A program made the position numbers and the translations under genes. A stretch of DNA of 62,485 nucleotides, counting the filler, from Vermamoeba vermiformis (lineage: Eukaryota): the NCBI GenBank assembly GCA_045837725.1. It is 8 parts of 8 records of this genome, joined end to end, with 100 filler letters (N's around TTAATTAATTAA, not from the genome) between each part and the next. Parts side by side here need not be neighbours in the genome. Positions count along the whole stretch, not along the records: positions 9,032 to 28,218 come from JBEWZL010000252.1; 7 more parts are not named here. One strand, written 5' to 3'. This document shows positions 1 to 62,485 of this stretch, in pieces (the stretch's first letter is position 1; each line of letters starts with the position of its first letter). The notes under the pieces are model-generated. The model saw only the letters and a list, made by a program, of their open reading frames with translations, was not told the origin of the DNA and ran no database searches.

Positions 1-25
1 CATTACGTGCTTTGCTTGCGGAGCA

Positions 26-271
26 TTGGCGGATGTCAATCTGATCGTGGAAGTGCGAGACCACGATGGCTCAGTCACTTATCAAGTATTCGAATATTAC
101 AATCAAAAGCAGCTACTATATGCTATGCACGAAATATTACAACGAAGTGGAAAGCAATCATTCGAGTTGAAAGAATTGGCGAGCAAAGAAAGTTCGGTAC
201 TTTGGAATCTGACTTACTATTATGGAGGCAAGGAATTTTTGTTTGATGAACGACTACCGATACATGTGTAG
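26..271 (+). CDS. Probable 3' end of an unidentified gene (truncated by window start)
   Basis: 81-codon open frame followed by AATAAA at about 281; no recognisable motif. Confidence 0.3.
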   Translation: MADVNLIVEVRDHDGSVTYQVFEYYNQKQLLYAMHEILQRSGKQSFELKELASKESSVLWNLTYYYGGKEFLFDERLPIHV

Positions 272-719
272 GTGTATGTAAATAAATTCTCGTTTGTACA
301 TTGGTCTGTTAAAATTAGTATGGAGTATGGCTTAGCTTTATCATTTGTAGCAGGCACTGGCGCTTACCTTTCGTTGCTGACCAATGAAAAACGAAATTCA
401 ATTTCGTTTGACATTCTCGGCTGCGACTGCCAAAAAAGAATGCAGAAAAAGTTATTCTTTGTCTTTTGCAAGCAGGCAGCACACCTTATTCCCAGCAATA
501 GCTAATTGTCAACGACATAGCATAAGAACAGGCCATTACAGCAAGTAATTTACCGAGTAAAGTTGACAATTTAAATTAAATTACAACTTGTCACAAATTA
601 AAAATAATGAAATTAAATCAGTGCGTAATCCGTCGGATAATTTCCAAATCGATATACTTGGCGTTGTCAGCTCGTACATCTCGCGGCATTAGCTAATTTT
701 GTCGTTCTCAGTAACGCAG

Positions 720-2906
720 ATGGAAAAGAATCAAAGAGAAATCGATGAGTCGTATGTATTGATCCGTGAAATTGTAGATCAAGCACAGGCTCTGGTGGAT
801 CTAGAAGAAACCGTTTCTTTGGATCATAAAAATGCAGAAGCATTAAAACTAAGCGGCAACGTGAAGTTTTTGCTTCAACAGTATGAGTCAGCGTTAGAAG
901 ATTTGAATGCAGCAGATAGGCTGGTCCCTAACGACGAAGAAACAATTCAATGCCGAGCTCAAGTTTATGTTCAACTGAAAAGACTGTGCGACGCATATGT
1001 TGATTTCAGCTTATTAGAAGAGATGGGCAGTTCAAAATGTAACGAAGAATTGAAAGAAGTCATAGATGAGTTATTGAAAGGAGTTCCGTATCCTGAGTTC
1101 CAAGACGTGGAGCGAATCTCAGACAAAGGCTCATATGGTCAAGTATATCGAGCGCAGTGGAGCGGAAAAAAAGTGGCATTGAAGTGTTTAAAAGAAGGTG
1201 CCGATTATGATCTAATGATTATCGAAGCGTTGATCTGCATGTAAGTAAAATCAGTATGGCGACTCTAACTCAGAGTTCTGATATTATTCAGGAAATTTCG
1301 GCACGAAAACGTTGTTACCGGATTTGGGCTTTGCAAGGGAGAGGACGGCAAAATTTCCTTTATAATGGAATACGCCGAGGATGGTTCACTCCGCGACTTG
1401 TTATATGAACGAAAGGAGGAACTAACACTCGAGAAAAAACTCTTATATGCGCACGATGTTGCGTCGGGGCTCGCTTACCTTCACCAAAGACGAGTCATTC
1501 ATCGTGATCTGAAGAGTGCGAATATTCTGGTAATTTAGATTGTCATCTTCCGATATTCTCAATTTAACACGTCCGCAGCTATTCGATCAGAAATCTCGTG
1601 CGAAGATTGCGGATTTCGGTCATTCACGACTTCTTAACTATGGCTCAAACGCAAGTTCGGTTTTAGGCACACTCGGCTATGTATCTCCTGAAATCCTTGC
1701 CGAAGCAAAGTATGATGAAAGAGCGGATATTTACTCGTAAGTCACTCATTATTTGCTAGGTATAGATAATTATCACAATAATTAATGAATCCAGGTTTGG
1801 CGTTGTATTGTACGAAATGTGCGTTGTAAAAACGCTGCCAATTGTCGGAGAAGAGGAAAGAATGAGACTGATTCAAGGCAACGTCAAGGACGAAGTGCTT
1901 CGAAAGCTCATTATGGATTGTTGTAAAACTGATCCAAAGCAGCGTCCCGCAATTCGCGAATGCGTAGAAAGAATAGCCGTTGCTCAAGAGAGGTTAAAGA
2001 AAGAACAGAAATTGGCCGATGTCCGAGAAGATTGTCGTGTCACGCTTCAGCGCCTTCTGTGCACGTGGAACTATCTTTCCACAAGTATGAAGAGATCAAT
2101 CGTAATAATGTTCTTGAGTATGAAATATGACAGCCTTAAGCCTGGCGATGACGGCAAATTTCTTCCGGCTGATTTCGCATTTAAAGAAGAATTCAACAAA
2201 ATCGTCGAAAGCATGCAAGTCGACGTAAACAAAGGTACTTTGCGATAATTATTCACCTATTTCATTCTAACGTATCGCAGCGCGACAACTTTCGTTTATG
2301 CCAGTTTATATGGACGTTAATGAACGCGCCGTAGCTCCTGCCCAGGTCTTGCTTGATAACACAACTGCAGCCTCGATCAATATCTTGCTCATTGGATATA
2401 AAGGAATCGGCAAGAGTTGCTTCGCACATCAGTTTTGTAGAGCGACTCCAGAACAACGAGACGATGCAAATTTTTATAGATATTCGAAAGGTCGCCGTGG
2501 AGTTCAAATCATCGAACCCGAGTTCCAATTCTCCCAAAAAGAAAAGACGGAAGTCCACAGATCGCGTATTTACAGGTCATTCGTCGATGGCCTTGCACTC
2601 TTGGAGCGATCCGAAGCTACTGTAGTCGTGTTTTGTATCGATCAACGACCTATCGAGCGGTGGCAACGTGAGCTCATCAAAGCAATATCTGACCAAGCAA
2701 AGCTTCCTATCATGATCGTTCAACTTCAATACTGTTCTGAGAACGAATACGGCGACGATATAGCAATTCTTAAGAAAAGTATTAACAACAACAAAATATT
2801 AAGCTACCACGCAGTTTTAGCCAAGGACAAGACCATCAACGGTCAAACGATTTATGCATTTGGAATGCATGATTTGGCCAGGGCCATCGCCAAAACTTGT
2901 AAATAA
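720..2906 (+). CDS. TPR + TKL protein kinase + C-terminal P-loop GTPase-like protein (5 exons)
   Basis: Exons 720-1240, 1292-1529, 1579-1736, 1795-2234 and 2281-2906 join in frame at GT-AG introns. TPR-like helices; kinase motifs KGSYGQVY, VALK, HRDLKSANIL, DFG, GTLGYVSPE, DIYSFG; P-loop GYKGIGKS with degenerate G3 (IIEPE). Confidence 0.85.
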
Positions 2907-3171
2907 TTTCATAAATTGAATCGTTTTTACGCTCACTGATACGCCGTATCACTTTCATGGAATTTAAATTAGCCGTATGATGTAGTCTTGCGTGTGCGTC
3001 GTATCATGTCTGAGAGGTGATTAACGACGAATTATGCCGGCTATTTTTTTTGATACTTTTAAAAAGCCACAATATCGGTGCTTGGTTCAAAGGGGCATTG
3101 TTTGCTCGTGATAGGCTTCTAGAACACTTGATCGATCGATTCAATTCTTAAAAAAGAATTGGAACACAAAT

Positions 3172-5328
3172 ATGAATCGCGCTATGATTGGTCAAACTCA
3201 TAAATTTATATTCTGTCCGCGAGAATTGGCACAAAAACATAAAAGAGATGTTTCGGTTAGTATTATTTTACGTAACATACAGGAATGTCACAAGTAGAAC
3301 AAATTTCATTCAATCTGCGTCTGATCCAAACCTTCGCCCCCAATACTACGGACGAGGAGGATATTGCTTTGTGCCAACATACCATTATTTATTGTGATTT
3401 GGTATTCTTTGAGCACAGAAATCATTACGAAAACCAAAGAAAGGCTTTAGAAGTATTATTCGCGATAGCCCAGCTCGGTAGCGAACAGCTAAAAGAAGCG
3501 TATGAGAAAATTCGAAAACTGTTCGCAAGCCCTCAAGGAAGTAAGCTAGTTTATGTAAAGATTTCAAATCTAAGAATTTAATTCAGGCGAATTGACGAGA
3601 CAGTACTGTAGAGAACAATTCGCGCAATTGTTACATCCGTGGCTCGCGATCTCAACCGGAACGAAGATTGAAATCGTGAAGTTATTCTTGTTCATCAAGT
3701 ACTACAAAGGGGAGATAGCCACGAAGGACCTGTTACCGGAAACGTTTGCGGGCAGAGACGAATTCATCGACATCGCAAGGGGTATCGTTGCGAGCTACCC
3801 TACTGATGACGAGAAAGGTATGAAAAATCATCGTAACTAGACCAAAGCTTAATATAAATCTCAGAGAGGCAAATCGAGTTTGCTCCGATCTATATTACTG
3901 AGCGACAAGTTCCTCCTGCCCAAATACTGCTAGAGAATGACGAGACCGGACTTCAAACTATCAGAATTATGATGATAGGAGATAATGGCATTGGCAAAAG
4001 TTGCTTAGCAAATCAATTTTGCCGGGTTTCTGAAGACAAGAGGCTCAGCGAAGGAAATTGCTTGACGGTCGCGATGACAACTAAAACGGAAACTGCTGAA
4101 TACACTTTGAATGGTAGAACGGTGCAGTTTATTGACACGCCTGGCTTCTACAACTCTGAAACCACCGACAAAGAGCGATCGAAGGTTCTTGAATTCCAGA
4201 ATTTAGCCGAGTACATCGAGTACGTTATTGGTCAACTGAGCGAGAATCTACCGCACTCTGCTGACGGCAAAAAGATTCATCTGGTGCTGTTCTGTCTTCA
4301 CACACCACGACTAGCGCGCTGGCAGATTAATGTGATCAATGCAGTATCTATGTTCGCTCAAGTCATGATTCTGAAACTCCAATGCTCATCGGAGGAGGAG
4401 AAGAACTTCGTAGAGCTGCTCAAAAGTGATTTGAAGAACGACAACATTAAGAGCTACCATGCAGTGTTGGCTAAGGACAAGTCAATCAACGGCCAAACCA
4501 TTCACGCCTTTGGAATGCACGACCTGGCATTCGCGATGATACAAGAATTGCGGACTTGGAAACAAAAGGACCAAGAGCTCACGAATTTATTCAACAACAA
4601 CAGATCGGCGTATTACAAACAACTGTACGTTCCAAAGAAATCTTGCAATTTACTATAAGAGTTTACTTATTTCATTTGTCGTAGAAAGGGGAAGGCTTGG
4701 GGCATCATTGTCGGTTTCGCTGCTGCCTGCGCGGGGGCAGGATTGACGCCGGTGTAAGTCAAAATCAACGATCGAACCCACGTGCTAACTAATTCAGACC
4801 GTTTCTCGATATTGCCATGGTTGTGCCTCTCCACGTTGGCATGTTCGGATCGATAATCAGGTTGTATGGCATGAAGGCTCCAAAAGAAACTCTTAAGACA
4901 ATGGCCCGTAAGTTGATGAAATTTATTTGGTACCAACGGTCGCTGATTGTCCAATAGATGGCTTGTGGACTGGCGCTGCAACAACTATTCCTGCAACGTT
5001 ACTACGAGTGGCGATGTTCGGTCTGGAGCTGTTAAAATTTGTTCCTATTATAAACTTCGCTGGCATGGCGGGAGCAGCAGGTAGGTCCCTTTAAACGAGT
5101 CAGAGATAGCGTGCTAAAGTGCTTTCAGCAATTCACGGTGCTGCAACGGTCGCCACTGGTGCCTCTTTTCTTGAAGTGATCCATAAGAAAGCTGTTAAAG
5201 GAGAATACTTTGAAATCACTGTGCATAACGAAAACAAAATAGTCGAGCGTATGAAAAAGGAAAGAAGTAAGCTTGAAGAAAGGGCCAAACAAATGGTAGG
5301 AGAAGGCGAATACGAAGAAATCTTATAA
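3172..5328 (+). CDS. TRAFAC/AIG1-like GTPase with hydrophobic DUF697/YcjF-like C-terminus (multi-exon; 5' end uncertain, possible frameshift near 3188)
   Basis: GDNGIGKS (G1) and FIDTPGF (G3). SYHAVLAKDKxINGQTIxAFGMHDLA is shared with the upstream gene. Downstream exons encode AWGIIVGFAAACAGAGLTP and similar hydrophobic segments. Confidence 0.7.
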
Positions 5329-5529
5329 CTGCGTGTTGCTCACTAGGTTTCATTTGTTTAAGTATATTTTCACGAATAATAAATTGATTCGAATGTCGAG
5401 ACGAATGACGTGGTTACCTACTCATTAACTTGCTAAGTCACATCGTTCACTTCTTTTTCCACCGCTGAGTCAATAGCGATAAGCTGAACCTTCAAACTTG
5501 ACACGTGTCAAAAGGTAACTGCTAGATCA

Positions 5530-5703
5530 ATGGAAGCAGAGTTAGTCAAACGGGAACAGAAGCGTACAGAGCTAATGAAATTGTCCGAAGAGAATCCAAG
5601 CGCGGATTACAAGGTGCTGGAAAAGAAGTCGGAAGAACAAGCGAGCAGTGTTGTGTCGATAAAATCAATCAATTTTATGCCCAAAATGGTTACATACATA
5701 TCG
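5530..5703 (+). CDS. Possible 5' end of an unidentified gene, cut by contig end
   Basis: ATG-initiated open frame (MEAELVKREQK...) running into the linker. Confidence 0.3.
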
Positions 5704-5803
5704 NNNNNNNNNNNNNNNNNNNNNNNNNNNNNNNNNNNNNNNNNNNNTTAATTAATTAANNNNNNNNNNNNNNNNNNNNNNNNNNNNNNNNNNNNNNNNN
5801 NNN
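5704..5803. other. Artificial contig linker
   Basis: N-run + TTAATTAATTAA (stops in all six frames) + N-run, exactly 100 bp. Confidence 0.97.
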
Positions 5804-5957
5804 CGGTCAAATAGGTTTGCCATGCGACATATAATCATTGTAAATAGAAAAATCATTGTTAATCAGTAGCTCCGACGTAAACCGGTCGTTATTATTTTAC
5901 TGGTTGCTATTTGCTTGATTGAACACGTAATTGATTGAGTGGCTACACGATGGTTAT

Positions 5958-8457
5958 TTAAGCAACAGCAATAGCCAAAAGTAGTGAACTGAGCAGAACC
6001 AGATCGGTTTTACTCCCCGAAGAAACTTGCGCGGTCGTGGGAGAGTTGGCAGGAGTAGTGGACGATGGATTGGATGATATTGGCGGTGAAGGCATCGGTA
6101 ATGTTGCTAAAACACTTTGCGCATTTTCGTTTAACCTGTTATTGACAGCGATCATGACGTCGTTGGAGGTGACAACAACCTCTTCTGACTGCGTGGACAA
6201 CAAGTAGATCGAGGTGCCGTCCGCGCGCACTGCCATGCTGTCAAATGTTGTGTTGATATTCGTCAAGCTAACACTTCCCAAAAGTGATATTGTTGGAAGA
6301 ATAGTTACAGGAGTGAAACTTGCAAATGTGAGTTTGACGCTGATTTCATAAACGTAAATCTGTTTGCTGAGCTTGTCGAGTACTTGCAAGTGTTGAACGT
6401 TGTTTTCCAGATCCAGATTGACGAGGGCCAAATCTGTAATCTCATCCACCTCATCTAAGGTGACAGTTACGTAATTGAATGAATTGCTGCTCGTGAGATA
6501 ATACCAGTCTAGCATTCGTGAATTGTTAACATTCACGTTAATTAACATTGGTTCTCCTCGAGGGAACAAAGCAGCAGGTGTCTTCCGGCTCCAACCTTTG
6601 ACTTGAGTTTGAATGATGCTAGGGTTCGGTACATTGTCGAAGTAATTGATAAACACCAGCCTTTGGTTCGTATAATCGATCATATAAATATCTGAGAGCC
6701 CTGTGCCTCTATACTGTCTCATGAACACCTTCGAATTGGCTGACACTCCGCTAGCGTAGTTCTTACTAACGATGATTGAGTTATCTACTGCATCAAATAA
6801 AGTGAAGTTGCCGTTTGAAAATAGAACTGCGTAAACATCAATGGCCTCGTTAGCTGCGAAGCCAATCGGAGTAGCGGAATAATTGGCAGCGCTGACTCTT
6901 CCCAGCAGGTTCGTGAAGTACAGTTCTCCGTCCCACAGAAGTACGAACCCTCCGCTCGTGGAAAAGACTTGACGGGTGACAGAACTATCCGCTTGTCTCT
7001 TGCGTCTAACAGCAAGGCTGGCGATTGTGGTGACGGGAATTCGTAACGTTGAACTTTCTTCCTTTGGTGGACAGTCGAAGAGAACCGTAGTGCCGGCAGA
7101 AACATCGAACGAATATGCAGGATTGATTGCTCGTCTATAGGCAAGTAGCTCGTGATCGCTGTACATAGTAGTCGACACTGCAATTGTTTCAAATTCAGTG
7201 AACTGTGCTCTTCGGAATGGCAAATCCAAATCGGGAATATAGTTGATTGTTCCAGGGACGATTAGGCGGACAGGATCAGAGAAAAGGAGCAGATTTTTGA
7301 GCACAAAGTAGAGTGACTTGAGCAATACATTTGGCTGGTATCTGATCAACGCCTGAACCACTCCGTCGACGCAGTTGAGGTACGCTTCTTTTAGCACTCG
7401 AAGGCTCATGCGAGGCACAAAATCGGCGCGGAAGACAAAACTGGTGAAGTAGTTTGAAGTGTCTATATTGAGTGTCAGGGACGGCGCTGTCGCAAATCCG
7501 TAGCCACGCAAGTCGATTCCTTTTTTGGCATAATGGCGTTGAAACTTGAACGACAGTAATGATGCAACTGATGCACCCATTGAGTGGCCAACAATGTATA
7601 TTTGTTTGAAGCCGGGCGGCATTGACACGTAGTCGATGACTCCTTCCAAGCTGGCCGCTCTCGCTGCAAATCCTCTGTGGGCATATCCCCGCTCTACATC
7701 CGTGTAGTCGGCGTATAGATTAGAAACGCCCCTCAAGTCCGTCAAAAAATCTTCTGTTTCCACGCTGCCGCGAATTGCCAGGACGATGGCCTTCAAACAG
7801 TCGTCCCGAGCCAAAAAGTATTGACGATTTTGCTCCGTGATGGTAACGTTGGTGATGATTACAGATCGATCCTTAGCTGCAATTGCATATTGAGCCATGC
7901 GAGTGTAGAAATCGATCGAGTTGGTTGGGATGCAGGTGTTGTTTTCTTGGTAAGTCAACGGAGGTTTAGGAATCGTGACCGGTGCTGGCGGGGTAGTAGT
8001 GTCGCTATACACCTCGAGACTTCCAGGGAAACAACGGTCATACTCGCCAAAATAGCTTCCAGCTTTGCAACAAAAAAAATTAACTTCGGAGATCTCGCAA
8101 AAAAATCTTACCAAAAACGCAAGATGAGGAAGCATACACAGGATCTCTTCTGCACCATCGGCATGACGTGTACCTTTCGCTCGGAAAGTTCGGCGAAGTA
8201 TAAAAAGATCTTTCGAAGCAGTCTTGACGCGAGTTGATCGTTCTACAATCTACCAAAGGACAAGATCCGGCTTGCTTGTAGACCGCCCCAGAACAGGTAG
8301 ATACATCACTTGAACATTTGCCTCCCTGTTGGTCTACGCACCAGTAACAGCCTTTCGTGTTGATGCAGGAGCCGCAGTCAGATGTGGAGCATTGTCCGTA
8401 GACGCGAACAAATAGCAGAACGAATATCACCGCTAAAATCCAGTTTAGTTGTGGCAT
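5958..8457 (-). CDS. Secreted/surface class 3 lipase-domain protein (816 aa, 2 exons)
   Basis: Intron 8063-8111 joins a signal peptide and Cys-rich PSI-like region to a lipase_3 domain (AIRGS, HRGF, GHSMG, DFVPR). Then an RRKR site, a beta-rich region, an S/T/P stalk and a hydrophobic C-terminus (GPI-like). Confidence 0.85.
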
Positions 8458-8931
8458 CTTATTGAAGCTTATTCAATAAATGATCACAATACTGAATTTA
8501 AATCCCAAAGCTATTCTTTTTTTGAATCACACCAAGCGTTCTAGAACGTGAGTGACAGATCTACGACTGTGCAGCTCAACTTCAAGGCAGAAACATAACA
8601 AGAACATGACGAACTTACGCCCTAGGCAATGTATTTCTTGCTACTAGTGGAGTTGGCGATGCTGTCTAATTCTTCGCAACAGCGCCGTATGCCAAGTTCT
8701 ACACCAAGAAGACGTCAAACAAGAAGTACTACATTCGCAAGCTCAGTATCGTGTTCTATACTACAGGGCGATGGCAAGGGCTTCCCCGCGATGTCTTAGA
8801 TTGACAATTTGACAACAAACTTTTTATGCACCAAACAAATTGTTCCTTGGCATTTTCCGTGTTATTTACAGTTCCTTTAATTTTCATTTCAATAATAATA
8901 CATCTACAATTAAATGATACTATTTCCCCGC

Positions 8932-9031
8932 NNNNNNNNNNNNNNNNNNNNNNNNNNNNNNNNNNNNNNNNNNNNTTAATTAATTAANNNNNNNNNNNNN
9001 NNNNNNNNNNNNNNNNNNNNNNNNNNNNNNN
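8932..9031. other. Artificial contig linker
   Basis: Same 100-bp N/TTAATTAATTAA/N spacer. Confidence 0.97.
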
Positions 9032-9100
9032 AGAGAAGAGAAATGATGATAGAAAGAGTGAAATTTCATTGTGAATCTGATGGAGAATGAGTGAATTTAA

Positions 9101-9177
9101 TTGAAATTGCAATGAAATCGCATTGATTTTGCATTGAAATTGCATCAAAATTGCATCAAAATCGCATTGAATTACAA
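9101..9177 (+). repeat. Seven tandem 11-mers (consensus TTGAAATTGCA)
   Basis: ttgaaattgca atgaaatcgca ttgattttgca ttgaaattgca tcaaaattgca tcaaaatcgca ttgaattacaa, immediately before the larger array. Confidence 0.85.
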
Positions 9178-9197
9178 TAGAACGATGTTGTAGTCTA

Positions 9198-10275
9198 GTC
9201 ACTCTTCGAGCGCCACAGAGGTATGAGAATAGCAAACAAAATCTCATTGGAAGTAATGCACTCTTTGAGCACCACAGAGATACAAATTCAGTCATTTGCA
9301 TCAAAAATACAGCAATGTAGGCTATATCACTTGAGGCGCCACAGAGGTATTGTTCATCGAATTCGATCAAATAATACAGTCATGTAAGCAAGGCTCTCAT
9401 CGAGCGCCACAGAGGTCCAATAATCGTTTTCGAATAACGAAATACAGTACTTTGAAGCTAGTCACCTCCGGCGCCACAGAGTTATTAATTGCATTAAATT
9501 AACGCAAAGATCCGCAATTGGAGCAAGGTACTCGTTGAGCGCCACAGAGTATCAATAATCATGTTCGAATAACAGAATACAGTTGTTGAAAGCAAGTCAC
9601 CGTTGGCGCCACAGAGGTACGAATTTCAAATTAATGAGGATAAGACAGTCTTTTCAGCAAGGCTCACACTGTGCACCACAGAGGTCAGAATCAAGTACGT
9701 TCAGCTCAATAGATCGCTCTCAAAATCATATCGCCGTTGGCGTCACAGAGGTATCAATCTTCGAATTAAATCGAGTAATACAGTCATTTTAGTTGGGCTC
9801 TCATGCAGCGCCACAGAGCTACAAAAATCTGTTTCCACAACAATAAGACTGCAGTTTGAAGCTAGTCGCCTTTGGCGCCACAGAGATACAGATTTCATTA
9901 AACTGTTTCAAAGATCTGCTCTCTAAGCAAGGCTCTTATTAAGCGCCACAGAGTAGCGAATCGAAGTGTCCAAAGAACGGTATCATCATTTAGGCACTCG
10001 GCATGCTCCACAGAGGTGTAAATTGGGTAGAAACCGAGAGACGAATCCGTTTCCAGCAGTAGACACCTTCGGCGTCACAGAGGTAAAGAAATCGAGCGAA
10101 TTGTGATACCCTAAGAAAGGCTCGGATAGTTTGGCCCTCATCAGGCGCCTCAGAGATGAAAATTGAGACAAAAGCCAGAGTAACGGACACGTTCAGCGTC
10201 ACAGAGGTACTTCTAATCAAATCTCGCATGACCTCATTATTATTTTGTTGAGTTCAACAAGGTGGCCTCACAGAG
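9198..10275 (+). repeat. Regularly interspaced array: 17 copies of mini-hairpin + GCGCCACAGAG, mostly 67/68-bp period
   Basis: Core 11-mer starts at 9210, 9269, 9336, 9404, 9471, 9539, 9606, 9673, 9740, 9808, 9875, 9943, 10005, 10072, 10145, 10196 and 10265; intervening sequence is divergent. Confidence 0.95.
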
Positions 10276-10513
10276 ATAAATGTCCCTTTGATTCTGCTCT
10301 TTCCTTTTACATCAACCTCCCAAATAAGGAAATTTTGAATGCCAAATTATTTGCCTATCAAATATAGAAATTTGACAGGCAATTCAGCTTTGACAGGCAA
10401 AGAATATGGTTTTGATTATCAAAACAATTTGACAGCCAAATGTAAAGACATAAATAACTAATTTTTGATCATTTTAATTCACCACCTCATAACATTCACA
10501 ACACAAGCCAGCA

Positions 10514-11157
10514 ATGAGCAAGGTATTAATCAAATTGAATAGATAATAATTTCTAACTTTTTGACAGAAATTTCCAAAGGAATCAAGATTCAATCCCACC
10601 AGAAGGTGGCTTCAAACCAACTTGCACGACGAAGAACTGCTCAAATACGTCGCAGAGCAGAAGAAGAAAAGGGGCACCAAGGAAAGTCCAATCTTGATCG
10701 ACTGCGAAGACGAGATGGCCGTCAAAAAGAGAAAAAGAAGGGGTCAGGGCAGAAACAGAATGAGCAAGAAGATAGGGGCAGCGTAAGCAAACCAAGCTAA
10801 TTATCTGCATAAAAAAAAATAAACTAACCAAACTGCATCAGGTTGATCTTCTGGTACGATCCTGTGTATGACGGGTGCTTTGCCAGCGACAAGCACTTCA
10901 GGAACGCTTGCTTCACCCTGGGAGGAATGGCAGGCCTGTTGAATACAACCACTTGGCATCTCAGATCATTGCTCTTGGACAAACACATTGATGCAGAAAA
11001 GGATGTATACACTTTGAAAGAAGTGAACAAAATTCTCAAGGTCTTCCCAAAAGACAAGCTGGGATGCTTGGACTCGGCACGAGGCTTCGTCGACAACGTT
11101 TGTCACGGCTTGACCTTGGAGGAAGAAAATGACTGTTGGGTTCTCAAGTATATGTAA
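10514..11157 (+). CDS. Orphan protein, 179 aa, 3 exons, basic NLS-like stretch
   Basis: Exons 10514-10522, 10568-10782 and 10842-11157 splice in frame (MSKKFPKESRF...KKRKRRGQGR...CWVLKYM*); AATAAA follows. Confidence 0.75.
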
Positions 11158-11214
11158 AGGAGTGTTTTGAAAAATTAATAAAAAACATCCATTTTACGCA
11201 CTCGTCATCAAAAC

Positions 11215-11469
11215 CTCTGTGGCGCCAAGGGTGCCCGAAAGAAAAATGTTGCTGGGGGGTGCGGGGGGTCTCCCCCGACGACCGATACCAACGATCAATT
11301 ATCAACATTGACGACAAAGTAATTCTCCACCGCAAAAAGCAAGTTTAACACAAAGAAACGAATTAATTCGGCGTCCAACTCTCTGTGGCGCCATGGTTGC
11401 CTAGACAAAAAAAGGAGAAATGAGTTGTTGCTGGGGGGTGCGGGGGGTCTCCCCCCGATAACTGGGCGT
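11215..11469 (-). repeat. Two inverted copies of the GC-rich composite repeat (11215-11278, 11381-11469)
   Basis: CTCTGTGGCGCC...GGGGGGTGCGGGGGGTCTCCCCCGA is the reverse complement of the units at 13143-14760. Confidence 0.9.
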
Positions 11470-11550
11470 CACAATCAATTTTGATGTGCCGCCAATGTCA
11501 ACACCAAAACATGTTTGATTGAAGAAGATGAGGATGATTAACTCATAGCA

Positions 11551-11864
11551 GTTTCAGGCAGGGCTTTTTGACCTGCCTGCAGTCACTCGGAAACGTACGA
11601 AGTTGGAAGACGTGATTTACAATGTATGACAGTCAACAAAACTGCTTCCCTTGACCAATAATCGCCTCAAATTCCGATGATTAATGATGGCAGTTTCAGG
11701 CAGGGCATTTTGACCTGCCTGCCATCACTGGGAAACAATGTTGTTCGGACAACATCTTAAGAGTCGGAACGGTAAACGGCACGTCGAGCCCTTCTGACGC
11801 TCCTAAGATTTGCAACGGCAGTTTCAGGCAGGGCAACTTGACCTGCCTGCCATCACTGGGAAAC
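11551..11864 (+). repeat. Three 44-bp structured direct repeats GTTTC-AGGCAGG-N9-CCTGCCT-N11-GAAAC
   Basis: Copies at 11551-11594, 11693-11736 and 11821-11864, separated by 98 and 84 bp of unrelated sequence. Confidence 0.9.
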
Positions 11865-12226
11865 GACAAACCAGACATTCCAGGCCCAGTACGTAAGCAC
11901 CGCCTTCTCCGTTCCGTGCCCACCACTTCCGAGCTGTCCAACACCTCGAGTCCTTTTCCACCGAAGAGCAGGAGGATATACAAAAAGAGAAAAAAACATG
12001 TTGATAACTTGACTGAGCCACAGCACAAGAAAGTTGACCTTCAAATTTTTATCCTTTTTTGGCGACCAAATTTGTACTGGTTTTGATAGTCAAATTATGT
12101 AACTTTGGTGACCAAAACAGTTGGATTTGACTGTCAAAAACCTGTTCTTTGTCTGCCAAATTTTAAAAATTTTATCTCATTTTTTTACATCCCCATAACA
12201 CATCACAACAACTCTCAACTCTCAAA

Positions 12227-12439
12227 ATGGATCCAGTAGGAACAGAGTACTCATATCATAACCAAATAGAAGAAGAAGAAGATGCTCCTCTGATGAATTT
12301 GGAGGTGTACAAATTGGAAGAAAGAGAAGACGGAACTTTTGAAGAAATTCCAATGAACGAGGCGGCAAAAAGAAAAGTGAGAGAAATGAAAGAGAAAATG
12401 ATGGATCCAAAGGAAGAAGAAGATGAGGATTCATTGTAA
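12227..12439 (+). CDS. Small acidic orphan protein (70 aa)
   Basis: AAAATG start after an AC-rich leader like that of the 10514 gene; Glu-rich frame; AATAAA just after the stop. Confidence 0.6.
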   Translation: MDPVGTEYSYHNQIEEEEDAPLMNLEVYKLEEREDGTFEEIPMNEAAKRKVREMKEKMMDPKEEEDEDSL

Positions 12440-13142
12440 TTACAAATAAAAGACATAATTAAACTTGCTCAAAACAATAAACTGCCCCAAGTAATGCTTT
12501 TTCCAACCAACTGTCCCACTGTCCACAAAGGACAAAGCACCGGGCTCGGGAATCTACCACTAGCCGTTCGACGAATATCCGCGTCGTGCATTCAACTCTT
12601 CGCGATTCAAGCGGCAACGCCCGGATACACCCTGCACCTCCATCAACTCTTTTCCCTCTAGCCACCTCAGGCACCACAGGGATGCCAACGTCTCGCTTTT
12701 AGGTATTCTGAGGCAATCTCAGCTTCGAGCCAAGGACGGATCGAAGAGAGGATCTCCCCCACGAGAATGAGAAGCTCGCTTTTCCGCTCTCGGCTCACGA
12801 CGGATCGTCCCCGGACGGGCATCCTCCACCTTTGTAGCCAACCGCAGGACAAAGCTTATCCGGATCTCGCGGCACGCTAGCAAAACTACGCTTACCCCTC
12901 GTCGAAACCCCTTCGACGGCACCCACCGACGGGCAGAGCCTTCGAAGGGTGCGTTCGACCTCGTACGAGGCCGACGAAAGAAGCCCTCAAAGTTTCATCT
13001 CGCGCGACGGCACCGGGCAGAGCAGTCGCCCTGGCGATCGACATCCGCAACACCCGCCGACAACATTTTCCCCTCCAGTCATGTTAGGTCACACCGCAGA
13101 GCTATCAATCCAAAAGCGGAATGGCAGAGCATAATGCACTGC

Positions 13143-14760
13143 AACGCCCAGAGATCGGGGGGAGACCCCCCGCACCCCCGGCAGCGACTTTCCTTTCAGG
13201 CACCTTAGGCGCCACAGAGGTACGAGTCCGGGTCGCACCAGCAACGAACCTTTCTTTCCGGGATTTCCACTGAGGTCGAAGAGGTAAACTAGGATCCTCA
13301 TCTATCATTGCTTGCCTATACCTCAAAAAAGCTCTGGCTGTTCAGAAAGGGAATCAAAAAAGCAGATCATGCATTTCGAATCGAGGTCGGACGGTCGACA
13401 CGAAAGGGCCGAAGAAGTTCTTTCGAGGGGTCGGCCCACGATACGACCTTCTGCTCCGGGTACCGCAATTTAAAGTTGCAAAATATGCATCACCACCTCA
13501 AACTTCATTGTCGTCACAAAACAAGGGTATCTCCCGAAGCAATCGGTCTTCCCACAGCGTCGATCGCCTTCGTCCGACATGGGCAAAAATCCACTTCAAC
13601 TCCCAGTTATCGGGGGGAGACCCCCCGCACCCCCCAACTCATTTTTACGTAAGGCACCTTCGGCGCCACAGAGGTACCTATCGAGGTCGGACTGTTGGGT
13701 GGCGGTTTTCAACGGCAGGCAAATTGGCCTTGTCTCGGCATCTTTCGTAGTCGATCCAATACAAAAGTTGCTACTCGTCTGCCTGTATAGGAGCAGCAAA
13801 ACCGAACATGCTGCAACGCCCAGATATCAGGGGGAGACCCCCTGCACCCCCACCCCCCAAAGAACCTTTTTTTTTCAGGCACGTTCCGGCGCCACAGGGG
13901 TATCGGTCGGAGTAAACCCTTTGGAAAACAAACGGCAGACCCTCCGAACAAATTTCCGCTCGGAAACGACCGATCCGCTTTTTCCAAGTCGTCGGTCAGG
14001 CCTTCGGCAATCCCATCTTCCAGCGTCTAGCCCCGTCACAAAATGATTAGTGCCCAGACACGTATCCGCCTTGATTGTATCGGAGCAGTGCATCGACGAG
14101 CTGCGGATTTGACGAAAACTCCTTTTATTGCCAATGGCAACCCTTTGACAAGCCGGTATTCGGCAATTGTAAAAATAAACTTTAAAACAAAATCTGGACC
14201 TTCCCTCCCTTCAAAACGACACGATCGGGTCGCGCCCCCTCGCATCCTTTGGTCGGTGCTTGCCGACAATATTCGGCATCAGAACTTGCAATTTTTCTTC
14301 GGCAAAGAAGCTCTCGAAACGACTCTTCTGCTTCCATCCTGACTGCATAGGTCAAATGCACTTTGAGGGAGACCCCCATCCCCCCCAACAGCAATTTTTG
14401 GTTTCAGTCCCTACCAATGCTTGGCAACGGGGAGAGCTCTCGAATGCAACCGTAGGCAATGTTTTTTTGGCTAGTACATCTTCCAGATCCCAGTCAACAG
14501 CCGTTGGCCTGCAAGGGGAGCGGCAAATCAAAGTGCACTGCGACTCCCAGATATCGGGGGGAACCCCCGCACCCCCGGCAACAACTTTTCCTTCCAGGCA
14601 CCTTCGGCGCCACAGAGTTATAGATCGAGATCGCCCAGTTCGTTCTCGTCGTCGGCCAGCGGTGCGGCAAAACGAAATCCACGGCAACGCCCAGATATCG
14701 GGGGATACCCCCACACCCCCCAGAGACATTTTTACGTTAGGCACCTTAGGCGCCGCAGAG
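13143..14760 (+). repeat. Dispersed GC-rich composite repeats (about 77-87 bp)
   Basis: CCCAGATATC-GGGGGAGACCCCC-CGCACCCCC-about N20-GGCACCTTCGGCGCCACAGAG at 13143-13219, 13597-13673, 13813-13899, 14541-14617 and 14684-14760; degenerate copy near 14365. Confidence 0.92.
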
Positions 14761-15255
14761 GTCCTAGTCGAAGTGGACCATCGTAAAACAAACGGCAGAC
14801 GCTCCGAACCCCCTGCAATCTGCCCCACGGACACGACCGATCTACTTCCACCTTCACCTGCTTTGAGTTGACGGATCGATTATCATCCCTTCCAGCCAGA
14901 ATGCTATGGGTTCGACCAAGCTTGTCCCAGCTCGCCGTTCAATAGTGCTAAACACCAATCACGACAATTGCACACGGAATTGAGTTCTGAGCCGGACAGG
15001 AAGAGAACCGTTACCCACTTGCCGCAGTAAAGTTTCGTCCGTCGTTCTGTTCTTTCGTGCGCTAGGTAAGCAGTCCGGACGAAAAGAAGAGAATTAATTG
15101 ACTTCGGAGCTGCCACGAGAGAAGCGCTTCCACCCACTTTTCTAAACTGCACGCTTTGTTTATCAAAGATTGTCTATTTAATTAATTAACCCACGTAACT
15201 CATACAATACACAAACAATATACAATATGCTACAAAACGGAAATCCAGACTTCCA

Positions 15256-16501
15256 TCAGCAGAGGACCACTTTCGGCATCGAATCTCGGACGATCGGGTC
15301 GTCTTTTCCGTAAACCACGTAAGGAGAGTCCCTGATTCGACAAACCAGCTTGCCCTCCTCGTTCCTGGACCAAAACGCGTCGAAGTCGGTGTTGATCGCG
15401 TCGAGCCACGAGTAGGCGGACACTTCCGCGCGTCTCAACATGCCCAGCCTCAGCTTGTTGCGGTATCGCTCCAAGGCCTTCTCTTGCTGGCTGGGCGGCA
15501 AGTTTTCGGAAATCTTCTTCCGGAACAGGCTCTCGAAGTGCGGCGACAACCCCGAGTAGTCCCCCTTTCGGTAGGCCTCCGTGGACGGGTGCAGGATGCA
15601 GTCCGGCAGTCTTTCGCCGGTCAGGGGATGGACGTGTCCCTGGCACTCGGAATCGCAGCCGTTTCGCCCGCTGTTGACGCTGTTCAGCTCGTGGGCGAGG
15701 TGCTCGTGGTTGATGCACATCTTGACGTGGCACAGGTGGCTCAAGTCCATCCTGGCCCTCGAGACGCCTGGCTCGACCACCCACTCGCCTTTCTCATCCC
15801 TGTCCCACTGAGAAGGCATGTCGTGCATGAACATGACGAGGGTGTGCAGGTGCACTCGGTACCTCATCCGGCTGTGCTGGATGCCGCACCAGCCGTAGTC
15901 TCCATCTGGCAGGGAGATGCCAGGCAAGAAGGCCACCATGGGAACGATGCAACCGGACTCCAGCACCACTGCGTGGTCCATCAATTGGTCGTACAGTTCG
16001 TCTCGGAGGTAGAACTTGGCGACCTGGGTGGGGAAGTGTCGAACCTCGAGCGCGGCCAGGTTGTACGTGGGCATCCTCTTCCTGAGGACTTGGGTGGCCA
16101 GCACGTCGGGCGCGTCCTCGGGCAGCCACAGCTTCACGTTCAGGTTCCTTTTCGGCTCCTGCAAATATTATCAGAACTGCAAATTGATGGTGGAATGAAG
16201 GAATTAAACAATTAAAATAAATTGTGCAATCAATATTGTTTATAATCATAGTAAAAATAAATTATGGTGAAATTTAAGAACATGTTTGATATTTACTTAC
16301 CACCAATGGAAAATAGAATTCTTCCATTTTAACTGTGCCTCCTTCAGCAATCTTGGTGGCCATCATCTCAAACTTTTTACCATAAAAGTCACCCCTCTTT
16401 GGAGCTGACCTGACCTGAGCAAGTTGTTTACTAATGCTTTTGAGATCTAAAAATATTATTTGGTTAGATCTGTAAGTTAAAGAATATTAGAACATACTCA
16501 T
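15256..16501 (-). CDS. His-Cys box / His-Me finger endonuclease (I-PpoI-like zinc-binding loop), 350 aa, 3 exons
   Basis: Motif DLSHLCHVKMCINHEHLAHELNSVNSGRNGC matches the SHLCH-x3-CxNxxHL-x-E-x4-N-xx-R-xx-C pattern. Exons 16498-16501, 16301-16446 and 15256-16158 splice in frame (MNLKSISKQL...FPLV|EPKRNLNV). Confidence 0.88.
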
Positions 16502-16846
16502 TACTGGTATGCTTGATGTTGAACTTGATTAAAATGAGCACAGAAAGTGAAAAAAAAACGGTTGGCAAAGTTGCAAATGCAAATATGCCATAAAATTTAT
16601 TTAACAATTAAACAAGCCATTTAATGAGGCATAAAAGACAGTGTGTGACATACCTTGGCCACAGATCAGGATCAGCATACTCAGGGCTCTTCCATCCAGT
16701 GACTCGTGTTGAGCGGAGCAGTGCGTGTCATTCGACTCACGCTCAAGCTCAGTGAGAGGCACCCGCCATATTGCTCTCGTGCAAATAACCTTTGATAAAA
16801 CAATATTAGCGTAATGCATTTGATATATTAAATGCGTTGGACATAC

Positions 16847-17437
16847 CTTTGGCACGATCGATGGAGAAGCCAGTGGCCTGTTTGAGATCGAGTCCCGTGG
16901 GTGACTTTAGATTGCCCGTGCTGAGGGAGTACTCGAGCTTGCTGCCGACATCGAAGGTCTTGTTCGAGCTGTTCTTGAAGTACATCTCGTCATGGATGTT
17001 CACTGCCTTGCCCTGGTGCAGATCCTTGGCGATCACTGCTTTGATGTTGCCGAGCCACTCCTGCAGTTTCTCTTTGAGCGTCAGCATCAAGTGTCCCGGC
17101 AGCAGCAGTTCTTGCGTGTTGGGCACATCCATTTGTCTTCGGCGCAATCACAGCTCACCAGTGCATAGAGCTTGCAGATCATAAATATGAGCATATTGAG
17201 CTTGTCCTGGTTGTTCGTCAGATGCACCAGCACGTATTTCAACAAGTGCTCGCCGATCTGCACATCGTCCAGCGCTTGGGCACGTTGTCGAGGGCAGTGC
17301 CGAATCGACTGCCAATGAACGCCAAGCACTGCTCGCGACTTTTCTGCCCTCTTTGTGTGACTCGCGCAGCATGCTCTCCACTCTGTATCGAGCTCGTGAC
17401 TTTTTGTAGTTGTAATCTGTATTTGAACAAAATGAAG
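16847..17437 (-). pseudogene. RPA2: Frameshifted internal fragment of RNA polymerase I second-largest subunit
   Basis: Pieces spread over three frames: EQCLAFIGSRF / VLVHLTNNQDKLNMLIFMICKLYALV / QELLLPGHLMLTLKEKL...GSKLEYSLSTGNLKSPTGLDLKQATGFS, recognisable as the Rpa135 signature region. Flanked by introns 17438-17483 and 16790-16846. Confidence 0.88.
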
Positions 17438-19956
17438 CTTTAGACAAATTAATATATCGTTATCTGAGTGTGATTACTCTTACCTGGCCCATCTGTGGCC
17501 AAGACACATGAAATTACCAGCAGTCAATCGGGCCAAAGATCCAAACGCAGCGTGTACAACATTTCGTAAGCTCTAATATATTATATTAATCAATATTAAC
17601 TTAACTAATAATATAATATAATATATTACTTACCTCGATGCGTATTTTGACTTCAGAAGCTGGTGCTGTTCGCAGATTCGGTGAAGATGGCACGAGATCT
17701 ATTTTCCAAGACTTCTAGACCTAAATAACGGCATTAAGTCATATATATTTATTCCTTTAATTTTAATATTTACTTACTGTTTATTTCAATGCGTCCAATG
17801 AATTCTAATTGATAAATATAATTCGACTCGAATTACTAATCCAATCTTGCCCTAGGCATTAACTGTTAAGAACTAGCACTGCACAGAGTCGTGGTGCGTG
17901 CTGTCTTGTAGTCAGTAATAATTATTACTGACTTAGCAATAAATCGACCCGTGTGGTCGATCTTTCAAAGTTGGATTTACAACGTGCATCATGTGATTGA
18001 TCCATGCCGCAAGCAACGAGATTGGATATCCATGCTTTCTTCGTCGAAGAAGAGTCGTGCCTTTGTGGAGCGCTTAAAATTAAGGCCACAAATCCTGTCT
18101 TCGTTATTTTAAATTCCAAACCGGATTGGCGGGGGTAGGTTAATTTCTCAGTAACGCGAGAGGCTACAGTGATGCCGTCTCGTGCAATGCGATCAACACT
18201 ATAATTTATATCAGGCAAGGGACTTACAAAGCATTGGTGTAACGTATTTTACATTTTTGTTTCGCATCGGGCACAAATCCCGAACGAAAGAATAAATTAA
18301 CGAAAGCACATCAATACGTAGTTTTGAAATAATACCTAGCTTTATTTTAAGTAAAAGATGCTTACCAAGCTCCTTACAGTAGCCTGCCAGCGGGTATGGC
18401 TGATCTCGAAATGATCCAGCTCCAGGCGGATCAACTGCCCAGCAAGAGTGGGAGCCGACAAATTAATCGTGTTCTACAATGGCAAGCCACGAAACCTTTT
18501 GTTGCCGCAGTTGTGGGCTGGGTAAACGGCACGTGCTCTGTAAATTGTAACGGTCAAATTTTCGCCTAACGCCAATCTCGCATTTTGGAGATTGTTTAAA
18601 TTTAATTTTAACGAACACAACACATCAAAACCAGCGTTGTTGGAGCATTGCTTATTTGAAATTTTACTTACCTTACTGAGTTGTGGTACCTCGTGGTCCA
18701 TGTAGTCCGTCAGAAGTTGTGGTGGTACGTTCCAGATGTTCCGGATCGTGTCGCGGGATCAAAACAACAATCAGGTTACTAAGAATGCTAATAACAATAA
18801 AATATTATTAAAAGTGTACAAATTATATTAAAAAGATAATTAGCTTACTGGACAATAGCTGTATTGGATTTCACATCGTGAATCCACTCGTGTTGCAGAT
18901 CGCATTTCTTTGTTGTATCGGAGTTTTCAGTCAATCTGCGAGAATAAAATAATTAATACCTATATTCCAAATGATTTTTTAGACTTACGTGTTGGCCATT
19001 TCACTTTTGACCGTAATTTAACCCTGTTAGACGCATCGCATTGACAGGCCAGTGCACGTAGAGTTGTTCAATCTGCGGCTATTAATCACTGCGCTATGAT
19101 TGGCTGACAGACTTACAAAGGGCGCGAACACCTCCGTGGTCTTGAGCAGTGCGTTGATGCGGTAGCCTGTGCCGTGCGTGCTCTTCAGATGCAGCCGAGA
19201 CAGCGCAATTTGCCGCCAGACATGATAGCAATGCACGAGGCCAAGACATCAGCCTCTTCCATTGAGTGCGTGGTCAGCAAGATGACGCGCTCTGTTCTGA
19301 TCGATTCAATCAAGTGTCACACCTCGCGCTTATCACTGAGTCAAAGCATTTCAAATTGCAAGCAATTTTCTATAATAAAAACGATTTCAGTACTATTATA
19401 AACTAGTATAAATGGTTAGTACTTATGCTGGATGCAATTGACTGAGCACCACCTAAATTCTATCAGATCGGATCCTGCAGAATCAATCCAATCATTTCGC
19501 TCATCGGTACGTTTCGAGCTATTATATAACGTGTTAGTAATAGCCACTGTCTGTTAATAGCAAAATTACCTGCCGGAATGAATCCATTAGTAAAGGTTTT
19601 CTCGCGAAAGTCAGCCATTGAGAGATCGAACACGCTGATTGACTTGCACTAAATAAAGTAGGTTAATATATTTAATACTTTAATTATAACTGCTATAATG
19701 GTTAATTACCGGGAATTGAGCATAAGTGCTCGGACATTCAGCATGAAGATCGGCTTCGCTAGCAGGTGATTGGGCAATTCCTGTTAAATTTAATGTTAAT
19801 ATGATATATTAAGAATATTTTAAACATTAATTTAATTTTGACACGAGCACTAAGCCCGATCCAAAAAAATTACATTTGTTAAATTATTCGCGTAGATTAA
19901 ATTTTAAAATGACGCGCTTCAACGTGTTTATCATTGTTATCACTAAATTACTTACC
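17438..19956 (-). ncRNA. Putative spliced non-coding unit(s), minus strand
   Basis: AT-rich GT-AG introns (17438-17483, 17573-17633, 17721-17777, 18779-18848, 18936-18988, 19519-19569, 19649-19709) around exons of 89, 87, 87, 79 and 71 nt; no convincing ORF. Carries the TCGACC-N5-GGTCGA hairpin at about 17944-17960. Confidence 0.5.
19117..19340 (-). pseudogene. Decayed fragment of an ABCA-subfamily transporter nucleotide-binding domain
   Basis: Translates KREV*HLIESIRTERVILLTTHSMEEADVLASCIAIMSGGKLRCLG, then after a frameshift LHLKSTHGTGY. TTHSMEEAD and LKxxxGxGY are ABCA hallmarks. Confidence 0.88.
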
Positions 19957-20228
19957 ATTTGCCATATTTTGAGGTGTCCATGTCCGTGTAAATCCGATCG
20001 TGCCGGCAAGATCTGCGAGAGCTCTGTTACGAGTAGTGATACCAAGCAAAACAAAGCATGATACAAGCGAAACAACGCAACAACAATTGCAGGCCGTTGG
20101 TGGTCGTGATCATGTGAAACAAAGTCAAAATAAAATTACAGCTTCGACATCCTTCATGTAATGCAAAAATCTGCGAATTAACGCGTATTTATTGTTGAAA
20201 AATTCTGCTAATTTATTACGCTAACACG

Positions 20229-20934
20229 ATGTCCCAAGAAGCAACACAGCCGTTGCCATTTACTCTCGCCAAACCGATCCGTTCTTCGGCCGATAGTCAA
20301 GAGGAGGAGGAGCATAGCGACAGTAGCGGAAGCTACATTGAGCCGTCTCAGAGGCCTCCAGTTTTTCCTCCGCTGAGTGACGACGAAGATCCAGATGCCA
20401 CAATAATACTTAACCACACGTCCCAGCAAACGCAGCAAGGCGATGGGGCCGACGAAGACAATTTTCCACGCCTAACTCCGGTGATTAATCGCTTCTTTCG
20501 TTTGATCGAATATGACCCACCGCCAACCCCAGAAAACGATGAACCTCTTGTGCCTTGCGCTGAAAGTGGCGTAGACGAGACTTTGCCGTACGAAGAGGAG
20601 GAGATCTCGTCCAAGATCTCGCAACAACCGGCAAAAAAGGATCCAGTGACGGAGAAAAAGGGTTCATCGAAGGCGAAGACTCTGGTTAAATCGAAGAAGG
20701 CACAAAAAAAAATCAAGGTAAAAAAGGAAGTAAAAAGAGAAACAAAGACTGTGCCAGAGACGACGCACGATGGTTTTTACCACGAGATCTTCGAAGAGAT
20801 CCCAGAATTACGCGTGTTTTCAGACGCCAGCGTGCTTCACTACGCTAGAAATCACTGGACGTAAGAAATATCGTTTTAGATAGTAATTATTGACTAATCC
20901 TTTTTTTATTGGGCCGCGAAGTCCGAAAAAGTAA
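20229..20934 (+). CDS. Orphan low-complexity protein (acidic N-half, Lys-rich C-half), 2 exons
   Basis: Long ATG-initiated frame, intron 20861-20921, ending WTPKK*. Confidence 0.65.
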
Positions 20935-21122
20935 AGCATGCTTCCTGCAAGTTATCTACTAACAATATTAAGGTATTAATAGACATAATACCCATTAACT
21001 TGTATAATCACCCTTAAATAAAGACCAATTTTAACTTGAATTCCGGGTACGAGACAGCAAATTTGCAATAGTGCGCCTTTTGTTTGCCGAAACAAGTATT
21101 GTTTGTTACGTTCCGCTTGCTA

Positions 21123-21975
21123 ATGACTGCATTTAACCCTATTTTGATTGATGTCGAAGACGACGATAATAATGTCGTTCAAATCGATGATAGTGCTGAC
21201 ACAACCAAAGCCGACGGTAATTACTGCATTATTTCTATCGTGTAACTGCTAATACGACTCAGAGCCAAGCCCCTTTGGAGCATTGTTTGTTATGTACGTG
21301 CATTGCACTTTAACATTTCGTGCTGATTACTGTATTTAGGTATCCGTTGAACAAAGTCCATCAGAGGCAAGTAAAACTATTTGTCGTGCTTTATTATTTA
21401 TTTTTTGTCAGCAACGTGCGTCAATATTTTGAGGACAGCGACTTGGGTGTATATTACGCACAAGATGCGAGAAATAGCGTTTATTTATCCTACTCTCTCG
21501 TGAGCATTTGGGTTGGAGAAAAGCATTCTCTGACATTTTTTAATCGAATCTACCAAGTTGATTGCTCCAGATCTGGTGGCAAAATGTGCAGCTTGCGCGG
21601 ATTCATGATTCACGATGTAAATTGTCTGATTGTCAGATGGTGCAAAGAACACGTAAGCATTGTTTCCGTACCAGCGATAATTATTAATTTAATTATTAGC
21701 CCGATCAATCCCTCAGTAAGAGAAGAGAAATTCGCGAACACATCCAAGACCTGGATTTGTTCAAATTTATCGGCGTGTACACTGGCGGAGGTGCGGATTG
21801 GCACATCATTCAAGTGCGTCAGTATTTTGTGGAGAAGTTGATGTCCATTCTCGAGAATGGTGGTATTTTACCGGATGAGTCGGATCTGCCTCCTCGTTAT
21901 GTGCACGAGGCCCGCGAGCAATACCAGCGTCAGCAGATGGAAATGGAAATGCAAATTGAGACTCAGGATGAGTAA
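21123..21975 (+). CDS. Orphan protein, 4 exons
   Basis: Exons 21123-21216, 21263-21293, 21340-21652 and 21700-21975 splice in frame (MTAFNPILIDV...YPLNK...WCKEH|PDQSL...ETQDE*); AATAAA follows. Confidence 0.75.
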
Positions 21976-22444
21976 TGTATTCGTTTAATAAAGGATTGTT
22001 ATTGAGATCAATTACGGTGATCCAATGCACGTTTTTCGCACCAGTTGCACGTAATAGCTCCTTACATTTATATCTTAATGTAAAAAAATTGTTTCTAACT
22101 CATAAAATTAAATAATCACGACCAATGTTCTGAAATCCGGGTATTTAACTTTTCGATCTGGATCGAAGCGTTAAATTTAACCGCCCTTTAGAATTTAAAG
22201 TTAAACAAGACCATATTTATATTGATTAAGACGGTTTAGATTTGATAACAATGGACTTTAAACTCTAATTTCCTCGGGGACTTTTTCGATCTGGATCAAA
22301 CATGCTCTATTGAAAGCGACCATTGTTACAGCTACATTTTGTTTGATTTTGTAACTCATCAATGCAAAAATTAGGCGGAAATTCAAACGTTCCCTCGATC
22401 AGACCGCAAAACGATAAAGCACTAGTTGATCCAAAGCACCTCAT

Positions 22445-22466
22445 GGGTTAGGGGTAGGGGTTAGGG
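22445..22466 (+). repeat. Interstitial degenerate telomeric repeats
   Basis: GGGTTAGGGGTAGGGGTTAGGG, same orientation as the terminal telomere. Confidence 0.6.
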
Positions 22467-22563
22467 CGGGATGGTGGTAGGTGTTGGTGAGAATTAACTT
22501 ATTGATAGGTGTTTGGTGAACGAAACTCGATCGGGAACCCGTTACTTTCTCATCCAGTCACTA

Positions 22564-24263
22564 AAATCGACCACAAAGGTCGAAATACTTGGGTTATTAC
22601 TTATCGATAATAAACAGCTGACAGTGACGCGCCACGGTCGTAATGGCCGTTCAGCGCGAGTTATTTGGATTAAAATTAGATGCGAACATAAATTATAAGC
22701 TCACATCAGATCGACCACAAGGGTCGATTTATTGTTATTAACAATGTTAACGTTAATGATCAACACGCGCCAAACGACATTCAGCGTCGTTGCAGCGCGA
22801 GACTCAGAGCGCAATCTGAAGTCGTGCGAATCTCGGAGCAGTGACCGAGATTATTGAAGGTAATACTTTTTATAATATTTTCACCTATTATAATATTGTG
22901 ATATTGTAAATTCAATTTTTAAATATTCGGTTAAACTTTAATTAAATTATCAGATCGATCTTGTGCTTGTAATTTTTTGTTGAACGTTTTATTTATTATA
23001 GTACAGTATAATATAATTCATACGTGCTTGCGCGTGGTCAGTGTAAGCAGTGCTCTCAGACCCCAACTTGGTGGCACGATCAACTGCACAAGTCCGTAAA
23101 TACTTTATTAACGGTCAGTACTAACAAACCTCTTATCAGGATGTGTCAATGGTGTCCCTTGTTTTCGAAACGAACGGCCACGAATCCGGCGACCAACCAA
23201 AGATCCGCAACTATTTGCGAGTAGAAAATTAGCAGCCATCAATTGGTAAGTTAATGTATGCTTATTATTATATTACTGCTTACTAATATAATTAGAATTG
23301 TTACCTCCTCGCTTTTACCGCTGATCCGGCAGCCTCCTCGTTGATCAAGTTTATGCAATGTTGCGTGCATGGCTCACGCTAAACGTAAGTCACTTAGTTA
23401 TGTATATGTTGTTATGAAGTTATAACATTGTTTATTTGTTAGTACAAGGGTCTGAGGAAAAGATTAGTGAATTTGGTAACGCGCGATCTGGCGCGTTATA
23501 ATTTCTGTTAATGCAGTGATTAGCAGTCTAAGTACGTATAAAAACGGTCAAAACACTACCTTTAACATGATTGTAGGTTATTATGGGTCGCAGCGACCCT
23601 TGAAGTGCTTGAGTGAGATCGAGATCCGGCCTGACTCGATCCGTCAAAGTTTTAATACAGGGCATCAATCGCTCTAGAAGTAAGTGTCCCTTGTTAATAA
23701 TTATTCAAGCAATGCATTAACAATAATTATTATGTAGAAAAATGATGTGGAACTGGGGTCTGTAGATCACCCGTCGTACCATCCCGATCAGAAAGAAGTT
23801 GTTGGTGCGCATCGATCGCGCTGCAGGTAAGTGCAAACGGTTTAATCACATATTTTCAATGTTATAATAGTGTTTAGGCAGCAAATTGCTAGTAGGAAAG
23901 TTAACTGGTTCCTGCCGGCGTAATCTGACGGCGTAATTTTCAACTAAACATGGAACAAACGACACGTAAGTAACATAAAACGGTTTGAGAGGTCAAGTAC
24001 TAACATGTTATTATAACAGATTGGCTGAAATCGCCAATAGTACGAATACATGCAATCCGCAACTTGAGCGGATTCGAATCCGATAAAATACGCTAGCGGA
24101 GATTATGTAAGTTAATTTATTGGTTCATAATAATAAATATATATTTATTAACATGTTTACATAACCAGACTCGATGCCCATTCAATTTGCTCACGCATCG
24201 GGATTCATAGCTATTTTTAGAACGCATTAGGATCCCAGTAATTTAAATTGTAAAAGCAATAAA
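22564..24263 (+). ncRNA. Putative spliced long non-coding unit 1
   Basis: Introns 23096-23139, 23246-23295, 23385-23442, 23532-23576, 23680-23737, 23827-23877, 23966-24019 and 24107-24168; internal exons of 106, 89, 89, 103, 89, 88 and 87 nt. Exon 23443-23531 has stops in all three frames; AATAAA at 24258. Confidence 0.7.
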
Positions 24264-24360
24264 GCTACTACTTGTACATTATAAAATTGATCAAAGTGCT
24301 CCTCGGACCTAACCACAAAGATCTGACAAAGGTCTGGTGTTAATTTTTTTAAACTTTGAC

Positions 24361-26359
24361 AGATCGACCATAAAGGTCGAAATACAATTGAACATTTGTT
24401 AATTAACAACAGCTGACAGTAGCGCGCCACGGTCGCAACGGCCGTTCAGCGCGAGTAATTTGGAAGTGCATGGCAGAGCTGTATGCGAATCCGTAGTTAA
24501 ACCGACCACAAGGGTCGAATTATTGCTAGTATTTATATTATTATTTATATTCAACACGCGTACAACGATAATCAGCGTCGTTGCAGTGCGGTGTAAAGAT
24601 CGCGAACAAAACGCGATCAAATCTCGGTGCAGTGACCGAGATAATTTAAGGTAATATTGTTAAATATCTTACCACCATTTATACTATTACAGCATCGTAA
24701 ATTCAATTTTTAAAATTAACTCGAAATTCAGATCCGGAACGAGCTTAGTGCTCGGATTTATCCGGATTTTTAATGTATAATTATTAAAATATACTAAGTG
24801 AAATATAATAACGCGTAATTTTTTATTTAGATTAGATTAAATTTACGAAGTTCGATGCGAGATCCCGACCAGAAATGGTCAGAACGTGATAGTTACATTT
24901 GTTTCGTTCGTGCCACGCCTTCATCACCCTCACAGCCACTCACGGACAAACTCCAACTTATGGCGCGTTAACCTACTAGTAAGTGATACTACATTACGTT
25001 TAACCTGATCGAGCTTTGTGCTCGTTTTTAAATCAAATTAATCCTTATTATCTGTAATAATAATGCCATTAATATAGAGAGATTATTCTAGCGAGTAATT
25101 CCGATCGTGAAGTAGAGCGATGAGATTACAAGTTATCTAAAACGGATCCAGATCCTTGACTTTGCGCGTCAACAATTTCCGTTTAACGAATAAGACATCG
25201 ATGGCAAGTTTATTTTAACAATTATAAAGACAAGTACTAACGTGTTGTATTAATAGGAGTGCTCCCATGTGCGTTCGAGCCCGATGAAGTTGATCGAGAA
25301 GTGCGGGCTCGATCCAATAAATTTTACTTCGCACGGCCGCGAACGCTAAAGAGTAAGTAAATTACATTATAAAACGTATTTAAAAATTATTTTAATACCT
25401 TTTTATTGTTTAGTTGGCCGATTACGCGTTAATATTGGACTTTGCACAATAATGGATCGGATTAGTAAACTGAATATCAGCGCGGTGGTCAATAGGTAAT
25501 TTACGCTTAGTATTTTATCTAATAATTATTAACTCTTTGATATTGCTAGAGTTGACGCGTGATTGCTTCATCGCAGATCCCTGTGGCCCTCGTTGATCCC
25601 TGAGTCAGACATTGCAAGAAAGTAAGCGTAAACCGCAAATAATAATATTAATGTATTAATATCATTTTTATTGAAGGTAGACAGCACAAGACTGACTTCG
25701 CGGATACGGTGCTGGGGTTGCGCAACCAACTTGAGATTCGCGATCTAACTACCAGCGTAATGATAAATAGGTAAGTTTATTTACACTTGAATATTAAAAT
25801 TAAGCAATTACTAACTACTTGTAGTAGTATAGTTAGAGTAAGGCGTAATTGCTTTCATCACCGATCCGCGACGGCCACGCACTGATCCCACGAACTGACT
25901 TAATAAAGCGCAACAACTGCGCTAAATGTAAGTAGTAAGCATTTAATATGTTAATTATAACGTACTTATAGCACTTTTATTATAGGATGATCGCACGAGA
26001 AAAACTTAACGGATCCAGGACACGCGATCTAACAGCGCTCAAATCTGGTAGTAATACGAAGATGAAGGGATGTAAGTAATACAAAGCGATATTAGTATAC
26101 ACATACTAACTTTATTTACAATTAGGTAGCGTGAAATAAGCACTTTAATAGAGAAATGCGATCCGCAACTTAAGCGGATTCGCGAGAAGAAAAATCGTTG
26201 GCAGTGATTTGGTAAGTTAATTTATTATGAAACTTCACTTGTAACATATATATTAATGAATGCACTTGGTCAGTGTTTCGATTCATTGAGATTTATCGCT
26301 GATCCGCGATCGGCAACTCTACTGCCACGCACTTACACTCGTACTGTATATTAATACAG
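24361..26359 (+). ncRNA. Putative spliced long non-coding unit 2 (paralog of unit 1)
   Basis: Head 24361-24655 is homologous to 22564-22865. Donors at 24979, 25204 (GC), 25353, 25496, 25622, 25771, 25928, 26072 and 26212; exons about 72-103 nt. Exon 26126-26211 has stops in all three frames. Confidence 0.68.
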
Positions 26360-27150
26360 ATATCTTGACGACGAGATCGCTTTGCACACAAATGTAGTGA
26401 TCAAGCGCGTGCTCAATGTGATACTGAAGAACACGCAGCACGGCATTCACACTGGAGGAGCCTTGCGCGCAGTTACTGGTACGTATCGCGTGTCACATTG
26501 CTGCACTCGTTCTGACAGGTATCATTCACAGCCCGGCTGGACGTCAGAGATGAGAAGCAGTACTTGCAACAGCTGCTCGCACCGATTGATGCAGCTGACC
26601 GTGGATGACCTGTTAGGCCAAGGACGAGGACTTTGGGTACGTGTTCGAACGCTTTGCTGCAGTGCTCAAAGATGTGCACGAGTTCAAAGCTCTCACACAC
26701 ATGCCGGATCAGATCAAGCTGCAGCTGTATTGCCAGTGCCTTAATTCACACTGCTTGACAAGCAAATGTGTGATTGACGTGCCAAATGCAGTCGTGCAAG
26801 GCCGTGAGCGACGGCCTTGGTGCTGAAGCGAGTGCAGGCCAGTCCATGCATCCGAGGTCTGTCTGATAGGTGACAGATGCTTCATGCGCGAGCACCGTGT
26901 GGGCCCTGCACCCTCGCACACTATCTGCGCTGAGATGATAGGCTTGCTCAATGAACACAACGTCCTCATGCAGATCTTTGACATCAATTCGCACATGGAG
27001 ATGATGTGGCGCAGTGTGCCATCATGAAGTTCTTGGTGCGACGTTGTGCACTGAATGGCACAATGATCAATCGACTCTGGAGCTGTGTCGCGGTACGTAG
27101 CACTGGTGCGAGGGCTCCACGCTGATCCCCAAGTCTTAATTGATGCCTGA
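26360..27150. pseudogene. GC-richer, coding-like decayed fragment(s) of unidentified gene(s)
   Basis: Abrupt composition shift after the CAG at 26359; broken frames such as LDDEIALHTNVVIKRVLNVILKN and KDEDFGYVFERFAAVLKD. Family not recognised. Confidence 0.4.
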
Positions 27151-27560
27151 AAGTACAGGGATTTGTTAGTGTAGAAATGTTCTTTTAATGGAATTTAATG
27201 ATTTATAATAAAAATAGTGTTATTAGTTCCTTCTTTTACATTCTGTGGTTCTGGACTTCAACTGCTGTTATTTATTTGTGTATGCTCAAAATAAAGTCAG
27301 TCCCCTCCTTGTGAATTAGTCTGATTTGTTAAAATACTGCTAATTAAAATGCTGTTATTCAACAAAGAACTAATTTTAGTTATCCAAGTTTTTATTGACT
27401 GCGTAAAACAATCTCTTCACCAGTTCTGTATATTAGTTTCTACATGTCAGAAATAGATCATACTTAAACTGTAGTATGTTCATATGAATTGGTATTGATC
27501 CACGCCATATCCACAAAGATCGCATTTTATAGGATTTGGGGCTGGGGCTAGGATTTTTTC

Positions 27561-27744
27561 CCCGTACAGCACACTGTACACCCACTCGCACCCCCGTACA
27601 GCATGCTGTACACCCCTTGATGCCCCTGTACGGCACGCTGAACGCCCCTTCACACCCCCATACGGCACGCTGTACGCCCCCTCGCACCCCCGTACGGCAT
27701 GCTGTACACCCATCGCACCCCTGTACAGCATGCTGTACACCCCC
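27561..27744 (+). repeat. Subtelomeric tandem repeat, 6 units of about 31-32 bp with palindromic core GTACAGCATGCTGTAC
   Basis: Direct reading; perfect 16-bp palindrome in units 2 and 6, variants elsewhere. Confidence 0.9.
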
Positions 27745-28040
27745 TTGCAAACCCAATAAAGGAGCTGTTTGTAAAAACTAAACTTTATTTTACAATTGAC
27801 TGTCCAGGACCTTGGCATACAAAGTGTGAGCTCCAGCCAAGAAGGTGCACAGGTCCTGGACAGTGCAAGCCACCAACAAAGCATCCAAGTCTTGGATGGT
27901 GCAATCTACTCACCAAGCCATGCAGCACCAGCCAAGCGTCCAGGTTCTGGACGGTGTGAGCCACACTGAGCTGAGGCACAGCACCGAGGGAACCGTCCAA
28001 TAACTGGACGGTGGTACGCTGAAGGGACGGCACGGAGGGG

Positions 28041-28218
28041 TTAGGGTTAGGGCTTATGCTTCGCTTTTCAGGCCCCTGGATCTCTGACGAAATTTCACCG
28101 AAATTTCTTTTAGGGTTAGGGTTAGGGTTAGGGTTAGGGTTAGGGTTAGGGTTAGGGTTAGGGTTAGGGTTAGGGTTAGGGTTAGGGTTAGGGTTAGGGT
28201 TGAGGGTTAGGGTTAGGG
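28041..28218 (+). repeat. Telomeric (TTAGGG)n, probable chromosome end
   Basis: Two repeats at 28041-28052, a 57-bp non-telomeric insert, then 18 repeats (one TTGAGGG variant) at 28110-28218 running to the contig end. Confidence 0.95.
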
Positions 28219-28318
28219 NNNNNNNNNNNNNNNNNNNNNNNNNNNNNNNNNNNNNNNNNNNNTTAATTAATTAANNNNNNNNNNNNNNNNNNNNNNNNNN
28301 NNNNNNNNNNNNNNNNNN
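28219..28318. other. Artificial contig linker
   Basis: Same 100-bp spacer. Confidence 0.97.
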
Positions 28319-28566
28319 GACACGATCTGCAACTGTCAAAGACATCAAAAAACGCCAGGAGCCAAAATTAGCACCGCCCCGACCAGTAACATTAGTGATG
28401 TTCCTTCATCTCATGTCTCGGGTTCATGAATAGTTATACGGAAGCAAATGTTTTTGTGTTTTATCGAAATTTCGAAAATTAACTCCGAAGCTGTCAAACT
28501 TTTGACAGGACCTCTTTATTTATAGTCGTTACCGACAGATTTAATTAAAATTGAATCGATTACAAT

Positions 28567-31554
28567 ATGAGGCAGCTAGTCTTGGTTATTGCTCTATTTG
28601 TAGCCCTGGGTAAGTTGGGGCAAACAGCAGATCTGATGAAACATCCTTAGCATTCTGTTGCACGTAATGAAAAGTATTTAATTAGTGACAATTACTATGT
28701 AGGCTATTCCCAACCAACTATTAAGAGGGATTGGACGCAAGTTAACAATGGGACTGCAATTCCAGAGGGAAAGTTTTATGCCCCACCTCGAGGTGCTTCA
28801 TTTTCCGATGGTCGCTATATAATTGTATACACTATTGCAACAACCAACTCGGAATCGCTTGCTGTGGGTCAAATATTTAACGCGGACGGCTCAATAGCGA
28901 AAGCGGAATTCGAGCTGGATTCCAGTCAGCCAACCACATTTATATTTTCAGCTCCCAACGTTGTAGTTTTCAATGACGATACGTAAGATAATCACATGAT
29001 TTAGTTTCGCTCAATTAAATAATTATTTATCGAATTTCAGATTTTTGGTAGTTTTCCGGCAGGACTCTCAGCCAACGATTTGGGCAAGAAGATTTAATGC
29101 CGATGGTACTCCTGCTGCTGCATCATTTCTTGCATCCGACGATCAGAATTACCCCATGTTGAATTTGCTCGAGGTATCGACATCTTTGACCTTTAAATTC
29201 AAACTTCGTATTTTATTACCTTTAACATGACTCGCATGTACTTATCATGACCAGGATGGAGTAGAATTAGTGGGTTTTGCGGACAAAAGCTTTGCCATTC
29301 TTTATTTCAGCTCCGTTTCTTCCTGCGCAGCTTACGTGGCTCATGACTCTACTGATTCTAATATGTGGTCGTTTTGTGCATATGTAACTGAGGTAATCAT
29401 AAGCTTATCGCTGTTTATTCTGTTGCACGACCTGAAATTCCTTTTTTAGATGTCGGTTGCTGGTGCCATTGTTGGAGATCTTGCTCGGACGACTTCTTAT
29501 ATGGCCATAGAATCAATTAGTGTTGATATCAATCTCGTGCAAGCAACTCCAAGCTTCAGTAGCTTCAAAACAATTGCTTTAACGCCCGATAATGTTCAGC
29601 ATCCAGCGGAACCAGCAATCGCTCTGACTGGTAATATTCTTACCACGCTTTACAGTCTTGGAGATTCTATATCATGTGAGTATATTTAGCTGGAGTTAAG
29701 TTTATTTCTAGAACTCAAACTTACGGATTCGGATTCGATCAGTTGCCTCGACTACCTTGGACTTGGGACTTATCCAAGAGGGCGTTCTTTTCTCTGCAGT
29801 TAGCGGATCTAATTATTCAGCACCTGCTATTGTTGGTTTGAATGACGTGAGCACATTTATCGCCTACCGTTATGCCAACATCAGCGACAACTCCTTTCAC
29901 TTGGCTTGTACGTAAAACATGAAATTTCATTTCAAGGATTAAAATTTAATCATCTTTGCAGATCACACTGGTACTTATAGCTTCAATGGCGAACTTACTT
30001 CATTTTCTGCAAGCCCGATCCAGTACTCCAGTACGACTTTCGATTATTCCACATTAACTCTTATTAATCTGTCGTATAATTAGTTGCCAGCGATTTGCAT
30101 TATTTGCGGTTCTTTCCAATGCTTGGCGGTGATCTTCTTGTTGTCGCCAAAAATCCTCTGAGAGGTGACATTTGGCAACAAGTTTTGACGTTCTGTGGCA
30201 ACGGTCAACTCGAACTCAACGAGGAATGTGACGGAGGCGCCAACTGTGGTGCTAATTGCCGCTGTTTGTATGGTTTGACTGCATATCAAGGTACCTGCGG
30301 CTTACCGAATGTCGTACCTGTGCTCGATTGTGTTGAAACATCGAACAACGGTTACAATCTCCACTTCAGCTTTATCAATGAAGATACTGTTGCTCAGACC
30401 TTGCAACGTGGCAATGCAAATTTGTTCACGCCTAGCAATCTCGCTGTAAGTCTTTTGTCGGAAATTTCACCGAACCTTTCACACGTATTAGAAGACTTTG
30501 CTAACGTATGGTACTAACAATTTTTTATGAAAAGACCGACCGACCTCAACAGTTCGCCGTTGGTTCAACTTTGACTTATCCTCTCTCGCCCTATGTCACG
30601 ACAATCCCTACAACTGTAACTCAAATCAACTGGGTCCTGGGCTCGTACAACTTGACAGTTGATTTGACGAACATTACTGCGGTCTTGTGCCCGACATGTA
30701 CGTCAAAGTTGCGGACACACATATGATATCTTTATTGACACAATTTCATAACGTAAGCTCTTGGCTTCGTTGCGGATGTGATAACACCAAGTTACCTTGA
30801 TAACGGAAACATCTTCGGGGACAACTTTGCGCGAAGGTAAGCAAAGTCCGGTCTTAAACAACAAGTGTCTAATGATTGACTCTTTATGCAGGTACAACAT
30901 TTCTGTCGATCGATTGACGACTGAAGCGATTCAAACTGCCGGCCCTCTTCCCGTAAAACGGGCCACCAATTACAACAGATATGACGTTATAGTGACCATT
31001 GCACCTGCTAGTACGTACAAGAACCAGAGCCGTTTCATTTTGTCCACTGTATTAATAGCTTTTTAGATGAAACCGAAGCTTCAGAACCAACTCCGGCCGA
31101 AGCCGTTCAGTAAGATAATTTGATTATTTTGACACGCGTCATATGCAAAGATCCGATTTGAAGCATTATGATCGTTTACAGATCCAAGCGTGAAAAAATT
31201 CTAAAGTGACACGTGTCAACATGTAAATTTTTGCAGACTTTGTTCTGACGTTGATTTTCCTACAGATCAGCAGTCGGAGATTACAAGCGCAACAGCACGG
31301 AGGTTGACGAGGACTTGTTGCAAGGCTACGATCCCAACACGAACATCAAAAACATCACGCCGACACCAACAGGAGTTGAAGTGCGCGGCAATCGATATGA
31401 CTCGTCACCCAGCCCTCCTGCCAGCCCAGTCGCAAGTCCTACTGCACCGCCTGTGTCGAACACCCCAATAGCGGTCTCAGGCGCAAACACGATCGGACCG
31501 CAAAGCTTGATTATCTTTGCAGCGACGATTTTGTACTCTTTCATCGCGAACTAG
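28567..31554 (+). CDS. Secreted/GPI-like surface protein with Myxococcus-type Cys-rich repeat (multi-exon)
   Basis: Signal peptide MRQLVLVIALFVAL; IWARRFNADGT; CGNGQLELNEECDGGANC; S/P/T stalk; hydrophobic C-terminus. Confidence 0.75.
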
Positions 31555-31619
31555 TTCTTAATTGTATTTTTAAAACGAAGAAATCTACGTAGCTAACATT
31601 TTACTTGAATAAAGTTAAT

Positions 31620-34483
31620 TTAAACAAGTAAAAAGCCGACGATCAGTAACAAGAATTTGACCAACAAATTTTGACTTAATGAAGCAGAAGATGTCAATGC
31701 AGAGCCAGGTCCTCGGGAAGTACCAGGTACGTTCGGATTGTTTGGATTACTACTTGAAGGCGAGCCAGGGTTAGTACTGGAGGGTCCATTTGACGGATTT
31801 GAGATTGGCGTGAAGGTGCCAGACGGAGTGCGCGGATTCGTGTTCGGATCTGATCGAGTACCGCGAACTTCGGTGCCACCAGGTACAGGTGTCACTTCTT
31901 TGATGACGGTGCCAGGAGCGCCGGTCACTAGATCAGATTCAATTTGTGCTCGTTTAGTAGCGTTCTTATAGTCACTGAAGAGCGATCTAAATCGAGCGGT
32001 CAAATTAGCGTTCAAGTGTCAAAGTGTCAAAGTGTCAAAAGTGTCACTATTTTTGACGTACCCAAGTACATCCTTCGTCGCAGGCTGACCCTGTGTAGTA
32101 GCACCTACAAATTCATTATTATCATTCTATAGTGCGGGTTAAATAACTTACTGGAGATGGTAATTCGGATTAAAAAGCGATAAGGAACGGTGTCAGTGAT
32201 AGTATATTCCGCGTAACTCAAACGACTGATATCAACGCCGTACCTATACAACATTTTATATTAGTATCAGGCCAAGGATTCTTCTCAATATGTGAATCTT
32301 ACTTGTTTGCGAAATTTTGCACGATTGTAGCTGCGTTTGAAGTACTTGTTTTGCTAGCCACATTAATCGCAAATGAAGTCGCTAGAATTAACACGTTAAC
32401 CGCTATTCCAGTAATATCTCTATACACTTACAGTTGGAGCACATTAGCGCTGGATCTGTGATATCAACGGTCAAATTGTACGAGCCTAACTGCCACGTAA
32501 TAGTTGAGATTGAGAAAGGCACGGCAGTACTATACGGAGATGCGGGGTAGATAAGCGATTGACCGCTAGGGTACAGAGTAGGACGATCGGTCTATATAGC
32601 AGTTATCAGTTAGTTACTTCAAGGTCCAGATCTGGATCGGGATCTGCTTACAGCCAAATTTTCTGGAGCAAAATAATTGACCAATCCATAGTCAATGTTA
32701 TGATCAACAGCATCTCGGTTGTTAAAGCTGAAATAAACGACGTATCCAGTCTGTCGGACTTCAACACAATCCAACGAAGGTTCGACATTGGGATACGTGC
32801 AGACGCCATTGAAGCCGTAGAAACCAGCCAAACATCTGCAGTTCGTGTCACAGTTGGCACTGCCATCACATTCCTCCTCCATATCAAGCACGCCGTTGCC
32901 GCAGAAAGTCAAAACTTGTCTCATAACAGCTAGGGTCGAAGTGTCTTTGCCGACCATCACGATGTCCGAAGATCTAGGAAGCGCGGTCATGTATAGGCCA
33001 ACGATATTGGATTGCGCTGATAATTTTTCCTTAGTAATTGGAAGTTGATAAAATTTCATCGTTGCTTACCTGTGACTTCATCGCCCAAAGGTGCGACAAT
33101 AATTTGTCCGCTGGACGGAGTGTAGCTCGCCAATTGATCTACTCTGCGTTAGTACATTAAGTATATATAGATAGGGCCTACATACATCCGATAGAATTCG
33201 TGTTAGTGTTGATATTTGTTAGTCTGTATGCGACGAGGGTACTAACTTCGCTGATCCGCACAGTTCGAGGACTTGAGTAAAAGATAGAAGTAGTGCTTTG
33301 TTTAAAAAGATTTTGTCTGACACTTCCAGGCGCCGGGAGAGGTGGAATTACGCTAAAGGCTATAAAATAATGCTTCAGTGAATGGCGGAAAACCTATGAT
33401 ATTACCATAGATCGAGTTGCCTGCAACGGAGAAAATTGACATGGAGTCTTGAGCATTGACAAGAATGGAAGGCTCCGATAAAGTCATAGGATCAACCGTA
33501 GAAAATGCAAATCTCTGACTGTAGCGATTTAAGGCATCGGATCCAACCCCACCAACGAGCAAACCTCCCGAATCCGTTTCATGAGAGAAAAACACGTTTG
33601 TTGAATAAGAATCGTATACTAAACTAGCCTTTGGGTCCTATACTCAATCATATTAATACTATTTTCCAAGTAAATTAAAAACATACGGAGAGGGTACCAG
33701 AGTCGTAACATTGAGAAAAGATCTGGTTGTTGTTAGCATCGAATTGCACCACTGCAGCACCAGTACAACTACTAGCGGCTGAATAGACCATTGCAAAGCC
33801 ATTTAATCGAGTTGCAACAACTTCAATTGAATTCTAAAGATAGCTGTCAGATCACGTGCCTTGATTCTGTGAGCGAATCTTTAATAGTAAATGGCTTACA
33901 CCAGAAGAGGGACTAATATTAGAGTCGTAAGCATTGAACGAGGCACCTGCGGCTGTTCCGTCAGAATTAAACCGTCTGGCTTTAATTTGATCCGGATCTG
34001 AGTTAACGTATCTCCAAACTGCTAAAAATCTATAAATTACGCAATGATTAGCACTTATTGAAAGCAACATATTAATGTACTTACGAATCATCTTCGAAAA
34101 TAACTACATTTGGAGCTTGATGTATATCACCCGAAGCAACATTATCAGCCAAAGCAAATTCAGCTTTATATACGGTTCCATCTCCATAATAAATCTTGCC
34201 GACCGCATTATAATAAGAACCAGCTGTTTGGACCGTATAAACAACAACATAACGACCATCCGAAAAAGTTGCAACTCTTGGCTCAGTTTTACCGCTAAGA
34301 TAAAAACTGCCGCTGAGTTCGTTGATTTGTTCCCAGCTTGTCTTAATTGCAGGCTGAGCCATTGCTATAAAATAACCAGGTTTAGTAAAGAAACAGATTC
34401 CCTAATCAGGAGATCTACTTACAACTAAGGCCAAGTTGCAACAGCGCAACTATCAGTAACAGTATAGTAGAGCGTATTAACAT
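31620..34483 (-). CDS. Paralog of the preceding surface protein, convergently oriented (multi-exon)
   Basis: Signal peptide MLIRSTILLLIVALL; IKARRFNSDGT; CGNGVLDMEEECDGSANC; EVRGTRSD versus EVRGNRYD in the paralog; hydrophobic tail. Confidence 0.75.
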
Positions 34484-34756
34484 CTCTTATGTTGCTCTGC
34501 TTATTGATGAAATTTAAAGAATAAATTTCTTACCAAGATTTTTGAGTGTCAGCTTGACACGCTGTCTTTACGTAATTTGACACGTTGCTTGACAGAAAGT
34601 GACAGATTAACTATTCTAGCCTTTACTGTACTCCTGAAGAGATGATCAGATGCGCTTTTTATGACTTTCAACCAACCTTACTTGAGCAGGATCAGAATTT
34701 CCTTTTGTCGTCGGAGAGAAAATGCGCGAAATTTATAAAACAAAAGTTATTCCGCT

Positions 34757-36666
34757 TTATTTAGAAACGCCTGCAATATCGTCAGCCCATTGTCGCGCTG
34801 TAAATGTTAATCCTTTCGCGGCAGGAGCTCTATCGATCCCGTTAGTTTAACAGCTTTTTTAATGCTATGATTTCTTTACCTTGACTTGACTATCAGTTCT
34901 TCAGCCTTAGCAGCGTCTTTGCCTAAGCTGCGCAAAACAGCGTAAACAATGACGGCTGATCGCGTGATTCCGTCGTCGCAGTGGAAAACAATCTTTTGAC
35001 CTTCGTTCAACATCTTCGCCAGTTCAGCAACACCTGCATACATAATCACACCATTAGTATAAGCCTTAGATTATAGGAACTTAAGTTTAAGAAGGACTTA
35101 CGAGTCTTGAAAAAGTCTTTGTCCATCGGTGAAGGGAGTGACTTTGCGGGCATTGGCAAATGGACCCACTCGAGCATTGAGAACTCGCATCCTTGTTTAA
35201 ATACTGTAGGTCCCAAGTCGTTAGTAACGTGCTATAAGTCACGTGGTTACACTTAAGTACGTACGGTTGGCACCTTCGGCATCTGTCATCATGGTGACCA
35301 GTACTTCACAGCCTTCCATCTTCAACTCGCCAATTTTCTTCTTGTTGGGGCGTGGTAATAGACAGAACTTGCCTTTGCCAACCTATTGCACGCTAGTGTT
35401 AATACTCCTATTCGTTAATGGTTGTAGGTTCGTGCTCGAGATCCGTACCTCGACCCAAGGTAAGTTTGAAACAGGTGCGTCATTGCCTCCAGCCTCAGCT
35501 TTTGGTGCTTCAGTGTAATCAAATATTACGCCATCTTTCATCATTTGCTGATCGGAAAAGGCGTTAGTTATGAAGTGTTAGTATGTCGCGCCTAGAAGTG
35601 CAAGTCACGAGGCAGATCTGACACTTACAACAGCAATTCTGGCAATATTTCTACAGTCATCAATACCAGAGTGGTGTCTACCTTCTAATTTCATGCCGAG
35701 AATGTTTAACATGCCAGCCATGCCTAAGCAGATCCGTCGAAAGTCAGTTACGTGCAAAAATTTGCATCAAATAACTGAAGTTTGTAGTTAACGTACCAGC
35801 AGCATTTCTGTTGTAAAAAGATGAAAATACTTTTTTAATATTAATCCAGCTCTTAAATTCTTTTGGAATTCGAATGCCAGAGAGTTTAGTTTGTGCGGGC
35901 AACATACGAAGCAGATCCCAATCTACAAAAACACAATTAGCACAAATAACACGTAAATATTATAATATTGTTGTATATGATAGATATTAAGCGTTTTTCT
36001 AGGTGAGAGATTTTCATAGAACAGATCTCTTACCTCCGCAAGTCAAGAAAGTCCATTTTTTATCGAAGAGCTTGTTTTCCTTCAGCCACGCTTGATATTT
36101 TTCGAAAGACTATAATGCAAATATTAATAAAACGAGCTATAAAAGCTAAAAAAGCTGGTTCAATCGCGGATGTAGGTCAATAGAGGTTTAGTTGAAGCCT
36201 TACCGGTAAAAATGGCTCGCCCTTGTCGACTTTGTCTTGTGTGATGCCCGTAAGCTCAGTGCAGAACTTGGTTAATTGTGGTTGAGCAACAGGCTTTACA
36301 TAAAGTTGGATTTCGCTTTCGACCTGTCGATAAAAAAAATTAAATCGTGAACGGATTTCGCTTAAAATATTTATGTAGATAATAATCAATGCATTGATGA
36401 ATTTTAACGTCTTTTTTAGTTAATCTAAGCCAATATAACTTTTTTATAATTTATTCGCGACTTGATCTTACTTGGTAGGTCTTTGTATTGATTAATACTG
36501 ACGGGAACTCGATAATTTCTTGAGGTCCGAAATTTTTCTTCTCATCACAAGTCGCCTCTGACAATTTAAATTCCGTTAGCAAGGTAGGTAGATGGCACTG
36601 CGGGTCTTTCTTACCAAAGTCCAAGACGACAATGTAATCGAATTTTTGAGCTACTGTTTTTTCCAT
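34757..36666 (-). CDS. ERI1/ERI3-family DEDDh 3'-5' exoribonuclease fused to a C-terminal PTP/DSP-fold domain
   Basis: VVLDFEATCD, EIIEFP, LTKFCTELTGITQ, TCGDWDL and GRHHSGIDDCRNIA; continues in frame through introns to KIVFHCDDGITRS (Cx5R). Confidence 0.85.
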
Positions 36667-36799
36667 TCGTGGTGTTAATCTAAAGATTTAGGTGTAAAAG
36701 AGGACTTGAGAAAAAATGCAAAATCACTTCCGTCACAAAAATGAGGAATTACTCGAGAATCAAAGGGAACACGGAAGTATGTCTAGTGTCGTGTACGTA

Positions 36800-37159
36800 C
36801 CTTGATCGCTTGGGCGATCTTGATCTCGAACTCGAACTCGAGCCATCACTAAGCAACACAGTTAGAATGATTCGTCTCAACGTCATATATTAATATGCTA
36901 GTTACATATGACATTCACGAGCCCAGTGACCCTTCTCGCCGCACTTGAAGCACGAAGTGCGAGAGTCATCTGCAACTAAGTTGTCGTTACTTAGGCTTAA
37001 GGTTCTTAAAGTGTACTAACCTCGTGATTCACCGCCTCTTCTACTGCCCTTAGCCCATTCAACAACGATGGGACGGCCGCTCAAACGGTAACCGTCCATC
37101 CCCTTGATGGCATCTTCAGCGTCTCTTCTGTCTTCGAACTCAATGAAGGCATAGTCTGT
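36800..37159 (-). CDS. SR splicing factor, SRSF7/9G8/RSZ-like (partial)
   Basis: RRM end ([21 protein letters not shown]...IVVEWAKG), CCHC knuckle [14 protein letters not shown] and RSRSPKRSR; 5' end lost at the contig edge. Confidence 0.85.
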
Positions 37160-37259
37160 NNNNNNNNNNNNNNNNNNNNNNNNNNNNNNNNNNNNNNNNN
37201 NNNTTAATTAATTAANNNNNNNNNNNNNNNNNNNNNNNNNNNNNNNNNNNNNNNNNNNN
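37160..37259. other. Artificial contig linker
   Basis: Same 100-bp spacer. Confidence 0.97.
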
Positions 37260-37864
37260 GGCTTATGGTTGCTTGTGCTTTACGGGGAGTTAAAATCAAA
37301 CTGTCAAGCCTTGAAAATGTCATTCAGCTCGTCAACAAGACAGAAACTAAGTTACGTTTTCGCGTAGGATACTGTACAAATCATGATAAAATTACCCTCA
37401 TCTACAGTCGCACCATCCATGAAGCAGTGCATTGCGATACTGAAGAGCTGCGCGGCAAAGACTTTTAGGATCCTCATCGTGTTGAAACTACATCAAAAAT
37501 AATCGTTCATTTATCAAGTGGTAGATGAAACACTGGATGTAAGGCTCGGAGATTGGTTGTACCTCGCTTGGGCTTTTTTGACACGCGTCTAGCAAAAATC
37601 GAATTGCGTAGAAAGTCATACAATAATTACTATTACTATACAATATTTACGCCATTTGTAGGGTCAGTCTTGAGTGAGAACTCCCAGGTAACGTTCAATC
37701 TGGATCAATTGAAAATCGAGTCCTCATTTTTAAATATAGGCGAATATATTTTAAAATATAGGCGAATATATTTTAAAAATTATTATGGGTTCTTTAATAT
37801 AAAAGTGCCTTGTCTACGATATTTAGAGCAACTTCGCATTTTGAATAATTAATTTTCGTTTAGA

Positions 37865-40189
37865 ATGTTAGAACCAGATTTGGACCCCACCGCGAAGGCA
37901 CTAACCGTGCGAATTAAGAGGTTCATGCATACTGCAGAATACGATAAAATCAAATCTAAGCAATGGAGCTTTATCTTGGGCAAGTTCCTCCTGGCAAATA
38001 CAAACCTTGTTGAACTGAGAGTCGAGAATGATAACCATACGACTCTCGAGGATCTGCAGAATATTTTTCAATCAATAGAATATAATAAGGTACTTAAGTC
38101 ATTAGATCTCGGATAGTAGACACAGCAGATCCAATACTATGGAACCGAGGGATTATGCTGCCAGTCTTGCAAGAAATACTTCATTAACTACGTTAATTTT
38201 AAAAAGTAAGCATTTTGACTTTTTTCTTTATTATTAACGTATTGCCATTTAGATATAGCTTTTGTAATGCGCATCCACTCAATCGCGGAGGCTCTTCGTT
38301 GTAATAAAACGTTAAGAAGGGTAGAGATCATCGGTAATATTTAAGTTAGTTGAGCCTAATGGCATTAGTAACAATTAGTTTTTAGACCGTGCAATGACAA
38401 GCCAGGATCTGAGGATTTTACACAACGGTCTATCTTCGAACTCATCACTCGTAGAGCTGTCCTTGTCCGGTATGGTTCAATTACAATATATAAATATCCC
38501 TTTGAATAATTAATTACCCATGAGCAGAGCATTGCTCCGAATGCTTCGATTACCACCGGTTGCAGGGAAAAATTGCGGATAACAAAGCGAACTATGAAAA
38601 ATCAAACCAGACGAACCAATCTCCCGATTTAAGTCTTGTAGACCAAGAGAACGAGGAACAAAAGCGACACTTGGACACGGACGCTGTCAAGGACTCCACT
38701 AGTCCCGAAATATCTACGTCAGCCAGAAACTCGGCTATACCTACGTTGCACACGTCAGCGTGCAATATTCCTCCAACAATAAGCGCACTGCCGTCACCAA
38801 GATCATCTCTCATGGACTTACTTGGTGCTAGTATTGGCAGCGTTAAAGAAGAATATGAAAAAAAATTGCAAAAAATGGAGAGAGAGCTGGCCTGGCTCAC
38901 AACAGAAAAAGAACGAGCCGATCGGTACAAAGAACGGTGTAACGATGAAGTCGAGCAGTTGAAAGAGCAAATTCGATCGTTATTAGTCGAAATAGAAACG
39001 CTGAAGCGTGATAAAGAACTCAACGAACAAAATAGCTTGCTAACCAAACAGCTTCAACGAGAGATAAAACTAATCAAGGAAGAGAACGCAAAGTTGAAGA
39101 AGATGATTGATGCAGGGAAAAAGAGTGAGCATTCGAGTGATAACAACGAACTCAACATCGACATCCCGTACGAGGAACTGACGATCGGAGAGAGCATTGG
39201 TGCAGGAGGCTACGGCGAGGTGTTCAGAGCTCAGTGGCACGGTCAGAACGTTGCTGTCAAGGGCATCAAAGTCACAGACATTGAAACCGGAAAGATCGAC
39301 AGCTTGATTCACGAGGCACGCACTGTGATGTAAGTGACATCAAATGACACGAGCGAATGACATTTTGATACTTTGTTTTGACATTTTGGGTCGACAGGCG
39401 ACTCCATCACAAGCACGTGGTGCTGTCAATGGGCACGACAATGAAACCGGACACCAGCAAGATCATGCTCGTGATGGAGTACATGAAACATGGGTCACTC
39501 GAAGACCTGCTATTCAAACATAACGTCAAGTTAGAACGCCATCAAGTGACAGTAATAGCGCTTGACATTGCCAAGGGCTTGAACTACTTGCATTGTCTCA
39601 CTCCGAAGATCATTCATCGCGATCTCAAGTGCGCCAACATACTCGTAAGTTATAGACTGACACGTGTCACAAATTTGATTTCTCTTCACGGTAGTTTTGT
39701 TCACTAATATATTACTCTGTCGCAGTTGTATCACAACAGATCGCGCGCAAAGATAAGTGATTTAGGCACCGCTCGGTTTTTGAACAAGAATTCTTTGGCC
39801 AAGACTTGTCAGGGAGGCACGATCGGTTACTTTGCACCAGAGATTCTCGAAGAAGAAGAGTACGACGAGAAAGCAGATGTTTATTCGTAAGTGAATATTG
39901 CGCATTAACACAATAAGTGCGCGCGTCGCTCATCTATCTTTTTAGATTCGGGGTCGTGTTGCTTGTTTTAGCCACGAGCAGCAACAACTTGCCCACGACC
40001 CGAACACCAGTCAAACTTCGCAGCAGAATCAACGAGCTACTCGATTCATCAGCGACAATGGCTGACGAGGAACAGTTCAGAGAGCTCGTGCACGATTGTT
40101 GTCAAGTATATCCAAACGAGCGACCGTCGATGAAGCAGTGCATTGACGTGCTAAAGAGTTTGCGTAAAAAACAAGCGAACTCACATTAG
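37865..40189 (+). CDS. LRR (RI-like) + coiled-coil + TKL kinase, copy 1 (apparent frame break near 38116)
   Basis: NTSLTTLIL/NKTLRRV LRR motifs; IGAGGYGEVF, HRDLKCANIL, DLG in place of DFG, GYFAPE; in-frame stops after KSLDLG. Confidence 0.7.
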
Positions 40190-40362
40190 TCTCGATCCAA
40201 ACCCGTAGCACGGACAATTCAGCGCCTAAATTTACTGAACTGACAAACGTCAAACGACATGGACCGTATTCGAATACCAAAAGTGCCATTTTCATTTGTT
40301 TCCGGCCACTGCAATTACACAAAGGTGTTGTATAGATAGCGGGTCTCGTCTAAATAGCACAG

Positions 40363-42893
40363 ATGGGTAAGATCATCCAAACTACCATTACGCATTAAAT
40401 AATTAAGCCAAGCTTTAAAACCGACCAATTAATTATCATTGTATTATAATAAAGTTAAACGATTTATGGCAATTAAAAAAATAAATATTTATTTTAATTT
40501 TCTCTACTTTCAGAAAAGAAGGATATAACGGATCATTTATCCGAGGACTCGCAAGTGCTCACGGTAACTATCAGCAAATATTATCGAAGAAAAGAATCTT
40601 GGAGCAATCAGCTGCAGGACCTGTCAAAATACCCTAAATTGAAAGATCTTCGGATTGTAAATGAAGGGACCACGACCATTGAAGATTTCGAGGGTGTATT
40701 TCGAGCCGTGAGCACAACAGTTCTTTGACGCAGGTGTACTTCAAGGATCAGCGGTTGGGACCCAAAAAATCCTTCTTGGATGGTTACTCTACTCGGGTCA
40801 GTGATTTTGCGACTAATACGACTGTGACATATCAGTCCTTAGAAAGCAAGTAATTATGTACACTTAAATATGGGGGGTCTAACTATTGTGACCAGATATA
40901 GCCCTGGGTCATTATGGGATCCGACCTATCGCTAATGCTCTCCGCCGCAATAAAACCTTACAAAGTTTAACGATAAAGGGTAATTATTATTACATATAAA
41001 GGGAATAAAGGCTAACTATTCATGCAGGCAAAGCGCTCACCGCACAAGATCTGCTTTTTCTGGACGAAGCATTAAAGGACAATACGTCGTTAGTACATCT
41101 AACTTTACCAAGTACGTTTTGGCGGTCATATAATATTTATGTTGTTGCAACGGACGCTGATTCGCTAATCACCTTTAGACTGCATGTCCGGGACACCATC
41201 TTACAAGAGCGCAATGAGCCGTGTTGAAGAGAACAAGAAGTGCCTTGCGTTGTTGTATGACAAAGAAGCCTCAAGTTCTATTGAAATAGCAGCCAGCAGC
41301 CAAAGTGCTGTAGCAGGACATCCAGAAGATAGCTTCATCGATGAGCAGATCGCTCGTCTAACCAACAAAAAGTACCTTAAGGAATTAGAGCGAGAGACTA
41401 ATCAATTGCAGCAGCAATCGATAGAACCAGTGTTTGAGCAAAATCTGAATGCAGAGCAGATCCAACAACTGACCACCGAGTGCGAGCACTTCAAACAAGA
41501 AAACAACGCGCTTAAAACTGAAATTTCGCAATTGAAACAAGAAATCAAAGAACTGAAGCAAGCCAAGCTCTTTCTTTCAAACACTAACGAGCAGCTTCAG
41601 AATGGAAATCGAAGCCTTGAGCGAGTGGCATCTGCGGCACGCTCTGAATTGACCTTGCTTGTGCAAGAATACGACAAACAAGGCCAAGAGATGAGGTCGT
41701 TACAAGAGGAGATGAGGACACTCAGAGAGCAACACTCCATATTTCAACAAAACGTGAATAAGCTCAACGACTTTGAGGAAGAAAATAAAGCGCTAAAGCG
41801 AGAGATAGAAGACTTGAAGAGAATCCAAGCACGTGGAGGCTCGAATTGCCGCGCTGTGCTAGCAGTAGATATTCCGCATCAGGAGATAACGCTCGGAGAG
41901 CTCGTCGGAGCTGGTGGATATGGTGAAGTCTACAAGGCACTGTGGCACGAGCAAAACATTGCTGTCAAGAAGATCAAGCTTGCGGACATTGTTCCTGGTC
42001 GCATGGAAAGCCTAATTAACGAGTCTTACATGGCAGTGTACGACGCGTCCCTCGCAAATCAATACTACTACCACTGTCTAACAATATCTTTGATAAGGCG
42101 GCTGCATCACAAGCACATTGTGTTGTCAATGGGCACGACAATGAAGCCAGACACCTGCGAGATTATGCTCGTGATGGAGTACATCAAGCACGGGTCACTT
42201 CAGGACCTACTTTTCAAACATAACGTCAAGTTAGAACGTCACCGAGTGATTCAACTGGCCCTTGATGTCGCCAAGGGCTTGAACTACTTGCATTGCCTCA
42301 CTCCGAAGATCATTCATCGCGATCTCAAGTGCGCCAACATACTCGTAAGTTATCGGTTGACACGTGTCACAAATTCGATTTCTCGTCATCGCTAGTATTG
42401 CTTACTAACGTACAACTCTGTCAGTATTGTTCACTAACGTATTACTCTGTCGCAGTTGTATCACAACAGGTCTCGAGCAAAGATCAGTGACTTTGGCACC
42501 GCTCGGTTTTTGAACAAAAGTTCCATGGCCAAGACGTTTCAAGGCACATGGGGCTATGTGGCCCCCGAATTGTTCGAAGATGACCACGAGCACGACGAAC
42601 GAGCTGATGTTTATTCGTAAGTAGAGCACATACAAATGACATGCAATTGTAACATTATCAGATTTGGTATGGTGCTGCTGACAATGGCAACGAGCAGCCA
42701 ACAATTACCCACTTCTCGAGTCGCCAACAAAGTTCACGCCAGAATTGACGAGATGCTGAATGGTTCTGGTAGTATGGCTGGCGACAAAGACTTTAGAGCA
42801 CTCGTGCACGATTGTTGTCAATTCAGTCCTGCTGCACGACCGTCGATGAGGCATTGCATCGCGATACTGAAGAGTTTGCGGGAAAAACTTTAA
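40363..42893 (+). CDS. LRR + coiled-coil + TKL kinase, copy 2 (1-nt deletion near 40710: pseudogene or sequencing error)
   Basis: ATGG|GTAAG micro first exon; VGAGGYGEVY, HRDLKCANIL, DFG, GYVAPE. gccgtgagcacaacagt versus gccgtggaggtcaatagt in copy 3 causes an early TGA. Confidence 0.75.
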
Positions 42894-43360
42894 TTAATCG
42901 TGTTGAAGCTGTGGCAGATATAAACGGTTTATTTATCAAGTGATGGATGAAGCACTGTACGTAAGTCATTGATTACATCTCTCGCTTCGCACTCGTCAGT
43001 TACTCGCCATTGTTGTGGCCTCGGTGTTCGACAAGAAACCGTTGAGTGGCCAGTGCGGCCATGTTCTTGGCACAACGACTGCCGCAGCTGTTGAGCACAG
43101 TGCAGGACTCGAGTGCTGCGCTGGCGACGCGTGAGTGCAGTGTTCATTTGTGAAGTGACTCGCAGCTATACGCAGGGGTCATCTGACCATTCTAACGGCT
43201 GTTTGTGCATGCACGCGTCATCAACTCACACGGAACAAGTCACAGAGTGCGTGGCAGATGGAGCGTTGGCAGCACGTGATTGGTCTGTTGCGCAATCCAG
43301 ATCGCAATCTCGCACAATTCAAGATCACCTTGAGCGAGATCTAGCCAACAAGGATCGTGC

Positions 43361-43515
43361 AGCTTGTTTTAGCCACGAGCACAACAATTTGCCCACGACT
43401 AGAACACCAACCAAGCTGCGCAGCAGAATCAACGAGCTACTCGATGCATCAGCGACAATGGCTGACGAGGAACAGTTCAGAGAGCTCGTGCACAATTGTT
43501 GTCAAGTAAATCCAA
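43361..43515 (+). pseudogene. Orphan duplicate of the last kinase exon of copy 1
   Basis: Near-identical to about 39961-40115 (LPTTRTPxKLRSRINELLD...FRELVHxCCQV). Confidence 0.85.
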
Positions 43516-43867
43516 TCCGTTTACGGCAGAGATTAGAATAAGACCTAGCAAATGTCACTATCGTTCCAAAACCAGCACGCGTTGGAGTAGTACTCGGGAG
43601 TTGCACATCCAACTTCGGAACGAACAAACTGATTCTATATTCTCTGGAATTCAACAAAATCTTTTTTTTTTTAACGCTGAAACATTTGAATCAGCAATAG
43701 GAATCAATGCCTAAATGTTCAATCTCTGAACTAGACAAACGTCAAACCTGACATGAAACGTATTCGCCGACAAAAGTGCCTTTTTCATTTGTTTTATGGC
43801 CACTGCAATTACTCAAAGGTAGAGAGTTAACGTAATAACGGGTCTCGTCTCTCAACGCAATTCACGG

Positions 43868-45294
43868 ATGGGTAAGATAGCATCCAAGCGCCATTACGCA
43901 ATTAAATTATTAAGCCAAGCTTTAAAACCGACACATTAATTATCATTAGTAATAATGTTGTAACGATTTATGGCAATTAATTAATATTAATTTTAATTTT
44001 CTAGAAAAGAAGGATATATCGTATCATTTATCCGAGGACTCGCAAGTGCTCACGGTGACTATCAGCAAATATTATCGAAGTGAAGAATCTTGGAGCAAAC
44101 AGCTGCAGGACCTGTCAAAGCTACCGAAATTAAAAGATCTTCGGATTGAGAATGAAGGCACCACGACCATTGAAGATTTCGAGGGTGTATTTCGAGCCGT
44201 GGAGGTCAATAGTTCTTTGACACAAGTCTCCTTCAAGGATCAGGGGTTGGGACCAAGAACCTTCATTAACAGTGACTGGTTTCGGGTCTTCAACGATTTT
44301 GAGACTAATACGACTGTGACATATCTGTCCTTAGAAAGTAAGTAATTGTGTATAATTAATTCTAATCTAACTCCATGGAAATCAGATCTAGCCAGTGATT
44401 GCATCGTACCAATCGCTTATGCTCTCCGCCGCAATAAAACCTTGCAAAGTCTAACTATAAAAGGTAATTATACAATATTATTCTAATAAAGGTTATAAAG
44501 GCTAACTATTAACGCAGACAAATTGCTCACCAAACAGGATCTGCGAATTCTGTACGAAGCTTTAATGGTTAATATGTCGTTAGTACGTCTAACCTTACCA
44601 AGTACGTTTTGGCGGTCATATGATATTTCTTCTATTCTATTGTTACAACGGATACTAATTGCAATCAACTTTAGATCATTTATCTGCGGAGCCGGATTAC
44701 AAAAGCGCGATGAGCCGTGTTGCAGAGAACAAAAAGTATCTTGCTTTGCCGTATCATAAAGAAGTCTCAAAGTCTATTGCCACAGAAAACCACAGCAACC
44801 CAATTTCTGTAGCGGGACATCCGGAAGAGTCAAGCTGGCTCGATCAGATCGCTCTTCAAAAGAGCAAAGAAATCGAGGAGATGGAGCGATGGAATAAAGA
44901 ACTACAAAAGCGATCAATCAAGCCAGTGCTTGATGCACAGAAGATCCAACAACTGACCACCGAGGGCGAGCAGTTCAAACAAGAAAACAACGCACTTAAA
45001 AGTGAAATTTCGCAATTGAAACAAGAGATCGAAGAACTGAAGCATGCCAAGCACTCGCTTTCAGACACGAACAAGCAGCTTCAGAATGGAATTCAAAACC
45101 TGGATCGAATTGCATCTGCAGCACGCTCTGAATTGACCTTGCTGGTGCAGGAATACGACAAACAGGGTCAAGAGATGAGGTCGCTACAAGAAGAGGTTCG
45201 GACACTCAGAGAGCAACACTCGAAATGTCAACAAAACGTGAAGTCGAACAACACCTTTGAGGAAGAAAATAAAGCACTAAAACGAGAGATAGAC
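43868..45294 (+). CDS. LRR + coiled-coil (kinase) gene, copy 3, truncated by contig end
   Basis: Exon-by-exon similarity to copy 2, including the upstream region. Confidence 0.8.
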
Positions 45295-45394
45295 NNNNNN
45301 NNNNNNNNNNNNNNNNNNNNNNNNNNNNNNNNNNNNNNTTAATTAATTAANNNNNNNNNNNNNNNNNNNNNNNNNNNNNNNNNNNNNNNNNNNN
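45295..45394. other. Artificial contig linker
   Basis: Same 100-bp spacer. Confidence 0.97.
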
Positions 45395-45859
45395 ACGGTT
45401 ATAATTAAATTGTTTTTGATGCATTTAATTATGTCCGATCCTTAATTGGTATTGGTATTACAGGTGAATGGCGATTGAAGTAAGTACAGTTAATGTCAAA
45501 GTCATCAACTGCTACTGGCACGTGCCACCAAAATTTGGGACTGTTCGCTGTGAACGAGACAGACACTAATTGTTGGTTATATTAGAACGCATTTGATCCT
45601 ATCGAGAAGAGGCTGCACTTGCAAACGACGCTTGGCTGAGAGGTAAAGATATATTTTTCTTCAGCTCGCTAATTATAATTATTTTATTACGGTTGATCCT
45701 TGGATTTAAAACTTGTTGTATTACATAGTGCGTATTACTATTAAATATTTAACGCGTTACTGACAGAAACTAATCAACTTCGATCTGGAGATTTGATCCA
45801 CAACTTGTATTTCTGGGTAATAATCGTATTAATTTTCATAAAACAGATATATAGGTACT

Positions 45860-48800
45860 ATGGCACCTGCCCTTTATGCTCTATTTGGGCTTGTATTTGC
45901 ATCTACCATCTACTGCGATGTTCCCTTCAACATAACGACTCTATCGGAACCAAAAATAGCGTTATCGTCAATAGAAGTCAACGGAAGTGTTTATTTCGCT
46001 GGTGGATATGCTTATCACGACTTGGTGGCATCAGATCGAGTTGACATTTTCAATTTAGTGAATCAAACGTGGAACGAATCACTCACTTTGCCAAAAGCAC
46101 GAGCACATGTAACACCACTCTATGTTGATCCTCACATCTATTTTGTTGGAGGAGAGTATTACGAGAAGGTCCCGTATTATTTTTCTCCGGATGTGAACGA
46201 TTTTGTCGCGTTGAACACAACACCACCAACAGTGTTTCGACCAATCAGAATGTCGATATACAATGGAATAGTGACAGTTATTGGCAGGCACGCAGTTGAT
46301 TTCATGAATGTCACTTCTGGCGAGTGGCACACTTTTGACACTTTGACACGTGCAACCAGAAGTGTTCACGGCGCCAGTTGAAGACCTAGTTTACGTGCTC
46401 GGAGGAATGAACATTACGAGCAAGGAGAATATGGCCATTGGATGGATATTCAACACGACATCCGGAGAAATTGTCCCAACGACTTTGCCTGACAATTTTG
46501 ACTCAGCTCTGCCCTACAATTTTCAACGACTGCATGGTGTTACGACTGTTTGGGCCGGCAATCAAGCTTATATCAATAGTTTCGGCAGCGAGTGGCAGTC
46601 TTATTCGTTTCCGAACAGCGACGTCACAACGATTCAATCAGTGAATACAACGACTTTCATCTTCAGTACGGTCGGATATTACACCTATGATCATGCTAAT
46701 CGGACTGCAATACGAACTGTCACGGCAAGTATAATTTGCGCATGGATGATAGCCGACGCTGTTATGTACCTCACTCCGAATGCAAGTGGTCCTACTGCCG
46801 TCCACACGTTTCGCGATGGAGCATGGAATGTTACAACGACACTTTCTTCTATTCGATATAATTGGCACATTACCTTGGAGCAATCGCTTGATCCTGTACT
46901 CGTCGACCACCTTGTTCTTTTACTACCCGAGCTCGCACGCATTTTCCCTAGCTTTTGTGGGCCAAAATATCTCGGCAGTCTTACCCGCAGCATCAACAGA
47001 TTTCTGCGCCTTCTCTCGCGGACAAAACATTTCTGTCATTTATTACAAACAGGCGATTTCGACGTTTATCCAAAATTATTTTCCTCTCAATGTCGGTATC
47101 CCTGATACGCAAGTTGGAGGAAGGTTGATTGGAGTTACCGGACGAATCTACACGGTCACTGCAAGTAGTTACTCGTACGTGCAATCGAAGACATTAGCCC
47201 CGGCATCAAGATCCTCAGCAGTAACGTGGACACAAGATCAAGATCAACTGTATCTTATGGTCAATCCGTCCAACGATGCACTATCGCAGTACCGACATGT
47301 CTACAACTCAATCGATGTGTACAACTATCGCAACAACACATGGGAAGACTCCATTCCAATCATCGAAGACATCAGTGAGCCGATATCGCAGTACCTTCCT
47401 GCAGCAGCAGTTGGCAACAACATCTTGATGTGGTCAGACAATCAACTTGCCATTCTCGATCTTGCCAACAACAACACATGGAACAGACCCATCTTGCTCA
47501 ATGGAACGAAAGTGACTATCAGTCGGGATGACATTTATCACGTATTCAATCCAGTGATAATGGTCAATGACACAGCGTACCTGATGATCCCAGGCGAACA
47601 ACGGTTGTACAAGTTTAGTCCGAGCTCACTTGCGGGATGGCAACCAACAGCTGACATCTCAACTGACACGATTGTCCGTATTCGACAGCTAGTCCTTTAT
47701 AACGACAGCACACTGTTTGTATCGACGACGCCAGCAGATAGTGATGTATTTGGAGTCATCTACTTCTACGACATCGCAACGGACCAGTGGCAAATCACAA
47801 TCCCACCGACGAAACAATCACAAGTTACTATTGCACTTGTCGGGTCGTTCTTGTTATCAATAGGAAATACAATATCACTGGATTACTTCTCAATTCAAAC
47901 AGGCACGTGGTACACTCAGGATATCGCCCTCGCAATACTTCCAGCAACTGTGATTAGTACGAGCCACCGCCTAACAATAATGGCTGGTGGTCAAGATGAG
48001 AACTATCCTCTCTTCGTAGACAGTGTCCTGCTATTTGATGATGACGAGATTTATATTCCGCCAACAGCTCCTGGAAACAACTCAAACCTTGCTCCAGGTA
48101 GTCCTTCTGAAGACAATTCAACTCTTGTTGTCGCTATTGTTGTGCCTATTGGAGCGGTTCTAATCGCAGGCGCCGTCGTCCTTGTAACATTTCTTAGAAG
48201 AAACAAGAAGAAAAAGAGATCTAATAAGAATGGAATGTCAACGATTGGCCTTGAGAAGATGTACGGTCAATGGTTCATTCCATTCAACGAGGTCAAGTTT
48301 GGTGCTCAGATCGGTCAAGGAGCAAGCGGACAAGTGTTCAGAGGCACTTGGAAAGGCACAACAGTCGCACTAAAATTGAGCATGACACAAGCGAACTCGT
48401 CAGTGATCAGCGAACTCTCACTGATGATGCAACTTCGACCTCATCCACATGTGGTGCAGTTGTTTGGATTCAGCGTGCATCCCGAGACAGATAGCATCAT
48501 ACTAGTGATCGAATACTAACGGTGGATCGCTTGACGACATGCTGTTCGAAAAAAATGAACCCTTCTCGAAAGAACAAAAGTTGTCGTGGTTACTGAGCAT
48601 TGCAAAAGGACTCGGTCATTTGCACTGCAACAACATCATTCATCGTGACGTTGCAGCAAGAAACGTTCTGTTGAATCAGAACGAACCAAAGATCACAGAC
48701 TTTGGCATGTCTCGATTGGTTGAAGAAGACAGTCAACGAGGAACAACAAAATCAGAAATTGGACCTATTCGATGGATGTCACCTGAATCGCTGAAGAACA

Positions 48801-49107
48801 AAGAATACTCCACAAAGTCAGGTACGGCAAAAAATACTTTTGCCAAACCCTAACCCTAACAATTTTTCATTTCGCAGACGTTTGGTCCTTTGGCATTCTG
48901 ATGTTCGAGGTCATTGCACAACATGAGCCACACACTCAAGTAGATCCAATTGAGATTGGTCGATTGATCAGAGACAACGGAGTGACTCCTGACGTGTCTT
49001 CATGTCCCATTGAACTTGCATCAGTGATGAAAGACTGTTGGCGAATGACACCTGAACAGCGTCCATCAATTGACGACATAATATCACGAGTGGAGAAGTT
49101 GAATTGA
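45860..49107 (+). pseudogene. Receptor kinase with Kelch-like ectodomain and tyrosine-kinase-type motifs; three frame breaks
   Basis: Signal peptide; YFAGG/YFVGG/YVLGG Kelch motifs; TM helix plus RRNKKKKR; IGQGASGQVF, HRDVAARN, DFGMSR, GPIRWMSPE. Frame breaks near 46360, 46800-46900 and 48517. Confidence 0.75.
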
Positions 49108-49300
49108 TTTGCTAAGCTATCGTACGATACATAATTTATTCAATAAACCGAGGTCATGATCTTAGGATCGTACCCGTCAATTAACAAACTGTCAATAACT
49201 GAAGGCGTGTGGAACAATTAAACGGACGTTGCTCCGAGAAAATTCTTCGTAGAAAGCGCCTTGTTTGGGTAAAAGAGGCAATTGATTTAAAATTCTTTTA

Positions 49301-49400
49301 NNNNNNNNNNNNNNNNNNNNNNNNNNNNNNNNNNNNNNNNNNNNTTAATTAATTAANNNNNNNNNNNNNNNNNNNNNNNNNNNNNNNNNNNNNNNNNNNN
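49301..49400. other. Artificial contig linker
   Basis: Same 100-bp spacer. Confidence 0.97.
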
Positions 49401-50817
49401 TGATTTGACGGAAAAGATAAAATAGCAGATATCATTTCGTGAGAAATCGTCGTTCAGACGAACTTTATCGCCGATGACTTCGACATATAAGGGGTTTTAG
49501 ATGAGTGCCGCAGTTTGGTATGCAGAATTGAATCAAAAATGCTTGCGAAGGATATTTCCAATATTCGTACCCGGGTCGAAAAAGTCACTCTTTATTTCTT
49601 GCTGAATATTTCGTTCGACGCTCCGACTTCAGCACCAATGTAGCATGCTATGCGTCTTGTGTAGATATAGCAGGACTCTGGTACATATGAGGTTCTGCTG
49701 GATGCGATGTGAAATACATCTCTGGATTTACTTTATTAATTAATTATATATTGCATTGTAAGGAAATTTGGCAAAAAATCAAATTATAACTATTTACTGC
49801 TTATTCTAGTGATTTGGGCAATACAATTTTCCGGTAGGACACGCGATCGCAATAAGACTTACGCTTACGTAACCCCCGACCTAACAGGGTAGGTATTACC
49901 ACACTATCGATACATTAAAGGTATTTATTGCTAAAATTAATGAGAAAAATCAGGGTAATGAGTTGGGCTCGTGTTGGATGCACGAGCGAACCACGAAATA
50001 AATTTGTTGCTCGGTTTCAATCAAAAACGCCATTTCAGATAATAAAACAACCACCTATTTCAATAGGAGTTTACTAAGATTGTATTGGTAAAAATGTTCA
50101 GGTAAGCAAGTACGTGAGATTTGAAACTTTCGATTCAATTTTATCGGTAACTCATCATTTTTATAATAAATCATCGCTCAATAGCAAGATTATAGTAATA
50201 AAGAAATTAACCAATGGTATTTTTGATTTATCAGGTTACTTCGTATGATCGATCCGCAAAATCCATCGCTTGGATGTGCAGGACTCTATCATTTTGCAGC
50301 ACTGAATGCCCCCTTTTAAATCTTTATCATGATTGTATAACGATGTCTGATAAAATTTGATTCTGTCGTAAAGTAACGCAATTAACGACTTTTCATTTCT
50401 CAACGCAATCCACGACCACAACTCAGCTTATCCAATTTTACAGTATATTTCTCCATTATTGATGTTATATATATATTAATAACATCTATGATTGATATTG
50501 GCCTCTATATCGATGACAAAGGCCCATCCAATCGGGACCATGACTTAATCTACGCAACACCACAAATGTTTGGACAAATACAAATTTGCACCGATTCAAA
50601 GGTAAATTGTAAGTACTAACTTCATTTATTGGGAATATTTAAATTTTTTTGAAGAGTGGATTTGCACTTATTTTGATCCATCCTTTAAAGACCGATTTAT
50701 GGTAAAAACTTGCTTTATTACGTAATCATTAATCCCATAAATATAGTTTGACCTTCTTGGACCATTACAGCCTTGCTCTTCAACGTACATTGCGACCGTC
50801 CGCACGGGTGTAACTTC

Positions 50818-51033
50818 TCGATTATTCACCGTGATTTGAGGACGGCTAATATTCTCGTGGACAAAGACTACAACGTTAAAGTCGCTGATTTTGGTCTCTC
50901 GGTGCCCAACACACCTGAGAGCTTTGCCGCGCGAGGACGGTGCGGCTACATTCGTTGCATTGCACCAGAAATCTTGACACGACGAGAATACAGTTCTAAG
51001 TCCGATGTATATAGCTATGCTATGCTATTATGG
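50818..51033 (+). pseudogene. Isolated TKL kinase fragment (subdomains VIb-IX)
   Basis: IIHRDLRTANIL, VADFGLS, APE, KSDVYS; no upstream kinase exons seen. Confidence 0.8.
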
Positions 51034-51237
51034 TATGAAGTCTACGACCTTCGGTATTGATGTTGTTGACTCGTGCGCGTAGGGAACTTCTGACATGCAG
51101 TCACTTCTTAGTATCGTGCCCTCTCGTACAGGCACGCTGTTGGGGAATTGAATTGGATGCATAGACACGTGCACAAGGCAGGGCAGGTGTAGAAAGCCGT
51201 TGACTATCAATAAAACAGGTCGTGCGTTCAACTCAAA

Positions 51238-51354
51238 GGAAGAATTACCTTATTAGGAGATGCCGCTCATCCTATGGTACCATTCAAAGGTGCTGGTGGC
51301 AACAACGCGATGCTCGATGCATGTAAACTTGTGAATGATCTCGCTGGTCGTTGA
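51238..51354 (+). pseudogene. FAD-dependent monooxygenase C-terminal fragment
   Basis: GRITLLGDAAHPMVPFKGAGGNNAMLDA (GD motif) followed by a stop. Confidence 0.8.
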
Positions 51355-52004
51355 ATTAAATCTAACTGAGGTAATTTAATTTGCTCGATTGATGATTTTT
51401 TAAACCTTTGATAACAGCGAGCATTTACGTGTCACGATCTCCTGTTTGATTTAAGATGTATAAAGCACGACGAATCTTGATTGTGCCTGCTGCATTCTCT
51501 ACTTCAAGCCGGATCAGACGAAGATCGATTGACCAACACATCTGCGAAGGTGGAAAGGTAAGTGTGCATAATTACTATAAGCAATAATTTCACGTACTCT
51601 ATTACCATTACTACGTTGCATCCACATCAATGCGTCTTCAATTGTGAAATCCCTCGTGCACAAAACGGAACAATATAGTTCCGTGTAAATTAATTGCAAT
51701 CGGTGGTCATAATGATATCACTCATGCTCTTTCGTATAGAATACAAAGCGGATGGGACCTTGCAATTTTGACGGACAAGTGACGGATTGAATTTGACGGA
51801 AAACTTGGTCACCGTCATTTTAAGGCTCGATAATGTGACTCTTCATTGCCGTAAGAAGTAATACAATGCCTTGCATGTAACTTTGATTCAAAACGAAGTG
51901 TCAAATAACGATTGTCCGAAGGATTTCTGGCCAGAATTTTTGTCGCGCATGTCCGGCCAAGATTTTGAATCGCTTTCCTTCACAATCCAATTGAACGTTT
52001 ATGA

Positions 52005-55000
52005 ATGGAGCACAACACTGGCATACCAAAGGATCCAGACGCGGAGGAGGATAGATACAAAATCCTCCTTCACTTGCTCCACTTGCGGGAAATCGAACTC
52101 CCTGCACTTGATCCTTATTTATCTTTATTCACAAGTATGATCTATTGGCGACTAAAATTCGAGGATGAAGATTTTTTTGCCGTAAGCCAAAAAGACATTA
52201 AGAAACAAGCCCAAAGACTGCGTCGTTTAGCCAAACCCGAGGACAATATTCACCATCTCCTACGAAAATGGGCGGAAGATATAAAAGTCGAAACGTACTT
52301 GGTAGAAGATGGAGCCGTTACTCGCATCTATAAAAGTTCGGACAACACACAGTGCGCGATTTATGGTCGTCGAAAAGGCATTCAAATAATTCCGCTTACG
52401 TTTAATACCTGTGGTGAGTATGGATACTTATATATTTGATTTTTATTCTTTACTAATTGACTTGTCAGTCACACATCCGGTGTCAAGTATTCAGTTTTCA
52501 CAATTAGTCACCAAACACATTGCCGAAACATTAAATAATTTAGAAGCTGCGAACTGTAAAGGAACTAAAGAGCTTCACATAGCTCTCGGTTCAAATATTA
52601 AGGTAAGTTAATTTCTCAACGATTTATTTATATCGGTATCGCTGCCTACAATCCGACCATTATTAACATTGTAAATAATATTATTCTTAGACAATTGTGG
52701 ATCTAGCGAATGCAGGACAAAGTAGTGGAGCGAAGGTGGTTTTTTTCGGGCGACAAGGTAAGATCTCCTACGGATTTTATTTATTACGAATACGAGATCT
52801 AAATGCGCATTTGTAGTGGAATTATTTTGCTATTATTATAAAATAAGTTAAGAATTTGCAACATAAATTGAAACTATTGATGGGTACCACCTGCTGCTCG
52901 CTCGTATCCAAACCTCGAAATCTACCGACGATGTAGATATCTGTTTGGATATCTGGATATCCCAGCAGATATACAAATATTTTCAGATATCCCTTGTCGG
53001 TACACGCACTATTGTATGCGTGGCAATCAGCATAATTAAGCATATAATTGTTTCTAATAGTCAAAGTGACTAATACGTTCATTCCTAAGGTATCGGGAAG
53101 AGTTACATGCTCAATAGAATTCTTGAGCTCTCGCTCCGTCCGAAAGACGAGTCCGGTTCTTACTGTCACGAGTTATCATGGTACTGGACTTCATTTCAAA
53201 AGTTCAACGAGATCACAATTGAGCCCATCAACACAGAAGAACCAGAAAATTCCATATACCACGACCATAGTTCCTTTGTTGAAGTACCGCACGATGATGT
53301 AAGATTGAGCTCGTACTATCTTCTTCCTGAAGGTTTGTAAATTAAATAAGGTACGATTTAATCGCAAGACTAACTCTATTGTTAGGTCATTTATCCTCTA
53401 CAACACGATTGAACGCAGCAATATCATATGGCGTTCAATGTGCAATTACGTTCGAGTTTATATCTGCTCGAGAAGCAGAAATGGAATTGGATACCGCTAA
53501 GGTAATCTATACATCTTACAGTAATCACGAAAGTCTAACCACATTGCCAGAATTTTGATTTGAATTTGGCAGAGGATGGTGAAGAAACAGAAATTAAGTT
53601 CAAAGCACTGCAAATGATTGGCATTGACAAGAAGTTGCTTATGGTAACGGAAGACGATCTAAAAATAGATCCTCATTTCCAAGACAAACTTGGAACGAAG
53701 GTTACTTTCACATCACCATATTCCTCGCTTAGCGAAAGTTTGGCATACCTCAAAGCAAAATATGCTACGTATTGTGGTACTGATAAGCACTATTGGGGTT
53801 TAATCAAATCAGTGACCTTTAAACTTCCCTTGCCAATCCTCAAAAACGGAGGACAGTTGATCGATTGCCCTGGCCTGGTCCATAAGGACTACCTACTCAA
53901 ACGACAGACCGAGTACGTCAATGTAATACATTGCATAACTTTGTCTGACTTAAATTTATTACAGGGATGCGTTAAAAATTGCAACTCATATCATCTTTGT
54001 GTGCAATACAGGCGACATACCGCTCGACTTTGACCTGCTTGAAAAGTCAAAGTTCATGCAAAAGTACAAGGCAGATATTGTCCAAAGTTTCATCAACAAT
54101 GAATTGGATAAGATGCCATCAAGGTGTGTGATCGCTTGCAACATCAAGCAATCAGAAAAAATATCTGAAGAAGATATGCAAAAACATGCTGATAAGATCA
54201 ATGACCGAATACAGAGCATATTTCACAAGTACATTATCAAGTCTTGCAAAACTCTATTTCCAATCAACATTCGAACTCAAGCCAACGTACTGTCAGGGAA
54301 GTTGCAGCGATGGTATTTTGATGCTTCAATGACATTTCAGAAGCCTGTAAGTAATGAAACTTTCCCAATGTACTTATTAATAAGGCGAACAAACAGGAAA
54401 CACGTCTCAATGGTGCTGGATTACAGATGTTTAACGTCAACTGCCCGGCACAGGCACCTGAGATTTACATGGGACCATTTGCTCTCACTCACTTATTCTT
54501 CCAATGTGATGACATGACAGATGCCGAAAAAGGAGTAGATTATTTTATGAACTCATTGGCACACATGGCGTGCCAACATCATGTTGAAAACACAGAGCAA
54601 CTTCTTCGCTCAAAACAGCTCTTTTCAACCATCGAAAACTGCATTCAACAGATTATGGACGTCAGCCAAAAACTTGATAGCACAAAGATCAAAAATGCTG
54701 CAGGACAACGCTTGGCCAGCATCAATAGAAACTCAAACACGTATGAAGCACAAATGGAGAAGTGGTACAATGAAATCAGTGCTAAGGTGAATGCTCGCTT
54801 GACAGATTGCAAGCCTACTCTGAAAAGCAAATTTTCAATGGGAAAGCTTAAAAAGCACGTAAGTACACAACAGTGCATCACAAATGAAACTGTTTCTAAC
54901 AATTGACAGATTATTGAGCAAACCAAGGTGTTTGGTGACAAAGATGATGAAAGCAGATTTCGAGAATTCATCAACAGCATTTGCCTAGGCAAAGGTCGAT

Positions 55001-56677
55001 TCTCATGTTATTCTCTGTCTGACATTGTGCTCAAGCCTATTTGGAAGGAAATTGATCAAGTATTGACAAGCATTGGACACCTTATTTTATATGACAAAGA
55101 GGCAGACGACTTTGTACCAATTGCCGACGGCATTTGCTTGCTTGATATCGTCAACAATATCACCGAAGAACTGTTTAACATTTCTGAACAGAACAATGTA
55201 TGGGCACAGCACATTTCATTCGAAAAGTTGAAGTTTATAGTAGAGGTGAAGAACGAGATCAAACAGTTTGACAGACTGCCAAGTGTTGTGGCTGCAGAGA
55301 AAGCAAAGCTACAAATCAAACTTGCTCGTTACTTGAAGAGTCAAATTAATTCTAAAGAAGGCAAGATGCCACGAAACGAAAAGAAGATCAACTACAGAAA
55401 CACATACATTGAAGGAATACTGCTCAAATTTGTCGAGAAATGCACAGACAGCATTGAAAAGACAATTTCTGAACGAATTGATTCATTATTGAGAAAGATT
55501 GCTGGCCTTAATAAGAATGATCAAACATTATGTTTAATATCCAACATACAAGATTACTTTCGACGAGAGTATTATCAGCATATTTTGGGTGGCTTCAACT
55601 ATCAGTATGACTTTTCTATCGTCAGAAGTTACTTTCAGGCAGCACACCTATCGACTTTAAGCTGTGCAGTAGATCCCAGCTTATCCTACCCGTAAGTTGT
55701 CCTCACTTTCTTTTGATTATTATCATTCTAACTGACACTTGAACAGCAATTTGCAAAATCTGATCCTCAAAGCTTACAAAAAAATGAAATTTGAGCATGT
55801 TGCAGCGATAAAATTCTTTGTAGACACAATGGAGTGGAACGACTTCACTGCCAGAAAAAAGTTCGTGTGGACTTTTGAAGAGAAAAAGTTCGTTGTTAAT
55901 CAAATTAAGAACTTCATTGACAATCCTGATGTGCACGCTGCAAGCTTGCCACCAAAAGCTGTGACCGTAAGCATAACTTTAAATATAATAGTGTCAAATA
56001 TTAACAACATCGTCCGATTAGGAGGTAAAGGAAGCACTTCATCGTACGTACCCAATTGCAAATCGTGGTGCTCGCCGAGGAGATTCAGCAATCAAACAAA
56101 TGTTGAGCAATTACTTTAACAAGGTATTCAAAATCAATCTCGTCTAGTCGTGTACCAATTCTAAATCGAAATTTAGTCTCTCTTCAGTACTGCACAGCTT
56201 GCAATCAACCACGTGAACAATTTATTGAATCGCTCGCATGCATTGCAAGTTGCCTTCAACTTGCAAAACGAGCCAGATCTGGCTGACTTAGTAATCCAGA
56301 AATATATTCTGATGGCATTAACCGACGAAGAAATGGCCAGCAACGACCTTAAGTTGAAGAAACTTACCAAGCGAGTCAACCAGACTCTTGATGAACAAGG
56401 CTACGAAGACGTCTTGACACCTGACCACATCGTTCAATTCATCAACACTATGAAACGTGAGTATCCGTCCAGAAGAGAAGCACTAAGATTTGTCCTGCGA
56501 CAAGTTGACCAATCATTGCCTCGTGGACAACATGTTGAAGAAGTATATTTACCAGAGGAAGATGAAGATTTGATTGAATCCGACGAAATTAATAACGAGG
56601 TGGATATTCACACACCCCAAAAGCGAAAGCTCAAAACCAAGCAAAAGAAGTGCGAGAAAAGACGAAAGACACAGTAA
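52005..56677 (+). CDS. Large dynamin-N / SLIP-GC-like GTPase (multi-exon)
   Basis: Walker A GRQGIGKS reconstituted across intron 52758-53088; YWGLIKSVTFKLPLPILKNGGQLIDCPG (G3); helical C-terminal region; basic NLS-like tail. Full exon chain not verified at every junction. Confidence 0.65.
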
Positions 56678-57106
56678 CATCATAATTTCTGTACGCAACG
56701 AGAGCACGAGTGAGGAATGTTGAAGACGCTCTCACTGTCATTTTAATTCATTTATTTAGTGTAGGCTTTAATTTCAATAAACAGTTTGTAGTTAGTGCAA
56801 TTAGTGTGCTTTCAATTCTTCAACACGGCGGAAATTTCAACGAAAAGGAGCGGATCAAAGCCAAGAAGCATTGCTTTACGTTCAGAAGAGTTCACGAGCA
56901 AACGGATTTCACAATTATGTCGCTACAGTACGTTCAATGCTTCATCGGTTTGCCAATGACTGACGAGACATAAACACTTACCTCGTTGACGCGGGCTGTT
57001 CAGCTACATCATCTTCAAGCATTAACTCTTTCAAGAACTTCAATTCATGCACGAACTCTTCGTTGCCTTGTTTCTTATTGAAGTCTCGACATCACTGATG
57101 AAGCAT

Positions 57107-58260
57107 TCATAGATCTCCGTTGTTTGCGAGTGTCACTTCGTACAACTGTGGTGCAATTAGTATGCTTGCGGGAATGGTGCCACGGAATTCATTGCCGTCT
57201 AGTCGTTGAAGTGAAGTCATGCAAGTTCTTCGGGGATCGTGCCAGTCAACTACTTTCCTTGAGTTGGAGCACCAGCTGTGTAAACGCGGGAATACTAGCA
57301 GACAATCGATTCGATCAGTGTTGCCAGGTCGAATAGGCTCGACGGGATTGTGCCACGGAGACTGTTGTAGCGCAATGAAAGTTTCGTAACGGATTTGTCG
57401 ACGCAGCTCACGCCATACCACAAGCAAATAGGAACATTCTTGTCGCGCCAACCTATATTATGCCTCTAATTTGCGCCATTCATTGACTGTTAAAGACCGT
57501 TCAAGATGCGTTCGATCAGCGTATCTTGCGGTTCCGTTGGATCATGGGTCGTGTGTCCAGAAAAGACCGTAAGTGAAATCATCAATCCGACACCAACAAT
57601 CAAGACCACCAGCTATCAAGATGAGCGCCTTCCATTTCTTGCTGAATCCTGTACCAGATTCGACGGATTCGACAGATTCGTTCTCCTCTGGCTTCGTGGG
57701 CTTTCTTGGCCTTCTTCTTATTGTCTTTTTTAATAAATTCTTCATAGATCGTGTCGAAGGTTTGATGAAACTGAGTTTTGTCGTTTTTGATGTCTTGGAT
57801 ATCGTTGTCGTTGGCACGCACTGACTCGCTTAAGTATGGTAACAAAGCCTCGTAATCTACATGAAGCACACCTATCAGACACCTCAATAAGTTATATGAC
57901 TCATTTAATAGTATAGGGTCTAAGCAGACGTACCATCAATAAGTTGAATTGCCCCGGGTACCACGCTTTCCACTTGTTGTGCAATGAAGCCAATAAACCT
58001 TCTGTTCGTGTCTGGATGCACTCCTTTCTTGAACTTGTAATCCGCACCATCGATCTTAAGCAGAACGTCACGGCAGTCGTGGTCTAAATAAAGACAGTTG
58101 TGAATCATTTGTTACACGCGTAATTAGAAGTCAAGTATCTTTAGAAAAAGATAATAGTGCGCATTCTACGTACTCTCAGCAAGTAGCCTGATCCTCTTTG
58201 ATATTGATATCTGATGACTTAGAAGTTCAATGCTCTGCAATTCATAACGTTAGAATCCGT
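57107..58260 (-). pseudogene. Peptidase S74 (intramolecular chaperone) domain + coiled coil + TM + LRR-like remnant, frameshifted
   Basis: LLKIDGADYKFK...RFIGFIAQQVESVVPGAI...VDYEALLPYLSESV, then KWKALILIAGG and LDGNEFRGTIPASIL in other frames. Confidence 0.7.
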
Positions 58261-59304
58261 GACTCGACCGGATCTGGCTTAGGCTCAATTGGAAGAGGAT
58301 CCCAGTCAATAGACATTTTTACTAGAATAAAGTGTAATTAATGCCGTGCCATAGAGCTAATTATGACTAAAAATGCTAATTGAGTCCCATCGGGATGTCT
58401 TTGAAAAACGAAGAAAATTCTACCTTCACCGCCATCACTTTCTAAATTAATTATTAATTTCCGTGTCTTCTTTTTATCAATATTTTGAATAACTGGATTT
58501 TTATGCGCTCATCCACAATATAAACCGCTGATATTCTGACAAGTTGTTCTTTCTAAATTCAAATACTCCATGGCTGACTTTAATTCTAATTATTAAATTA
58601 TTGCACCTTCAATTTCCTCGGTTTGACAGTTCTTTTGAAAATTATGAAAGCTGACGGATGTCTTTTTCCCCTAAGTGCGTTCGGCATATTCTCCATCAGC
58701 TAACAAGTAATTGTAGTTGATATGAATGCCCTGGCTTGTTGCCGTCCAGGTCGCCTGCGCAATAAACATGGTCGGTTCGGCCCAAAAACCAACCAAAAAA
58801 TTCAAACCGACAAAAGATCGGTTTTTCGGTCCTAACCAACAAAATCCTAAAACCGACCAACAAATTGTTGTGATGAACGCGTAGGGTTGATAGGTACTGC
58901 AACATGAAGAAATAAACCGTCGCTACTACTTCACGCACAATGGAGGCAATAGCTCGGATCCAGTACCAAATTCGGCAGCGCACCTACTGCCGAAATAGTC
59001 TCATCGGCTGACACTGAGGATTACTACTTTGAACATGTGCAGTTCGGCGATGACATTGGCATTGCGTACGTCAAAGTGGAAATCAACGGTGAAGTGTCTA
59101 CGAACTGCCCGATGGCTTGTTGTTCCCATTCCACTTCAGCGCTTACGAAGTATCTTCTATCTCCTTATGGCAAAACGGTGATCGCATCCGCGGTCGTCAA
59201 CCAACCAACTTGCTATTGTTCTGGTTGCTTCCATGGTAATCGCTGCATTTTAGTAGGATTAAACGAACCAAATGTAATTAAATATTTAATTTATATTAAA
59301 AGTT

Positions 59305-59404
59305 NNNNNNNNNNNNNNNNNNNNNNNNNNNNNNNNNNNNNNNNNNNNTTAATTAATTAANNNNNNNNNNNNNNNNNNNNNNNNNNNNNNNNNNNNNNNN
59401 NNNN
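59305..59404. other. Artificial contig linker
   Basis: Same 100-bp spacer. Confidence 0.97.
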
Positions 59405-59700
59405 TATGTCTTCACTTCGCTAATGCATCTGACGAAGACTTGGATCTTCTGATGTACTATAATGTCTGTCGATCCAATTACATTGGAAGGATATACAACT
59501 TTGATGTTAGTCACGCATGCATTGTTTGATAGGCCTAGACTTAGCAACATGGCATAAATTCTGTCGATCTCAGCAGTTTCAACAGTAGACTTGACTTTTG
59601 CAACTTCAACTTCGTGGCGCAGCTTATTCAATTTATCTACAGCGCTTCTTACTGTCATTTTTGTTTCTTCATTAAGGTTGTCTGTCTTTGCTATTTGAAG

Positions 59701-59878
59701 TGAAGCCGGCTAAGACGAATAATCCTACCGAGAATCCATACAAAAATCGGCAGTCTTCGACGGCGGTTGTGGATCATCCGTAATCACTGCTATATAGCAG
59801 TAGCGAGGGCTCCCTCATTTTATATTGATAGTACCCCATATTTACTCATCATATCGTTCTTCGTGTTCGCCGGCTTCA
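59701..59878. mobile_element. Candidate 178-bp MITE
   Basis: 19-bp terminal inverted repeats with 2 mismatches (TGAAGCCGGCTAAGACGAA ... TTCGTGTTCGCCGGCTTCA); second copy at 62386; no clear TSD. Confidence 0.55.
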
Positions 59879-60144
59879 GTAACAGTGCGGGCTCAGGATT
59901 ACACGTGCTCCTTTTTAAAAACATGATTTTAAGGAAGTTATAGAGCGGGTCGCGGGCACGTGACTAATCGTGGATGTGACACGTGACATGTCAAATATGT
60001 AGCACGTGATCTGTGTGCAGAAGGGTTACGAGTAACATCGCCTTAGTGCCTTATTGTGTTGAATGGAAGTTGAATTGTCGAGCACGTGATTTTTGTCGTG
60101 AAAATCAATAACCATTTATATATTTTGATTTGTCCAAGTAAGAA

Positions 60145-61519
60145 CTAATTGGTGTACTCAACATCAAAGTTAACAATGGTGTATCCTTTCGGCATGGGCA
60201 CTTTCTGCACGATTTTGCCAGTGTTAGCGTTGAGGACGTAATAGACACTGTTGCCACTCAAATCGATGTAAAAGACCCACAATTGATTGGTGGCAGCGTC
60301 GTAGTTCCAATCCGCGAGCTGTCCAGTCTGCGGCAGTTCAGCAATTGTGTTGTAGGTGCATTTGTTGCCCGTTGAGAACCGCGCAATGTAGAATTGAGCT
60401 AACAATACAACCGTTAGATCTGGCGTTGGATCCGACGTACAAAAAATGGTACTTACTACTGGTATTGGACGTGGGGTAATATGCAAGAGACAAGTATTGG
60501 TTATCACCGGTTGCATTGCGTGCTAAGTTGGTCATAATGCGTTCGCCGCAGAAGAAACTTCCCATCGTGATCGGATCTCCTGGATTCGTCAACGAAAACT
60601 CCACAAAAAATGTTAGCGAATGGGAGAATGATATTATACGAACTTAATAGATATTGCTTACGTATTTCAACTTGTAGAGGTATTGGTTATATGGGTAAAC
60701 GGACAAATAAATATATTTGTCGTCCTGCACTCTGCCACCAACGAAATTTTCATTATCGAGGCCATTCGTTAGTTTCCCCACTGAAGAAACATTATAATTT
60801 GCTTAACGACATATCGAGGGGTCTTATCGAATAAATTTGCGAAGAAAGTGGATAAAGAAAAATTGGATTGGATTCGCTACTTACTGTAAGTTATGCCCTT
60901 TCCAGTTTGACCGTTACGGCGCCAGAAAGCCAGACTGAACTCCATCGAAGCATCTTCTTCGATCACTGTAGGTCCGTTAGTTATTTCTTCAAGTCCAAAA
61001 AAATGCTTTCGTACCAAGCGATCCAGATGAGTTTAACGAAGCGGTATCAAAAATTGCCCAACCAACTGTAGGTATTATCAACGCGTGACTATCGACGTTA
61101 GTACCAACTATGGACCCGTAGTAAAGAAACGCTGGATCGGATTGTGGAGAGTAGATAGTGTGGTAGAAATTTCTGGTGAACGGATCAAATTCAGCGCCAG
61201 ACACCGAGGATTTAGCGCTAAATGAATATTAATTATAGAATAATACATAATGATTTTAGTTGGTCCCACCTATTTGTTAAGAAAGCAGTTTCAATCACGT
61301 TCGAGAAAGATCCGGTGGCTGGATCGAACACGGCGTGGTATGCAGCAGTGCCACCGTTCTCCCAATCTCCCACGGTAACAGTCTCGGTCACAAGGCAGTG
61401 AAAAATCGGCTTGGCCAATATTCCCCTAAAAAGAAATCGGGTCAGCTCAAATACTTTTGATTCTTTTTTTTTTAGTACTGTAATCCAAGGGCAAGTAACA
61501 AAAATACTATCAATCTCAT
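60145..61519 (-). CDS. Secreted beta-rich protein of unknown function (multi-exon)
   Basis: Signal peptide MRLIVFLLLALGLQGILA across an intron; in-frame exons with FDPATG, FDPFTR, YDAATN and LNANTG propeller-like turns. Confidence 0.65.
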
Positions 61520-62385
61520 TTTGTGTTTGGTGCTTCGTTCAATAAGCAAATGAAGATGAGACCCGGTTGTACCGGAAAAACAACCTTTCTCGGTTTTTTC
61601 TGTACCGCCAGTGAATTTTATAGTCTGTCTTTTCTGACCCTTGCTGCGTAAATATCTATTGACTTTTCCATACTGGGCGTGTGTAAAATAATCAGAATTC
61701 CGAAATGGCCAAATTTTTTTTTGGGTTTTTTCTGATTCGCGTGCAACGTTTCTGTGGGCGATTTCTCCAGATACATTTCGGGAATGGTCGGGATTTACAC
61801 TCGCGTTTATAGTGGTCTAAAAGAGGTTACTTATAAACTCTTGGTGAACAGCCAAAATCAAGATCGCGATCTAAATGTTGGGGTTTAGAAATGCACGATA
61901 GAGTGCCGTCGGGACGTGAACTAATTTTTTTTAGGCGTTAGTTCCATAATAAACACTTACGACGTGGCATTTCGTCAAGGTCGAAGAAAAGTCATTGGAT
62001 AATAAGGTAAAATACAATGCTCGATTATTCTGGCGGTGTAGTTCTGAAAAAAATGCTTCATTTCCTATAGAATAGTTTATTATATTATTTTGATCGATAA
62101 TATAAATATTGGACGTAATTTAAACAATTTTTCAAAACAAATCTGAATTCAAATCCGCTTGACACCTACCAGGTAACTTCTTTTGCTTTTAATAGCGCGG
62201 ATTCGATATATATAGTGAGCAAAATAGGTTTGTTCGTCTAATGTGGTGTCACAATTGCTTGCAGTAAATTTTTATTAATAAGTCAAGCACCTCTCGAGAT
62301 ACGGAATGCGAACAGAAATGAGCGATGACAGTCCAGTCATGCGTCAGTTCGACAGTGAGGACTCTGGCACTGAAGAGTGTGTAAC

Positions 62386-62485
62386 TGAAGCCGGCTAAGA
62401 CGAATAAACCTACGGAGAATCCATACAAAAATCGGCAGTCTTCGACGGCGGTTGTAGATCATCCATAATCACTGCTATACTCGAT
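62386..62485. mobile_element. Second copy of the candidate MITE (5' about 95 bp, cut by window end)
   Basis: Near-identical to 59701-59792. Confidence 0.55.

Follow-up and report, generated by a model that had tools for sequence, protein, structure and literature searches.

What does a locus produce when it carries many short introns with good splice signals and no reading frame through its exons? The question is raised by positions 22564–26359 of the window, the 62,485-nucleotide stretch of Vermamoeba vermiformis DNA analysed here, which is a chain of contigs with linkers between them. The locus lies in contig JBEWZL010000252.1 (9,032 to 28,218). Direct reading and scripted annotation show two tandem transcription units on the + strand, in which 19 short introns are predicted, 9 in unit 1 and 10 in unit 2.

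Unit 1 begins with a leader exon (22564–22859, +), delimited by its repeats and by alignment to unit 2; its 5′ end is unmapped. The leader consists of two sub-repeats of about 144 nt, each with a hairpin A (cores at 22567–22583 and 22711–22727) and a compound hairpin B (22628–22658 and 22766–22799). Hairpin C (22830–22851) comes after the sub-repeats and is followed by AAG/GTAATA at the donor. The array (22860–24168, +) contains 9 introns and 8 internal exons, placed by annotation and, at two joints, by a contig of run X1. The introns, at 22860–23001, 23096–23139, 23246–23295, 23385–23442, 23532–23576, 23680–23737, 23827–23870, 23966–24019 and 24107–24168, are 44–62 nt long except for the first, which is 142 nt. 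The internal exons are 94, 106, 89, 89, 103, 89, 95 (88 if the acceptor is at 23877) and 87 nt. The exon lengths listed in a first-pass annotation of this DNA match these, save that its 88-nt exon is 95 nt by the RNA-supported acceptor. The predicted terminal exon (24169–24275, +) carries AATAAA at 24258–24263; its end is unmapped, X1 coverage of the bin is 0, and read-through into unit 2 is possible.

Unit 2 opens with a paralogue of the same leader (24361–24650, +), identified by repeats and alignment, with hairpins A at 24364–24380 and 24502–24518, hairpins B at 24423–24453 and 24557–24590, and hairpin C at 24621–24642. Its array (24651–26273, +; annotation, one joint in X1) has 10 introns of 53–62 nt, apart from one of 180 nt and one of 99 nt, and 9 internal exons of 148, 126, 96, 82, 72, 94, 103, 86 and 86 nt. 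The last exon (26274–27300, +) enters a HEAT-repeat-like gene fragment and shows an AATAAA-like signal near 27292; its end is unmapped. An X1 contig spans 26789–27138 of this exon, and a last intron earlier placed at 26341–26359 is not credible at 19 nt, the exon continuing past 26359.

The internal exons of both units are mostly 82–106 nt long, and 6 of 17 are 86–89 nt. Donor-to-donor spacing is 139–150 nt in 7 of 8 steps of unit 1 and 126–157 nt in 7 of 9 steps of unit 2. The nucleosome core is 147 bp; since the 139–150-nt period is no longer than the core without linker, nucleosome phasing of the units is doubtful.

The splice signals of the units are far better than the chance level. A GTAAGT donor is present in 12 of the 19 introns, and the remaining seven donors are GTACGT, GTAAGC, GTAAAT, GTAATA (two), GTAATT and GCAAGT, the last in unit 2 at position 25204. 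A YTRAY motif is found 9–40 nt 5′ of the acceptor in 16/19 introns, and an exact ACTAAC 10–16 nt 5′ of it in 5/19. For comparison, GTAAGT occurs in 12 of 42 motif-predicted + strand introns outside 16000–28218, by a hand count of a rough set that includes false positives. The earlier claim of at least 17 near-consensus introns is borne out.

RNA evidence comes from a public run, X1, in the form of Logan contigs, the kind of the run being guessed as RNA. An X1 contig of 179 nt, with 0 mismatches, joins 23826/23871 and 23965/24020, and one of 254 nt, also with 0 mismatches, joins 24978/25078. Three of the 19 predicted introns, all GT..AG, are therefore removed in perfectly matching contigs; the other 16 are without joint coverage. 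X1 covers 13 of 30 bins, every one inside 22410–28200, and 0 of 10 bins across two apparently intact neighbouring genes. Three raw RNA runs chosen by species label (X3–X5) come from a related organism and gave 13, 14 and 22 reads matching the stretch, at 90–95% likeness, and next to nothing on neighbouring genes (one bin, depth 0.12, in X4). Because the reads are so few at this likeness and the neighbours nearly empty, these runs are uninformative on expression here, and their use is limited to showing related leader pieces. Their reads match hairpin A (22707–22738) and the final 39 nt of the leader at 90–95%, and lose the match exactly at donor 24650. Past the donor they show one main sequence, with agreement of 1.0 (8 reads) and 0.73 (5 reads), for which cis-splicing in paralogues fits better than trans-splicing. 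In comparison with spliced-leader RNA, the leader is about 290 nt long and has an AUUUGG motif upstream of the donor.

The spliced units encode no protein. As had been noted for some exons, stops occur in all three frames, in 12 of the 19 non-leader exons, with TAA, TAG and TGA all present; across the spliced products of the units there is no open reading frame, stops being found in every frame. Spliced paths free of stops reach 575 nt at most, compared with 1325–1586 nt in coding controls, and the best path in the units equals that of non-coding strands. The best-frame codon log-odds is −0.057 for the units, 0.175 for coding sequence, 0.140 for neighbouring gene fragments and 0.006 for random sequence. 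Other genes of the window have standard-code open reading frames of up to 763 aa; the 763-aa frame is lipase-like and has no homologue at E ≤ 0.001 among proteins of 419–1336 residues. Because the unit exons lack the codon bias still kept by neighbouring gene fragments, the units do not appear to be a freshly dead protein gene, in agreement with the first-pass annotation.

The leaders are strongly enriched in short perfect hairpins, and the remaining exons modestly so. Counts of perfect stems (6 bp or longer) are 11 in the leaders (1.5 ± 1.2 expected) and 9 in the other exons (3.8 ± 2.0 expected), compared with 11 in introns (9.8 expected) and 13 in coding controls (15.6 expected). Whole-exon folding z-scores average −0.47, with 1 of 19 exons below −2. 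An earlier description of the exons as structured therefore stands for local stems and fails for whole exons. Hairpin motif A occurs 5 times against 0.01 expected. A small hairpin element, of pattern CGRGCTTWGTGCTCG, is situated inside a long intron (24740–24754, +) and again at 25010–25024 (+) and 19844–19858 (−), in the sense of its own transcript, for 3 matches against 0.00 expected.

Over six hairpin families, 8 of 94 stem columns are variable compared with 13 of 46 loop columns (Fisher P 0.004), the hairpins having been chosen after being seen. Read on the sense strand, 7 of the 8 variable stem pairs still pair in every copy, all through G.U; in the antisense reading, worked out by hand, this is 1 of 8. 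No fully compensatory change is found within a hairpin family, with two or three copies per element. All 8 stem changes are transitions, so strand-biased mutation could mimic the sense-strand G.U pattern; transcription-linked C-to-T change is an example of such a process.

The composition of the unit exons is distinct from both coding and background sequence. CGCG is found 27 times (5.2 expected), GATC 40 times (14.3 expected) and GATCC 18 times (2.9 expected), and the CpG observed/expected ratio is 1.45 compared with 1.02 in coding sequence of equal GC content.

The leaders of units 1 and 2 align over 362 nt with 72.4% identity (E = 1.5e-47), and at about 72% identity between copies the stems are nevertheless almost invariant. 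Exon types recur between copies in changed order. One type, of 87 nt, keeps its start, length and consensus flanking splice sites at three loci with about 73–79% identity, the copy at 18935–18849 (−) being paralogous to exon 9 of unit 1 and exon 10 of unit 2. Only 12 of 253 exon pairs score above the 99th percentile of shuffles; the other 241 are below it and unalignable, thus most mini-exons lack sequence conservation from one unit to the other. Among intron pairs 4 of 171 exceed the 99th percentile, the best being the two first introns and a shared hairpin element. In a self-comparison of the stretch, the leader and one exon type alone repeat. A tandem satellite of about 145 bp was considered and rejected: in 22500–26400, Tandem Repeats Finder (minimum score 30) lists no repeat whose period is close to 145, and the 12 of 253 exon pairs give the same answer. 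With 5–7 mismatches, further contigs of X1 align to single exons or to pieces of the leader.

Searches of metagenome contigs gave 0 matches to the gapped leader pattern and 2 to the hairpin C pattern. One of the two lies in high-GC, bacterial-looking coding sequence and the other in an unrelated eukaryote-like contig, where its surroundings do not resemble the units. In viral contigs the 17-nt pattern of hairpin A had nine single matches, taken as chance.

The contig ends in a terminal (TTAGGG)n array of 15 or more repeats (28110–28218, +; repeat and sequence reading), followed by the linker of 44 N, TTAATTAATTAA and 44 N. The G-rich telomere strand points outward in its 5′ to 3′ direction, as it does where a chromosome truly ends, and since the array lies downstream both units point at the telomere, 1.8 kb separating the last mapped intron of unit 2 from the array. 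A degenerate telomere repeat, GGGTTAG in 3.3 copies (22445–22466, +; Tandem Repeats Finder), precedes the leader of unit 1 by about 100 nt and is probably the boundary of a terminal duplicated block. Adjacent to the telomere is a 32-nt tandem repeat of 6 copies with a palindromic core (27560–27754), and the rest of the contig consists of degenerate repeat arrays.

Pieces of broken genes participate in this region. The HEAT-repeat-like fragment at the end of unit 2 (26355–27027, +) is degenerate, with one in-frame stop and two frameshifts, the latter judged by eye from its relative P0001 and the open reading frames. P0001 is its sole relative (62% identity over 48 aa, E = 1.1e-10) and itself matches HEAT_SCC3-SA weakly (E = 2.6e-4, below the cut-off). 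For the pieces downstream of unit 2, Pfam gave nothing credible, and a PDB search with two of them gave no match or chance-level matches (E 0.17–0.25). Unit 3, on the minus strand (16790–17975), has a diverged leader with hairpin A at 17960–17944 and mini-exons of 87 nt (17720–17634) and 89 nt (17572–17484), followed by a frameshifted fragment of the RNA polymerase I second-largest subunit (17123–16848). This fragment matches residues 372–462 of 1174 of PDB 7aoc_B (E = 2.9e-15), and its closest PDB entries are fungal. Another minus-strand run (18366–19330) consists of an ABC-transporter-like fragment with a frameshift (about 19330–19117, read by eye from the translation) and then non-coding mini-exons of 84, 87, 116 and 172 nt. 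A His-Me endonuclease-like open reading frame (15256–16167) shows no link to the units. The view of the units as modular subtelomeric non-coding RNA genes thus holds in that they are non-coding, spliced, modular and subtelomeric, but they do not stand alone as genes, being part of a patchwork in which broken gene pieces also lie.

The architecture, the absence of coding capacity, the splicing of three junctions, the subtelomeric position and the presence of paralogues are established. To the reading that the units belong to a family of modular, spliced lncRNAs of subtelomeres, constrained at the RNA level, we give about an even chance. The two units would be tandem paralogous genes for spliced RNAs without protein product, situated within 6 kb of the end of a chromosome arm, transcribed towards the telomere and belonging to a multi-copy family with further copies elsewhere in the same genome. 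Transcription is presumably by RNA polymerase II, because splice signals and poly(A)-like signals are present. Each gene would start with a conserved, roughly 290-nt leader exon holding two sub-repeats of about 144 nt and fixed stem-loops, and continue with CpG-rich, palindrome-rich mini-exons of about 85–105 nt with near-consensus introns of about 55 nt between them. Mini-exon types appear to have been duplicated and reordered among copies, some arrays becoming fused to pieces of broken ordinary genes. Selection may maintain the splice signals and the sense-strand stem-loops, in which case the functional product would be the RNA itself or the act of splicing. The likeliest form would be a scaffold in which short hairpins that bind protein follow one another like beads on a string, acting at chromosome ends or close to them, as is proposed for telomere-directed lncRNA families of other eukaryotes. 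Counting against a functional reading are the ordinary whole-exon folding, the few copies per element and the many exon pairs that cannot be aligned, and the setting, a subtelomere crowded with degenerate arrays and pieces of broken genes, argues for tolerated junk.

A variant that we consider rather improbable takes the mini-exon itself as the functional unit. An exon size near 87–89 nt and near-consensus introns would be selected, because the repeated splicing events would matter, not the joined sequence. Splicing-dependent protein complexes might be densely loaded on a telomere-directed RNA, or else exon-sized linear or circular RNAs might be released; either route would mark or organise chromosome ends, with exon modules swapped between ends as cassettes. 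Such genes, if the reading is true, would form a new class among RNA genes, recognised by the size of their exons and the quality of their splice sites and not by sequence.

In the main rival reading, which we think less likely than the functional one, the units are a neutral by-product, a transcribed subtelomeric patchwork of old gene debris whose RNA has no function. Splice sites would survive by recent duplication, by gene conversion between ends, or because any GT..AG is used, such pairs lying in AT-rich spacers of an intron-defined genome. The broken RNA polymerase I, ABC-like and HEAT-like pieces in or beside the same transcripts fit this well, as do the interstitial telomere repeats that bound the block, the degenerate arrays of the contig remainder, the lack of conservation of most mini-exons between units and the ordinary global folding. 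However, true gene fragments keep their codon bias and the unit exons have no residue of it, their composition is unlike both coding and background sequence, and the leaders have diverged to 72% identity with stems almost invariant. Usable signals are present in all 19 introns although most exons have diverged beyond alignment, exon lengths cluster (6/17 internal exons at 86–89 nt), and leader pieces occur in a related organism's RNA. One leader type joined to different fragments, RNA polymerase I in unit 3 and HEAT-like in unit 2, could also suggest a mobile or capturing cassette, such as a gene-fragment-capturing DNA transposon (Helitron or Pack-type), in which leader and mini-exon array spread among chromosome ends and take up host gene pieces. 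Small hairpin motifs in several places and paralogous copies in the same organism are consistent with this, but near the units neither terminal inverted repeats nor target duplications nor a transposase were found, self-comparison showing just the leader and one exon type, the introns are no repeat family (4/171 pairs) and the His-Me endonuclease-like frame at 15256–16167 shows no link to the units; we regard such a cassette as very unlikely.

Equally, since unit 2 enters a coding-like fragment and unit 3 the RNA polymerase I fragment, the arrays might be the multi-intron 5′ untranslated region of a subtelomeric protein-gene family with a decayed or truncated coding part. The downstream pieces, however, are internal fragments of unrelated genes (polymerase residues 372–462 of 1174), unit 1 has no coding-like part and stops at a poly(A)-like signal ahead of the leader of unit 2, and nine or ten introns would be exceptional for such a region; we regard this origin as very unlikely indeed. 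Protein coding by an unusual genetic code, frameshifting or editing is close to refuted. One exon type can be read by eye as F-I-A/T-D-P with third-position differences, but all three stop codons are present, 12/19 exons are stopped in three frames, other genes of the window use the standard code over up to 763 aa, codon bias is not above that of random sequence and the best stop-free spliced path is at the level of the non-coding strand.

Several known RNA identities were also considered and rejected. With the gathering score as cut-off, Rfam gave 0 matches across the window, and at E up to 5 over 16200–26500 two chance-level matches, both outside the units. Telomerase RNA is rejected on the several copies and on a reading of the units in which no template-like sequence was noticed, mirtrons or miRNA precursors on stems of just 6–9 bp, and tRNA-derived exons on 0 ARAGORN hits. 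Host genes of snoRNAs such as GAS5 and UHG are multi-exon and non-coding, with conserved splicing and unconserved exon sequence; the units resemble them in having many non-coding exons and in keeping splicing while exon sequence diverges. However, 16 of the 19 unit introns are 62 nt or shorter, thus too short for a snoRNA, and the units have no Rfam match. Introner elements are intron-generating transposons with copies nearly identical to one another. The many near-consensus, regularly spaced short introns of the units recall them, but these introns show no mutual similarity beyond their splice motifs, and with 4/171 pairs above the 99th percentile of shuffles an introner-type family is rejected.

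TERRA contains telomeric UUAGGG repeats and is transcribed from a CpG-rich subtelomeric region towards the telomere, and the units likewise start in a CpG-rich subtelomeric region and run towards the telomere. We know of no many-exon spliced form of TERRA. No contig was seen to join the units to the telomeric repeat, over a compared stretch that ended at 28200, and the end of unit 2 is probably about 0.8 kb short of the telomere repeats. In the available portion of one report, the lncRNA-TARE of Plasmodium falciparum are multi-copy lncRNAs from telomere-associated repeat regions of many chromosome ends, always transcribed towards the telomere and with G+C above their surroundings (PMC4465157). 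The units are alike in being a multi-copy, telomere-directed subtelomeric lncRNA family richer in G+C than its surroundings; there is no sequence relationship, short-exon arrays with consensus introns are not described for lncRNA-TARE in that portion (PMC4465157), and the host of the units is intron-rich. Human DDX11L, as described in an extract of its report, is a transcript family from a rearranged piece of an ordinary gene spread over many subtelomeres, and the patchwork of the units also holds gene pieces (RNA polymerase I, ABC-like, HEAT-like) (PMC2705379). Unlike DDX11L as described there, the leader and mini-exon core of the units has no trace of a coding ancestor, and exon size is regular.

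A few organisms are known to have families of subtelomeric non-coding RNAs directed towards the telomere, and the functional parts of these RNAs are hard to define because the sequences evolve fast. This locus is unusually legible, with a strict order of conserved hairpin leader and then regular mini-exons with near-perfect introns, and the broken real genes alongside provide a built-in neutral control. If the constraint fails, the subtelomere of an intron-rich genome would readily yield well-spliced junk, a caution for lncRNA annotation. If splice sites, exon length and sense-strand stems prove to be constrained at all chromosome ends, this would show that splicing and a modular structure can be selected in a non-coding RNA, needing no sequence conservation, and would give a handle on how subtelomeric transcripts work.

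Units 1 and 2, which lie in tandem on the + strand within 22564–26359, are a spliced, non-coding, subtelomeric pair directed toward the telomere. They belong to a multi-copy family built from a conserved hairpin leader and shuffled mini-exons. Direct reading of 22000–27000 shows a common plan in both. Each has a leader of approximately 290 nt (22564–22859 in unit 1, 24361–24650 in unit 2); the leaders share 72.4% identity over 362 aligned nt and display repeat families D1–D3. After each leader, GC-richer exons (GC 0.36–0.53) alternate with AT-rich introns (GC 0.15–0.33), with 9 introns annotated in unit 1 and 10 in unit 2. The internal exons are 94, 106, 89, 89, 103, 89, 95 (or 88) and 87 nt in unit 1 and 148, 126, 96, 82, 72, 94, 103, 86 and 86 nt in unit 2. 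Donor-to-donor distances are 139–150 nt in 7 of 8 steps of unit 1 and 126–157 nt in 7 of 9 steps of unit 2. Introns of 44–62 nt make up 16 of the 19. The donor is GTAAGT in 12; the other seven are GTACGT, GTAAGC, GTAAAT, GTAATA (two), GTAATT and GCAAGT. A YTRAY branch motif is found 9–40 nt upstream of the acceptor in 16 introns, and the exact ACTAAC 10–16 nt upstream in 5. The first-pass annotation had closed unit 2 with an intron at 26341–26359, which at 19 nt is not credible, and the last exon extends past 26359. Nucleosome phasing, also proposed there, is unlikely in that form because the period is not longer than the nucleosome core.

Splicing is seen in X1, a public sequencing run stored as Logan contigs whose RNA kind is only guessed. 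Two junctions, 23826/23871 and 23965/24020, are present in a 179-nt contig and a third, 24978/25078, in a 254-nt contig; both contigs have 0 mismatches. Three of the 19 predicted introns are seen removed, all GT..AG, and the remaining 16 junctions are not covered by any joint. The first of the three, 23826/23871, uses acceptor 23870, making the exon first read as 88 nt a 95-nt exon. X1 covers 13 of 30 bins, every one within 22410–28200, and 0 of 10 bins over 19500–22409, the site of two apparently intact genes. This pattern is transcriptome-like, unlike low-coverage DNA, and X1 is therefore treated as RNA-derived; a processed DNA copy is formally possible as the source of the contigs.

Unit 1 and unit 2 encode no protein. 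Stops are dense in every frame of the spliced products, and 12 of 19 non-leader exons are stopped in three frames with TAA, TAG and TGA all used, in agreement with the earlier claim that neither splicing nor an alternative code restores a reading frame. The longest stop-free + strand path, from a dynamic programme choosing among many candidate introns, is 575 nt; the same programme gives 323–500 nt for non-coding strands and 1325–1586 nt for coding sequence. Best-frame codon log-odds, trained on long open reading frames of the window, average −0.057 over the 19 unit exons. The corresponding averages are 0.175 in held-out coding sequence (38 pieces), 0.140 in the gene fragments next to the units (14 pieces) and 0.006 in randomised sequence with the composition of the exons (500 sequences). 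Thus, by codon log-odds and stops, a recently decayed coding origin, which the first reading had argued against, is ruled out for the mini-exons, and the gene fragments beside them are recently decayed coding sequence.

One of these fragments is a coding-like sequence (26355–27027, +) entered by the last exon of unit 2. A search of 1.84 billion representative proteins gives it a single relative, P0001 (E-value = 1.1e-10, 48 residues aligned at 62% identity). P0001 is a HEAT-like piece of 145 aa whose SCC3/SA match falls below threshold. Compared with P0001 by eye, the open reading frames show an in-frame stop and two frameshifts. Two more transcription runs are found on the minus strand. In the first, a diverged third leader, with the shared hairpin at 17960–17944, is followed by 87- and 89-nt mini-exons and then by an internal fragment of the RNA polymerase I second-largest subunit (16848–17123). 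The fragment matches PDB 7aoc_B at residues 372–462 of 1174; fungal entries give E-values of 2.9e-15 (7aoc_B) and 4.1e-15, and the human match is weaker (1.9e-7). It is a pseudogene piece, as a frameshift lies just upstream. In the second run, upstream of the first, a frameshifted ABC-transporter-like fragment, read by eye, precedes mini-exons of 84, 87, 116 and 172 nt.

The rest of the contig consists of degenerate repeat arrays and a GC-rich His-Me endonuclease-like open reading frame (15256–16167, minus strand, 303 aa), directly downstream of the minus-strand unit. The latter matches Pfam PF05551 (E-value = 7.1e-8), the zinc-binding loop of His-Me finger endonucleases, and may be a mobile-element gene. 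A degenerate array at 9200–10280 repeats in tandem every ~67 nt, and the 14-mer GGCGCCACAGAGGT is kept in each of its units (approximately 17 copies, counted by eye); its reverse complement is also found at 11216–11229 and 11382–11395. A 64-nt repeat is present three times at 11531–11864, with spacings of 142 and 128 nt and an 8-bp hairpin, CAGGCAGG ... CCTGCCTG, in every copy. The region 12600–14800 is GC-rich (GC 0.50–0.54) and contains dispersed repeats, in places about 143–144 nt apart, that pair a GGGGGAGACCCCCC-type palindrome with the GGCGCCACAGAGGT motif. On another contig, two coding regions, 30080–30517 (+) and 31621–32944 (−), share in translation the cysteine-rich motif CGNG..EECDG..NC..NCRC, which suggests a secreted protein family.

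N blocks are found at 5704–5803, 8932–9031, 28219–28318, 37160–37259, 45295–45394, 49301–49400 and 59305–59404. Each consists of 44 N, TTAATTAATTAA and 44 N, a contig linker with six-frame stops. The window is eight separate contigs on linkers, and features flanking an N block are therefore not genomic neighbours. The contig bearing units 1 and 2 (9032–28218) ends in a (TTAGGG)15+ array at 28110–28218 whose G-rich strand faces outward; thus both units are transcribed telomere-ward. The last mapped intron of unit 2 ends 1.8 kb short of this array, and a degenerate telomere repeat (22445–22466) is situated directly upstream of unit 1. The interval from unit 2 to the telomere contains AT-rich sequence, six tandem copies of a 32-nt repeat with a palindromic core (27560–27754) and another short telomere-like island. 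RNA reads from X3–X5, raw runs of a related organism added by species label, match 27523–27559, just upstream of the 32-nt repeat.

Paralogues are expressed, since further X1 contigs align to single exons or to portions of a leader at 5–7 mismatches and have differing flanks. In one of them a leader hairpin and a copy of the 87-nt hairpin exon are about 31 nt apart, which would fit tandem-unit read-through with joint splicing, or a shorter spacer in that copy. The X3–X5 reads match at 90–95% and at only three places: hairpin A2 (the second hairpin A of the unit 1 leader, 22707–22738), the 3′-terminal 39 nt of the leader of unit 2, and the telomere-adjacent piece. Matches on the unit 2 leader end exactly at donor 24650, beyond which one main foreign sequence follows; 8 X5 reads agree on it at 1.0 and 5 X4 reads at 0.73. 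Such a divergence is what would be expected of a paralogue or orthologue that is spliced.

When 23 mini-exons are locally aligned and compared with shuffles, 12 of the 253 pairs exceed the 99th percentile, where 2.5 would be expected, and 7 exceed the 99.9th; the majority of pairs are unalignable. Three exon types recur. An 86–87-nt exon with a 7-bp hairpin is exon 9 of unit 1, exon 10 of unit 2 and minus-strand 18935–18849, with identical first bases in two copies and consensus flanking splice sites in all three. The GATCGAG/CTCGATC stem is shared, by eye, by unit 1 exon 6 and unit 2 exon 4, and a 17-nt motif by unit 1 exon 4 and unit 2 exons 6, 8 and 11. The order of types differs between units, thus exons have been duplicated and reshuffled. 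The introns do not form one repeat family (introners), with 4 of 171 pairs above the 99th percentile of shuffles; a small hairpin element is present in three long introns. A simple satellite and a snoRNA host gene were each tested as the identity of the units and rejected, and an Rfam search gave no known RNA family for them.

The exons had been described as structured. This holds for short perfect hairpins, while whole-exon minimum free energy is ordinary (mean z −0.47 over 19 exons, negative in 14, below −2 in 1). Perfect stems of 6 bp or more that close a loop of 3–12 nt number 11 in the leaders (1.5±1.2 expected) and 9 in other unit exons (3.8±2.0), compared with 11 in introns (9.8±3.0), 13 in coding pieces (15.6±4.5) and 2 in gene fragments (3.8±2.1). 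CGCG, GATC and GATCC are abundant in the unit exons, whose CpG o/e is 1.45; coding sequence matched for GC content has 1.02. In six hairpin families of 2–5 copies each, picked after being seen, variable columns are 8 of 94 in stems and 13 of 46 in loops (Fisher P 0.004). On the sense strand 7 of the 8 variable stem pairs are paired in every copy, all via G.U; on the antisense strand 1 of 8 would be (hand-derived). These few copies point to sense-strand RNA structure, although every change is a transition and a strand-biased mutation process could give the same pattern.

A limited literature search, from which absence is not implied, surfaced no description of non-coding exons of a regular ~87–89 nt separated by near-consensus introns, nor of exons shuffled like cassettes. 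By function and position the closest likeness is the Plasmodium lncRNA-TARE family (PMC4465157), which has many copies, is transcribed toward the telomere and exceeds its surroundings in GC content. By origin it is human DDX11L, a subtelomeric transcript family made from a rearranged gene piece (PMC2705379). Neither is related to the units in sequence.

Neutral transcription of subtelomeric debris is a lesser possibility. The small probability left over is shared by a mobile cassette that captures gene pieces, a multi-intron 5′ untranslated region that has decayed, and unusual decoding. Selection would act on the splice signals and the sense-strand stems, since all 19 introns keep good signals while most exons have diverged past alignment, since GTAAGT is commoner here than in motif-predicted + strand introns elsewhere in the window (12/19 versus 12/42, the latter a rough, hand-counted set), and since the stems are nearly invariant in a leader only 72% identical overall. 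Because of this probable selection a functional modular lncRNA family, to which we give about an even chance, is favoured over neutral transcription.
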